Shown in pieces: positions 1 through 64,000 of a DNA stretch of 64,000 nucleotides (the first letter of the stretch is position 1; each line of letters opens with the position of its first letter). A model generated the notes under the pieces. The model ran no database searches. It was given only the letters and a program-made list of their open reading frames with translations, and was not told where the DNA came from. A program made the position numbers and the translations under genes. The stretch comes from Squalus acanthias (taxonomy: Eukaryota), in the NCBI GenBank assembly GCA_030390025.1, contig CM059430.1, forward strand, positions 72,850,001 to 72,914,000, given 5' to 3'.

Positions 1-190
1 AGGGCCCACATAACGACAGCCCGGCGAAAAAGTAACCAAATCTCTTGGTCCACTACAACCAGTGGATCGATGTTCAACTTGCGGCCCTGTACTTATGTTG
101 GTTTTGCCAATCGTACAGCTGTTAATGATACAGGCAATTGATTCCAATGAAATATGTTCTTACATTCTTCTGTTCTTCTGAAATATAAAT

Positions 191-246
191 CGGGCGATTT
201 GTATAACGGGCTGTCAATCCGGAACAGCCGTTGAAAATCTACCCCG
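191..246. repeat. Tiny palindromic element (similar short inverted-repeat elements at ~370-490 and ~8522-8648)
   Basis: cgggcgattt..aacggg(c)tgt / acagccgtt..aaatctaccccg. Confidence 0.5.
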
Positions 247-543
247 TTGGGAATTATTTCAACTTAACCCCGGTGTGGGGATCTGATGCGATTAGATGTC
301 CAGTTTTGTATTCAACGGAAAGTGAAGCTCGGTGTGTTTGCAGATCTGAGCCAGTGAATTTATAATTATTGGGGTGAAATTCGTCTTCATCGGCAACGGA
401 AAATGGATGATAAGGAAGGGGCAGTTCACTTCACTTCCGCCAGATATTCGTTTCCGTGGAAAACAAAATTGTGCCGGGTGAAAAACGGCCTACCGATGAA
501 GATCAATTACATCCATTGGCTGAGTGAAATATAAAGAGACATA

Positions 544-1218
544 GGCCCGTATTTTCCGATCGGAGGCTCCCTGGCTGTGGAGGCCTCCGATCTGGAAAAC
601 ATCTACGAACTTACCTGAGGAATCTGAGGTGGTTATACTTCCGCTACTGGGCCTCTCCAAACTCGAAATGCGCAGGGCCCAGGTATCCCAGAGGCGCATG
701 CATTTCGCAAGCATTCCTGGGATGACGTGGGCCATGGGGAGGCAATAGGAGAAGGGAATCTCCCTTCATACACTTGACAGATAGACCTGTCAAATACACG
801 AATGGAGATAACCCCAAAAGCAATGTAAAACATTAATTAATTCTTTTAAAAAATCAGATTTTTAAAATGAGTTGAAATTACAATAAATTAAATATTTTAA
901 ACAAAACTGTAATTTTTTGAAAAAAAATAATTGAAGTTTTTTACGGGGCTAAAAATAAACTTACCTTTTTAAAAGTATTTTTAAATGATAAATGTATGAA
1001 AAAATATAATTTTACTTTTTTCAACTCTTATGCTGGTAAAAGCAGGCCTTACGCCTGCTTTTACCAGGCGTAAGATGTCGAAGGGTTTTCTGCGCGTGGA
1101 GGTTCTCCAGAAAGCGGAACTATCCGCCCGCAGAGGCCCTTTTGTAGGGCAGGCATCCAATGACCCTACGGGTGTGTATGCAGCTCATACACACCCGTAG
1201 GCATCGGAATATATGGCA
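544..1218. mobile_element. Non-autonomous Harbinger-like MITE
   Basis: Imperfect TIRs GGCCCGTATTTTCC / GGAATATATGGCA; ATA on both flanks; hairpins at 558-592, 1033-1067 and 1165-1201; AT-rich core. Confidence 0.8.
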
Positions 1219-3516
1219 ATAATTTAGATAACTCTGGATGAGGGTTTAACGCAAAATAACTCTTGGAATTTGTTAATGCAGCCTGAGTTGCTAATTATTC
1301 AAGATCACTGTAGTCATATCCCAGTTATAATATTGTTATTGTTTTAATATCAAATGCTGAATACTAACATTTGGGGTAGCAATACATAGATTTTATTGTT
1401 CACTAGACATTCAACTAGGTTTATATATCTGGCTGAATAACTACTGAAAAGACAAACAAAATAAAAATGAACAAATAACAAAAGCCACTGAGGTAAGCTT
1501 TGGATAACAGCAACATAACCACTATGAAAAAGCATTAGGGTACATATTAATATAACTCTAGATTACAATCTGACAAAAATCAACAAGCTAGCAAAATTGT
1601 TTTCACCCTGCGGGGCAAGATGAATTGTACCCCGTGTCGTCTTTATATAATAAGTCATTAGTTGAGATTCCAAATAGACTACAAATATATTGATCAATTG
1701 TTGATATGCATGCTTAATTAATCGTTCAGCAATATAAAGTTGGCTTTTAGCACAACGTCTTTCACGCAACTGTTATAAATTCGACCTATTAAGTATATTT
1801 CCTTACAATTCATTGGCTAATTTCTAAGGCTGTCCTGAAGACCGCAGGTTAAATTTCCATTTTCTTTTGAACGTCAGGGCGGTGTACTACCATGCAAAGG
1901 GAAACCAGATTTTGAAGATTAAGAAAACTATCATTGACGGCCTTATGCTGCAATTCTTTCCTTGTAATAATTGACAGCAATAGTTCGACGATTGTAACTT
2001 CCAGTAGTTCAGGCACACCGATCTCTCCTGAGCTGCTCCTTTTCAGTTCTCTGAACACAAAAATCAGAAGTTAGTTTAGATTATTGCTAGATACTTGATG
2101 ACTATCATTAGTTCCTGATTTTGTTTCCAACCCAAATGCATATATTTACCGTTTCACGGTGTGTTGCACCAATTCCAGTCGAAGTAATGCAAGAAGATAG
2201 GGCTAACTCCCCGTGGAGTTTTGAGGCGCGTTCCAGGCAGATTACAAATTAAAAATGCTAACTTGTAGATCCTCCATTGAGCTCAAAAAACTGTTGCATA
2301 TTAGTTACCAATGGCAAACCTTTCACTCGACTTCGCCGCAACCACGAGCGAAGCCCTAGTTAAATGACGCATCGATCTATTATTCTGTCTTAGTTTTCAG
2401 GCACGGAAATTAGGGAGATAACTCCCAGGTGGAATTCTGCGAACATAATTATAATTTTTCTACAACGAACCAGAAGATGAACGATGTTTCCATAAATTTG
2501 CGACATACCATTGGTTACCCGCTGTAACTTCGTCAGGTGATCTGGCAATGTCGCTGAGAAATTACGTAACGAGCTGAAAATGGCCATATACCTGTTCATC
2601 TGGAGTTTCCCAGTAAGTGACGAGTCGTTTTCTCACTAAACTTGTTTAAGCGGCCGTGGCTTGCAATTCCTTGGGGTTCTCCTGCTGTCCTTTCCTAGCG
2701 TTGATGGGAAACACTGGGACCCCAATGAAAAATAGCTTAAATGTCTGAAATTGTCGTTTTTGACCTTCCTTTGGCGATTCCACCTATCCAAATTCGTTGA
2801 CTTTCGGCGGGACATCGGTGGCATTCTGGATCATTCAGGGCCTTGGATATTAAATGCTTCGCTCATCACAATTTTGGGTAAATTTGTTCCTGAAGAATTG
2901 AATTTCGCCGTTTACTCTCGACATCCCGTATAACTTTAGAGGTAGATCAGAGGGATCTCGGAAAACGACCTAAACGGATAAAACTTATAATGCATACCAA
3001 TTCGAAATGTTCCCACTACAGTTAAGGCGGGAGAATGGGTGAATCAGACAGAAACATTCCTCTTCCTCTGTTTGGGTATTCCTATGCATTTCTTCATCCA
3101 TTTCTTGTAAAGGAAATTTTAAAATTTAATACGTCAGTCGACCGAATTGTTGGGGATCTTCCTCATCCGCCGCCGTAACTTCGACGAAATCCCCCTTACA
3201 AGCGGTTTATTGGGAAAATCCCGAGGGAAGATTGCCCGGACAAGCGGAAGAGTCCCGCGGATGTTAGCTCGGTTTCATTTTAGACAAGTCTACATTAAAA
3301 TAATAATTGTTCAAATAATTAATGAAATCTTACCATTCGAAACGAATTGTTTTATAGTAATCAACAATGATGATGACCAGCATCAGAATTAGGAAAATAG
3401 CCAATATAAATCGGGATATCAAACCAATTCGGGAAACAATTATTAGAGCCTACAAGATGTAAATAAAACAGAAGTACAGTGTTATATATTCAACTGGGTA
3501 TCGTCATAATAACATT

Positions 3517-4192
3517 GGCCCTGAAATTAAGGTGTCTTCGACGGCATACACTGAGCGTACGCCGTCGTAATCCTTCCGAATGGCCCTGCAACTTTCGGGA
3601 TTCCGCATGCGCCTGCGCATGCACGGAAACCCGGAACTTGCAATCTGTCAAGGTACACTTTGACAGATCTACCGAACCAAAAGTTAAATCAGATTCTCTG
3701 GTGCAGAGTTGGACTATTTGCCCATCAGCTGCCCATCAATTGCCCACGAAACTCTTACGGCTGGTAAAAACAGGCGTTGGGTTTGCTTTCATCAGCGTAA
3801 GAGTTATTATGAATCTTAAATTAATCATTTTGAAATAAACAATGATGCACAAACACTTAAAATTTGTTCATGTAAAATGTTGACCCGGTTTAGTTGCCTT
3901 ACTCTAAATATTGAGATACAATACGCACATGGGTGCTTTGCTCTTTAATAATTCTATAGTAAAATTTCAGTTCAACTTCAAATGCCAGAATGTTTACTAA
4001 CGTGTTATATTTTTTTAAAGAGTGTGCATTCAATAAATAATTATTTTCAACAGAGTCCGATCACAAGTCCATCTTCTATATCCAGAAGAGAGCGTAATTC
4101 AGATCTAAGTTACTGTGAAATCTGCTGGAACATTGGCTGATGCGTTGTCCTTACCGACGATCGAATCATCGTAAAGCTGCAGAGTTTGGCCA
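3517..4192. mobile_element. MITE of the ggccctgaaatt family (relatives at ~18356-19120, ~40290-40672, ~40680-42297 split by a CR1, ~45729-46478, ~55828-56590)
   Basis: Shared terminus, shared cgcatgc..gaaacccggaacttgc block and shared ctggtaaaa..tt(t/c)a(c/t)cag hairpin; right boundary approximate. Confidence 0.72.
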
Positions 4193-4579
4193 AACAATAT
4201 CTCAATAGAGCACTTCAAACATTTGTTTTCGTGAAATAAACCACCGATTCATTATCCCAGTAGTATTGACATTAAAACTAAAGTATGCTCCTTTCGAAAT
4301 CGTTACAGAGGAAAGATAGGTTGACTAGCTCCCAATAATTTGTACCATAGATCTAAAAATATTCATGCAAATTTAAGTTTCACCTGCAAGTCAATGAGGG
4401 GTGAAAAAAGTCTGATTCCGTATAGCGCCTTCGCCTTGAAGCGTCGTTCAAAGAGATGCCCAGAAATGTCTAAATTTCTATTCTTTTAAATTAAACGGAC
4501 GGGAGGATTCATGCACCGTCTGTTCCTAGTTTCTGGCCAACATTTCCTGTTCAAAAAGGGGGGTAGGGAAAAAGCAGGT

Positions 4580-6504
4580 AACATAGAAACATAGAAACAT
4601 AGAAAATAGGTACAGGAGTAGACCATTCGATCCTTCGAGCCTGCACCGCCATTCAATGCATTCATGGCTGAACATGCTACCTCAGTACCCCATTCCTGCT
4701 TTCTCGCCATACCCCTTGATCTCCCTAGTTGTGAGTGTTATATCTAACTCCCTTTTGAATATATTTAGCGAACTGGCCTCAACACCCTTTTGTGGAAGAG
4801 AATTCCATAGATTCAGCACTCTCTGGGTGAAGAAGTTCCTCCTCAGCTCAGTCTTAAATGGCTTCCCCTTAATCCTTAGACTGTGACCCCTGGTTCTAGT
4901 TTTCCCTACCATTGGGAACATTCTGCCCGCATCTAATTTGTCTAAACCAGTCAGGATTTTAAATGTCTCTATAAGATCCCCCCTCATTCTTCTGAACTCC
5001 AGAGGATACAACTTCAGTTGACCCAATCTTTCTTGATATGTCAGTCCGGCCATCCCAGGAATCAATCGAGTGAACCTTCGCTGCACTCCCTCAATAGCAA
5101 GAATGTCCTTCCTTAAGTTAGGAGACCAAAACTGCGCACAATACTCCAGGTGTGGCCTCACCAAGGCCCTGTACAACTGCAGCATCACCTCCCTACTCCT
5201 GTACTCAAATCCCCTTACTATGAAGGCCATCATTCCGTTTGCTTTCTTGACTGCCTGCTGCACTTGCATTCCCACCTTCAATGACTGATGTACCATGATG
5301 CCCAGGTCTCGTTGCACCTCCCCTTTCCCTAATCTGCCACCATTCAGGTAATAGTCCGCCTCTCTATTTTTACCACCAAAGTGGATAACCTCACATTTAT
5401 CCACATTGTACTTCATCTGCCATACATTTGCCCATTCACCCAAACTGTCCAAGTCACTCTGTAGCCTCCTAGCATCCTCCTCATTGTTCACACTGCCTCC
5501 CAATTTAGTGTCATCCGCAAATTTGGAGATATTACATTTAATCCCTTCGTCCAAATCATTAATATATAATGTAAACAGCTGGGGTCCCAGCACCGAACCC
5601 TGCGGTACCCCGCTTGTCACTGCCTGCCATTCTGAAAAGTACCCATTTACTCCTACTCTTTGTGTCCTGTGTGCCAACCAGTTCTCAATCCACGTCAACA
5701 CATTACCCCCAATCCCATGTGCTTTAACTTTGCTCACCAATCTCTTGTGTGGAACCTTGTCGAAGGCCTTCTGAAAGTCCAAATACACCACATCTACTGG
5801 TTCCCCCCTGTCCACCCTATTGGAAACATCCTCAAAAAATTCCAGAAGATTTGTCAAGCATGATTTCCCTTTCACAAATCCATGCTGACTTGGACCTATC
5901 ATGTCGCCACTTTCCAGTGGTCTGTTATGACATCTTTAATAATTGCTTCCATCATTTTACCCACAACCGATGTCAGGCTGACCGGTCTATAATTCCCTGC
6001 TTTCTCCCTCCCTCCTTTTTTAAAAAGAGGGGTTACATTGGCCACCCTCCACTCCATCGGAACTGATCCAGAGTCTAAGGAATGTTGGAAAATGATCGTC
6101 AATGCATCCACTATTTCCAAGGCCACCTTCTTAAGTACTCTGGGATGCAGACCATCAGGCCCCGGGGATTTTTCAGCCTTCAGTCCCATCAATTTTCCCA
6201 ATACCTTTTCCCGACTAATAAGGATTTCCCTCAGCTCCTCCCTCTTACCAGATCCTCTGACCCCTTTTATTTCCGGCAGGTTGTGTGTGTCCTCCACAGT
6301 AAACACCGAACCAAAGTACTTGTTCAATTGATCTGCCATTTCCTTGTTCCCCATTACGACTTCCCCTGTTTCCGACTGCAGGGGACCTACGTTTGTTTTT
6401 ACTAACCTCTTTCTTTTTACATATTTATAGAAGCTTTTGCTGTCCATTTTAATGTTCTCTGCAAGCTTCCTTTCATATTTTATTTTCCCTGCCCTAATCA
6501 AACC
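4580..6504 (-). mobile_element. 5'-truncated CR1 LINE (RT region), young
   Basis: [48 protein letters not shown]; 3' tail (TTCTATGT)n at 4580-4605; one frameshift near 5916. Confidence 0.97.
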
Positions 6505-6510
6505 TGCCCT

Positions 6511-7906
6511 AATTACAGACCTGTAAGCCTTACATCAGTTGTGGGCAAAATGCTGGAGTCCATCATTAAGGATGAAATAGCGGATGGGGACAGGATAGGA
6601 CAGAGTCAACATGGATTTACAAAGGGTAAATCGTGCTTGACTAATCTATTGGAATTTTTTGAAGGAGTAACTGGTAAAATAGATGGGGGAGAGCCAGTAG
6701 ATGTGGTGTACCTGGACTTCCAAAAGGCCTTCGATAAGGTCCCACATAAAAGATTAGCATGGAAAATTGAAGCTCATGGGATAAAGGGGAAAGTATTGAC
6801 GTGGATAGAGAACTGGCTGTCAGATAGAAAACAGAGTGTTGGAATAAACGGCTCATTTTCTGAATGGCAGACAGTAACAAGTGGGGTACCGCAGGGATCT
6901 GTCCTGGGTCCCCAGCTGTTCACAATTTACATTAATGACCTGGATCAGGGAGTCGGATGCAGCATTTCCAAATTTGCAGACGACACTAAACTAGGAGGGG
7001 GGGGGGGTGGGCTCAGAGGAGGAGACCAGGAAGCTCCAGAGCGATTTGGACAGACTGGGTGATTGGGCGGATAAATGGCAGATGCACTATAATGTGGACA
7101 AGTGCGAAGTGCAGGAACGGGAGGGCAAATTATTATTTAAATGGCAATAAATTGGGAGAGGGGTAAGTACAGAGAGACCTGGGTGTTCTTGTACACCAGT
7201 CACTGAAGGCGAGCATGCAGGTGCAACAGGCGGTCAAGAAGGCAAACGGTATGCTGGCTTTCATAGCAAAAGGGTTGGAATACAGGAACAGGGATACCTT
7301 GCTGCAGCTGTACAGGGCACTGGTGAGACCACACCTCGAGTACTGTGTACAGTTTTGGTCGCCTCATCTGAGGAAAGATGTTCTTGCCATGGAGGGGGTG
7401 CAGCGGCGATTCACCAGGCTGATACCAGGAATGGCGGGATTGACCTATGAGGAGAGACTATGTAGTTTAGGGATGTACACACTGGAGTTTAGAAGATTGA
7501 GAGGGGACCTCATAGAAGTGTATAAAATTCTGACAGGTCTAGACAGACTAGATGCAGAAGGAATGTTTCCCTTGGCGGGTGAGAACAGAACTAGAGGACA
7601 TAATTTAAGGATAAGGGCTAAACCATTTAGGGCAGAAATGAGGGGGAATTTCTTCACTCAGAGGGTGGTGAACCTGTGGAACTCATTGCCACAGAGGGCA
7701 GTGTACGCCAGCTCATTAAATATATTTAAGAGGGAATTAGATATATTTCTACAGGCAAAAGGGGTTAAGGGTTACGGAGAGAAGGCGGGGACGGGCTACT
7801 GAATTGGAGGATCAGCCATGATCTCATTAAATGGCGGAGCAGGCTCGAAGGGCCGGATGGCCTACTCCTGCTCCTATCTTCTATGTATCTATGTATCTAT
7901 GTATCC
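6511..7906 (+). mobile_element. 5'-truncated CR1 LINE, different subfamily, back-to-back with the previous element
   Basis: Same RT motifs in ORFs 6541-7062 and 7215-7802; tail (CTATGTAT)n at 7881-7906. Confidence 0.97.
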
Positions 7907-9569
7907 ATGCTCGGCTCGAAACCGCCAGTCCGCTTAAAAAAAGGCCGAACGTGTTGGATGTATGCTGTCACTCACGAGATTGACATGGACCAATGCTTCA
8001 TTACAAAATAGGACAAAGACTGCTTCATATTTTCAGTCCAATAATTTCATTTGATACAGAGTTGTGAGAACTTACTTTACGATTATTCACTACAAGTTTC
8101 TAACCCAACATTCAAAGAGAACAATCTAGCCAACGATTACCTTGAGAAAATAATATGACACGTTCAATTCCTCAAATCTTGTTCGTTTTAATATTATATT
8201 TCGGAATGACTTGGAATCCCTTATGCCAGTTGAATGTCCCTTATCAAAAAAATTCACTTCATTATCTGCATACCATTCTGCACTTACCAACTTAATTTTA
8301 CAAACTGAGTATCTGAGTAGAAAATAGTGACTATTTTATAATTTCTCTTCCTAATGATCGGATCCTCTCATAATGTCGTACCTATCAAAACTGTAGGATA
8401 AAATGATCCCAAACGCCTTGCTTGCCTAGGGACTGATTCGACTGCAGCAATTCAACAGAGGGCATAACAGATCCCCAGTTTGTTTTTGTTCAGGAATAGC
8501 CGGTGCTACTGTTCGGCCAATTGGGGAAAATTTGACTTTGGATGACAGTGTAAATTAGGCGACAGCGAATCATCACAATGGAAATGAAAATCGAGAGAAA
8601 TTCAATTTTGTTCGATTTACACTACCGCTCAAGGTTAAAATTACCCTCAATTGCATTCAAGCTGGCCCACTTATCTTCGCCCTACACCTCAGATAAAGAT
8701 TATAATTGGTGTTGACTCCCATAGTACATTTCCAACGCGTGTATTTCTGGCTTTGCGGGTGGGCTGCTACTTCGAGAAATCGCCCGATTTCCACTTCAAA
8801 TGGAATCAATGTAAAATAACATTTGGCGGGTTCGCTTAGGAGCGGCTGATCAGCAAAGTCACCTTTACGCCTGTGCCGCATGTTAAAAGTCGAGCCCTTT
8901 ATCTATATTTGATGTCACTCCACCAAAATTTTGATTAAGTTAATTTCCTACCGGTGCACAACCGGAAAGAGCATTAAAAGCATCACACTGACTTGCGATT
9001 TACCTTGTTTTTTTCCCCTTTTTTGTTTTAGGCGTTTCACCATTGCCTCTTTGCTCTTTTTGGTTTAATTTAAAGCTTACTGCTGGATCCTGTTTGTCAA
9101 ACCATTTTGTTTGACACAAGCTAGCGGCGCCGGGAGCCGCTTGGTCTCATCTCGATACGTAATACAGCAACAAAAATGCATAACATCATGCTTTTCCGCC
9201 AATAGGACGTGCAAGTGCCACATGAAAAAGCTTTCCGAGTACATTTCTGTGAATTCTTAGAAAAAAAATCTCCGTGTGTGATACAAAACGCACTGAGTGA
9301 GTACCAGTTCCATTTCAATGAAGGGAGAGCGGGAATCCGGTGGAATTCCACTCTGAGGAGCGCAAAATCTGCTGGTCAATTGGCTAACACCGCTACTTTA
9401 CTGGGGGCAGAATTTCAGGCCGTAGCTTTTATCATACCCAGGTCCCCAACAAAAAACTACCTATAGCTGCGATACTCTGTTGCTCTCTGCAGCTTTACCG
9501 ATTTTATTTTCTCCATACTTGGTTAACTACGTTACCTTATTGATAAACGTGCCTCAGATGTGTGTCTCT

Positions 9570-10080
9570 GGGGCCCTGATTTATATGAACAGTGATCAAA
9601 ACAGTCCTTCTCCGCCACCGTCCACTGCTTGGATGGACTTGACCTCACCTTGAACAACTTCTCTGTTAATTCCACTCACTTTTTCTCTATCAAGAGGTTA
9701 CTGTGAGAAAGTACTTGCACGTTAGTTGTGCCTTTATTTTTGCAGGATATGTGGAACTCTCTTTATTTCTGCCTTACACATGGTCCCTTCCTAACCTCTT
9801 ACATTGATGGCTGTGTTGGTACTGTTTTCTAATTATGTAGTTGATCTCTGATTCTTTCCTTCCCTCCGAGAAGTTCTCTGCATCGATCTCAGGTAATGCA
9901 CATTCCACAGATCATCGTTTACAAGTCTACTGACTCTAAGAAATACATTTCAATATGCCTTTCCCACTCTGCTTGATAGAAGGACTCCATCTCTTTCTCC
10001 CACTTTATCTATCTCTGTCATGTCTTCTCTAATTACTCAAATTTCCATTGTAGAAAATCCAATGTTTGCACTTTAAGATG
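9570..10080 (+). mobile_element. Decayed Penelope-like RT fragment
   Basis: Residual LTLNNFS.NSTHF..IK, YID.CVG, YKSTDS and KDSI.FS motifs across broken frames. Confidence 0.65.
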
Positions 10081-11192
10081 ATGAACAGGAGCCTTTACTG
10101 TTAGCCCTATCTCCCAGACTTCAAAGGAAATAAAAACCGAGAAAAATTAAAAACAGGCTGCTGATTCGCCTTTATCCGTTTTACACTGTCGCACAAAGTC
10201 ACAATTACCTTATGTGTATTATCTGTCACACGACGGCCAATTGGTTGGAACATTCACGTTAGTAGCAGGATACATTCGATATATTCTCTATTTATCTACA
10301 GCAGGGATTGTTGCAGATATGGAATGGGTATGTCGGTGTCCAAAGGAAGGTGGATTGATTTTTAGAAATACGTAGCCAGAAAATAGTGTTGGCTGGTGTC
10401 CTGAACCCATGATCTGTGATTTTATGTTATCAGGAAAAGCGCTAGAACAAGTTAACATTTTAACTAAAATATGCTGCAGTTGCACTCTGTTTTATGTTTG
10501 ACAATTTGTTTCGATTCTCTATATCCTTCTATTTTCTCCTTATTTCCGCATTTTGATGTTACGCCGTTTATCTTTACTTTATACAAACTACACGCTCTGA
10601 TATCCATTAAAGTCTCTCTGTTGCCTCACTGATGTTTTATAGCATCTGACAGTTTTCTTTAAGGATTTAAAAAATGGAGCACGATTTAACCTCCATCCCT
10701 GAGTAATATTTAAGACGATTTTCATTGGACTTCAGTTTTTATACCATATGTTAACTAGGAATTAGATATGGAAGTTGATTCCGAGTTTAGTCACCAGTGT
10801 TTGGTGAACAATTTGTGCTGTTTCGACAATCCAACAGCTTCAGGTTTGCTTTTCCAGAAACCAGCTTTTTATTTCCAGAACTGTTTAATTTGAAGTCAAA
10901 TTCTGAAACTACCATGTCGTGATTACTGGTCCAGGCGTCTGGATTACATAACAATTATACTACAATACATCCGCTCTCTAATAAAAAAAAAGTTCAGTAG
11001 AAAGACCCGTTTGCCAACAGAACTTAAAATATCTGCTTAATCCATATTTTTGTTCATTTACAGAGTGATAACCCAACAATGCACCTTTAAAGGATTGTTG
11101 TCAAAATTGCGCAAATGCCAAAAACGGTCCATAATCTTTGGTATCCGTCTTGGGTCAGATGTTCCTTGCATATGTAATAATTAGATTTTTAC

Positions 11193-11496
11193 CTCCTGTT
11201 TGAAATAAATCGGAAGTCAGTTGCCGTTTGGACGGTGAGATGAAATGCTTGGCAGGTATAAATAGTCCCGCTCTTGACAGGCTGCGACTCTTCCAAAAAG
11301 CTGGAAACTTCATACAGACCTTTTTCATTTATCTGTATAAAGGCGTTTATCCCGTTCTCAACTTTCACACCATCCTTGTAAAAAGTAAAATTGATATCAT
11401 TTGGGTAAAATTCAGCAGTTTTACACACAAGAATCAGAGAAGCAGATGCATTACGATCAGCCTCATTGCAGTCAATACTTAGTGGGGTTGGGGGAA
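11193..11496 (-). pseudogene. Copy A exon: C1-set domain, 5-nt deletion before the donor
   Basis: Paralog of 48111-48419; 304 nt versus 309 nt; the conserved Trp is replaced (TFYKDG versus TWYKDG); the donor falls in phase 2. Confidence 0.88.
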
Positions 11497-12870
11497 CTGT
11501 GGAACAAGATACAGAAGAGATTAGAACTGACTGAGCTCTTTCAGAATGTATGAATTAATTAAATGTTTTACCATATCAAAGCCAATATGACATTAATAAT
11601 TTCCAAACATTAAATGGCATGTTTATTTATAGAAACGTTGGGTGGATTTTCAACTTTCTGTCTGGGCGGGAAACAGACGATGTTGATCGGCAACTCGGCA
11701 TCAAGTTGAAAATCTATTCCATTAATTAAAGCATTACAATTTGTACTGAGACATTGGTGAGCTAAACATGATACCGTCGAGATCAATGCTAGAAAGAATA
11801 TAGATGGAAGATATAAAGGTTTGGAGGTTTTTGAGATTATTGGAGCACATATATATCTCAATATAACTCATAATTAAGAGTAGGTAGAAGGGGATTCGAT
11901 GTATAATATGGTTTACAACACATCGCATTTTACAGGGCTAAGCTTTTAATTGAAAAAAGAGATCATTTCACGATCAAATTGTTTTTATGTTGTTTATAAA
12001 TTCATATTGAACACCATTCACCTAACCAGGAATATTTTATAAAGTTGACAGACGGTTTAATAACTGTCGAGACAGTTTTACTGAGTTAGCAACTCTTTCG
12101 AAGTAATTATTGTCAAGAGTGTTGGAAAGGTTAATGCAAAATGCAGATAACACGTAGTTTAAGAACGACAGTAAGTGAAGAACCATAGCTGGAGGAAACG
12201 CAAAGCAGAAGACAATAGATCAGTGAGAAAGTTACTGAGAACTCGCCGGAGAGTGACCCTAAGTTTAAACCAGCGTGCTTCAGAGAGAGATGTAACGGTT
12301 CGAAACCAACAATTAACTTGACATCTAAGGGAAGAGCTTATTCGTCATATTCTCATTCAAGCGGCAGATTTAGCAATGAAAGTCAAACTTTCGTCCTCGC
12401 TAAAATAAACTGTACTCAATTATAACCAGCAAATTATGTTACATTGTGATCGTGAATGATGTTCATTGTTTTTTTGATTTTGCTCGTCTACGCTAAATAT
12501 TAAGAATGCATTCGTAATGATATTAATGCATCATCAATGTTGAACCTCTTGCTCACCACTAGCTGCAATTTAGTGGATGTAATTAAGTAAATTAATCAGT
12601 GGCAAACCACTTTCACGTTCAATTCTTGGTCGCGTTCTTAATCAAGTGTTTAAATGTGTCTTTACCAAAGGTGTTCGTTCCCAAACGTTAATTGAACCGA
12701 ATTGTGTATAAATAAAGCAAGGTATTGAATAAGAATTTCATTGTAAACTCCAACAGGCTTAAAACAAACGCTTGGATGCCCCAAACATAAATCAGGATAA
12801 AAACATCTTGCATCTTGTTTGTTTTGTTTGCTTTAAAAATATTGGTGGAATAGTTTCAGGTACAAATTAC

Positions 12871-13183
12871 CGTAGATGACAAGTTTTGACCCAGTTCCAT
12901 TTCCCATCCGACTACGTGGATGTTTAACTCCGCAGTAATAAACTCCGGAGTCCGAGGCGCTGACATTGAGGAACTGAAGAATGGCCTTCTCCTTTCTTCA
13001 AAGGAAGAAATCGTTTACAGCTGTCATTAGCTGACTGTAGAAACTCTATTTCTCCCATTTTCCACCAGTAAACAGTCACATCGGAATTATCTAGGAAAAG
13101 AGGCAACGCGCAATAGAAAATAATGTTTCCACCTGCGATCACGTTGGCGTTTTCAGGGGCTTGGAACACTCTGATAACAGCAT
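12871..13183 (-). pseudogene. Copy A exon: V-set domain with J-like strand, +1 frameshift
   Basis: tttcag|AT GCT ... ATC TAC G|gtaatt; 313 nt, with an extra base at ~12987. Corrected read: VFQAPE..IFYC..VYWWK..AILQFLNVSASDSGVYYCGVKHPRSRMGNGTGSKLVIY. Confidence 0.88.
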
Positions 13184-16100
13184 CTGAAACAGCTGTGAGG
13201 AAATAAATGCAAACAATAATTAGATATATCGCTCACACACGTCTTGCTGACAATAGACATCGACTTCTGAGAGTAGGGTATATTTGCTGAGGATTAAATT
13301 CAATCATTGTCAAAGATATCGGATATTACAAGAGCTGTCCATAACGAGTTCATTTTAAACGACGAGATCTGTCGGCGCTGCTGTGTATTTAATGTGCCTT
13401 GCTACCACATTTCTATTAAAACTAAACTGATGTGAAGCGCAGACCACACCAGTACATTTTGAATTGCACATGTCTTCACGAACAGAAAATGATCAGATAT
13501 TGAACACATCAACTGAGATATGGTTGATGCGACGCAGGGACTAAGATCTTGAGATAACTCACGCCGAAAGGACTTTCACTGGACTGTGTTTCGTGTTTTA
13601 TGTTCAATTGACGTGGTAATACATCCTAACACCAGATTAACTTTGACAATATTCTCGTGGCACTGGCCATGGACCTTTCATCAACCATGCAATATAATCC
13701 GCATGTTTTCTCTTGCTCAACATCCTTGCGCAAAGGACCCGGCATCATTCAAAGATCCAGTTGCCCCTATCCAAGTGCAGCACACTACAATCGTCTATAT
13801 TAAACTATATCTACCAGATTTGGTTAATTCCTCTATTTAATCCAGTTTTGTCTGCAATCTTATTTTATTGTTTGCACGGTCTTTATATCCGCAGATATGT
13901 TCGTGCATTCTACGCACATGCAGATAACATCCCCATGCATTTACCCAAATAATTGATAAATAATGCAATGGTCCTAACGATTAATAACTGTCTTGTGTGT
14001 CCTTGAATAGAGCAGTTTCCTTGTCCGACACAACCAAAAACCTGCATGCAAATCCCACAATACTCAATCTACCTTAGTAGCCTTTTGTGCAGGACTGTAT
14101 TAACCTCTTTTTTAAAAGTCTAGATATACAATATCAATATGACTGCCTCATCTACCAACTTTGTAAATTATTGGGAAAAAGTGCAACGAAGTTTCTGAGA
14201 CACGACATTCTATTTCATAAACCTTGTCTGGATTCCCTAATAAACTCATCCTTTCGAATTGATAGTACAGCGCATCTCTAATAATTGTAAAGTTTCGAGT
14301 TTGTCATTTCGACCATTTTTGAAATTTTGGGAAATCGTGGCCCCCTCACGGGTCCATGGGCAGCATCACAGATATCTATACAATATAACTACTAAATTTA
14401 TACACAAATGGCTGATATAGCACAGGCCACATTTACTGGAACACTATTGGGAGAATGGAGTCAAGGTCAGCACCCCGATCTATTTGACGAGTAAAAACTG
14501 CAGCAAGGACTACATCCGTATCCAGTTCAACAGGTTTATTTTTTAACATCAGCCTCATGTCGTCGTATTGGTAACCCAGCAATTTGAATGTAGTGAAGGA
14601 AGTTGCAAAGTAAGCTTTTAAATCTTTTGCAATATCCTGGCACTCCACCTGAAGCTGCCCAGAGGACCGTTCAGTGGTCTAGCACTTTCCTTGGTGAGCC
14701 TGTGATGTTCAACATAGTTGAAAAATAGCACCCGATGCAATCTTCTCCATCCGTGTCTTTCTCGCTAATCATACAGATCCTTACATTTATACTAATGCTT
14801 GAAACATTGGGCTTGAATCAAATTAGACCTCTGAGCGAAAAAGTGACCAACAATATCCAGAAGTAACTCCAACACATACCATATACAACATAGTTCAGGT
14901 TTCCAGCGTCTGCTGTATCTTGCTTTTGACATATTAAAACATGATATGAATAGAAAGGAAAACTCATGGATATACCTGTATAAGCAGTTGCAAAGATCAA
15001 TATCCAGTGACACACAATCATATTTAGAAATGAAATTGACTGTAGGCTACAGGTAGGCGCCATCCTCTGCTGGTTTGGAAATACTGGCTTACTCCGAACA
15101 TGATTCCAACTGAGAGATGATGACGCATGAGTCTAAAACTGCCGTCAGTAACGGAATTTATTTTAAGAGTTAAGATCTGTGCCCGCGGTTGTGCGTTCAT
15201 GATGGACTATAACTTGAACACATTATTTAATATGAATTGCTGTAGTAGCAGTAAATATATCTTTAAAGAATTAGATCAAACCTTTGGAGAAATTATTTAG
15301 CTCGACATCTGCAGTTGTTGAGAAAGTTTATGGACTCCAACAAAGTCAACACAACTGGCCGATTTCACAAAGCGCCATACGCACTCTTGTACATGCACAT
15401 AACTTTAAGTCAAAATGATACCAAACCACCATCACTGCAGCGGACGGCGGCCGCAAACTTGCACCTCCATTACAATACACATAAGAAGCGCAACTTATAC
15501 TGCCGGCTCTGCCTGGCATTGCGTACAATGAACGTAGACGTTTGTGTTTGGCACTTTCCATTTGCCTGTTCAACAGCTGAACATATAATTTGAGCGTCAT
15601 GTCTCACTCATTTAACAATAATTCAGACAATATGCTTCATAAAACAGCCGTTGATCAAATTCAGCGAGCAGACCAGAAACACCAATGTAAGAAAGATAAT
15701 AATATACAGAACGAGTTTGGACTATTCAGATATTTTATGAGGACGGTCCAGTGCACAGCGAAAGAATAAGCATGAAGGTGGCTAGAATTAACCTGCTGTT
15801 CAACTGAAACCATCAATCTGTTTTTGCATATATATTGAGGCATTCTTTAGAATAATTCCAGCTAATAACCATAAGTGTGTCTAGATATTATAGTCCCGAA
15901 AATTAAACCTAATACGCGAGAGTACGCACTGTCTACTCTCGCGTATTAGATCCCAAATTGCCGGTTTCCTGCATGCACTGCGCATGCGCGAGAAACCGGC
16001 ACTTCTTGAATTGCAAAGGGGGCGGTTTCTAAGTGAACCGCGTGCGCGCTGCATGCTGTGCGCACGCAGTGTACTTAGTTTTTTTTCAGCTTTGAACGCG

Positions 16101-16349
16101 CAGTTAAGTGTTGAAGCTTTTACATATAAAGAAAGCAGGTGTAGGACCCCCTTTTAACAAGGTAAGTAGTTAATTAAGTGTTATTTTAAAAAAATTTCAA
16201 CAGGTTTATCTTTTTTAGAGACTTTAAAGAAAGGTAAGTTTATTTTTATAACTTTTAAAAAGATTTTACATTTTTTCAAAAATATAATTTGTTGTTTTAA
16301 GTGGTTAATATATTTAACTATACTTATTTTATTAATGATGTGGACACAA

Positions 16350-16830
16350 TTATGAACACTTCAGCAGCCAGGGGCATTCAGCCTCGGATCTGCGGGTAAG
16401 CGTTCTCCAAGGCGGCCTTCGAGATACACGACAGCGCAAAATCATAGAGCAGAAACTGATAGCCAAGTTCCGCACTCATGAGGATGGCCTCAATCGCGAT
16501 ATCGGGTTCATGTCACGATACAGAACGTGACTTGACATCATGGCCGGTCTTCCCAGGTGTTTTTTTTTTAAAAAGACTAACACAAGAACACAAATTGACA
16601 GGATATGCAGCCAGCAGGTGGTTTGACACGTTGGACCCCCTTGGACACATCTCATTGTCTTGGCTGTGCTCTTTGAGAAAGATGTGAATAGATTTTGTCT
16701 GTGTTTAAATTGTGAATTCTGGGAGATTCTCTCACTGCTAACTTACCTGACGAAGGAGCGAACTGCTCCGAAAGCTTGTAAAATTAAATAAATCTGTTGG
16801 ACTATAACCTGGTGTTGTGCGACTTCTCAT
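16350..16830 (+). mobile_element. Penelope-like element 3' end (GIY-YIG C-terminus plus terminal repeat) nested in a MITE
   Basis: EHFSSQGHSASDLRVSVLQGGLRDTRQRKIIEQKLIAKFRTHEDGLNRDIGFMSRY*, followed by a hammerhead-bearing repeat. Confidence 0.85.
16743..16781 (+). ncRNA. Minimal type I hammerhead ribozyme
   Basis: TTAC-CTGACGA-A-GGAGC(gaact)GCTCC-GAAA-GCTT-GTAA: stem I TTAC/GTAA, intact core, 5-bp stem II, palindromic AAGCTT stem III. Confidence 0.8.
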
Positions 16831-19366
16831 TTTTATTTTATTAATGTGATGGCTTTTTTTTAATTTAATTGAGATTTAGTTGTTCTTTTGGGGGTTTGTA
16901 GTATTCATAGCTTTGACAGCTCTTGCTGTCAAAACTATGCATGAAAGATGGTGTGCTGCCATTGGCTCTAACTGATTCACGTGATCCCAGAGCGCGCACA
17001 AACTAATTGCGCCTCTGGGATACGCACACACTGCGCGTTTGCAACAAGAAGAGGCTCTGAATCTAAAGTTCGTGTGGGCCCCAAACAATAAAGGTAGGCA
17101 CGGTGTGCGATATCGCGTGGAATCCTTACCCCCGCGGGAACCATCCATTTTTATTTTTTGGGCCATTATGTTGCAATCAAAAGGCGCATGTTTAGTGTTA
17201 GAACTGCCGACACTGAAATGTACTAATAAACCATTTCCGTTCTTTACCCCGAGACAGAAATCCGTTTATGATTTAGTCTATCAAATAGAGCAGAAACCAC
17301 GTTTCAGGTGAGGCCAAAAAGGTCATCTACTTTTTGATCAATGTATCAACAGCCAGAGTATAAGCGCATTTTAAAAGGATACGTGCGAGTAGAAACCACA
17401 GATTAACCTTGTGACACTTGCCGATTAATTGTTTCAATATCTTAACCAGTTGCCTTGTTAATCTACATCAAAGGTTGTGATATTGTGCTGCTAATGTTAA
17501 AGTAGATCAAAGATCAACAGACGAACAACTACTATCTTTTCTTTGTATTGATCAACATTAAACATTCTCTACTTTATGCTCACAACCTTCTTCTTAAAGC
17601 GCGGGATCATCCCCACGAGGCAGCATGTTTGAGATACAAGAGTTCATTCACGGTCTCACAACGTTTTTAGAGATTAATCATTGAAATTAAGATACTAATC
17701 TGTCCGTCCATAGATTTCTCTGATATAAGATAAACTGTGTGATTATTCTATATCTACTTCGATGCTAGATAGATCAACATCCGTTTAAAAGGTCTATCCT
17801 ATAAAAAGTCATAATAATAGGTGAAATTAATTTAAAATATCTGTCATGCCAGAAAGATAATAATGTATTATGCATTGAAAGGGGTTTTGCATTTTTAGCA
17901 ACCTTGCATATTTAGAGATCATTTTCATCGATTTGAAATTAGCTGTTTGGATCAAAACGTAGGACTTCAATAACAAACGATGAGCGTTGGAGCAGAAACA
18001 AAGCAGAAGAAGATTCGTTTATCGGCTCAGTTTTGGAACATGGTAAAGAAAATGTTTCAAGAACAAAGTTGGAAATATAATTTAGAGAAATATAGAATCA
18101 TAGAATCATAGAGCATTTATCCAATTCCCATTTGAAAGCTACTATTGGATCTGCTAGCATCACCATTCCAGGTACTGCATTTCAGATCATAACAAATCAT
18201 AGAATTACATAGAATTACAGCACAGAAACTTTTGATTAATTTATTTAATATTTCTCCCTTTATATTTGAAATGTGGTTGTAGCTTTGCTAATCTCATCAT
18301 CCGATGTCATGTCCACCTGATCCGTCTTCCTGATAAATACTGAAGCAAAATAATAGCCCTGAAATTGCGATCTCCCTGAAAGCGTAATCTCAGCGTACAT
18401 CGTCGTAATCCTTTTGAAAGGTCCCGCAACTTCTGAGTTTCTGTGTGTGCTTGCACATATGTGAAATCCGAAAGTTGCGATGTGTCAATGTAAGGCTTGA
18501 CAGGTCATCCGAACCGTAATGAAAATCAGTATTGCTGGGGAAGTGTTGGGCTATTTGCCAAACAACTACCAACAGTTCCCCACGAGACTCTTATAGCTTG
18601 TAAAATCAGCCTTCATCAGTTTAACGATATACATAAGCCTTAAATTAAACATTTATAACTCAAAAATGATGCACATACACTTTAAATTAGTTTCTGCAAA
18701 TATTGGCCCGGATTAAGATGATTAAAATTTATTTATTGTAAAAAATAAATGCTTATTGAGGTTGGTGCAATGAAGGGACTTTTGAATAAATTTGAAATTC
18801 AATGCATTTATAATCATTAGCATTCTGTAAATTGTATAATTATTTGTGGATTCCATTGTGTATCGTTCGGGGATTCCCTTTATAAATGATTGCAATGGAA
18901 TCCTCCTTTGTAATTGCGGGACTGGGCCGATGTGATCCCAGTTAAGCTTCGGAACTGCCTGCTTCCATGGGATCAGTGGGCCGTTCTGCTGCCGTACACC
19001 TGGAGTCACGGCCTCGCAACTCTACGAGGCCTGGGCGCCTGGAGATAGGCTCGTAAAGGTTTTACAGATTGGAGGCAAAATCTGGAGGTACACCTCCGAC
19101 CACAATCTCCAGTCCATCAATTTGATTTCTGCCATTTTGCTATCGCTGCCTATGATGTTATTCTTCCATCCATTAGTCGCCCTACTCCAACCGGACTTTC
19201 CTTTTTTTATTTTGTGCCTGTAGAATATTTTGCTATTTTGTTTTATGTTGCAGAATTATTTAATTTCATAGATCCTCCTTGCCTTCCTAATTAATTGTTT
19301 TGACTTCTCTCCTAATCTCTATGCATGGTCCCTTATCACGCTTTACCCTGCTGCCTATATCCTTAG

Positions 19367-19495
19367 ATGCGGAGATGCCAGTGTTGGACTGCAGTGGACA
19401 AAAGTGAGAAGTCGCACAACACCAGGTTATAGTCCAACAGTTTTATTTGAAATCACAAGCTTTCGGATCGCTGCTCCTTCGTCAGGTGAAGTAAA
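19367..19495 (-). mobile_element. Penelope-like terminal repeat fragment
   Basis: The reverse complement matches 16741-16830. Confidence 0.82.
19453..19489 (-). ncRNA. Minimal type I hammerhead ribozyme, second copy
   Basis: Reverse complement TCAC-CTGACGA-A-GGAGC(agc)GATCC-GAAA-GCTT-GTGA; stem I TCAC/GTGA; one mismatch in stem II. Confidence 0.75.
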
Positions 19496-22400
19496 GGAAT
19501 ACAAATCGACAAAGCATATATAGATAGAGAACAATGCATGTGTAGCGTACAATGGCAGACAACTACATTTAATCCTCCTGACTGCCTTTTGTCACACCTC
19601 GGCAGAGAAACGATCAGGAAGGCACCACATCAAAGACATAGCAAGATACAACTGAGACAATGAGGTGGGGTTACAGGGTTACATGTGACTTCCAGTGAAA
19701 AAAAGTAAAAATTTTAAACTTTATCGTATTCCATGCAGACTGCAGCATTTGACACATTAGACCCCCTGTAACCCCACACAGGCTGCGTCCCTGAGATCCG
19801 TGGCCCTTGGACTGACTGCGTCAGTTTACGCAGGAGTGCGGCCATCAGGTCGGTGCATTTTGTTTTCGCAGGTCATGCGGCATACTCCGCAGGTTCGCTG
19901 CCAACAGCAATATTTGGCCCAACGTATGCACTGCTGTACGAGGAGTTTAGCCGATTTTTTAAATAGCGGTTCTACTCAGTTTTAGTTTAGCCCACTTTTT
20001 ATGCTCCTGTTCCAAAACTCTAATTATTCCCTCGCCACTTATGTCTTCCTTTAGTTTCGTCTGCCCTATGCTCTTCTTTCCTGTTTCGTTTATATATAGG
20101 CTTGTTTCATTTCTTATAGATACCTCCTTACTAGTCTTACTAGTTTAAAGTCTTTGCCACCTTCCTAGTGATCTTTTCCACTAGGACACTGGTCCCATTC
20201 CGGTTCAGGGGGAGCCCGTCCTATCGGTACAGCTGCATCCTGTCCAATTACTGGTAACAGTGTCCTAAGAAAATGAACCCTTCTTTCCCACTCCAGGCTT
20301 TTAGACCCGTGAATCTCTCTGCCTCTATGACAATTTGCACGTGGTTTGGGGAATAATGCTGAGATTATGACTCTCTAAGTCCTACTAAGTAATTTAGATT
20401 TTAACGCCTGATACTCCCTCAGCTGGACTTCCTCCCTGTTCCTACTTATGTTGTTTGACCAACATGGACCAAGCAACTGGATTATCCCTTTCCAAATTGC
20501 TCTCCAGCCACCTCAAGATATTCCCTTACGCATTAGGCAACAAACCCTTTGGAACTCTCGTTCATGGATGCAGATTACACTATCTACCCCCGAATTAAAG
20601 AATCTTATAAACGTTTAGCATAACTTCAGAAACTTGAAAAAAATAAACGTTTTTGATAATAAAGAGACGAATAATTCCTGATAAAATATTAGAAATTGGA
20701 AGTTAGAATCGTATACCCTAACAGATATGTATGCGCTTTGCCGGGAAAGAGCGAGATGATCGCTTCGCAGTGAATGCAAACCAGGAAAAATACATTTCCG
20801 CAATTAGGAACTTAATAATAGTTGGGCAATAGAAAATGTTGCTGGGAAATTGTTATTGAGATAAAGTGAGGTAATTGACACTGACAGCAAAATTGGAATA
20901 ATACAGTCTGCATGAACAAGAAATGACGGAATGGTTTTTTGCAAATTTGCTAACAATACGGAATATGGCAATAGGAAACGTTGTTATATTTGGGTGATTC
21001 AGGGCTGATTAGATACTTCACCGTTGACTCGAAATTATACAAAACGTAATGTTGGCGTCCTGTCAAACAGTTTCCAGTTTCGGCTTAGCATCGACATTAA
21101 ACCAGCGATTTGTGCACTTGGGTTGAAGACCCCAACTTGCTCCGACGACAAGCAGGGTGACTCTCTCGTTATCACCATCTATTATCAGGTTTGGTCCTGA
21201 CTCCGGATAGTGGATGCATTTAAACTATTTGGCTGTTTCCCCGGGTGTCCTGAGATCCGGCATTATAGCGAAGCAACCAGGTGGAGAACAGCAGCCAGAT
21301 GCACTCAGGATGTAAGAGACTCAGGCATAACTATATTCGCTCACATACCCGACAAATTAAGAGGGTCGAGAGAAAAGACCCAGCCCCAGCTTCTTCGGGA
21401 TATCCTTGAAACTGGGTGTCCAATTGACAACAGCACAAAGTCATGAGGTGAGGGCAGATACAGCATCTTCTACCACGTTGAAACCCTTCTATTACAGGTA
21501 CAGATCATGCTTTCCACATCGTGTAAGTCCCAGAAAACACAGACTCCATGGAGGAGACAGTTCCATGGCTGTATGCCTATTTCGTGACTTTCTAATGGCT
21601 AGATAGACGTTCCCAGGGTGCTTCGTGAGGAAATTCGGCCCAACACTGAATTTTGGTATCTAGTGTGTTCGTTTAGTCTTTGTTGTTGGGATACAGCTGA
21701 TGTTGGCATTTTAAATGTTTATTCGTAAATATCCTGCGAATGTGTCATTGGGCCTTGCCTTCAAGTCCTTTCGTCCCAGTGGGCGACCTAGAAATTGGAT
21801 ATAGCCAAGAAATGGCCAGTCTTAAGACTAAATGAGGTGAAGCTGCCCCACCTGAAAATTGTCTCGTTAGCACACAAGATTCATGCTCACTATTCATTAA
21901 TATGATTGTAGTCATAATTTCAGCAATAAAACAGATGCTCAGAGCTCGTTGACCATACACTCAACAGGTCGACCAATATCGGGGCCAGTCTAATTCAGAG
22001 TCATGACTGCCACAGGCATTTTCCACGACTGAAAGGGAGGGTTCAATCATGCTGAAGCACCTTATTGTCAGTTTGTTTGTTGTTCAGCTGTCCCAACAGC
22101 AAAGTAAAGGAGCCTCACGACAAGCATTTCCAACTTTAAAGAGATGATGACAGAACCTAGGCAGAGGGAGAGAGCCCGCAGGTCCTCTGAAGAACCTCTG
22201 CAGCCAATGATAATTGCAGTGGAGAGGAGGCAGGCAGTCGTACACCGCAGACTGCCAGGAGGCCCTCAGAGCACGCATCCATGTGGCGTGAGTTGGCAGA
22301 CCACGTCACAGCCAGCACTGAGGTCACCAGGACGCAAACCCAGTGCAGGAAGAAGTTTAACGACCTCCCACGGGTGGTCACGGTGGGTGAAGGCTTCACT

Positions 22401-24335
22401 AAATGCCATATGTCAGCATCGGCACCACAAGCTTCACACACTGCTCAATGCACCAAACCCCCAGCGGTCACAAAGCAATCTCTACATATTAGCACTCACA
22501 CCCACATCTCACACTTTACACTCAATGGCAGCTATTCAACTATGGCAGACACATCAATCAAACATATTGCACTAAATTCAATTACGCTTTTCTCTTTCTC
22601 TTGCAGGCAAAAGTCGCACAAAATCGGAGGGAGCAGGAGCAACAGGCTGGTGCCAAGAGGTCCCCCAACAGCTCAGTCAGCTCGAGGAGAGAGTAATCGA
22701 AATCTTTCGGAGCCACGTGGTAGAGGACATGGCCACCGGCGAGGTTGAACCCCTTTGGACAACAACGGTATCTTCATTCCTAATCCATCTTCTCACATCC
22801 CACTTCAACTTCATCCCACAATCTTTTCTCAAATTCAAGCTGCTCATGCTGAATGCATGCATGTGTAGCTTAACACCCTCCCTCCTCACCATAACCCGAC
22901 TCGTGTGCCTATCTGCTTTTAGATAATCACCAAGCACTGGAGCTGCCTGTCCCCGAGGGAACCGCTGACAGTGAGGGGAGAGTAGAAGAGGAGAATGAAG
23001 ACACTGCAGCACTCAATCGCAGACACCAGCTATGAAACTGGCATTGCGCGTACTTTAGATGCTAGTGTAGAAGTAGCATCTGCACAGTTTGATACACCGA
23101 GTACGAGTGGGCTGCAGTAAGGCCAGGGGGAAAGCATAGCTTGGGTCAACCACCCCGCAGGGAGAGTCCACGCACGAATTCTGATCCACAGGAGTCAGTT
23201 GAGGACCTCGATGGGGAGGCCTTCAGAAGAAGGGCGATGGGCATGCATACATAAATGATGGGTGCAATGCCAAGGCTGCCAGAGATTCTCTCGGCAATGT
23301 AAAGGAACGTGGAGGGGTCTGCCTCTAAAATTGCATGGGGCTCTGCACAGATAATGGAGCCGATGATTCCAGCTTGAAAATGATTTTACACTCCCAGAGA
23401 GACCGTGGCAACCCAGACGTGTTGGCGTGCATTATGGGTGATGTCAAAGCTTCCATTGAAGCACAGCCGGAAGAAACACAAATTCTTAGTGCTGCAGTCG
23501 AAGCTCAGACTGCTCTCATGCAGTCTCTGTTTGGTGCCATCCAAGCTCAGACAGCTCTCATCCAATCTCAGCTTGAAACCACCCAAGCTCTGACTGCTGC
23601 AATCGTGGCTGGGTTTACCACCGTCGAGCGGAGCATGCAGTGTGTCACAGCATTCCAGCAATCTGTGCTTCAACACGTTGCTTGGTAAGCTGAGGAGGCG
23701 CCCCGGGGGAGTGACAGTGTGTCAGTGGAACAGAGCCATGCTGTCCTCTCTCATGATGACACAATTCCTTTCCCCAGCACTGCCATTCTGCCATTGCTAA
23801 TGCCGCTGCCTGTTAGCCAGCCAGCCCTGACTTCTGCCCCCATGCCGAGGTGGTGCCTTCTACAGCCGGGCTTCTAGGTCCAGAGCTGCTCGAGGTCGTC
23901 CTGCAATGCCATCTGAATTCTCGTAGGAGCTTCGTAGGAGTACTAGGTTAGGAAAAAACTCACGAAAGACAGAGACTAAGGGATTGCACAAGGGTGATTA
24001 ATTGATAATATTATTGTAAACATGTGTAATGTGAATATTGATAAAGTATTAATTTTGTTTGGAATATTTTGTGGTGTCTCTCATTTCAGCTTTGTACGCT
24101 GGAGATGGATTTGAGATTTTGTGAGACAGGGGTGGTAAGATGGGGATGTGGTGAGCCACGGGTTTCTGGGTTTCAATCATTACAATCAGAGCATGATGAG
24201 CAGCTCACGGAAAGCCCGTCCGGATGAACGATTGGGTGCCTTCCTCTTTCTCTCCCTCCTCTTCCTCTTGCTCCCCTTTCTCATCTTCTTCCTCCCCGTC
24301 CTAATCCTCATCCTCCTCTACCTGGTCCTCCTCCT

Positions 24336-26466
24336 GAGTTAGTGGCGCAATCGGAAATATTGGAAAACCAAGGGTGCAGCGAGAATGAGGAACTGAAAGA
24401 TATTAGAATTAGTAAAAAAGCAGTACTGGCGAAATTAATGGGACTGAAAGCCAATAAATCCCCATGACCTGATAACATACATCCTAGGGTTTTGAAAGAG
24501 TTGGCTATAGAGATAGTGAATGCATTGGTTGTAATTTTCCAAAATTCCACAGATTGTTGAACTGTTTCAGGAGATTGGAAGGCAGCAAATATAAACCTAC
24601 TATTTAAGAAAAGAGGGAGAGAGAAAACGGGGAACTACAGACCAGTTAGCCTGACATCAGTCGTAGGGAAAATGCTTGAATCTAATATTAAAAACGTGGT
24701 AACAAGGGCACTTAGAAAATAGTAATGGGATTGGGCAGAGTGATCGCAGATTTATGAAAGGGAAATCGTGTTTGACAAATCTGTTAGAGATTTTCAAAGT
24801 TGTAAATAACAGAATTGATAAGGGTGAGCCAGTAGATGTGGTGTATTTCGATTTTCAGAAGGCATTCGGTGATTGCCACACGAGGTTATTAACAACAACT
24901 TGTATTTACAACAGAAACTTGTATTTATATAGCGCCTTTAACGTAGCAAAACGTCCCAAGGCGCTTCACAGCAGGATTTTAAGATTAAGAAATTAACACA
25001 GATCCACATACGGATAAATTAGGCAGCTGACCAAAAGCTTGATCAACGAGGTAGGTTTCAAGGAGCGTCTTAAAAGAGGAAAGAGAGGTAGCGAGACGGA
25101 CAGGTTTCAGCAGGGAATTCCAGAGCTTAGTGCCTAGGCATCAGAAGACGCGGCCACCAAAGGTTGAGCAATTATAATCGGGGATGCTCAAGAGTGCAGA
25201 ATTAGAGGAGCGCAGAGAACTCTGGGGTTTTGTGGCTGAAGGAGATAACAGAGAGAAGAAGGGGCGAGGCCATGGTTGGAATTGAAAACAATGATAAGTA
25301 TTTTGAAATCGAGGCGCTGCTTAATCGGTAGCCAATGTAGGTCAGCGAGCACAGTGGTGATGGGCGAACAGGACTTAGTGCGAGTTAATTAGAGCTCATG
25401 GGATTGAGGGTAATATATAAGCATGGATTGAGGATTGGGTAACGAACAGAAAACAGAGAGTAGGAATAAACGGGTCATTTTCGGGTTGGCAGGCTGTAAA
25501 TAGCTGGGTACCGCAAGGACCCGTACTTGGTCCTCAGCTATTCACAATCTAAAACAATGAGTTGGATTAGAGGACCAAATGTAATGTATCCAAGTTTGCT
25601 GATAATACAAAACCGGGTGGGAATGTAAGTTGTGAGGAGGATGCAAGGTAATATAGACAGACTAAGTGAGTGGGCAAGAACATGACAAATGGAATACAAT
25701 GTGTACAAATGCGAAGTTATCCACTTTCTTAGTCAAAATAGATATGCAGTGTTTTTAAAATGGTGAGAGATGGGAAATGTTGGTGTTCAGAGGGACCTGG
25801 GTGTCCCTGAACACGAATCATTGAAAGTTAACATGCTGGTACAGCAATCAATTAGGAAAGCAAATGGTATGTTGGCCTTTATTACAAGATGATTTGCGTA
25901 TAAGAGTAAAGACGGCTTACTGCAACCTGGAGTATTGTGTACAGTTTGGTCTCCTTACCTAAGGAAGGATATACTTGCCATAGAGGGATGGCAACGAAGG
26001 TTCACCAGACTGGTTCCTCGGATGGGGGGATTGTCCTATGAGGAGAGATTGAGTAGAAGAGGCCTATATTCTCTAGAGTTTAGAAGAATGATAGGTGATC
26101 TCATTGAAACATACAACATTCTTACAGGGCTTGACAGGGTAGATGCAGTGAGGATGATTCCCCCGGCTGGGGAGTCTAGAAGCAGAAGTCACAGACTCAG
26201 AATAAGGGTTCGGCCATTTAGGACTGAGATGAGGATAAATTTCTTCACTCAGAGGGTGGTGAATCTTTGGAATTCTCTACCCCAGAGGGCTGTGGCGGCT
26301 CTGCCATTCAGCAGATTGAAGACAGAGATCGATACATTTTTGAATATTAAGGGAATCAAGCGATATGGGTATAGTTCAGGAAAGTGGAGATGAGGTAGAA
26401 TGAATGGCGGGGCAGGCTCGAAGGGCCAAATGGACTACTCCTGGTCCTATTTCTTATGTTCTTATG
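24336..26466 (+). mobile_element. Decayed CR1 LINE inserted in a Harbinger transposase, itself interrupted by an L2
   Basis: [35 protein letters not shown]; ttcttatg tail at ~26451-26466. Confidence 0.93.
24891..25385 (-). mobile_element. L2-type LINE 3' fragment
   Basis: Reverse-complement tail acaacttgtatttatatagcgcctttaacgtagcaaaacgtcccaaggcgcttcacag, shared with 35438/39805 and 54320-54390. Confidence 0.75.
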
Positions 26467-27879
26467 GAGTCCCTGCTGCCAAGAGCTGCGCCCTCATGAT
26501 CGCCAATTTTTGAAGCATGCAGCAGGCCCCCACCTAATGGGACACCCGTTCAGCCGAGTACTGCACGGACCCTTCCGAGCGGTCAAGGCAGCGGAACCAT
26601 GCTTTAGAACCCCAATGGTCTGCTCGATAATGTTCCTGGTGGATAAATGGCTCTCATTATATGAGTGTTGGGCAAGTGTGTTGGGGTTGCGAAGCGGATT
26701 CTTGAGCCAGGTGGGGCGCGGATCACCCCTGTCACCGAGCAGCCTGCCGCGAGCTTGCTGTGCTCGCTGGAAGATTGCTGGCAGATCGGACTGGCGAAGG
26801 ATGAAGGCAATGTGGCTGCTGCCAAGATTGCTGGCATTGACATTGAGGATTCACAGTGCATGGTCGCACATCAGCTACACATTTAGTGAGTAGCAGCCTT
26901 TGCGGTTATGGAAGATATCAGGATTGTTATACAGTGCCTGCAAATCCACGTGAGTGCAGTCGACGGTGCCGTGCAACCATGGGGAAGCCCGCTGTCCTGG
27001 CAAAGCCACATGCGCGCTTATCCTGCTTCTCGCTGCTGATAGAGACGCCAACGTCATTCGTTCACCTGTTGAAGAGAGTCTCAGCGACCTTCCGGATGCA
27101 GCAATGCATGGCGAACTGTGAGATGTTAGCTATGTGTCCTCCTGCAGATTGGAAGGCTCCACTGGCAAAGAACTTGAGGGCCACAGTGACATTGAATGCT
27201 ACTGATAGAGCCGTGTTCGCTCTGCTCTGAGGCTAAATTTCTGGTTGCAGGAGGAAACAGATTTCTGTGATCACTTCGTTGGTGAAGCATAGCCTCCAAA
27301 GAAACTGTTCCTCGCTTACTTGGAGGCAGGAAGAGTGCTGACGGACGACCCCAGGTGGGTAACGCAACCCGTTGACAACCCTCATCCTCTTCCCTCTACA
27401 CGCATGCTCTTGTCTTCCTCGCTGACTTCTCTCCCTCTGCTCTAGATCTTGGAAGGCGAGGTCGTCTGCCAGTACAGCCGCGTGACAGTGAGCAGAAGCC
27501 TTTGCAAAATAATGAGGGAGTTCTTCACTTGAAACAACACTCCCTTTGACAGAATAACCTTGGAAAAAGTAAAGCTAGTTGTTGGAATTGCTGGAAGTAG
27601 AACACAGCTACTGAAACTGCGAAACCCTGTCAGGTGCAGCTCATTGCTGATGATCGTTTTAAATATCGTTGCTGAAGTTCCCTTCCTGCTCTCACTGTCA
27701 TTTAGACATTCCTGTAATTTCAATGGCGAGAACGAATACTGTAGATCGGCCATTAGCTGGCTGAAGAGCGGACATAGGCACCTTTTCGACATTTCGCCAC
27801 GTGAATCGTAGTCGCAAACCATCCGAATTTCTAGGCCGATGCTCCCACGGTCATGTTAATTAGGTAATTGCATATTTTG

Positions 27880-29215
27880 GGTGCTGTGATGTTTAGGGTG
27901 GTGGATTGGCTGCCGATCAAAGGACCGGTTTGTCCTTGACACTATAGAGTCTGTTGAGCGTTATTGCAGCTGTCCACGCAAGTGGAGAGCATGAGCAAAC
28001 TCTTCTGCCTTACGCCTTGGAGGTGGAGCAGAGGCTATGGGTGGAGGTGAGCTGCTCGTCACAGAATACCCAGCATCTGACCTGTTCTTGTAGCCACGGC
28101 GTTTATGTGGCTTGTCCAGTTGAGTTTCTGGTCATTGGTAAACCCTAATATATTGATGGTGGGGGATTTGGTGTTGGAAATGGATTTGAATGTCAAGCAG
28201 GGATGTTTATACCCTCACTTGTTGCAGTTGGTCGTTGCCTGGCACTTGAGTGGCGCGAATATAACGTGCCACTTATCAGGCCCAGTCTGGATGTTGCCCA
28301 TTTCTTGCTGCATATGGGCATGGACTGCTTCCTTATCTGAGGAATTGTGAATGGAAGTTAACACTACAATCATCAGCTAACAGTTTCTCTTCTGACCAAA
28401 GGTCATTCGTTAATCTACTGAAGATAGTTGGCGCTAGGGGACACGGCCCTGTGGCACTGGTAAGAATATAAGAACATAAGAAATAGGAGCAGGAGCAGGC
28501 CATTCGGCCCCTCGATCCTGCTCCGCCATTCAATATGATCATGGCTGATCATCCAACTCAACTCCACTTTCCCGCCCGATCTTCCCCTAGATTCCAAAAA
28601 TCTATCTATCTCAGCCTCCTGCAGCGAAATGCTGAGCCTCAGATAATTGGCAGCCAGCAGCCAAAACCATCTTGCTGCTAGATAGTTAACCAGCCATTGG
28701 AGTGTTTTTCCCCTGACCGCCATTTTCTTCAGTTGGTGTCACACTCGTTCGAATACAGGCTTGATGTCCAGGACAGTCACTCTCAGCTCATCTTCGGAAT
28801 TCAGCTCTTGTCCATCATTGATCACGGGCTGCAGTGAGGTCAGAGCTTACTGCTCCTGACGAAAGATAAATTAAGGAATAGTGAACAGGTTATTGATGAG
28901 TACGTGGCTTTTGGTAGCACTATTTCCGAGTCCTTCAATAATTTTGCTGATGATTGAGAACAGGCTCATATTATGGTAATTTTCCGCTTGCATTTTCTTG
29001 CTTTTTGTGAACACAAAATAAATGGGTAGGTGCCAGTGTTGCAGCTGTAATGGAACAGCTTGTCTCGTTGCAGAGCTAGTTCTGGAGCACTGTCTTCAGC
29101 TGCACAGAAGGGACATTTTTGGGACACACAGATTTAGCTGAGTCCAATGCACTCAACGTTCCTTGATATTCTGTGAGGTGATGAGAATTGGCTTCAGACT
29201 GGCATCTGTGATGTT
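27880..29215 (-). mobile_element. Old LINE RT fragment with a short CR1 3' tail inserted at ~28463-28616; a related plus-strand fragment lies at ~42505-43660
   Basis: Degenerate RT motifs (GKTLQWL, LLADD, VWHQG). Confidence 0.65.
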
Positions 29216-29334
29216 TGGTAGCTGAGGAGGAAGCCGAGAAATACATTATAAATGGTAGGACACCTCGACGTGCAGAAGATCAGAGGGACCTTGGAGTGCA
29301 TGTCCACAGATCCTTGATGGTAGCAAGACAGGTA

Positions 29335-32300
29335 AACATAGAAGATAGGAGCCGGGGTAGGCCATTCGGCCCGTCGAGCCTGCTCCGCCATTCGATGAGA
29401 TCATGGCTGATCATCCAAACTCAGTACCCTGTACCTGCCTTCTCCCCATATCCCTTGATATCTTTAGGTTTAAGAAATATTTCTAACTCATTCTTGAATA
29501 TATTTAATGACTTGGCCTCAACTATCTTCTGTGGTAGAGAATTCCACAGGTTCACCACTCTCTGGGTGAAGAAATGCTTCCTCATTTCTGTCCTAAATGG
29601 CTTACCCCTTATCCTTAGATTATGACCCCTGGCTCTGGACTATCCGACCATCGGGAACATTCTTCCTGCATCTAGTTTGTCCAGACCTGTCAGAATTTTA
29701 TATGTTTCGATGAGATCCCCTCTCATTCTTCTATACTCCAGCGAGTTTAAGCCCAATCGAACCAATCTCTCCTCATATTTCATTCCTGCCATCCCAGGTA
29801 TCAGCCTTGTGAATCTTCGCTGAACTCCTTCCATGGCAAGAACATCCTTCCTCAGATAAGGCGACCAAAACTGCACACAGTATTCAAGGTGTGGTCTCAC
29901 AAAGGCCCTGTACAACTGCAGCAGGACATCCGTGTTCCTATACTCAAACCCTTTCGCTATGAAGGCATAATACCATTTGCCTTCTTCACCGCCTGCTGCA
30001 CCTGCATGCTTACCTTCAGCGACTGGTGCACAAGGACACCCAGGTCTCGTTGCACTTCCCCTTTTCCCAATCTATTGCCATTCAGATAGTAGTCTGCCTT
30101 TCTGTTTTTGACACCAAAGTGGATAACCTCGCATTTATCCACTTTATATTGCATCTGCGACGCTTCTGCACACTCTCCCAACCTGTTCAAATCATACTGG
30201 AGTTTCCCAGTATCCTCCTCGGAGCACACACGCCCACCCAGCTTTGTGTCATCTGCAAACTTGGAGATATTACATTTAGTTCCCTTATCCAGATCATTAA
30301 TGTATATTGTGAATAGCTGGGGTCCAAGGATCGAACCCTGCGGCACTCCACTAGTCACTGCCTGCCATTCAGAAAAAGACCCATTAATTCCTACTCTCTG
30401 CTATCTGCCCGCCAACCAGTTCTCTATCCAAGTCAATACCTTGCCCCCAATCCCGTGTGCCTTAACTTTACACGCTAATCTCTTATACGGGACCTTATCG
30501 AAAGCTTTTTGAGAGTCCAAATACACCACATCTACTGGTTCTCCCTTATCTATTTTCGCAGTTACATCCTCAAAAAATTCCAGTAGATTATTCAAGCACG
30601 ATTTACCTTTTGTAAATCCATGTTGACTTTGTCTGATCCTGTCACTGTTTTTCAAGTGCTCAGCTATTACATCCTTTACAATGGACTCGAGCATTTTCCC
30701 CACTACCAATGTCAGGCTTACCGCTCTGTAATTCCTTGCTTTCTCTTACCACCCTTTTTGAATATTGGTGTAACATTAGCTACCCTCCAAACCATGGGTA
30801 CAGTTCCAGATTCCATTGAATGTTGGAAGATGATCAGCAATGCATCTACTATTTCTAGGGTCACTTCCTTAAGTACCCTAGGATGTAGATTATCAGGCCC
30901 TGGCGATTTATTGGCCTTCAATCCCGTCAATTTCCCTAACACCATTTCACTGCAAATACTGATTTCTTTCAGTTCCTCCCTTTCATCAGACCCTATGTTC
31001 TCCAACATCTCTGGGAGGTTATTTGTGTCCTCCTTTTTGAAGACAGAACCAAAATATGCTTTTAATTTGTCTGCCATTTATTTGTTCCCCAATATAACTT
31101 CCCCCGCTCCTGACTGAAAGTGACCTACACTTGATTTCACTAATCTTTTTCTCTTCACATATCTATAATAGCTCTTTCAGTCAGTTTTTATGTTCCCTGA
31201 AAGCTTACTTTCATATTCTATTTTCCCCTTCTGAATTAATCCCTTTGTCCTCCTTTGTTGAATCCTAAACTGCTCCCAATCCTCAAGGTTACCGCTTTTT
31301 CTGGCCAATGTATATGCCCTCTCCTTGGATCTTATGCTATCCCTAATTTCCCTTGTTAGCCACGGTTGAGTCACCCTTTTTGTTTTATTCCTATGCCACA
31401 CTGGGCTGAACAAATTCTGTAGTTCATCCATGCAATCTTTGAATGTTTGCCATTGCCTATCCACCGTCAACCCTTTGAGTGACATTCCCCAATCAATCCT
31501 ACCCAATTCGCGCCTCATACCATCGAAGTTTCCTGAATTTAAATTCAGGACCTTAGTCTCTGATTCAACTACTTCACTCTCCATCCTAATGAAGAATTAT
31601 ATCATATTATGATCACTCTGACCCAAGGGGCCCCATACAACAAGATTGCTAATTAATCCTTTCTCGTTACATAATACCCAGTCTAAGATGACCTGATCTC
31701 TGGTTGGTTCCTCGACATATTTTTCCAGAAAACAATCCCGTAAACATTCTAGGAATTCCTCCTCCACAGTATTTTTACTAATTTGGTTAGCCAAATGTAT
31801 ATTTAAATTAAAGTCACCCATGATGACTGCAGTGCCCTTACTGCATGCTTCTCTAATTTCCCTTTTAATGCCATCCCCACACTCCGTGTTACTGTTTGGA
31901 GGTCTATATACCACACCCACTAACGTTTTCTGCCCCTTGTTATTACTCATTTCTACCCATACTGATTCCGCATCATCAGAGCTAATACCCTTCCCTTCAA
32001 TTGTGTTAATCCCCTCTTCAACCAGCAATGCTACCCCACCTCCCTTTCTTTTTTGCCTATCTTTCCTAAATATTGAATACCACTGGATGTTGAATTCCCA
32101 GCCTTGGCCAACCTAGAGCCATGTTTCTGTAATCCCAATCAAATCGTAATAATTTACCTCTATTTGCGCAGCTAATTCATCCACCTTGTTCCGAATGCTC
32201 CTTGCATTAAGACACAAAGCCTTCAGGCTTGTTTTTTTAACGCTCTCAGATCTATATGAATTATTATTTACTGTGACCATGTTTGATTTAAACCGTTGAG

Positions 32301-34090
32301 TTCTTTGCCTTCGACTTTTGTTTTTCTCCTTCCTGTCTTTTGCTTTTATCCTTGTTTCCCTTTCCTCTGTCTCCCTGCTCAGGTTCCCAAACCCCTGCCA
32401 CTTTAGTTTAAACACTCCCCAACAGCACTAGCAAGCACTCCCCCTAGGACATCGGTCCCGGCCCTGACCAGGTGCAGACCGTCCCGTTTGTACTCGTCCC
32501 ACCTCCCACCGAACCGGTTCCAATGTCCAAGGAATTTGAATCCCTCCCCCTTGCAGCATTGCTCTTGCCACGTATTCTTTTGAAATATCCTCCTATTTCT
32601 ACTCTGACTAACACGTGACACTGGTAGCAATCCTGAGATTACTACCTTTGAAGTCCTATTTTTTAATTTACCTCCTAACTCCCTATATTCTACTATTAGG
32701 ACCTCATCCCGTTTTTTACCTATATCGTTGATGGCTATGTGCACCACGACAACTGGCTGTTCGCCCTCCCCCTCCAAAATGTTCTGTAGCCGCTCCGAGA
32801 CGTCTTTGACACTTGCACCAGGGAGGCAACACACCATCCTGGAGTCTCGTTTGCGGCCGCAGAAACGCCTATCTATTCCACTTACAATTGAGTCCCCTAT
32901 CACTATCGATCTTCCACAATTTTACCTCCCAGCCTGTGCAGCAGAGCCTCCTATGGTGCCAGGAAGTTGGCTGCTGCTGCCTTCCCCGTATAAGTCATCC
33001 CCCCCAACAGTGTCCAAAGTGGCATATCTGTTTGATACGCGGGTGGCCACAGGGGACACTTGAACTACCTGCCTGCACCTCTTACTCTGCCTGGTGGTCA
33101 CCCATTCATTTCCTGCCTGTGCACCCTTTGCCTGTGGTGTGACCAACTCGCTAAACGTGCTATCCCCGACGGTCTCAGCGTCGCGAATGCTCCAATATGC
33201 ATTCATACGCAGCTCCTGCGCCGCAATGCGGTCTATCAGTAGCTGCAGCTGGATACACTTCCCACACACATGGTCGTCAGGGACACAGGAAGCATTCCTG
33301 ATTTCCCACATATAGCAGGAGTAGCATATCATGGGGCGGAGCTCTCCTGCCATGACTTACCCTTCAATTAATGAATTAAAATTAAATTAAATGAATCCCA
33401 CCAATTTCACTTCAATTAAATGGTATACTCAAGGGCCCTTTCCCGACACTGGCCTCTGTAAAAAGCCCACGAAAGTGAGTTTAACTATTCACTGTGCTGC
33501 TGCTCTCTCCGCTCCCGACCCGACACTGGCCTCTACAAAAAGCCCGCGAAAGTGAGTTTAACTACTCACAGTGCTGCTGCTCTCTCCGCTCCGACACTGG
33601 CCTCTGTAAAAAAGCCCGCGAAAGTGAGTTTAGCTACGCACCGTGCTGCTGCTCTCTCTGCTCCCGACACTGGCCTCTGCCAAAAAGCCCGCGAAAGTGA
33701 GTTTAACTACTCACAGTGCAGCTGTTCTCTCTACTCCTGATACTGGCCCCTTTAAAAAAGCCCGCGCAATAAACTTAAAAACTTAAATAAAACACACACC
33801 TGCAACTCACCAATCAGCGCTCTCCCTCTAGTAATGGGCTATGAACTACTAAGCAGAAATGCACTTAAAACTGAACAAAAAACTTAACAGAAAATACCCA
33901 CCAGCTACTCACGAATCAGCTCCCCTCTGACCACCTCACTTCTGAATTCTGACGTAGCTCCTGTTCTGAGTTCCTCTAGCTGACTCTATGCCTCTCACTG
34001 GTCCGCCGCTCAGCACAGGTCCCAGACCTCCTCTCCGCGCTCCTTTTCTGCTTCTCTCGCTGACTCTGCCTCTCGCAGGTCCGCCGCTCA
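29335..34090 (-). mobile_element. Full-length CR1 LINE (5' UTR, ORF1, ORF2), with scattered stops and frameshifts
   Basis: ORF1 ~33353-32403 has a CxxC..CxxC knuckle and a GDS-type esterase-like domain. ORF2 has APE motifs (LNARS, ITETWL, YRPP, GDFN, SDH) and RT motifs. Nested inside another CR1. Confidence 0.95.
33443..33766. repeat. ~72-bp tandem repeat (~4.5 units) in the CR1 5' region
   Basis: ccgacactggcctct..aaaagcccgcgaaagtgagtttaactac.. starts at ~33443, 33520, 33591, 33664 and 33736. Confidence 0.93.
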
Positions 34091-35990
34091 GCTAGATAAG
34101 CTAGATAAGGTTGTTAAGAAGGCATACGGGATACTTGCCTTTATTACCCGAGGCATAGAATTTAAGAGCAGGGAGGTTATGCTTGAACTGTATAAAATAC
34201 TAGTTAGGCCACAGCTAGAATACTAGGTGCAGCTCTGGTCACCACATTACAGGAATGATGGGATTGCACTGGAGGGGGTTAAGAGGAGATTTACGAGCAT
34301 GTTGCCTGGGCTTGAGAACTTTATCTATGAGGAAAGATTGGATAGGCTGTGGTTGCTTTATTTGGAACAGAGGAGGCTGAGGGTGGACCTAATTGAGGTT
34401 TATAAATTTGTGAGGGGCCGAGAACGTGTGGATAGGAAGGACCATTGATGTCAATGATGGGCTATTCTACAGGGGTGAGATTTTGCATTGTATCAGGAAC
34501 ACGCCTGTGTTGCTTGTTGTGAGCCAGCTTCCAAGGAAGAAGAGTTGAATTGGAGTAATATATATCCTGGACAATGAGTTTCAACTGATCCCATGTATAA
34601 CTCAGCTTACGAATGTGTGCACGATGACAGGAAAAATTAGATAATTAGGGCAAGAAAGAGAAGTGGCTGTGAGGGCAGCAGAAGCTTTTGCGGGCGTGAG
34701 GGTAAGCAAACTGGAGGTGCAGTAAGATCTTATGGGCAGCTAGTGCAATTGGGGGTCAGATGGATTAAGAATACTGAGATGAAAGTAAACTCCTTCACGG
34801 TAGTGCAGAGAGTATGAGAGAAATGACGGCGAACTTTACATTGGCAGTTCTGATGAGATCATTAATGCCAATAATTACCACGGCTGTTCGGCTGAATGTA
34901 TGATGCTAGTTCGGTTGAAAACTGAGGAAACCCTGCGGAAATTCTAAACTAAAGTGTGTTTCTGCACGGCAGCCTGGTCCGGGAGATAATGCTGATCACA
35001 TTAATATATGATGCCATCTCTTGTCATGCCCATATCCCAGGCAGCTTTAGTGCAGGCAGTGGACATTGGAAGTGGACGTCCTTCGTATTGAGTATTTGCT
35101 CCACCAGCATTTACAGAGCTGTATGTGAACGCCTCTGGTCCTTGAATTAATTGTTCTTAGCTTCAGACATCACCCTGAAGCACACCGCGTTGTTTCCTTG
35201 TTTCGGTCAAAAAAGATGCAGCTCCCCATTAAGCTGCTCTAGCACTTAACAACACTCAGCAGCACATGATTTCCCACTTTCTAATCGGCGAAATGCCTAC
35301 AGAAATCACGATTCGTGCTGGCAGTTCAGCTCAACCTGCTAATGCAGGACAACAGAGAAGCTGGGAATGTTTTACCGGCTCCTCTTCTCGTTGACTGTTG
35401 CTATCACCCCGCTCACCTTCCCGCCATTGCCTCGAAGTACAACTTGCAATTATACAGCGCATTTAAAGTAACAAGGGGGAAAAATTCAGTTGGTTGCGCC
35501 TCCCGTTAGCGCCTTAAGAGGGCGCTAATGGGGCGCAAAGCCGCTAGCGCCCGGGCGCAGCGATGTTTGCGCCGCTCGGGAACTTAACTAGACATTGTGC
35601 GGCGGCGCTAAACGTTACCGCCGCGACTACCTGCGCGCGCAGATTGTGACGTCATTCCATGGTGCAACGCTCTTGTGGCACCCCGGAGTGGAAATTGAGT
35701 GGCGCCCCCTGCCTTACCGCCTGGCGCATCCAACGACCGGAAGACTGGAACGCTATCAATCGCTGTGGGGCTGGGGGGTGGGGGGCGCTATTTAAAGGGG
35801 GCCTCTTCCTGTCTTTTTCTGTGGTTGACATTTTTGCACCACTCGTTCTGAGAGAGAGAGAGAGATTCGGAGAGAGAGAAAGAGAGACTTCTTCATTGAG
35901 TCAACGCTTTGTGAGGTAGTTTTGCCTACTGATCCTAACTTCGCTGGTACTTTGGTTGCTGTCCTTCATAACTTTGCTTGCAAAGAGACT

Positions 35991-37072
35991 ATGGGGGCTG
36001 CACTGAATGGGGGCGTCGTCGTGCTCCAGCTGAATCGGAGGTCACAGAGACGCAGAGAGAGAGTGGCAATGATGGCCAGACGGAGGAGGGCCAACAGGCG
36101 TATGTACAGGAGAGCTTACCCTCCCAGGGTATATCGTGAACAGCTCTCCTACATTCATATGTCTGAGGAGCTGTGTTTGCGAAGGCTGCGATTCAGCAAG
36201 GAGGTGGTCACTGAGCTCTGCCACCTGCTGCAGCCAGATCTGCAGCCTCAACTGAGGTCCAGGACGTCACTGTCGGTGGCAGTGCACGTCACAGTGGCTC
36301 TCAACTTCTATGCTACTGGCTCATTTCAAGCTGCTGCTGGGGACCTCGCAAATATCTCCCAGTTCGTGGTGCATTGCTGCATCCGGCAGGTCACAAATGC
36401 CCTCTTTAAAAGGAGACGAGAGTTCACCTCTTTCCCCATGACCCCAGACAAGCAGCGTGACCGCGCTCTGGGCTTTGCGAGGATAGCGGGCTTCCCCATG
36501 GTGCAGGGCGCCATTGACTGCACGCATGTGGCTTTGCGTGCTCCACATGAGAATGCCGAGGAATTCCGGAACAGAAAGGGGTTCCATTCCTTGAATGTTC
36601 AGTTGGTCTGTGACCACAGACAGCTGATACTCGCTGTCAATGCCCACTATCCTGGCAGCTGCCACGAAGCTTTCATCCTGCGCCAGACTACTGTGGCAGA
36701 ACTTTTCGAGGCACCGCATCAGCCAGTTGGTTGGCTTCTCGGGGACAGGGGTATCCATTGAGCAACTGGCTGATGACACCGCTCCATACGCCCATCACCC
36801 CTGCAGAGCTGCGGTACAACGAGAGCCATCAAGCTACCAGGAACATCATTGAGCGCACAATCGGCGTGCTGAAGCAACGGTTCCGCTGTCTCGACCATTC
36901 TGGAGGAGCCCTGCAGTACTCGCCTGAGCGAGTATCCAACTTCGTAGTTGTGTGCTGCATGTTGCATAACATGGCAATCGTCAGGACCCAGCCAATGCCA
37001 CCAGGCTTTGGAGCACCACCAGAGGAGGAGGAGGAAGAGGAGGAAGAGGACGAGGAGGATGATCATCAGTAG
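35991..37072 (+). CDS. Harbinger DDE transposase (HARBI1-like family), single -1 frameshift
   Basis: GFPMVQGAIDCTHV, NRKGFHSLNVQLVCD, LLGD(R)GYPL, RNIIERTIGVLKQRFRCL and an acidic tail. The frame break is in the G4 run at 36748-36751; G5 would restore GDRGYP. Confidence 0.93.
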
Positions 37073-37463
37073 CACCAAGGCGGGAGGGCGGCCCACAATG
37101 GTGAAACTGCAAGGGCCGTCCGTCAACGGCTGATAGCAAGCCGCTTCTAGGGCCCCTGCTGTGGAAATGGCTTCTGCCATTGCTAACAACATCAATGAAC
37201 CCAGCACGCAATCCCTCAGCCGGCCAAGGCACCAATGATTCCAAACACCAAACATGTATATTTTGAATACAAAAACTTATTTATTTTACAAACTCTGTGT
37301 GTGTCATTTCCTCATGACAAACTCATAGAAATAAACAGAAAAACATCAGTCATTAACATAACTGGTTCTCACAACCTGGAGATAATGTCCAAAACACTAG
37401 ACAAAAGTTGGACCACGAACCTCGGCCTTTAATAAAAAAATGACCAGCATTTTTTCACACCTC

Positions 37464-39444
37464 CTACTTTTTGCCCATCGAGGGTGATCTCCTTCCCTTG
37501 CGCACTTCCCCCCTTCTAACCCTACTGCTCCTCCGTAATGGGACCTCAGTGGCTGCAGCAAGGCTGGTGGAAGGCTGCTGATTGTCAGACCCTGACACTG
37601 CAGATGCCCCTGAAGGACGGCCTCGACCAGTTCTGGGCCTGGATTGCCCGGCTGCAGACTGCACCAACTCTGCATGGGCGGCAGCAGTCTGTCCTACAGG
37701 TGGTGGCAAGTGCAGTGGAGAAGTGACAGTGTTGGCAGCAGGAATGCTGTCATCGTGAGGGAGGACAGCAACTCCCTGCTCGCCCGACACACTGGCACTC
37801 CCACGGGGCAGCACTTCAGCATCCGGAGCAATCTGCTGGAGCACAGATTGCTGGCCTGCTGCGGCGCGGTGAGAGCCCTGGGGACATGTGAACGAACCAT
37901 CGAGCTTGGCAGCAGTCAGTGCTCGCGTGGCCTCAATCTGAGTCTGCATGAGAGCAGTCAGAGATGGGATCACGGCAGTCAGTGACTGAATTGCAGCACT
38001 AAGCGTTAGTGTGGCATCCGCCTGTGCTACAGCGAAGTGCTCCACACTCCTTGCCAGTGACTCAATGCATTCGGGCACCCTTCCCACTGCACCCATGAGC
38101 TCAGTGTGCATGCCCACCGCCTGGGTGTTCATTTCTGCGATCAGCCGCTCCTCCTCTGCGTCCATTGCAGTAGGAGTCGCTGGCATACTCTCCCTCTGGG
38201 GAGAAGGCCCCCGTTCTTCCCTACCCCCATGGCGTTGCTGCAGCCCGCTGGGTCCTGGAGCTTCACCCTCATCAGACCCTTCCCCCCTGCTCCCCTCCAG
38301 GGAAGGCGTGTTCCCAGTGTGGGCATGGGCTTCCTCGGGAGAGGGTGGCACTGATGCTCCGGCTTCCTCTTCATTCTCGGCTGCAGCTTCACTCCCACTG
38401 GCAGCTTCAGGGCCCGTCTCCTCAGCTGGTGAATCACCATCTGAAAGCAGGGAGGTACAAGAGTGGCTTTAGCGTGAGGACAGGGTGGCAGTAAGGGAGG
38501 AATAAGTGCAGCGAGTTAGCAAGTTGGATTGAAAGTGTCAAAGGCTGGTGTTGTGAGGGACAAGTGGAAGGACAGAGGACAAAAAGGTGATGACCTTACA
38601 TTGCTGTCCAGAATGGGGTCGGCGTCTCCAGTGGCGACGGGACCGATCACCCGGCTTGCCACAATCCTGTGGACGCGCTCCTCAAGATCGTTGAGGGGTT
38701 GCAGCTGAGGCCGCCCTCCACCTGTCCATTGCTGCTGTCTCCTATTATGCGCCAGCTTGGCCTGCAAGTAAAAGGACAGCATCTGAGTAAATATACAGCC
38801 ATGGTCTTGCCTGATGTGCCTCCCATAGGTGAATAGCCCTTACTGTATGCAGCCATGGTCTTGCCTGATGTGCCTCCCATAGGTGAATAGCCCTTACTGT
38901 ATGCAGCCATGGTTTTGCCTGATGTGCCTCCCATAGGTGAATAGCTCTTACTGTATGCAGCCAGGGTCTTGCCTGATCTGCCTCCCATAGGTGAATAGCC
39001 CTTACTGTATGCAGCCATGGTCTTGCCTGATGTGCCTCCCATAGGTGAATAGACCTTACTGTATGCAAAGTGTGGAATGTGTGTGTGTGTTTCATGAAAG
39101 GGCCATAGGTGTTGGATGAGTGTTGTGCATTGGGGTTTTAAGACCCTCTGGCCATAGAGTGAGGTTGAGATGGAGGGATGGAGAGGTATTGAGAAAAAGC
39201 CACTCACCCTGACGACCCGAGTGAGGTCGTTGAACTTTTTGCGGCATTGAACATGGGTCCTGGGCACCATGCTCCTGGAGGAGATGCTCTGAGCCACCTC
39301 CCTCCACACTCTTCTGTACTCACGTGGCAAAGGCCTCCTGCCACTCTCAGGGAAGAGTATACATCTTCCGCGCTCCACCGCACCAACAAGAGCATCCAAG
39401 GCCCGCTCGGTGAAGCGCTGAGCTCGTTCTCTCACCCTCTCCAT
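37464..39444 (-). CDS. Harbinger Myb/SANT-like (trihelix) DNA-binding protein, 3 exons
   Basis: Exons 39444-39208 (RF..AL..LV..V ... W.EVA ... QCRKKFNDL), 38761-38600 (TGGG motif) and 38440-37464. The exon 2 donor is 1 nt short of the phase-1 junction seen in the related copy near 22767. Confidence 0.88.
38795..39064. repeat. 54-bp minisatellite x5 in intron 1 of the Harbinger Myb gene
   Basis: Unit gcagccatggtcttgcctgatgtgcctcccataggtgaatagcccttactgtat starts at 38795, 38849, 38903, 38957 and 39011. Confidence 0.97.
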
Positions 39445-41058
39445 CCTTGGCAGCAAAATGGATTCACAGGTCTCTCCAGGCCGAGATTCAAGGCTGCAAT
39501 GAGCAGGGTGTGGCTGGGAAGCAAGATGCCCCCCCCCCCCTTTAAGCACTGGCCGGCGCCAGTGTGTCTGTGTTCCCTCGCTAACTGGCAGCACCTGCGC
39601 TGCGCTCGCGCGCTGAGTTAGCGCCTCACTGCTCGGCCTTTGCGCCTTAAGACAGGTGTGCAGCGCCTGATTTAGCGCTCCACTCACCTCCCAGGGCGGT
39701 AAAAGTGAAGTTTCCAGTCAGTGGCGATAATTAGCGCCAGGCACTAATTTTTGCGTCCAGACGATATTTGCGCCCCAAACGGGGCGCGACCTAATTTTCC
39801 CCCCCAAAACTTCCCATTGCGCTTCCCAGGAGCGTAATCAGACAACGAAATTGACTAGCGAACCAAAGAAGGAAACATTAGGAAAGGGGTCTAAAACCTT
39901 GATCAAAGAGGTAGGTTTACGGAGCATTTTAAAGGAGGAGAGAGAGGTAGAGAGGTGGAGAAGTTTCGGGAGAAAATTCTAGAGTTGTGAGATTATATCG
40001 CTGAGGGCTCGGCAGACCATGGTGGGGCGAATTAGGGGGTCCGAAAGAGGCCGGAATTGGAATAATGCAGCTTTCTGTGCGAATTGTAGGGCCGGAGAAT
40101 GTTGAAGAGATTAGCAGGGGCGTGGCTATGGAGCGATTTGAAACCAAAGATAAGAATTTTTAATTGTCGAACGAGGAAAGCAAAAGCGACCTCATTGTTT
40201 CACAGGAGACGACAATATTTGTATGGAAACCTCATAAGCATGAATGTGAATACTCCCAAAATAAAAACCTAGACATTAATATAAATGAGCCATCGCTTAT
40301 TTCTAATTCATTAAAAGCCATTTAATTAAATATTTAAAGCAAAAACTTATTTTTAGAAAAATACATTTAAAAGTTTTAAAAGGGCTAAAGTTTTTAAATG
40401 TATAAATTATTGATAAAATTTGATTTTTTCTGTTTTTTATATCTCTTACGCTATTAAAAGCAGGTCTTGTGCCTGCTTTTGCCAGGCGTAAGAATTTCAC
40501 AGGCAGTCGCTTGGTAGAAGTTGTGCAAATCACAGCCCATTTATGCACTTTTCCAGGGGATGTGGAGGATCTTGACAGATCGCAAGTTCCGGGTTTCAGC
40601 GCATGCCTAAACCCGGGACTTGCGCTGCCCCGACGGGTGCATACAAACCTGGTACACACCCTTAGGGGCCGCAAATTATATCACATTATGCTTCTGTGGA
40701 TTCCATTTACCTACGGAATCCCCATAAGCACAATAGGAATCACCTAAAAACAGACTTTCACAACACTTAAAAAAATCATCACTTGGTCAAAATTAATTAA
40801 AATACAATTTAATTGAACATTTAAAACAAATATTTAATTTTTTGAAAAATAAATGTAAAAAATTTTTAATGGGCCAAAAGTAACCTAAACAATTTTTAAT
40901 GGTATTTATTTGTTTAAATCATTTAAGAAGATGTATTTTAATATTTATTAAAACCGTTACGCTGGTAAAAGAAGGCCTTATGCCTGCTTTTACCTGGTAC
41001 CTGGCGTAAGTTTTTCATGGGCATTCGCTGGGCAGTAGTTGGGCAATTAGCGAATGTC

Positions 41059-42125
41059 CACATGGCTATCTCATAGAAGGCAGAGGGTGGTGGTGGATGG
41101 ACAATTTTCGGACTGGAGACCAGTTACCAGCGGTGTGCCACAGGGGTCGGTGCTTGGTCCTCTGCTGTTTGTGATTTTTATCAATGACTTGGAGGAGGGC
41201 ACTGAAGGGTGCATCAGTAAATTTGCTGATGACACCAAGATTGGTGGAGTAGTGGATGAGGTGGAGGGCTGTTGTAGGCTGCAAAGAGACATTGATAGGA
41301 TGCAGAGCTGGGCAGAAAAATGGCAGATGGAATTTAACCCTGATAAGTGCGAGGTGATTCATTTTGGTCGGGCAAATTTGAATAAGGATTACAGGGTCAA
41401 CGGCAGGGTTCTGAGGAACGTGGAGGAACAGAGGGATCTGGGGGTTCATATCCATAGATCTCTGAAGGTTGCCACTCAAGTAGATAGAGCAGTAAAGAAG
41501 GCCTATAGTGTGTTAGCGTTTATTAAACAAGGGGTTTGAGTTTAAGAACAGTGAGGTTATGCTGCAACTGTACAGGACCTTGGTGAGACCACATTTGGAA
41601 TATTGTGTGCAGTTCTGGTCAACTCACTATAGGAAGGACGTGGAAGCATTGGAAAAAGTGCAAAGGAGATTTACCAAGAAGCTGCCTGGTTTGGGGGGGA
41701 GGTCTTATGAGGAAAGATTGAGGGAGCTAGGGCTTTTCTCTTTAGTGCGGAGGAGGATGAGAGGCGACTTAATAGAGGTTTATAAGATGATGAGGGGGAT
41801 AGATAGAGTGGATGTTCAGAGACTATTTCCTCGGGTGGATGTCGCTTTTACAAAGGGCATAACTATAAGGTGCATGGGGGGAGATATAGAAGGGATGTCC
41901 GAGGTAGATTCTTTACTCAGAGAGTGGTTGGGGTGTGGAATGGAATGCCTGCTGTGATAGTGGAGTCGGACACTTTAGGAACTTTCAAGCGCTTATTGGA
42001 TAAGCACATGGAGCACACCAGAATGATAGGGAGTGGAATAGATTGATCTTGGTTTCGGACAATGCTCGGCACAACATCGAGGGCCGAAGGGCCTGTACTG
42101 TGCTGTACTGTTCTCTCTCTGTTCT
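41059..42125 (+). mobile_element. 5'-truncated CR1 LINE inserted in a MITE
   Basis: [31 protein letters not shown]; MITE sequence resumes after the tail. Confidence 0.95.
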
Positions 42126-42360
42126 CTCTCTGCCCATTTTCTGCACATGCGGATGATCTGTCAAGCTGAAACTTGACAGATCGCAAATTCCGGGTTTTAA
42201 CGCAGGCGTATCGCATGCAGAAACCTGGAACTTGCAGGTCACTTACGACTGCGTTCGCTGTACGTACCTGATCATTGGCCCTGGAAGATCTGGGCCAATA
42301 GAGTCCGAAATTAAAAGCACAAAGGAATACCAAATTCGTTCCCTCTAACATTTTCAATAG

Positions 42361-42505
42361 CTTCCCCAGCTCCGTTACGGATTATTTAGCTGAAGAGAAC
42401 TCATCTGCTCTGACTCTCGTCTGTAAAACGATAGAGTTCTGCCCGGAATCTCTCACCTTCACTTGGTATTAAGATCACACGAAGATTGTGACTGGGATCA
42501 GCAAA
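42361..42505 (+). pseudogene. Third, more divergent C1-exon relic of the same receptor family, opposite orientation
   Basis: ttttcaatag|CT TCC CCA GCT CCG TTA CGG ATT (SPAPLRI), then after a frameshift SSALTLVCKTIEFCPESLTFTWY*DHTKIVTGIS; truncated by a LINE fragment. Absent from the ORF track. Confidence 0.8.
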
Positions 42506-44350
42506 ACGTCCTGGACGGGAAGCTGTGTTGATCCCAGCTTCCTAGCCTCATTTGGACGGCCACAATCAGGACCGCCAGAAACACTCAGCTACAAACATTA
42601 TTCAGGGATTATGGGAGCTGAACAGCATTGGAGAAATGGCAGCAGCTGCCTGAATATCAACACATCATTGCAATGCGTGTGGCATCAAGGAGTCTTCACA
42701 ATCTGGAGGTCATTTGGGCCGAGTGGAACACACTTCAGTTGGAGATCAATCATGACAGCCGTGCAGGAGTTCCTAACAGAAGTATCGTCAGCCTAACTAT
42801 CTTCAGCTGCTCCATCAATGACCTTCACTGCACCATAAGTTCACGAGCGTGGCTGTTAATAGATAATTATAGTGTTCAGTTCCAGTGGCAACTCCTTAGA
42901 TAATGAATCAGGCAACAGCAGCAGTAACTTTCAAAAGGGAATTGGATATATACTTGAAAACGAAATACATTGCGGGGCTTTGGCGAAAAACCAGGAGAGT
43001 GAAACTCTTTTGATAGCTCTTTCAAAGAGCCGACACAGGCACGATGGGCCAAATGACCTCTTGCTGTGCTGTATGATTCTATCCTGATTCTATGATACCA
43101 GCCCACAACAGGACATTTACAACATTCATTGTGAGGTAACATTCGTGCCACATAAGTGCCAAGCAATGTCCAGCTCTATGACCAAGGAAAAGCACATCAA
43201 TTTCCCCAATGCGTCAACACCCCATCTATATCCTGGACATTAATCATTGCTCAGCAACTTACCCGAACCTGCTATATGAACAACCGCAACTACTGGAGCA
43301 GCGCAGAAGCTGATAGCTTTGCAATGAACTGATTGCCTATCAACCTGTGAGCCTGTTTCTGACATCCACAAGCCTCAAGTCTGGAATTTGCAGCCATAGG
43401 CATTATTCGCCCAGATGGGTGCTTCTCAGCGCTCAAGTATCTCCGCACTATCCAGAACACCAACAGTTTGTTTGATTCGCACCAATTTCACAGGAATCCA
43501 TTGGTGCTGCACGTACTATGTACATGATGCATTAAAACAATCAATGAATGAACAACATACCCAGAGTTGACAATGGAAAAAAAAGCAAATGTTGAACGTT
43601 TTGACAAGCTTTGGTCCAAAGGAAACTTGTTCCTCCCAAGCACACTACACTTACCAGATGTCATGTCTTAAATTACTCATATGCTGAAGTTTTTGGATTA
43701 ATCTATTTTAAGGTAAATGGGGGTTGATGCAATTCAGTGGTTACTTTTATAAAGCCAACAGATCACCTTGTCTTATCTCGTTCTTGTCTTACCATTATTA
43801 TCTGAGTAATATAGACTTTTGGTGTGGCTTTTGTAGGAAGAATGCAGGACACGAGGGTGATGCTATCAGAAAGGGTTTCCCACATTATTTGCTAACGATT
43901 TTTAATCGGCTTATTCATGCCTGATTTAAAATAGGGTCCAAAGGAATGTCATACAGTAGCTAAGTAATGCTAAGCCCAAGTAAATTGTGCTAAGACAATG
44001 CCACACATTGTGAAAAATGAAAAAAACATGATTGACGTCAAAAAACACTGAAGAGCCAGAATATCATTTTAATGGTTGGAGAATGCTGCTTTGTTAACCA
44101 TTAAGCAATTGACTATACAAGAAATAAATAACATTCATCTTGATTTTTTCAAGAAATCAACTTTGTTAATGTCATAGCTGGATAACGATTTATAAAATAA
44201 GTCGTAGCAATTGGTGCATTTGTCTGTTGAAGTATGTTGCCCTGGAAAATAATGGCGGCAGAAGCACAACAAAGATACATACATAGGCAAGTACCAAGGC
44301 TTACGCGAGCATTCTGCACGACGACAGTAGTCTCTGCACAGGTGAAAACA

Positions 44351-44513
44351 TTAGGTGATATTGGTTCTGGTGTAAATGAACTCGGCTATTGCTCTTTGGG
44401 TTTTCAAGTGTAACTGGTCACAATCTGAACTCTTATTCTGAAGTTTAGGCTGTTCTGTTTTCATGGAGCCAGCCAATTCCAGCGCAGCGTATGTCTGTTG
44501 CCGCTTGCTTTGT
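44351..44513 (-). CDS. Copy B terminal exon: cytoplasmic tyrosine-motif exon 2 (downstream of the premature stop)
   Basis: Encodes TYAALELAGSMKTEQPKLQNKSSDCDQLHLKTQRAIAEFIYTRTNIT*, similar to the previous exon (YAAL-x-L-x2-SMKT). The acceptor is ambiguous: tatag at 44514 is out of frame, caacag at ~44495 is in frame. Confidence 0.65.
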
Positions 44514-47500
44514 CTATAATGCGAGTGTTGGAGAATACCATTAGTACATGGTCAGTGCCAATATGTTCCGTAGTGATAGGAGCCATTACATTTAAGAAAG
44601 TCAACAGGTAATGCGATTTAACTAAGACGAGCAAACTAATTTATTTACTCTGCTGCCATGGGTGACCTGTATTTATTTTTTTCTCAACCTACCTGGGCCT
44701 ACAGAGTGCTCTCCTCTTGATACTTAGCCCTTGCAGTTTTCATTGACTTGGACAAATCTAATGCAGCGTAAATCTTCATCTCATTTGCTGATCCCTGCAT
44801 AGATCACAAAATAATGCATATTATATTGTTTACTCTTTATCTTAGTGACACTGCAGTGTATGGATTACACGTTGAACCGAACGGACTTTAATACTAAAAC
44901 TAGAGTTGGAAAGAGAAGCTTTAAAATAAATCCACTTTGAGATTTCTTTCTCTCAATAATTTTATACTATATCAAGAGGGCACTATATTATACGTTACTC
45001 TCTCAATGTGGACTATATTCGTGTTATAACTTATTGTTGTTACACAAGTTACTGCTTAGTAAGCCCTATGTGTGATAGCACAAAGGCCTAATGATACCTA
45101 AATTACTTGAGGTGTTCTGCTCTTACATGTGCATGCATGTTTGAAAATAACATTTTATGTTGTTGCTGATTATATTGGCATTATATATTTTGGATACAAT
45201 TTCAATTACATGTGAAAAAAACGCAGTAAAAACCTTCAGGAGATACATTGAATTTAGAATTGTCTCGCTGAAATATGAAATAAATATTTACTCTAAATTT
45301 TAAAGGTAAATGCTTTCCCTTAAGCAGCAAACTGATGTATTTCAGTCCAGCGGATTAATGGCATCTCTGAAAGTATTTCAAGCTTAATCTCACAGCCAAT
45401 TTCTATTTGCTTAACAAATGTATGAAAAGAACCTACCAGAACTTCTGGATGTGGTGGTTGTTCCATGGAATCCCCTGTTCCTGGTAATGAATGGACTTGA
45501 AAATTTGAACATGTATTATTTGCTAATATCGTTCTTCATGATTCCAAAACCATTTTATGTAGGCTTAATACAGTCCAAATTTATGTTCAGGAGCACATTC
45601 TAGAACTTGTTGGATATCTCTAATTGTTCAAGCTTTACTCTCAAATTACCTTCTCCAGATTTTGTTAATTTATTGAGTCCTACTCGAGTCAATTTCCACG
45701 GTGTCAAGAGGCTTCCTGCGTTGAGCATGGCCCTGAAATTGCGGATTCTGTGACGGCATCCTCTCAGAGTATACCATTGTATTCCTTTTGAAATGCCCCG
45801 TAAGTTCCGGATTTCCTCAAGTTCTTGCATATATCTGCAACGTGAGGACTGACAATGTACACGTTGACAGGCCATATGCGGGAAACCCGAAAAAGCAATC
45901 CCTGGCGCAGAGTTCAGCAATTTACACAGCGATTGGCCAGAAATTGCCCACGTGGGTCTTACAGTTCATGAAAGCAGGCATGGGATTGTTTGTATCAGCG
46001 TAAGGAGATATCTAAGGCTTAAATTAAAAAATTTTAACATCCAAAATTATGCACATATACTGTATTAAATGAGTTTATGCAAATATTAGACTGTATTACA
46101 GTTTTAAATACGTATGAAATTCTCAAAAAAAAATATATTGCCGAGGTTGGTGTAGTGAAGGTACTTTTGAATAAAATTCCAAATTTGAACATTGTATAAT
46201 TGTTAGATTTGGGAATTCCATTGCATATCATTGGGGGATACATTTCGTAAATGATTGGAATGGTATTCTGTTTATGGATTGGATGACTGAGCCCACGTGA
46301 TCGCAGATACGCTTCCGATGCGCCTGCATCATGGGATCTGTGGATCATTCCGCTGCCCTCCGCCTCGAGGCCTGAGACCACAACTTTTCACAGTCAGGGC
46401 ACCAGGAGATACTTTCGTAATTGTTTCATGGGTCGGAGGCATACTCCGGAATTATGCTTCTGACGGCAGTTTCTAGCCTGTTACTTTATGGGAAAGCGCA
46501 CCGCATTAGACCCTGCACTCAACTCACTTCCACAATGGTAATGCATCAGCAGAAAGTGGTCAGAGAATTTTAGATACAACACGAGAAACTTTCTCCTACC
46601 CACTCCAGAGAGGTGAAAGGCAATACGGCCACTTTATTGCTCCGGGACAGATTGTTAAACTCAGTGCATAGGTTCTAGTGCTCCATCTCCCTGGGTCCTA
46701 TTATCAGCAGCACAACATGTCATCCATTTGCAAGAGAGAAGCAATAAATTCTCATTTATGTAGCGCGTTCTCGGACGTTAAGACATCCCAATGCGCTTGT
46801 CTAAAGAAACGTACTTTGGAAGTTTAAGCAATGTTGTAATGCAAGGAAAAGCGGCGGCTAATTGATCACAGATAGGTCGTGCATACAGTCATGCGATAAA
46901 TAAGCAATTAAATTGTTTTATCGATGTACATTGGGGATACATGTTTTGCAGGTCACCGACAGATCTTCCAGTCCTCCTTAAATAGTCCCAAGAGATCTAT
47001 TACATCCACTTCAGCGGGCAGACGGTGACTGGTTTTCAGTTTTCATCCGAAAGCTCTCCCTCAGTACGGCACTGGGTTGTCGGCCTAAATTATGTGCTTA
47101 AATCTCCGACCGCTGATTATCAGGTGAAAATGCTACTACAGATCCAAGGCTGACATTAACTTACTTCATCCCTACCCTCACATTATCAAGGAAATACTGA
47201 AGGACACAATGAAACGGGACAATATCATACCTATACATATTATTAATGGATATCGCTTCCTTATGATTATCAGGAGCAACAGAATTAAGATTGCACCTCC
47301 TGCGGATCGATAGAGCTTTATGTACCATTGTGCGTTGCCATCTCCTGTAAAATAAATGTTAAAAATAAAATTTGAAATTGAACATTTTGAGAAAGTTTTC
47401 TGCAGACCCAACTTTCAATGTCGCCTATCATTCTTTTGAACGTTTATTTCAATTTTAGGGAGTCCCGCAGCATAAAGAGACGGTTAAACATTTTATTGAT

Positions 47501-50109
47501 CTTCTCATTTTTCCTTTTCCATTTCAAGTCGTTATGATTACTTAACATCTAAAGAGAATTTTACTACTGTGTTTATAAAATGGAGCACGATTAATCCTCC
47601 AGCCCTGAGTAATACTCAAGACGATTATCCTTGGACTTTAGTTTTTAGACCACATGTTAACTCGGAATTAGATATGATAGTTGATTCCTAGATTAGTCAC
47701 CAGTGTTTGGTAAACAAGTTATGCTGTTTCGAGAATTCAACAGCTTCAGCTTTCCCTTTTACTGAAACCAGCATTTTAATTCCAGAATTGTTTAAACTGA
47801 AGTTAAATTCTCAAACTACCATGGCGTGATTATCAGTCCAGGCGTCTGGGTTACTATTTCCGTACAATAACAATTATATTACAATACCTCAGCTCTCTAA
47901 TAAAATATGTTCAGTACAAAGACCTATTCGCCAACAGACCTTGAATAATCTACTTATATTCATATTCTTGTTCCTATGAAGAGTGAAAACTCATCAATGC
48001 TCCTTTAAGTGATTGAGGACAAAGTTATGCAAATGCCAAATACGGTCCATAATCTTTGGTATCCGTCTTGGGTCAGATGTTCCTTGCATTTGTTATAATT
48101 AGATTTTTACCTACGGTACTGGTTGAAATGAATCGGAAGTCAGTTGCCGTTTGGCCGGTGAGATGAAATGCCTGGCAGGTATAAATAGTCCCGCTCTTGA
48201 CAGGCTGTGACTCTTCCAAAAAGCTGGAAACTTCATACGGACCTTTTTCATTTAGCTGTATAACGGCGTTTATCCCGGTCTCAACTTTCACACCATCCTT
48301 GTACCAAGTAATATTGATATAATTTGGGTAAAATTCAGCAGTTTTACACACAAGAATCAAAGAAGCAGATGCATTACGATCTGCCTCATTGCAGTCAATA
48401 CGCAGAGGGCTTGGGGGAACTGTGGAACAAGATATAGAAGAGATGAGAACTGACTGAGCTCTTTCAGAATGTATGAAGTAATTCTAATTTCTACCAGATT
48501 AAATCAATGTGACATTAATACTTTGCAAACATTAAGTGGCATGTTCATTTATAGAAACGTTGGGTGGATTTTCAACTTGCTGTCTGGGCGGGAAACAGAC
48601 GATGTTGATCGGCAACTCGGCATCAAGTTGAAAATCTATCCCATTAATTAAAGGATTACAATTTCTACTGAGACATTGGTGAGCTAAACATGATACCGTC
48701 GAGATCAATGCTAGAAAGAATATAGATGGAAGATATAAAGTTTTGGAGGGTTTTGAGATTATTGCAACATATATATCTCAATATAACTCATAATTAAGAG
48801 CAGGTAGAAAGGGATTCGATGGATAATATGGTTTACAACACTTTGCATTTTACAGGAATAAGCCTTTAATTTAAAAAAGAGATCATTTCACGGTCAAATT
48901 GTTTTAATGTTGTTTATAAAAGCATATTGAACACCATTCACCTAAACAGGAATACTTTAGAAAGTTGACAGACGGTTTAATAACTGTGGAGACAGTTTTA
49001 CTGAGTTGGAGACTCTTTTGAAGTAATTATTGTGAAGAGTGTTGGAAAGGTTAATTTAAAATATAGATAATACGTAGTTTAAGAACGGCAGTAAGTGAAG
49101 AACCATAGCTGGAGGAAACGCAAAGGAGAAAACAGATCAAATGGAAAGTTACTGAGAACTCGCCGTAGAAGGACCCGAAGTTTAAGCCAGATTGCTGCAG
49201 AGAGAGACGTAACGGTTCGAAACCAACAATTAACTTGCCATCTAACGGAACAGCCTATTCGTCATATTCTCATTGAAGCGGCAGACTTACCAGTGAAAAT
49301 CAAACAGTCGTCCTCGCTAAAATAAACTGTACTCAATTATAACCAGCAAATTATGTTACATCGTGATAATGAATGATGTTTATTGCCCTCTGCTTGTTGA
49401 TTTAGCTTGGCTTCGCTAATTATTAATAATGCATTCGTAATGATATTAATGCATCATCAATGTTGAACCTCAAGTTCACCACTAGCTGTAATTTAGTGGA
49501 TGGAATTAAGTAAATTAATCAGTGGCAAACCTCTTTCACGTTCAATTATTGATGGCGTTATTAATCAAGTGTTGAAATTTCTCTTTACCGAAAGTTATAT
49601 TACATTCGTGTTCGTTCCCAAACGTTATTTGAACGAATTGTGTATAAATAAAGCATGGTATTGAAAAAGAATTTCATTGTAAATTCCAAAAGGCTTAAAA
49701 CAAACGCTTGGATGTCCGAAACATGAATGACGATAAAAAAAATTCTTGCACTGTGTTTGTTTTAAACATTTAGTGGAATAGTTTCAGGTACAAACTACCG
49801 TAGATGAGAAGCTTTGACCCAGTTCCATTTCCCATTCGTCTACCCGGATGTTTCACTCCGCAGCAATAAACTCCGGAGTCCGCGGAGCTGACATTCAGGA
49901 GCTGAAGAGAGGCCTCTCCTTTCTTCAAAGGAAGAAATCGTTTTCTGCTGTCATTAAGTGAATGTAGAAACTCATTTTCTCCCAGTTTCCACCAGTAAAC
50001 AGTCATATCGGAATTATCTTGTAAAAAGGGAGCGCGCAATAGAAAGTAATGTTCCCACCTGCGATCTCGTTGGCGTTTTCAGGGGCTTGGATCACACTTA
50101 AATAAGCAC
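44351..50109 (-). CDS. Ig-superfamily V-C1-TM-cytoplasmic receptor gene, copy B (NKp30/SIRP-like, non-rearranging; leader exon not resolved)
   Basis: Six AG/GT-bounded, phase-compatible exons read by eye: V 50109-49799, C1 48419-48111, TM 47344-47231, cyt1 45495-45437, cyt2 44794-44693, cyt3 44513-44351. As written it has a -1 frameshift in the A5 run at 50023-50027 and a TAG at 44699-44701. Confidence 0.8.
44693..44794 (-). CDS. Copy B exon: cytoplasmic tyrosine-motif exon 1
   Basis: atgcag|GGA ... GCC CAG|gtagg; 102 nt, phase 0/0; GSANEMKIYAALDLSKSMKTARAKYQEESTL*AQ, with an in-frame TAG at 44699-44701. Confidence 0.75.
45437..45495 (-). CDS. Copy B exon: cytoplasmic linker
   Basis: ttttcaag|TC CAT ... 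GTT CTG|gtagg; 59 nt, phase 1 to 0; VHSLPGTGDSMEQPPHPEVL. It bridges the phases of the TM exon and the next exon. Confidence 0.65.
46740..47155 (-). mobile_element. Decayed SINE with an L2-like tail (DeuSINE-like)
   Basis: Tail resembles the L2 ends in this window; central ctccctcagtac..cactg core. Confidence 0.55.
47231..47344 (-). CDS. Copy B exon: transmembrane segment
   Basis: ttttacag|GA GAT ... TGT ATA G|gtatga; 114 nt, phase 1/1. GDGNAQWYIKLYRSAGGAILILLLLIIIRKRYPLIICI is a hydrophobic stretch followed by an RKR stop-transfer. Confidence 0.82.
48111..48419 (-). CDS. Copy B exon: C1-set Ig domain
   Basis: acag|TT CCC ... ACC GTA G|gtaaaa; 309 nt, open. LVCKTAEFYPNYINITWYKDG ... YEVSSFL ... 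YTCQAFH matches the C1 hallmarks (L-x-C-x4-FYP, I-x-I-T-W, Y-x-C-x-x-x-H). Confidence 0.92.
49799..50109 (-). CDS. Copy B exon: V-set Ig domain with in-exon J-like G strand
   Basis: tttag|GT GCT ... ATC TAC G|gtagtt (phase 1/1). Reads VIQAPE..NITFYC..VYWWK..ASLQLLNVSSADSGVYCCGVKHPGRRMGNGTGSKLLIY, with B-strand Cys, C-strand Trp, DSGVYxC and GxGxxL. It is 311 nt, one short of 312. Confidence 0.9.
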
Positions 50110-53100
50110 CTAAACAGCTGTGAGGAAATAAATGCAAACGATAATGAGATATATCGCACACACTCGGCTTGCTGACAATAATCATCGACTTCTGATAGTA
50201 GGTTATAATTGCTGAGGTTTAAATTCAATCTTTGTGAACGATATCTGAGCCTACAAGCGCTGTCTATAACGAATTCATTTTAAACGACGAGATCTGTCGG
50301 CGCTGCTGTGTATTTAATGTGCCTTGCTACCACATTTCTATTCTTAAAACTAACCTGATGTGAATCGCAGACCACACCAGTACATTTTGAATTGCACATG
50401 TCTTCAGGAACAGACAATGAACAGACAATGAACACATCAACTGAGATATGGTTGAAGCGACGCAGGGCCTAAGATCTTGACATAACTCACGACGAAAGGT
50501 CTTTCACTGGACTGTGTTTCTTGTTTTAAGTTCAATTGACGTGGTAATACATCCTAACACCTGATTCAATTTGACAATATTCTCGTGGCACTGACCATGG
50601 ACATTTCATCATACATGCAATGTAATCCTCCTGTCTTTCTCTAGATCAACATCCTTGAGCAAAGGACCCGGCATCAGTCAAAGATGCAGTTGCTCCTATC
50701 CAAGTGCAGCACACTACATTCGTCTATATTAAATTATATCTACCAGATTCGTTTAATTCCTGTATTTAATCCAGTTTTGTCGGCAATCTTATTTTATTTC
50801 ATCCACGGTCTTTATATCCGCAGATATGATCGTGCAATCTACGCACTTGCAGATAACATCCCCATGCCTTTACCCAAATAATTGATAAATAATGCAATGG
50901 TACTAAAGATTAATAACTATCTTCTGTGCCCCTGAATAGAACAGATTCCTTAACAACCCAAACCAAATCCTGCATGCAAATCCCACAATACTCAGCCTAC
51001 CTTATCAGCCTTTTGTGCGGAACTGTATTAACCACTTTTTTAAAAGTCTAGATGTACAATATCAATATGACTGCCTCATCTACCAACTTTGTAATATCTT
51101 GGGAAAAAGTAAAACGACATTGGTGAGACACGACCTTCCATTTCATAAACCATGTCTGGATTCCCGATTAAACTCATCCATTCGAATTGATAGTACAGCG
51201 CATCTCGAATAACTGTATAATTTCGAGTTTCTCACTTAGACCATTTTTGAAATTTTGGGAAGTCGTGGCCCCCTCAGTGGTCCATGGACAGCATCATAGA
51301 TAACTATACAATATAACTACTAAATTTATACACAAACATCTGACATAGCACAGGACACATTTATTGGAACACACTCGGTAGAATGTCTTTCAGGTCAGCA
51401 CCCCGACTTTCTTTCCGAGCACTAACTGCAGCAAGAACTGCATCTCAATCCAGTTCAAAAGGTTTAGTTTTAATATCAGCCTCATGTCGTCGTATTGGTA
51501 AACCAACATCTTTGAATGTAGTGAAGGCAGGTGCAAAGTAAGCTTTTAAAACTTTTGCCATGTCCTGGGATTCCGCCTGAAGCTGCCCAGAGGATCGTTC
51601 AATGGTCAAGTACTTTCCTTGGTGAGCCTGTTATGTTCAACATAGTTAAAAAATACCTTGCTGTTAATACCACACCGATACAATCTTCTCCATCCATGTC
51701 TTTATCTCTAATCATACAGAATCTAACATTTATCCTAATGCTTGAACCTTGGGGCTTGTATAACATTGGACCAGTGAGCGAAAAAGTGACCAAAAACAAC
51801 CAGAAATAACACCAACACATACCATATGCAACAGAGTTCAGATTTCCAGCGTCTGCTGTATCTTGCTTTTGACATATCAAAACATGATATTAATAGAAAG
51901 GAAAACTCAAGGATATACCTGTATAAGCAATCGCGAAGATCAATATCCAGGGAAGCACAATCATATTTAGAAATGGAATTGACTGCAGGCTACAGGTAGG
52001 CGCCATCCTCTGTTGGTTTGGAAATACTGGCTTACTCCGAACATGATTCGAACTGAGAGATGATGACGCATGAGTCTAAAACTGCTGTCAGTAATGGAAA
52101 TTATTTTAGGAGTTAAGATATGTGCGCGCGGTTGTGCGTTCATGATTGACTGTAACTTGATCACACTATTTAATCTGAAATCCTGTAGTAGCAGTAAATA
52201 TATCTTTAAAGAATTAGATCAAACTTTTGGAGGAATTATTTAGCTCGACATCTGCAGTTGTTGAGAAAGTTTATGGACTCCAACAAAGTCAACACGACTG
52301 GCCGATTTCACACAGCGCCATACGCACTCTTGTACATGCACATAACTTTAAGCCAATATGATAGCAAACCACCATCACTACAGCGGACGGCGGCCCCAGA
52401 CTTGCACCTCCATTTCAATAAACATAAGAAGCGCAACTTATACTGCCGGCTCTCCCTGGCATTGAGTACAATGAACGTAGACATTTGTGAGTTTGTGTTT
52501 GGCGTTTTCCATCTGCCAGTTAACAGCTGAAGATATAATTTGAGCGTTATGTCTCACTCATTTAACCATAGTAGAGAATATACTTCATAAAACAGCCGTT
52601 GATCAAATTCAGCGAGCAGACCAGAAACACCAATGTAAGAAAGATAATAATATACAGAACGATTTTTGACTATTCAGACATTTTGTGTGGACGTTCCAGT
52701 GGACACTGAAAGAATAAGTATGAAGGTGGGTAGAATTAATCTGCTGTTCAACTGAAACCTGCTATCTGTTTTTGCAGATATATTGAGGCATTGTTCAGAA
52801 TAATTCCTGCTAATAACCATAAGTGTGTCAAGATATTATTACGTTGCAATCAAAAGGCGCATGTTTAGTGTTAGAACTGCCTACACGGAAATGTACTAAT
52901 AAACCATTTCCGTTTTTTACCCCGAGACAGCAATCCGTTTATGATGTAATCTATCAAATAGAGCAGAAACCGCATTTCTGGTGAGGCCGAAAAGGTCATC
53001 TGCTCTTTGATCAAGGTATGAACGGCCAGTGTTCTAAGCGCATTTTAAGAGGATACGTGCGAGTAGAAACCATAGTTTAACCTTGTGACTCTTGCTGATG

Positions 53101-53772
53101 AATTGTTTCACGATCATAACCATTTACCTTGTTAACCTACATCACGGTATGTAATATCGTGTTGCTAATGGTAAAGTAGATCAAAGATCAGCAGAGGAAC
53201 AACTACCATCTTTTCTTTTTATTGATCAACATAGTCTTACATTAAACAATCTGTACTTTATGCAACAACCTACTTCAAAAAGCGCGGGATCATCCCCACG
53301 ACGCAGTACGTTTGAGATACAAGAGTTCATTAACGGTCTCGCAACATTTTAATAGATTAATCATTGAAATTAAGATACTAATCTGTCCGGCCACAGATTT
53401 CTCTGTTTAAGATAAACTGTGTGATTATTCTGTACCTATTTCGATGCTAGATAAATCAAAATCCTTTTAAAATGTCTATCGTAAAAAAAGTCATAAAAAT
53501 AGGTGAAAGTAATTTTAAATATTTGTAATGCCAGCAATATAATAATGTATTATGCATTGAAAGGGGTTTTGCATTTTTAGCAACCTTGCATATTTAGAGA
53601 TCACTTTAATCGATTTGAAATTAGTTGTTTGGATCAAAACGCAGAACTTCAATAACAAACAATGGGCTTTGAGCAGAAACAAAGCAGAAGAAGATTACAG
53701 CTTATAGGCTCAGTTTGGAACATTGTAAAGGAAATGCTGCAAGACCAACGTTGGAAATAGAATTTATAGAAA

Positions 53773-55826
53773 TATACAATCATAGAATCATAGAGCATTT
53801 ATCGAATTCCCATTTGAAAGCAACCATTGGATCTGCTTCCATCACCCTACTGCATTCCAGATCATAACAAATCATAGAATTACATAGAATTACAGCGCAG
53901 AAACAGGCCTTTCGGCCCAACCAGTCCATGCTGGCATTTATGCTGCCCTTGAGACTCCGCTCATCCTTCCTCATCTAAATATTTCAACATAACCCTCTAT
54001 TCCCTTCTCCCTCATATGCTTATGTAGCTTTCCTTTAAATTCATCCTTACAATTCGCCTCAACGACTACCTGTTGTACCGAGTTCCACATTCTCAGCATT
54101 CTCTTGGTAAAGAAGCTTATTCTGAATTCCCTATTTGATTTCTTTCCGAAAGTTGCCTCGGCCCCAAGCTCTAGAATTCCCTGTCTAAACTTCTCTGCCT
54201 CTCTACCTCTCTTTACTCCTTTAAAATGCTCCTTAAAACATATCTGTTTGACAATCTTTTGGTCATCTGCCCTGATTTCTCTTTATGTGCCTCGTTGTCA
54301 ATTTGTTTTGTCTTATAATACTCCTGTGAAGCACCTTGGGACGTTTTAATACGTTAAAGGCGCTATAAAATAAAAGTTGTTGTTGTTGTTGAATATTTTA
54401 TATTGATGGCTTCTAGATTTGCTGGTCCCCACAAGATTAAACACTCTGTGTTTACTCTATCAAAACATTTGATAATTTTGAAGACTTTTATTAGGTCACC
54501 CCTCAGCCTTCTCTTTGCAAGAGAAAATAGACCCAGCATGTTCATCCTTTCCTTATTGGTATAACATCGCAGTTTTAGTGTCATTGTTGTAAATCCTTTT
54601 TGCAAGCTCTCCAGTATAACTATAGCCATTTTATAATATGGCAATCAGAATGGTACACAGTACTCCACGTGTGGTCTAACCAAGTTTCAGTACAAGTTGA
54701 GCATAACTTTTCTAATTTTCAATTCTATCCGTCTGGAAATAAAACCCCATGATTGTTTTTCTTTTTTATAGCCTTATTAACTTGAGTCACTAATATAAGT
54801 GATCTGTGTAATTGTACATCCAGATCCCTTTGCTGCTCTATCCCATTTAGATTATTATTTTCCAAGTAACATGTGACCACCTTATTTTTCTTACCAATAT
54901 GTAATAACCCACGCTTATCTATATTGAAATTCAGTTGCCAATTGAATGCCCATTCTGCAAGTTTATTAATGTTTTCTTGTAATTTCTTGCAGTCCTCCTC
55001 AGTATTGAGTCTCCCCGCCCAATTGGGTGTCATCCACAAATGTAAAAATTGTGTTTTAATTCAAAAGTCTAAATTGTTAATATAAATTGTGAACAACAGT
55101 GGTCCCAGTATAGATCCTTGTGTGACCTCACTTCCCACCTTCTGCCAATCTGATTAACTACCCTTCACTTTAACTATCTGCTTTCTGTCTAGCAACCAGC
55201 TAGCTAGCCATTCTTCTACTTCTTCCCTGAATCTGCAGGCTGTGACCTTATTGATTAGTCTATTATGTGGTACCTTATCGAAGGTCTTTTGGAAATCTAG
55301 ATATATTACATTACTACATTTCCCTTATCTACACTCTCTATTACCTCTTCAAAAATTCAATGTGATTGGTTAGGCAAAGCTTTCACTTTTGAAATCCATG
55401 CTAAATATTCGTTATTATATTTTTGGTTTCTAGATGTTTTTCTATTGTTTCCTTCAGTAGGGATTCGATTACCTTCTCCCACAACCGATGTATAGCAGAT
55501 GCATATATTGTACCCTAGACATTTTCTATCTCCCTTCTTAAATATATGTTTAACTTTAGCTATCTGCCAGTCCTCTGGCATTACAACTTTTTTCTGACAA
55601 ATTAACAAATATGTGTATTGATGGCTCTGCTATCTCGCAACTTAAATTCTTTTGGAATTAAGTGATGTAATGCCTCCTGACCAGAGGTTTTATCCTCTTT
55701 GATTTTGATCAATTTACTGAATATTTTTCCCTTTCTATTTTAAATGTGGTTATAGCTTTTCTAATCTCATCATCCGATGTCATTTCCACCTGATCCGTCT
55801 TCCTGATAAATAGTGAAGCAAAATAA
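53773..55826 (-). mobile_element. Old CR1 LINE with a nested L2 tail; largely deleted in unit A (remnant 18093-18355)
   Basis: Degenerate RT motifs in ORFs 54363, 54725 and 55357; (atcataga)n tail. Confidence 0.88.
54145..54390 (+). mobile_element. L2 3' fragment
   Basis: ctcctgtgaagcaccttgggacgttttaatacgttaaaggcgctata..(gtt)n tail. Confidence 0.75.
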
Positions 55827-57079
55827 TAGCCCTGAAATTGCGATCTCCCTGACAGCGTACTCTCAGCGTACTCCGTCTTGATCCATTTGAAAGCTCCCGC
55901 AACTTCTGAGTTTCTGCAGGTACTTGCCCATATGTGAAATCCGGAACTTGCGATGTGTCAATGTAAGGCTTGTCATGTTATTCGAAGCGCATTGAAACTC
56001 AGTATTGCTGGCGTAGGTTGGACTATTTGCCAAACAACTGCTCAGCGATTGCCCAGGAATCTCTTATAGCTTGTAAAATCAAGCATACGGCCTGCTTTCA
56101 TCAGTTTAACGATACACATCAGCCTTAAATTAAACATTTAGAACTCAAAAATGATGCACATACACTTTAAATTAGTTTCTGCAAATATTGGCCCGGATTA
56201 AGATGATTAACATTATTTATAGAATTTTTGTTTTATTGAGATTGGTGCAATGAAGGAACTTTTGACTAAAATTGCAATTCAATGCATTTATAATCATTAG
56301 CATTCTGTAAATTCAATAATTATTTGGGTATTCAATTTCGTATCATTAGGGGATTCCCTTTATACATGGTTGCAAAGGAATCCTCCTTTGTGATTGAGGG
56401 ACTGGGCCGATGTGATCCCAGTTAACTTTCGGAAGTGCTTGCGTCCATGGGATCCGTGGGCCGTTCTGCTGCCGTACACCTGGAGTCACGGCCTCGCAAC
56501 TCTACGCAGCCTGGACGCCTGGAGATAGGCTCGTAATTGTTTTCCAATTTGGAGGCGTACTCTGGAGGTACACCTCCGACCGCAATAGCAAGTCCATCAA
56601 TGTGTTTTCTGCCATTTTGCTATCGCTGCCTCTGATGTTATCATTCCATCCATTAGTGGCCCTACTCCAACCGGACTTTCCTTTTTTTATTTATGTGCCT
56701 GTAAAATATTTAGCTATTTTGTTTCATGTTCCATTTATTTAATTTCATAGATCCTCCTTGCCTTCCTGATTGATTTTTTTGACTTCTCTCCTAATTAGTT
56801 TGCATGAACCCTTATCATGCTTTAACTTGCTGCAGTTATCCTTAGTGTACGTTTATTTCCTTGTGCATAATTCTTCTCTGGTGTCTTTAATAATCCATGG
56901 TGTTTCATCAGTATTTAGAATTTTTTTTAGCGGAATGTAATTTTACTGGATTCTGGTGAACACCGCTTTAAATGTTTCACATTGCCGTTCGACATTGCTT
57001 GCTGATATTGCTTTTGATTTTATTTTCCCAAGTTCGAGGCTCAAAGCCTCAAAGTCAGCTTTTCTTCAATCTATTACCT

Positions 57080-58370
57080 TGGTGTTTGTCATGCTTATCT
57101 CCGAGTATACACCCTCGAGCTTGTTGTGGGTGCTGGAAGAGTGCTAGCACACCGATCTGGCGCAGGATGAAGGCAATCGTGGCTGCTGCCTGGACAGTGG
57201 GCATTGGCATTAAGAATTCACTTTAACTGGTCGCATACCAACTGCACATTAATTGTATAGTAGCCTTTGCATTTAGCGAATATATCAGGATTGTTATGAG
57301 GTGCCCGCAAAGCCATGTAGGTGCAGTCGATGGTGCCCTGCACCATGGGGAAGCCTGCCTTCCTGGGAAAGCCAAATGCACGCTCGTCCTGCTTCTTTCT
57401 GTGATTGGCAAGCCAATGTCGTTACTTCTCCTGCTGTAGAGAGCCTCAGTGACCTCCCGGATGCAGCGATGGACGCTAAAGAGTGAGATGTTAACTATGT
57501 CTCCTGTTGCTGAATGGAAGGAACCGCTGGCGAAGAAATTGGGAGCCACAGTGACCTTGACTGCCATTGGCAGAGCCGTGGTCGCCATCACCTAAGGCTG
57601 GCGATCTTGTTGCAGGAGGTGGCAGAGTTCTGTGTCCACTTTCTTTCTGAAGCGAAGCTTTCCACTACACTGCTCTTCGCTTAAAAGCAGTTTGGAGAAG
57701 TGCCATCGGAATACCCTTGGTGGGTAAGGCCTCATGGTGAGAGCCCTGAAAGCCCTCCTCCACACTCTGTACACATTGTTTCCATATTTCTCTATGCCTA
57801 CGCTCCCTGCACCATAGATCCTGGAGAGTGAGGTGGCATGCCAGTACAGCCCCATTAATGTTATCAAGTGTAGCACTTCGAATCATTGAACAATAAGTGC
57901 AGCTAATTTTAAGTTGCCAGAAGACTCCTAATACAAAAGTAGCTTGAAATTACTGAATGAAACTGTTGCAGTGGGTGAACCTAACAAAAAAAACACAAAA
58001 ACTACACTAATCTGACAGCTGCAAGTGATTACTGATAATCGCTTTAAATAATTTCCCTGGAGCCTGCTTCCTGTTGCTGCACGCCAGCTCTCCCTGTTGG
58101 TGTTTACTCCAGGCAGTGAGAAAAGTGGCGATAATCAATTTTGCAAATCGTGCGGTCAGGGAGCATCCCACACTCACTGACGCCAGAATCTACCTGGCGT
58201 GGACTTTCTCGGTAATATCTCTTACGGGTGGTGCTCCGGGAAGTGAGGGTGGGGCGGATTTGGCGTGCGGTGCTGGATATGCCTCGCCCCGGCGATGCTG
58301 ATCTAGTGTCCTGTTAGCGCCATCTACAGGCACTAACGGGAGGTGCTAAGGGTACGAATTCGCTCCCCCT
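57080..58370 (-). mobile_element. Decayed Harbinger left arm and transposase 5' part
   Basis: RPYPPRVFR..KLRFRK..TELCHLLQ and ALPMAVKVTVAPNFFASGSF; the terminus and subterminal motif resemble 35475-35515. Confidence 0.85.
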
Positions 58371-58859
58371 CTTTTAAAATAACGTTTACATTTCATAACT
58401 TTCCACACAGTGCACAGTATTTGTTTAGAAGAGGGAATTATGAGTATTGATTTGTAATCCCACAACAAAAGCTAAATTTGTATCTATTTTAATGGTTGTA
58501 GTAATGAAGTAATGTAGTAATTTCAATGATTGAAAGACAATCTGTTTTCTGATTGGAGGACCAGGCCCACGTGATACCAGGTACGCTTCCGCACAGGCTG
58601 CGTCCCTGAGATCATGGCCCTAGGACTCACAGCGTCAGATACTCAGAAGTGCTGCCATCAGGTCGGTGCATATTGTTTTCGCAGGTCATGCGGCATACTC
58701 CGGAGGTTCCCTGCAAACAGCAATTTTTGGCCCATTGTGTGTACTGCTGTACGTGGAGTTTTACTGATGTTTTTAATAGCGGTTCTACTCAGTTTTATTT
58801 TAACCCACTTTTAATGCCCCTGTTCTATAACTCTAATTATTCCCTCGCCACTTACATCT

Positions 58860-59580
58860 TCATTTAGTTTAGTCTGCCATAGGCTCTCCTTTCCTGTTTC
58901 TTTTATATATAGGCTTGTTTCATTTCTTATAGATAACTCCTTACAAGTCTTACTAGTTTTAAGTCTTTGCCACCTTCCTAGTGACCTTTTCCACTAGGAC
59001 ACTGGTTGGTCCCCATTCCGGTTCAGGGGGAGCCCGTCCTATCGTTATAGCTCCATCCTGTCCAAGCACTGTTAACAGTGCACTAAGAAATTGAACCCAA
59101 CTTTCCCACTCCAGCATTTTAGCCACCTGAATATCTCTGTCTCCATGACAATTTGCACGTGGTTTGGGCAATAATACTGAGATTACGACTCTCTAAGTCC
59201 TGATATATTAATTTAGCTCCTTACTCCTGATACTCCCTCAGCAGGACTTCCTCCCTGTTCCAATTATGTTGTTTGTTCCAACATGGACCAAGCAACTGGA
59301 TTATCCCTTTCCAAATTCCTCTCCAGCCGCCTCAAGTTATCCCTTACCCAGTAGGCAACATACCCTTCGGGACTCTCGTTCATGGCTGCAGAGGGCACTA
59401 TCTATACCGCTAATTAAAGAAGCCCCTGTCACTGCCACATGCCTATTCTGCTCTTTGCCCCCAAAACACTCCACACCGCCCGCCACCCCACCTTGGACAG
59501 CCTTCTGAGCCTCGGTGCCTTTGTCTACTTTGTGGCTAACATCCCCAAATGTTTGTCTCCTTGTCCTCACAGGTAGCATA
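58860..59580 (-). mobile_element. Decayed CR1 ORF1 (esterase-like) fragment; paralog at ~20050-20612
   Basis: VTGASLISGIDSALCSHERESRRVCCL resembles ORF1 at 32903 (IGDSIVSGIDRRFCGRKRDSRMVCCL). Confidence 0.8.
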
Positions 59581-59744
59581 ATAATATCATCTCCCCTCTG
59601 GTTATGTTGCCAATTAACTTAAAATTCGTCCTCTGGTTACCAACCATCCTGTCACTGGAAACAGTTTGTTATTTTGTCTGAAAAACCCTCATGAATGTTA
59701 ACACATTCATTGAATCTCCTCTAAACCTGCTCTGCTATTTTTAG

Positions 59745-60615
59745 ATTAATTCACGGGATGTGGGCGTCGCTGGCAAGGCCGGCCTTTATTGCCCATCCCT
59801 ATTTGCACTTGAGATGGTGGTGAGCTGCCTTCTTGAACCACTGCAGTCGTTGTGGTAAAGGTACTCCCGCAGTGCGGTTAGGGAGAGAGTTCCAGGATTT
59901 TATCCCAGCGATGATGAACCATGAAGGAACTGCGATATATTTCCAAGCCAGGATGGTGTGTAACTTGGAGGGGAAGTTGCAGGTTCCCATGCGCCTACTG
60001 CCCTTGTCCTTCTAGGTGGTAGAGGTCGCGGGTTTCCGAGGCGCTGCCGAAGAAGCCTTGGCGAGTTGCTGCAGTGCATCTTGTGGATGGTACACACTAA
60101 AACCACGGTGCGCCGCTGGTGATGCTGGACTAGTCTGTGGGACACCTCTTCCAATTTTGGCATTAGTCCCCAGATGTTAGTGAGAAGGACATTGCGGTGT
60201 GGACTGGGCTGGGTGTGCCATTGATCATATCGGAAGCCGGTGCCTAGGTCGATGCCGGGTGGTCCGCCCAGTTTCATTCTTATTATTGTTTTTCGTAGCA
60301 GTTGTTTATAACTGAGAGACCCGTTAGGTCATTTTAAAGTGCAGTTAAGAGCTGTGGGTATCGAGTAACATATAGGTCAGACCAGGTAAGGACGGCAGAT
60401 TTCCTTTCCCGAAAGAACATTAGTGAATCAGATGGGTTTTTACGACAATCGGATAGTTTCATGATCGCCATTAATGATAGTAGCTTTTTATTCCAGAATT
60501 ATTTAATTCAATTTAAATTTCCCAGCTGCCATGGTGGGATTTGGTCTTACCTATCTGGATCATTAAACCAGGCCTATGGATTATTAGTCCAGTAACATAA
60601 ACCACTATGCTACGT
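59745..60615 (-). mobile_element. LINE/SINE composite (CR1-clade C-terminus plus tRNA-like head; HE1/HER1-like)
   Basis: KSWNSLPN..LQWFKKAAHHHL; a head resembling gtagcatagtggtt..ttactggacta at ~60575-60612. Related head fragments lie at ~10860-10970 and ~47760-47890. Confidence 0.6.
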
Positions 60616-62169
60616 TTCCCGGCTCTAAGGAAAACAATCCAAGCTTATCGATTCTCTCCACCAAACTGAATTCACTCAGTTCTGGTATAAATCCGGTATT
60701 CTCTTCTGCACCCTCCAAAGCCTCGACGTTCTTCAAAAAGTGTGATGCCCATAATTTGACACATCAGCTGAGGTCTAATCAGCGATTGATAAAAGTTTAG
60801 CATAACTTCAGAAACATGAGAAAATTAAACGTTTTTAATAATAAAGGAAAAAATTATTCCTGATAGAATATTAGAAATTGAAAGTTAGAATCGTGTACTC
60901 TAACAGATATGTAAGCGCTTGGCCGGGACAGAGCGAGATGATCACTTTGCAGTGATTGCAAACCAGGAAAAATACATTTCCGCAAATAGGAACTTAACAA
61001 TAGTTGGGCAATAGAAAATGTTGCTGGGAAATTGTTATTGAGTTAAAGTGAGGTAATTGACACTGACATCAAAATTGGAATAATCCAGTTTGCATGAACA
61101 AGTAATGACGGAAAGATTTTTGCAAATGTGCTAACTTAACGGGTAGAAAAGCAACTGCCATGCTTTGGAAATAGGAAACGCTGTTATATTTGGGTGCCTC
61201 AGGGCTGATTTGATGCTTCACCGTAGACTCGAAATTAGACAAAACGTAATTTTGGAGTCCTGTCAAACAGTTTCGGTTTAGCATCGACATTAAACCTGCA
61301 ATTTGTAAACTGGGGTGGAAGGCCCCAACTGCCTCCGACGACAAGCGGGGTTTCCATCTCGTTATCTCCATATATTATCAGGTTTGGTCCTGGCTCCGGA
61401 TTGTGCGTGCATTTAAACTATTTGACTGTTTCCCCGGGTATCCTGAGTCCCGGCATCATAGCGAAGCACCCAGGTGGAGAACGGCAACCAGATGCCCTTA
61501 GGATGAAAGAGACTCAGGCATAACTATATTCGTTCACATACCCGACAAACTAAGAGGTTCGAGAGGAAAGACCCATTTGCAGCTTCTTCGGGAAATCCTT
61601 GTAACTGGGGGTCCATTTGAACAAACCACAAAATCATGAGGTGTGGGAAGGAACAGCAACTTCTTTCACGTTGAAACCCTTCTATTACAGGTACAGATCA
61701 TGCTTTCCACATTGAGTAAGTCCCAGCAATCCCAGACTACATGGAGGAGGCACTTCCATGGCTGTATGCCTTTTTCGTGACATTGCAATGGCTGGATAGA
61801 CGTTCCTGAGGAAAATCGGCGCAAAACTAGATATTAGTCTCTAGTACGATCGTTTTGTCATTGTTCTTGGGATGCAGTCGATGTAGGCAAATTAAATGTT
61901 TATCTGTAATTATCCTGGGAATGTGTCAGTGGGCGTTGCCTTCAAGTCCTTTCGCCCTTGTGGGCGACCTAGAAATTGCTTATCGCCAAGAAATGGGCAG
62001 TGTTAAGATTAAATGAGGTTAAGCTGCGTCACCTGAAAAATGTTCAGGTAGTGCACAAGATTCCGGCTCAATATTCATTAACATGATTGTAGTCATGATT
62101 TCAGCAATAAAACGGATGATCAGTGCTCATTGACTTTATACTCAACAGGTCGACCAATTTCGGGCCAGT

Positions 62170-64000
62170 CTAATTCAGAGTCATGAATGCTACAGGCATT
62201 TTCCACGATTAAAGGGGGGTTCAATCATGCTGCAGCACCTCATTGTCAGTGTGGTTGGGTGTTCAGCTGTCACAACTGCAAAGTAAAGAAGCCTCACAAA
62301 AGAATTTCCAACTTACAAGTGGTCATGACAGAGCCTAGGCAGAGGAAGAGAGCCCGCAGGTTCTCTGATGAAGCTCTGCTGGCAATGGTATTTGTAGTGG
62401 AGAGGAGGCAGGCAGTCGTATACCGTAGACTGGCAGGCGGCCCTTAGAGCAAACATTCATGTGGCGTGAGTTGGTGGAACACATCATAGCCAGCACTGAG
62501 GTCCACAGGACTCAAACCCAGTGCAGGAAGAAGTTTAACGACATCATACGGGTGGACAAGGTGGGTGAAAGCTTCACTAAATGCCATATGTCACCATCGG
62601 CACCACAAGCTTCACACACTGCTCAATGCACCAAACACCCAGCACTCACAAACCAACCTCTACATATTAGAAGTCACACACACATCTCACACTTTGCACT
62701 CATTGGCAGCTATTCAAATATTGGAGACACATCTTTCAAACACATTGCACTAAATTCACTCAGGCACTTCTCTTTCTATTGCAGGCAAAAGTCGCACAAA
62801 ATCGGAGGGAGAAGGAGCAACAGGCTGGGGCCAAGCTGTCCCCTAACAGCTCAGCCAGCTGGAGGAGAGAGTTATCGAAATCTTTCGGAGTCACGAGGTA
62901 GAGGACATGGCCACCGACGATGTTGAACCCCTTGTGGACTGCAACGGTATCTTCATTCCTAATCCATCTTCTCACATCCCACTTCACCTTCAGATCACAA
63001 TCTTTTCTCAATTTCAAGCTGTTCATGCTGAATGCATGAAAGTCTGGCTTCGCACCGTCCCTCCTCACCATAACCCGACTCTTGTGCCTATCAGCTTTCA
63101 GATAATCACCAAGCACTGGAGCTGCTTGTCCCCGAGGGCACCGCTGAGATTGAGGGGAGAGAAGAAGAGAAGAATGAGGCACCGCATCACTCACGTGCAG
63201 ACTCTAGCTCAGAAACTGGCATTGCGTGTACTTTAGAGGCTAGTGTAGAAGTTGGACCTGCACAGGGTGATACACCGAGCACGAGTGGGCTGTAGCAAGG
63301 CCAGGGGGAATGGATAGCTTGGGGGCAAGCTCCGCGCAGGTCGAGTTCACTCACGAAATCTGCTCCACAGGAGTCAGTTGAAGACCTCAATGGGGAGCTC
63401 TTCAGAAAAGGCGCGATTGGCATGCAGACAGAAATGATGGGTGCAATAGCAAGGCTGCCAGAGATTTCTCGGCAATGTAAAGGAACGTGGAGGTTTCTGC
63501 TTCCAACATTGCATAGGGCTCTGCACAAATAATGGAGCCGATGATTCCAGCTTGGAAATGAATTTACACTCCCAGAGAGACACCTTGGCAACCCAGACGT
63601 GATGTTGCGCATGATTGGTGATGTCACAGTTTCCATTGAAGCACAGCTGGAAGCAAACCAATGTCGTAGAGCTGCAGCGGAATCTCAGACTGCTCTCATG
63701 CAGTCTATGTTTGGTGCCATCCAAGCTCAGACAGCTCTCATGCAATGTCAGCTTGAAGCCACCCAAGCTCTGACTGCTGCCATCGTGGCTGGGTTTACCA
63801 CCGTCGACTGGAGCATGCAGTATGTCACAGCAGGCCGGCAATCAGTGCTCCAACTCAGTGCTTGGAAAGCTGAGGGGGCGCCCCGGGGGAGTGACAGTGG
63901 GTCAGTGGAGCAGAGCCCTGCTGTCCTCTCTCATGATGACAGCATTCCTCTTCCCAGTACCACCATTCCGCCATTGCTAATGCCGCTGCTTGTCAGTCAG
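62170..64000 (+). mobile_element. Decayed Harbinger Myb-gene region (unit B paralog of 22000-23830)
   Basis: RARRFSDEALLAMV..VE and RTQTQCRKKFND; collinear with unit A. Confidence 0.85.

What the first reader, a model, noticed from the sequence alone, without database searches (positions are those of the whole stretch)
44351..50109. Non-rearranging, antigen-receptor-like VJ-C1 membrane receptor
Seen: one exon encodes a whole V domain including a J-like strand (GNGTGSKLLI). It is followed by a C1-set exon, a TM exon and a tyrosine-motif tail, and no RSS-like heptamer/nonamer was noticed next to either V exon. Known: V+C1 is the TCR/Ig light-chain architecture, and germline-joined V(J) or V-C1 layouts occur in NKp30/NCR3, SIRP, NITR and tapasin/B7-H6. 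Inference: this is a member of a little-characterised multigene immune receptor family resembling the proposed pre-RAG antigen-receptor ancestor. The ORF track shows only fragments of it.
Basis: partly seen in the sequence, partly recalled or inferred. Interest (0 to 1): 0.85.

Follow-up and report, generated by a model that had tools for sequence, protein, structure and literature searches.

The report
Degenerate shark SIRP-like V-C1 receptor gene
This is a shark gene for a cell-surface immune receptor shaped like one chain of an antibody or T-cell receptor but made without gene rearrangement; it belongs to a large, unstudied family related to the mammalian inhibitory receptor SIRP-alpha, and this particular copy looks damaged.

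Summary
The exons are real. The minus strand carries a split leader (51964-51919), a germline-joined V(J) exon (50109-49799), a C1-set exon (48419-48111), a TM exon (47344-47231) and tail exons (45480-45437, 44794-44693, relic 44515-44351). Pfam calls V-set and C1-set, and no RSS is present.

As assembled, the V exon is 311 nt, with a 1-nt frameshift in a T5 run. All 3 short-read contigs covering that run, from two samples, have T6. The tail ends at a TAG that replaces the second of four conserved tyrosines, and a later tyrosine is also lost. A second copy 37 kb away is a clear pseudogene.

The gene belongs to a multigene family seen in 11 cartilaginous-fish species. NCBI auto-names its members 'SIRP-alpha-like', 'tapasin-related-like' or 'Ig lambda-like'. 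The closest intact relative is Heptranchias XP_067853494.1, about 70% identical. Its model folds like an antibody light chain, and its four-tyrosine tail is collinear with reptile SIRP-alpha tails (z 7-9).

Verdict: a degenerate copy of a SIRP-like inhibitory receptor family with one C1 domain. No RNA evidence was found. First-stage notes list similar VJ-C1-TM genes on other pieces of this genome. I found no paper on the shark family.

The parts
51919..51964 (-). Leader exon 1 of copy 1 (split leader): ATG, MIVLPWILIFAIAYT, donor ACAG|gtatat, phase 1
   Evidence: Read. It aligns to the leader of Heptranchias P0003 (tblastn E 2e-5). Borders were checked.
49799..50109 (-). Germline-joined V(J) exon of copy 1, 311 nt. 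Acceptor tttag|GT, donor TACG|gt. The G strand reads NGTGSKLLI, which has the G-x-G-x-x-L-x-V spacing of a J segment.
   Evidence: V-set 27.1 bits on the 80-aa part; 68% identity to P0003 over 82 aa.
50023..50027 (-). T5 run where the V reading frame breaks. Copy 2 and the homologues read through here.
   Evidence: In one search table 4, an extra base at this run is present in 1 of 1 covering contigs of X1 and 2 of 2 of X5.
48111..48419 (-). C1-set exon of copy 1, 309 nt, phase 1 at both ends, open frame. It contains FYP..ITWYKDG..YTCQAFH.
   Evidence: C1-set 44.4 bits, E 2.1e-11; 70% identity to P0003; inside the family clade, 99 SH-aLRT.
47231..47344 (-). Connecting-peptide and transmembrane exon, reading ...WYIKLYRSAGGAILILLLLIIIRKRYPLIICI
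   Evidence: It corresponds to helix 237-264 of the P0003 model.
45437..45480 (-). Cytoplasmic exon 1 (GTGDSMEQPPHPEVL). It enters in phase 1 and leaves in phase 0.
   Evidence: aligns to P0003 272-285; z 7.8 against the P0003 tail.
44693..44794 (-). Cytoplasmic exon 2, GSANEMKIYAALDLSKSMKTARAKYQEESTL, then TAG (44701-44699), then GCCCAG|gtaggt. The stop replaces the Tyr of the homologues' TVYAQ motif and lies 6 nt before the donor.
   Evidence: (z 18.6 against the P0003 tail).
44351..44515 (-). Relic distal tail after the stop, reading ..QTYAALELAGSMKTEQPKLQNKSSDCDQLHLKTQRAIAEFIYTRTNIT*. The homologues' SVYAQL motif has become SDCDQL, and the exon does not fit the phase of the previous donor.
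   Evidence: z 17.7 against the P0003 tail.
11193..15021 (-). Copy 2, a pseudogene: leader 15021-14976; V exon 13183-12871 (313 nt, +1 frameshift at GGAGAAGG); C1 exon 11496-11193 (304 nt, 5-nt deletion at its 3' end, invariant Trp changed to Phe). It has no TM or tail exons.
   Evidence: homology with copy 1 ends at 10666 <-> 47572; C1-set 41.8 bits.
42365..42502 (+). Inverted fragment of a C1 exon from another family member, with an in-frame stop (..FTWY*DH..)

Best explanation
The locus is one copy of a multigene family of cartilaginous fish that encodes type I membrane receptors. Family members have a split leader, one germline-joined V(J) domain, one C1-set domain, a transmembrane helix, and a tail with four to five tyrosine motifs.

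Shown: the exon structure, the domain types, the lack of an RSS, family membership, and the light-chain-like V-C1 fold of the close homologue.

Inferred: the family is kin of SIRP-alpha and works the same way. Under this reading the V domain binds a cell-surface ligand, tail tyrosines are phosphorylated and recruit SHP-1/SHP-2 type phosphatases, and the cell is inhibited. Short-tailed relatives with a charged residue in the membrane span would be the activating partners.

This particular copy is degenerate. In the assembly the V exon is frameshifted. The tail is cut by a nonsense codon at the second conserved tyrosine, leaving only one non-canonical YxxL motif. The fourth tyrosine is lost. The copy has changed as fast as its dead neighbour. 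It is most likely a pseudogene, or at best a variant that binds but hardly signals.

My odds: family assignment about 0.9; kinship with SIRP about 0.65; this copy non-functional or signalling-impaired about 0.6.
For: Pfam gives V-set 27.1 bits and C1-set 44.4 bits; for the homologue P0003 it gives V-set 40.5 and C1-set 47.2.

Family evidence:
- The exhaustive search with the C1 exon gave 506 hits at E<=1e-3 and 149 at E<=1e-10.
- Ten of ten V-C1-type hits that I looked up are chondrichthyan predicted proteins.
- All 46 hits of the P0003 search, P0003 included, are chondrichthyan; 45 carry a species name and one, P0043, does not.
- In the IQ-TREE C1 tree, the 36 family domains plus the window form one group (99 SH-aLRT). 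The window's nearest relatives are P0003 (Heptranchias), P0170 (Pristis), and P0162 and P0008 (rays), at 97 SH-aLRT.

SIRP link:
- BLASTP of P0003 against green-turtle SIRP-alpha aligns C1, TM and the whole tail with four collinear Tyr motifs (E 4e-10).
- Tail-only local alignments to three reptile SIRP-alpha tails score z 8.2, 9.4 and 7.1, with 0 of 1000 shuffles as high in each.
- In the family-profile search of the PDB, SIRP-alpha ranks 3rd (116.8 bits) and SIRP-gamma 5th.
- The nearest named ESM Atlas clusters are SIRP-alpha (0.96).

Fold: the AF2 model of P0003 has confident V and C1 domains and a G-strand break at the GxG. The 48 Foldseek PDB chains listed (ranks 1-50, similar chains of one entry left out) are all antibody light chains, with E about 1e-14.

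Degeneracy:
- The V exon is 311 nt.
- TAG stands at the Tyr position and a later Tyr is replaced by Cys.
- Derived replacements number 16 in copy 1 and 15 in pseudogene copy 2. In copy 1 they include Leu to Pro in the conserved GLYE motif.
- dN/dS between the copies is 1.0 for V and 0.41 for C1. Neither differs clearly from neutral (p 0.57 and 0.06).

The SIRP mechanism and the SIRP-beta/DAP12 pairing were taken from passages of PMC12975943.
Against: - The C1 tree does not join the family to SIRP d2 or d3; the backbone is a polytomy.
- The window's C1 exon alone hits the IgA1 heavy chain and UrIg2 best in the PDB, and SIRP is not among the 60 rows shown.
- The tail similarity could be convergence of ITIM-type motifs. 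My shuffles destroy the motifs, and I had no unrelated ITIM tails as a control. The window's own tail exons are not significantly like SIRP-alpha when taken one at a time (z <= 3.5).
- The frameshift may be an assembly slip or private to one haplotype. All 3 contigs over the run in two samples have the in-frame T6. The same contigs also differ from the window at 49958, however, so they may come from alleles or paralogues.
- All splice sites and the start codon are intact.
- The stop lies 6 nt before the last donor. By the usual 50-55 nt rule (recalled, not tested), a transcript would escape nonsense-mediated decay.
- C1 dN/dS of 0.41 leans towards some constraint.
- No RNA data bear on the question either way.
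Confidence: 0.7

Rival explanations
1. The same gene, but functional. The T5 run would be an assembly error or a rare allele, and the TAG would be the normal stop of a short-tailed family variant with one YxxL motif. Such a variant could be a weak inhibitor, a decoy or an adhesion-type receptor, like SIRP-gamma among the SIRPs.
For: All 3 of 3 contigs over the run, in two samples, carry T6. The start codon and all splice sites are intact. C1 dN/dS is 0.41. Natural short-tailed members exist in the family, such as P0008 and P0171. The stop is only 6 nt before the last donor.
Against: The contigs may be paralogues or other alleles: 216 of 362 laid contigs in X1 are only 95-99% alike, and none matches the window at 49958. 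Copy 1 has as many derived replacements as the dead copy 2 (16 against 15), including Leu to Pro in the conserved GLYE motif. The remaining motif, MKIYAAL, lacks the usual I/V/L/S residue at position -2. No RNA contig was laid.
Confidence: 0.35
2. The family is a separate antigen-receptor-like lineage, akin to UrIg/UrIg2 or to a pre-RAG V(J)-C1 chain. Under this reading it is not SIRP kin, and the SIRP-like tail is convergent.
For: The family profile's best PDB hit is UrIg2 (133.3 bits). The window's C1 exon hits UrIg2 second. The Foldseek top matches are all light chains. The nearest Atlas cluster for the V part alone is 'putative antigen receptor' (0.95). The C1 tree keeps the family apart from SIRP d2 and d3. 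The gene has the split leader and single-exon VJ described for UrIg and UrIg2 (PMC12227049, section 7 read).
Against: UrIg2's higher score sums three C domains. The C1 tree does not join the family to the C1-array or IgH group either. UrIg and UrIg2 have 3 to 11 C domains, and the paper describes no tyrosine-motif tail (0 occurrences of ITIM). The 90-residue collinear tail match to SIRP-alpha has no counterpart in UrIg2.
Confidence: 0.2
3. It is a germline-joined immunoglobulin light-chain gene, or another true antigen-receptor gene.
For: The architecture is V(J)+C1, and light chains are the best structural matches. One family member is auto-named 'Ig lambda-1 light chain-like'. Germline-joined light-chain genes exist in sharks (recalled).
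Against: The gene has TM and cytoplasmic exons with tyrosine motifs. Identity to light chains is only 19-26%. No RSS is present. The family C1 domains form their own clade.
Confidence: 0.02
4. It is an NKp30 (NCR3) orthologue.
For: It has a single-exon VJ domain with a GNGT motif. NCR3 is the other known non-rearranging VJ gene of sharks (PMC12227049 section 7; PMC10751288 passages).
Against: NKp30 has no C1 domain (recalled). No NKp30 chain appears among the 60 best PDB rows. The tail and TM are of a different type.
Confidence: 0.02

Closest known systems
SIRP family (SIRP-alpha / PTPNS1, SIRP-beta, SIRP-gamma)
   Same: It has an N-terminal V domain with a J-like G strand, followed by C1-set domain(s) and a TM helix. 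In the intact homologue, four tyrosine motifs occur in the same order and with similar spacing as in reptile SIRP-alpha. Short-tailed relatives carry a charged residue in the membrane span, which recalls SIRP-beta (sequences; SIRP features from PMC12975943 passages). NCBI's automatic name is 'SIRP-alpha-like'.
   Different: It has one C1 domain instead of two; only the skate member P0012 has two, nearly identical. It is a large, clustered, fast-diverging multigene family. The C1 domain does not group with SIRP d2 or d3. The ligand is unknown. In this window copy, two of the four tyrosines are gone.
UrIg and UrIg2 (non-rearranging shark antigen-receptor-like genes)
   Same: The VJ domain is encoded by a single exon, the leader is split, the C domains are of C1 type, and the genes are found in cartilaginous fish (PMC12227049 abstract and section 7). 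UrIg2 is the top PDB hit of the family profile.
   Different: UrIg2 has 9-11 C domains and UrIg several. The paper describes no tyrosine-motif tail. Those are single genes linked to the MHC or the antigen-receptor complex, not a multigene array. The C1 tree gives no specific grouping with the C1-array proteins.
Immunoglobulin light chains / TCR chains
   Same: The ectodomain has V+C1 chain architecture and a G-strand GxG bulge. The 48 Foldseek PDB chains listed (ranks 1-50, similar chains of one entry left out) are all light chains.
   Different: There is no RSS and no separate J segment. Identity is 19-26%. The gene has a membrane anchor and a signalling tail of its own.
NKp30 (NCR3), NITR, PRARP
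   Same: They are non-rearranging receptors with a joined VJ domain (listed together with SIRP in passages of PMC11599192).
   Different: NKp30 has a V domain only. NITRs are bony-fish genes with a V domain and an I-type domain or none. PRARP is V-C2-TM. These architectures are recalled from memory, and the primary papers were not held.

Membership tests
Chondrichthyan 'SIRP-alpha-like' V-C1 receptor family (unnamed; NCBI predicted proteins) | C1 domain falls inside the family clade | tested here: met
   the 36 family domains plus the window form one group (99 SH-aLRT). Nearest is P0003 at 73% identity. Searches agree.
Chondrichthyan 'SIRP-alpha-like' V-C1 receptor family (unnamed; NCBI predicted proteins) | Exon order leader - V(J) - C1 - TM - short cytoplasmic exons, collinear with an intact member | tested here: met
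   tblastn of P0003 finds every part in order on the minus strand. Splice borders were checked.
Chondrichthyan 'SIRP-alpha-like' V-C1 receptor family (unnamed; NCBI predicted proteins) | Intact reading frame | tested here: not met
   The V exon is 311 nt as assembled. TAG stands at the second conserved Tyr. Reads leave the frameshift open.
SIRP family | V-set domain with a J-like G strand | tested here: met
   (V-set). NGTGSKLLI has the G-x-G-x-x-L-x-V spacing. G122, G124, L127 and V129 are nearly invariant in alignment A3. The model shows a strand break at the GxG.
SIRP family | [quoted passage not shown] | tested here: not met
   There is only one C1 exon between the V and TM exons. The feature is taken from PMC12975943 passages.
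SIRP family | Cytoplasmic tail with four tyrosines (ITIM-type) that recruit SHP-1/SHP-2 | tested here: inconclusive
   The homologue P0003 has a collinear four-Tyr tail (z 7.1-9.4). The window copy keeps the first motif, has TAG at the second and Cys at the fourth. Phosphatase binding cannot be tested here.
SIRP family | Domains group with SIRP domains in a tree | tested here: inconclusive
   the family, SIRP d2, SIRP d3 and the IgH/C1-array groups are each separate, and the backbone is unresolved. No V tree was made.
SIRP family | Shared synteny with the SIRP gene cluster; binding of CD47 | not testable with these tools
The window holds only the two copies and transposon remains.
UrIg / UrIg2 | VJ exon followed by several (3 to 11) C1-type domains | tested here: not met
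   There is one C1 exon. The feature is taken from PMC12227049 section 7.
Rearranging antigen receptors (Ig, TCR) | V and J separated in the germline and flanked by RSS heptamer-spacer-nonamer | tested here: not met
   V and J lie in one exon. There is one lone intronic heptamer and no nonamer, with 0.22 heptamers expected by chance.
NKp30 (NCR3) | Single VJ domain without a C domain | tested here: not met
   A C1-set exon is present. The NKp30 architecture is recalled.

The most novel reading that the evidence does not exclude
The chondrichthyan V(J)-C1-TM family, with long inhibitory tails and short-tailed members bearing a charged membrane span, may be the so far missing polymorphic paired receptor system of cartilaginous fish. 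It would play the role that KIR, LILR, SIRP or NITR play elsewhere. Its single-C1 chain may preserve the ancestral layout from which both SIRPs and the rearranging antigen-receptor chains derive. The tandem, rapidly decaying copies in this window would then be birth-and-death turnover in such a system.
Probability: 0.15. Interest if true: 0.7.

Novelty: new member of a known kind. Interest (0 to 1): 0.38.

Why it matters
C1-set domains joined to a VJ-type V domain are rare outside Ig, TCR and MHC molecules, so each such gene in the oldest jawed vertebrates bears on how antigen receptors arose. UrIg and UrIg2 were reported on that ground (PMC12227049). Here the architecture is real, but the nearest kin appears to be SIRP-alpha.

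If that holds, the SIRP-type inhibitory receptor, including its four-tyrosine tail, dates back to the common ancestor of jawed vertebrates, and in cartilaginous fish it exists as a large, fast-turning-over gene family. That would give a concrete set of candidate paired immune receptors in sharks, where such receptors are hardly known.

The locus itself adds little. It is one probably dead or crippled copy next to a certainly dead one.

Tried and rejected
Approaches that led nowhere or were set aside:

- Expression. The look-up of sequencing runs listed no RNA holder, and the one RNA-guess run that I laid (X7) gave 0 contigs. Junctions are therefore unconfirmed.
- Frameshift check. Read laying showed T6 in all 3 covering contigs. 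All runs are Logan contigs, and many laid contigs are paralogue-like. None matches the window at 49958. In X1 the C1 exon is covered only by a contig of depth 58.7 with 6 differences. The reads therefore cannot say what the assembled haplotype carries.
- Reference phylogenies against TCR, IgL, NCR3, NITR, B7-H6 and tapasin. I made a C1 tree with the references I could fetch: 5 amniote SIRPs, a lungfish and a frog SIRP-like protein, IgH-type C domains of pig, trout and a cyprinid, and 4 shark or ray C1-array proteins. Its backbone was unresolved. I made no V tree.
- PDB sequence search with the 80-aa V piece. It gave only generic Ig hits such as titin, CEA and TIM-3.
- Rejected readings: light-chain gene, NKp30, and chance ORFs (see the rival explanations).
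- The contig joint 49141 -> 45727 is not a splice. 45727 is the edge of a dispersed repeat.
- Literature. Seven full-text searches found no description of this shark family. The library lacks most J Immunol and Dev Comp Immunol papers. Three papers were not held: PMC10530332 (UrIg 2023), PMC6761025 (Ohta 2019) and PMC6084782. Supplements were closed, and the supplementary gene tables of PMC10751288 and PMC12227049 might list these genes.
The searches used single exons by reference, or the natural homologue P0003.


Full report
WHAT IS THERE. The finding lies on the minus strand. Reading the sequence and laying the best intact homologue on it (tblastn of P0003) gives a seven-part gene, with borders checked:
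- a leader exon, 51964-51919 (ATG, MIVLPWILIFAIAYT, donor ACAG|gt, phase 1);
- a V(J) exon, 50109-49799;
- a C1 exon, 48419-48111 (309 nt, phase 1 at both ends);
- a connecting-peptide and TM exon, 47344-47231;
- a small cytoplasmic exon, 45480-45437;
- a second cytoplasmic exon, 44794-44693;
- a last stretch, 44515-44351, that ends in TAA.
All acceptors are AG and all donors GT.

DOMAIN TYPES. In Pfam the 80-aa in-frame part of the V exon scores V-set at 27.1 bits (E 5.1e-6, cutoff 26). The C1 exon scores C1-set at 44.4 bits (E 2.1e-11), while C2-set_2 gets 14.8 and I-set 14.9. The 37-aa first V piece and the TM exon match no family. The G strand reads N-G-T-G-S-K-L-L-I. In the 52-member family alignment A3, the positions G-x-G-x-x-L-x-V are nearly invariant, which is the spacing of the J motif. 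In the AlphaFold model of the homologue, the strand is broken exactly at the G-x-G. I scanned about 1.1 kb around each V exon on both strands. This found one lone CACAGTG in the intron 44 nt after the copy-1 V donor, no nonamer with one mismatch or fewer, and nothing at copy 2. About 0.22 heptamers are expected by chance. V and J are therefore joined in the germline, and nothing suggests rearrangement.

First, the V exon as assembled is 311 nt. The frame breaks in a T5 run (50027-50023): before it the frame gives ...ITFYCALPF, after it ...LQDNSDMTVYWWK.... Copy 2 and all homologues read through this point.

Second, the second cytoplasmic exon ends ...AKYQEESTL-TAG-GCCCAG|gt. The TAG (44701-44699) stands where the Heptranchias protein has the tyrosine of TVYAQ.

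Third, the stretch after it still resembles the homologue's distal tail (z 17.7). It does not fit the phase of the preceding donor, and its SVYAQL motif has become SDCDQL. What remains in frame is one motif, MKIYAAL, which lacks the usual I/V/L/S residue two places before the tyrosine.

THE FRAMESHIFT AND THE READS. No RNA run holds the stretch. I laid four runs: X1 and X5, two DNA samples of the same species label; X6, another species; and X7, guessed to be RNA. All are Logan contigs. At the T run an extra base is present in the single covering contig of X1 (depth 14.7 of 14.7) and in both covering contigs of X5 (59 of 59). That makes T6 and restores the frame, and no contig shows T5.

This does not settle the matter. 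In X1, 216 of 362 laid contigs are only 95-99% alike. No contig in any run matches the window at 49958. In X1 the C1 exon is covered only by a contig of depth 58.7 with six differences. The contigs may therefore be alleles or close paralogues. What they do show is that an in-frame version of this V exon exists in both animals. X7 laid nothing, so I have no transcript evidence at all.

A SECOND COPY AND THE NEIGHBOURHOOD. tblastn of the exons against the window found a second copy on the same strand. Its leader is at 15021-14976, its V exon at 13183-12871 and its C1 exon at 11496-11193. The two copies sit in a tandem duplication. Blocks 10666-15891 and 47572-52839 are 88.6% identical, and further blocks run to 23820 and 64000.

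Copy 2 is dead:
- Its V exon is 313 nt, with a +1 insertion at a different place.
- Its C1 exon has a 5-nt deletion at its 3' end and has lost the invariant Trp.
- Homology ends before the TM exon, and I found no TM-like stretch in the 3.3 kb downstream.

An inverted C1 fragment with an in-frame stop lies at 42365-42502. The rest of the window looks like LINE and other transposon ORFs (by eye only). A tblastn of all 206 stored proteins found no further family exons.

IS COPY 1 UNDER CONSTRAINT? Between the two copies, synonymous divergence (dS 0.128 in V and 0.129 in C1) equals the flank divergence, so there is no sign of gene conversion. dN/dS is 1.0 for V (28 non-synonymous and 8 synonymous changes) and 0.41 for C1 (12 and 8). 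Against neutrality these give p = 0.57 and 0.06. I polarised the replacements with ten family members as outgroup. Copy 1 carries 16 derived changes (12 in V, 4 in C1) and the dead copy 2 carries 15 (9 and 6), with 3 ambiguous. The derived changes in copy 1 include Leu to Pro in the GLYE motif, which 9 of 10 outgroups keep. The window's Pro variant seems real, because in X5 8.7 of 54.3 depth at 48239 agrees with the window. Copy 1 has thus changed as fast as a pseudogene, although diversifying selection on V could give the same V figure.

THE FAMILY. An exhaustive HMMER search of 1.84 billion representatives with the C1 exon gave 506 hits at E<=1e-3, 149 at E<=1e-10 and 5 at E<=1e-30. Many hits are proteins of 220-400 aa with the C1 domain at about residues 120-215, which corresponds to leader + V + C1 + TM + tail.

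I looked up names for 20 of the 150 listed hits. All ten V-C1-type hits are predicted proteins of cartilaginous fish: Heptranchias, Mobula, Callorhinchus, Mustelus, Amblyraja, Heterodontus and Hemitrygon. Of ten multi-domain hits, five are shark or ray C1-array proteins. The others are two teleost proteins, a trout Ig-like protein, a lungfish 'SIRP-gamma-like' protein, a pig Ig-like protein and a nematode unc-89.

A word-indexed search with the best homologue P0003 (XP_067853494.1, Heptranchias perlo, 377 aa) returned 46 proteins including P0003 itself. Forty-five carry a chondrichthyan species name, and the last (P0043) has an accession next to a Callorhinchus entry. The automatic names disagree: SIRP-alpha-like, SIRP-beta-like, tapasin-related-like, Ig lambda-1-like, NCR3 ligand 1-like, CD276 homolog, class II beta-like. 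In each of Heptranchias, Heterodontus and Callorhinchus, the hits for which a contig is recorded lie on a single large sequence. That search cannot see relatives without shared 5-mers, so I have not shown the family to be absent outside Chondrichthyes.

In a C1 tree (IQ-TREE quick, 82 rows, 103 columns), the 36 family domains and the window form one group (99 SH-aLRT). The window sits with Heptranchias, Pristis, Hemitrygon and Mobula members (97). This subfamily is therefore shared by sharks and rays. The window copies are about 70% identical to P0003.

WHAT IT IS KIN TO. Three lines point to SIRP.
- BLASTP of P0003 against green-turtle SIRP-alpha (P0210, fetched) gives as best match P0003 138-363 against SIRP-alpha 285-532. 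That span covers C1, TM and the whole tail, with YAxLN, xYAxxQT, NLTYAxL and SxYAxx in the same order (E 4e-10).
- Tail-only local alignments against three reptile SIRP-alpha tails score 75, 80 and 67, against shuffled means near 30 (z 8.2, 9.4, 7.1; 0 of 1000 shuffles each).
- A profile of the family ranks SIRP-alpha 3rd and SIRP-gamma 5th of 177,635 PDB sequences, and the nearest named ESM Atlas clusters are SIRP-alpha (0.96).

Several results count against a simple filing under SIRP.
- There is one C1 domain, not two.
- The tree leaves the family, SIRP d2, SIRP d3 and the Ig-heavy/C1-array group as separate branches of an unresolved backbone.
- The profile's top hit is UrIg2 and the second an IgA1 heavy chain, although both sum several C domains.
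- The window's C1 exon alone hits IgA1 H and UrIg2 best.
- The Atlas neighbour of the V part alone is 'putative antigen receptor'.
- The 48 Foldseek matches listed for the model (ranks 1-50, similar chains of one entry left out) are all antibody light chains, with E about 1e-14 and 19-26% identity.
- My shuffle control destroys the motifs, so convergence of ITIM-type tails is not excluded.

HOW IT MOST LIKELY WORKS. Shown: the architecture, the fold class of the homologue and the motif layout. Inferred by analogy with SIRP-alpha (passages of PMC12975943): the V domain binds a ligand on another cell, the tail tyrosines are phosphorylated and bind SHP-1/SHP-2, and the cell is held back. Some relatives have short tails and a charged residue in or at the membrane span. 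Examples are the Mobula protein P0008 with ...LLLIRIII..., and P0029 and P0171 with D or E. They look like activating or adaptor-dependent partners, as SIRP-beta is to SIRP-alpha. The family therefore has the look of a paired receptor system. For the window copy, the remaining tail has one non-canonical motif. Even if the protein is made, its inhibitory signalling is doubtful.

COMPARISON WITH THE LITERATURE. UrIg and UrIg2 are the described non-rearranging VJ-C1 genes of elasmobranchs. I read the abstract and section 7 of PMC12227049 and passages of PMC10751288. They share the single-exon VJ and the split leader with this gene, but they have 3 to 11 C domains and are single genes. The terms SIRP, ITIM and multigene do not occur in PMC12227049. 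A passage of PMC11599192 lists SIRP, NKp30, NITR, CD8, CD79 and PRARP as joined-VJ genes. Seven full-text searches found no paper on SIRP-like or VJ-C1-ITIM families in cartilaginous fish. Much of the relevant journal literature and all supplements were out of reach. The architectures of NKp30, NITR and PRARP, the nonsense-mediated decay distance rule and the ITIM consensus are recalled from memory.

EARLIER NOTES OF THE SCAN. First-stage notes told me that the genome is a shark's. They also report that another reader saw the tail module on this same stretch (s1-888486), that a further copy lies about 16 kb before the window (s1-889909), and that similar VJ-C1-TM genes were noted on other pieces of this genome (s1-888818, s1-889017). 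I checked only the first of these.

VERDICT. It is a new, probably crippled member of a known kind: a SIRP-like V-C1 inhibitory receptor family that is annotated but unstudied in cartilaginous fish.

Noticed in passing
window 11193-15021 (-): A second, tandem copy of the gene with leader, V and C1 exons only. It has a +1 frameshift in V, a 5-nt deletion at the end of C1, and the invariant Trp replaced by Phe. No TM or tail exons remain. It is a pseudogene.
   Followed up: yes
window 42365-42502 (+): An inverted fragment of a C1 exon of the same family, about 47% identical to P0003, with an in-frame stop in place of the residue after the conserved WY.
   Followed up: partly
window 51965-52084 (-): The 120 bases upstream of the start codon translate to a match (64% over 58 aa) with the N-terminal extension of a longer Heptranchias gene model (P0151). 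The 5' UTR or promoter-proximal region thus seems conserved between the two sharks.
   Followed up: no
window 45727 and 49141: Contigs in two samples join 49141 to 45727 with the same 36 other letters between them. Position 45727 is the edge of a dispersed repeat that also occurs at 18353-19086 and 55826-56584. This is probably the same element inserted in the V-C1 intron of a paralogue or allele.
   Followed up: partly
window 38647-39687 (-): A long ORF contains about five tandem copies of an 18-aa unit (..MAAYSKGYSPMGGTSGKT..). A direct DNA repeat lies at 38792-39067. It sits inside a GC-rich block (55% GC) that holds transposase-like ORFs.
   Followed up: no
window 4581-7902, 24354-33353, 41054-41957: Several LINE-type reverse-transcriptase ORFs lie in both orientations, partly nested, and fill much of the space between the two receptor copies. 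I identified them by eye from the translations only.
   Followed up: no
proteins P0008, P0029, P0171 (homologues, not in the window): Family members with short tails carry a charged residue (R, D or E) within or at the end of the membrane span. This suggests activating partners of the long-tailed inhibitory forms.
   Followed up: no
protein P0012 (Amblyraja radiata homologue): This skate member has two nearly identical C1 domains in tandem (V-C1-C1-TM-tail). A recent exon duplication has recreated the SIRP-alpha domain count.
   Followed up: no
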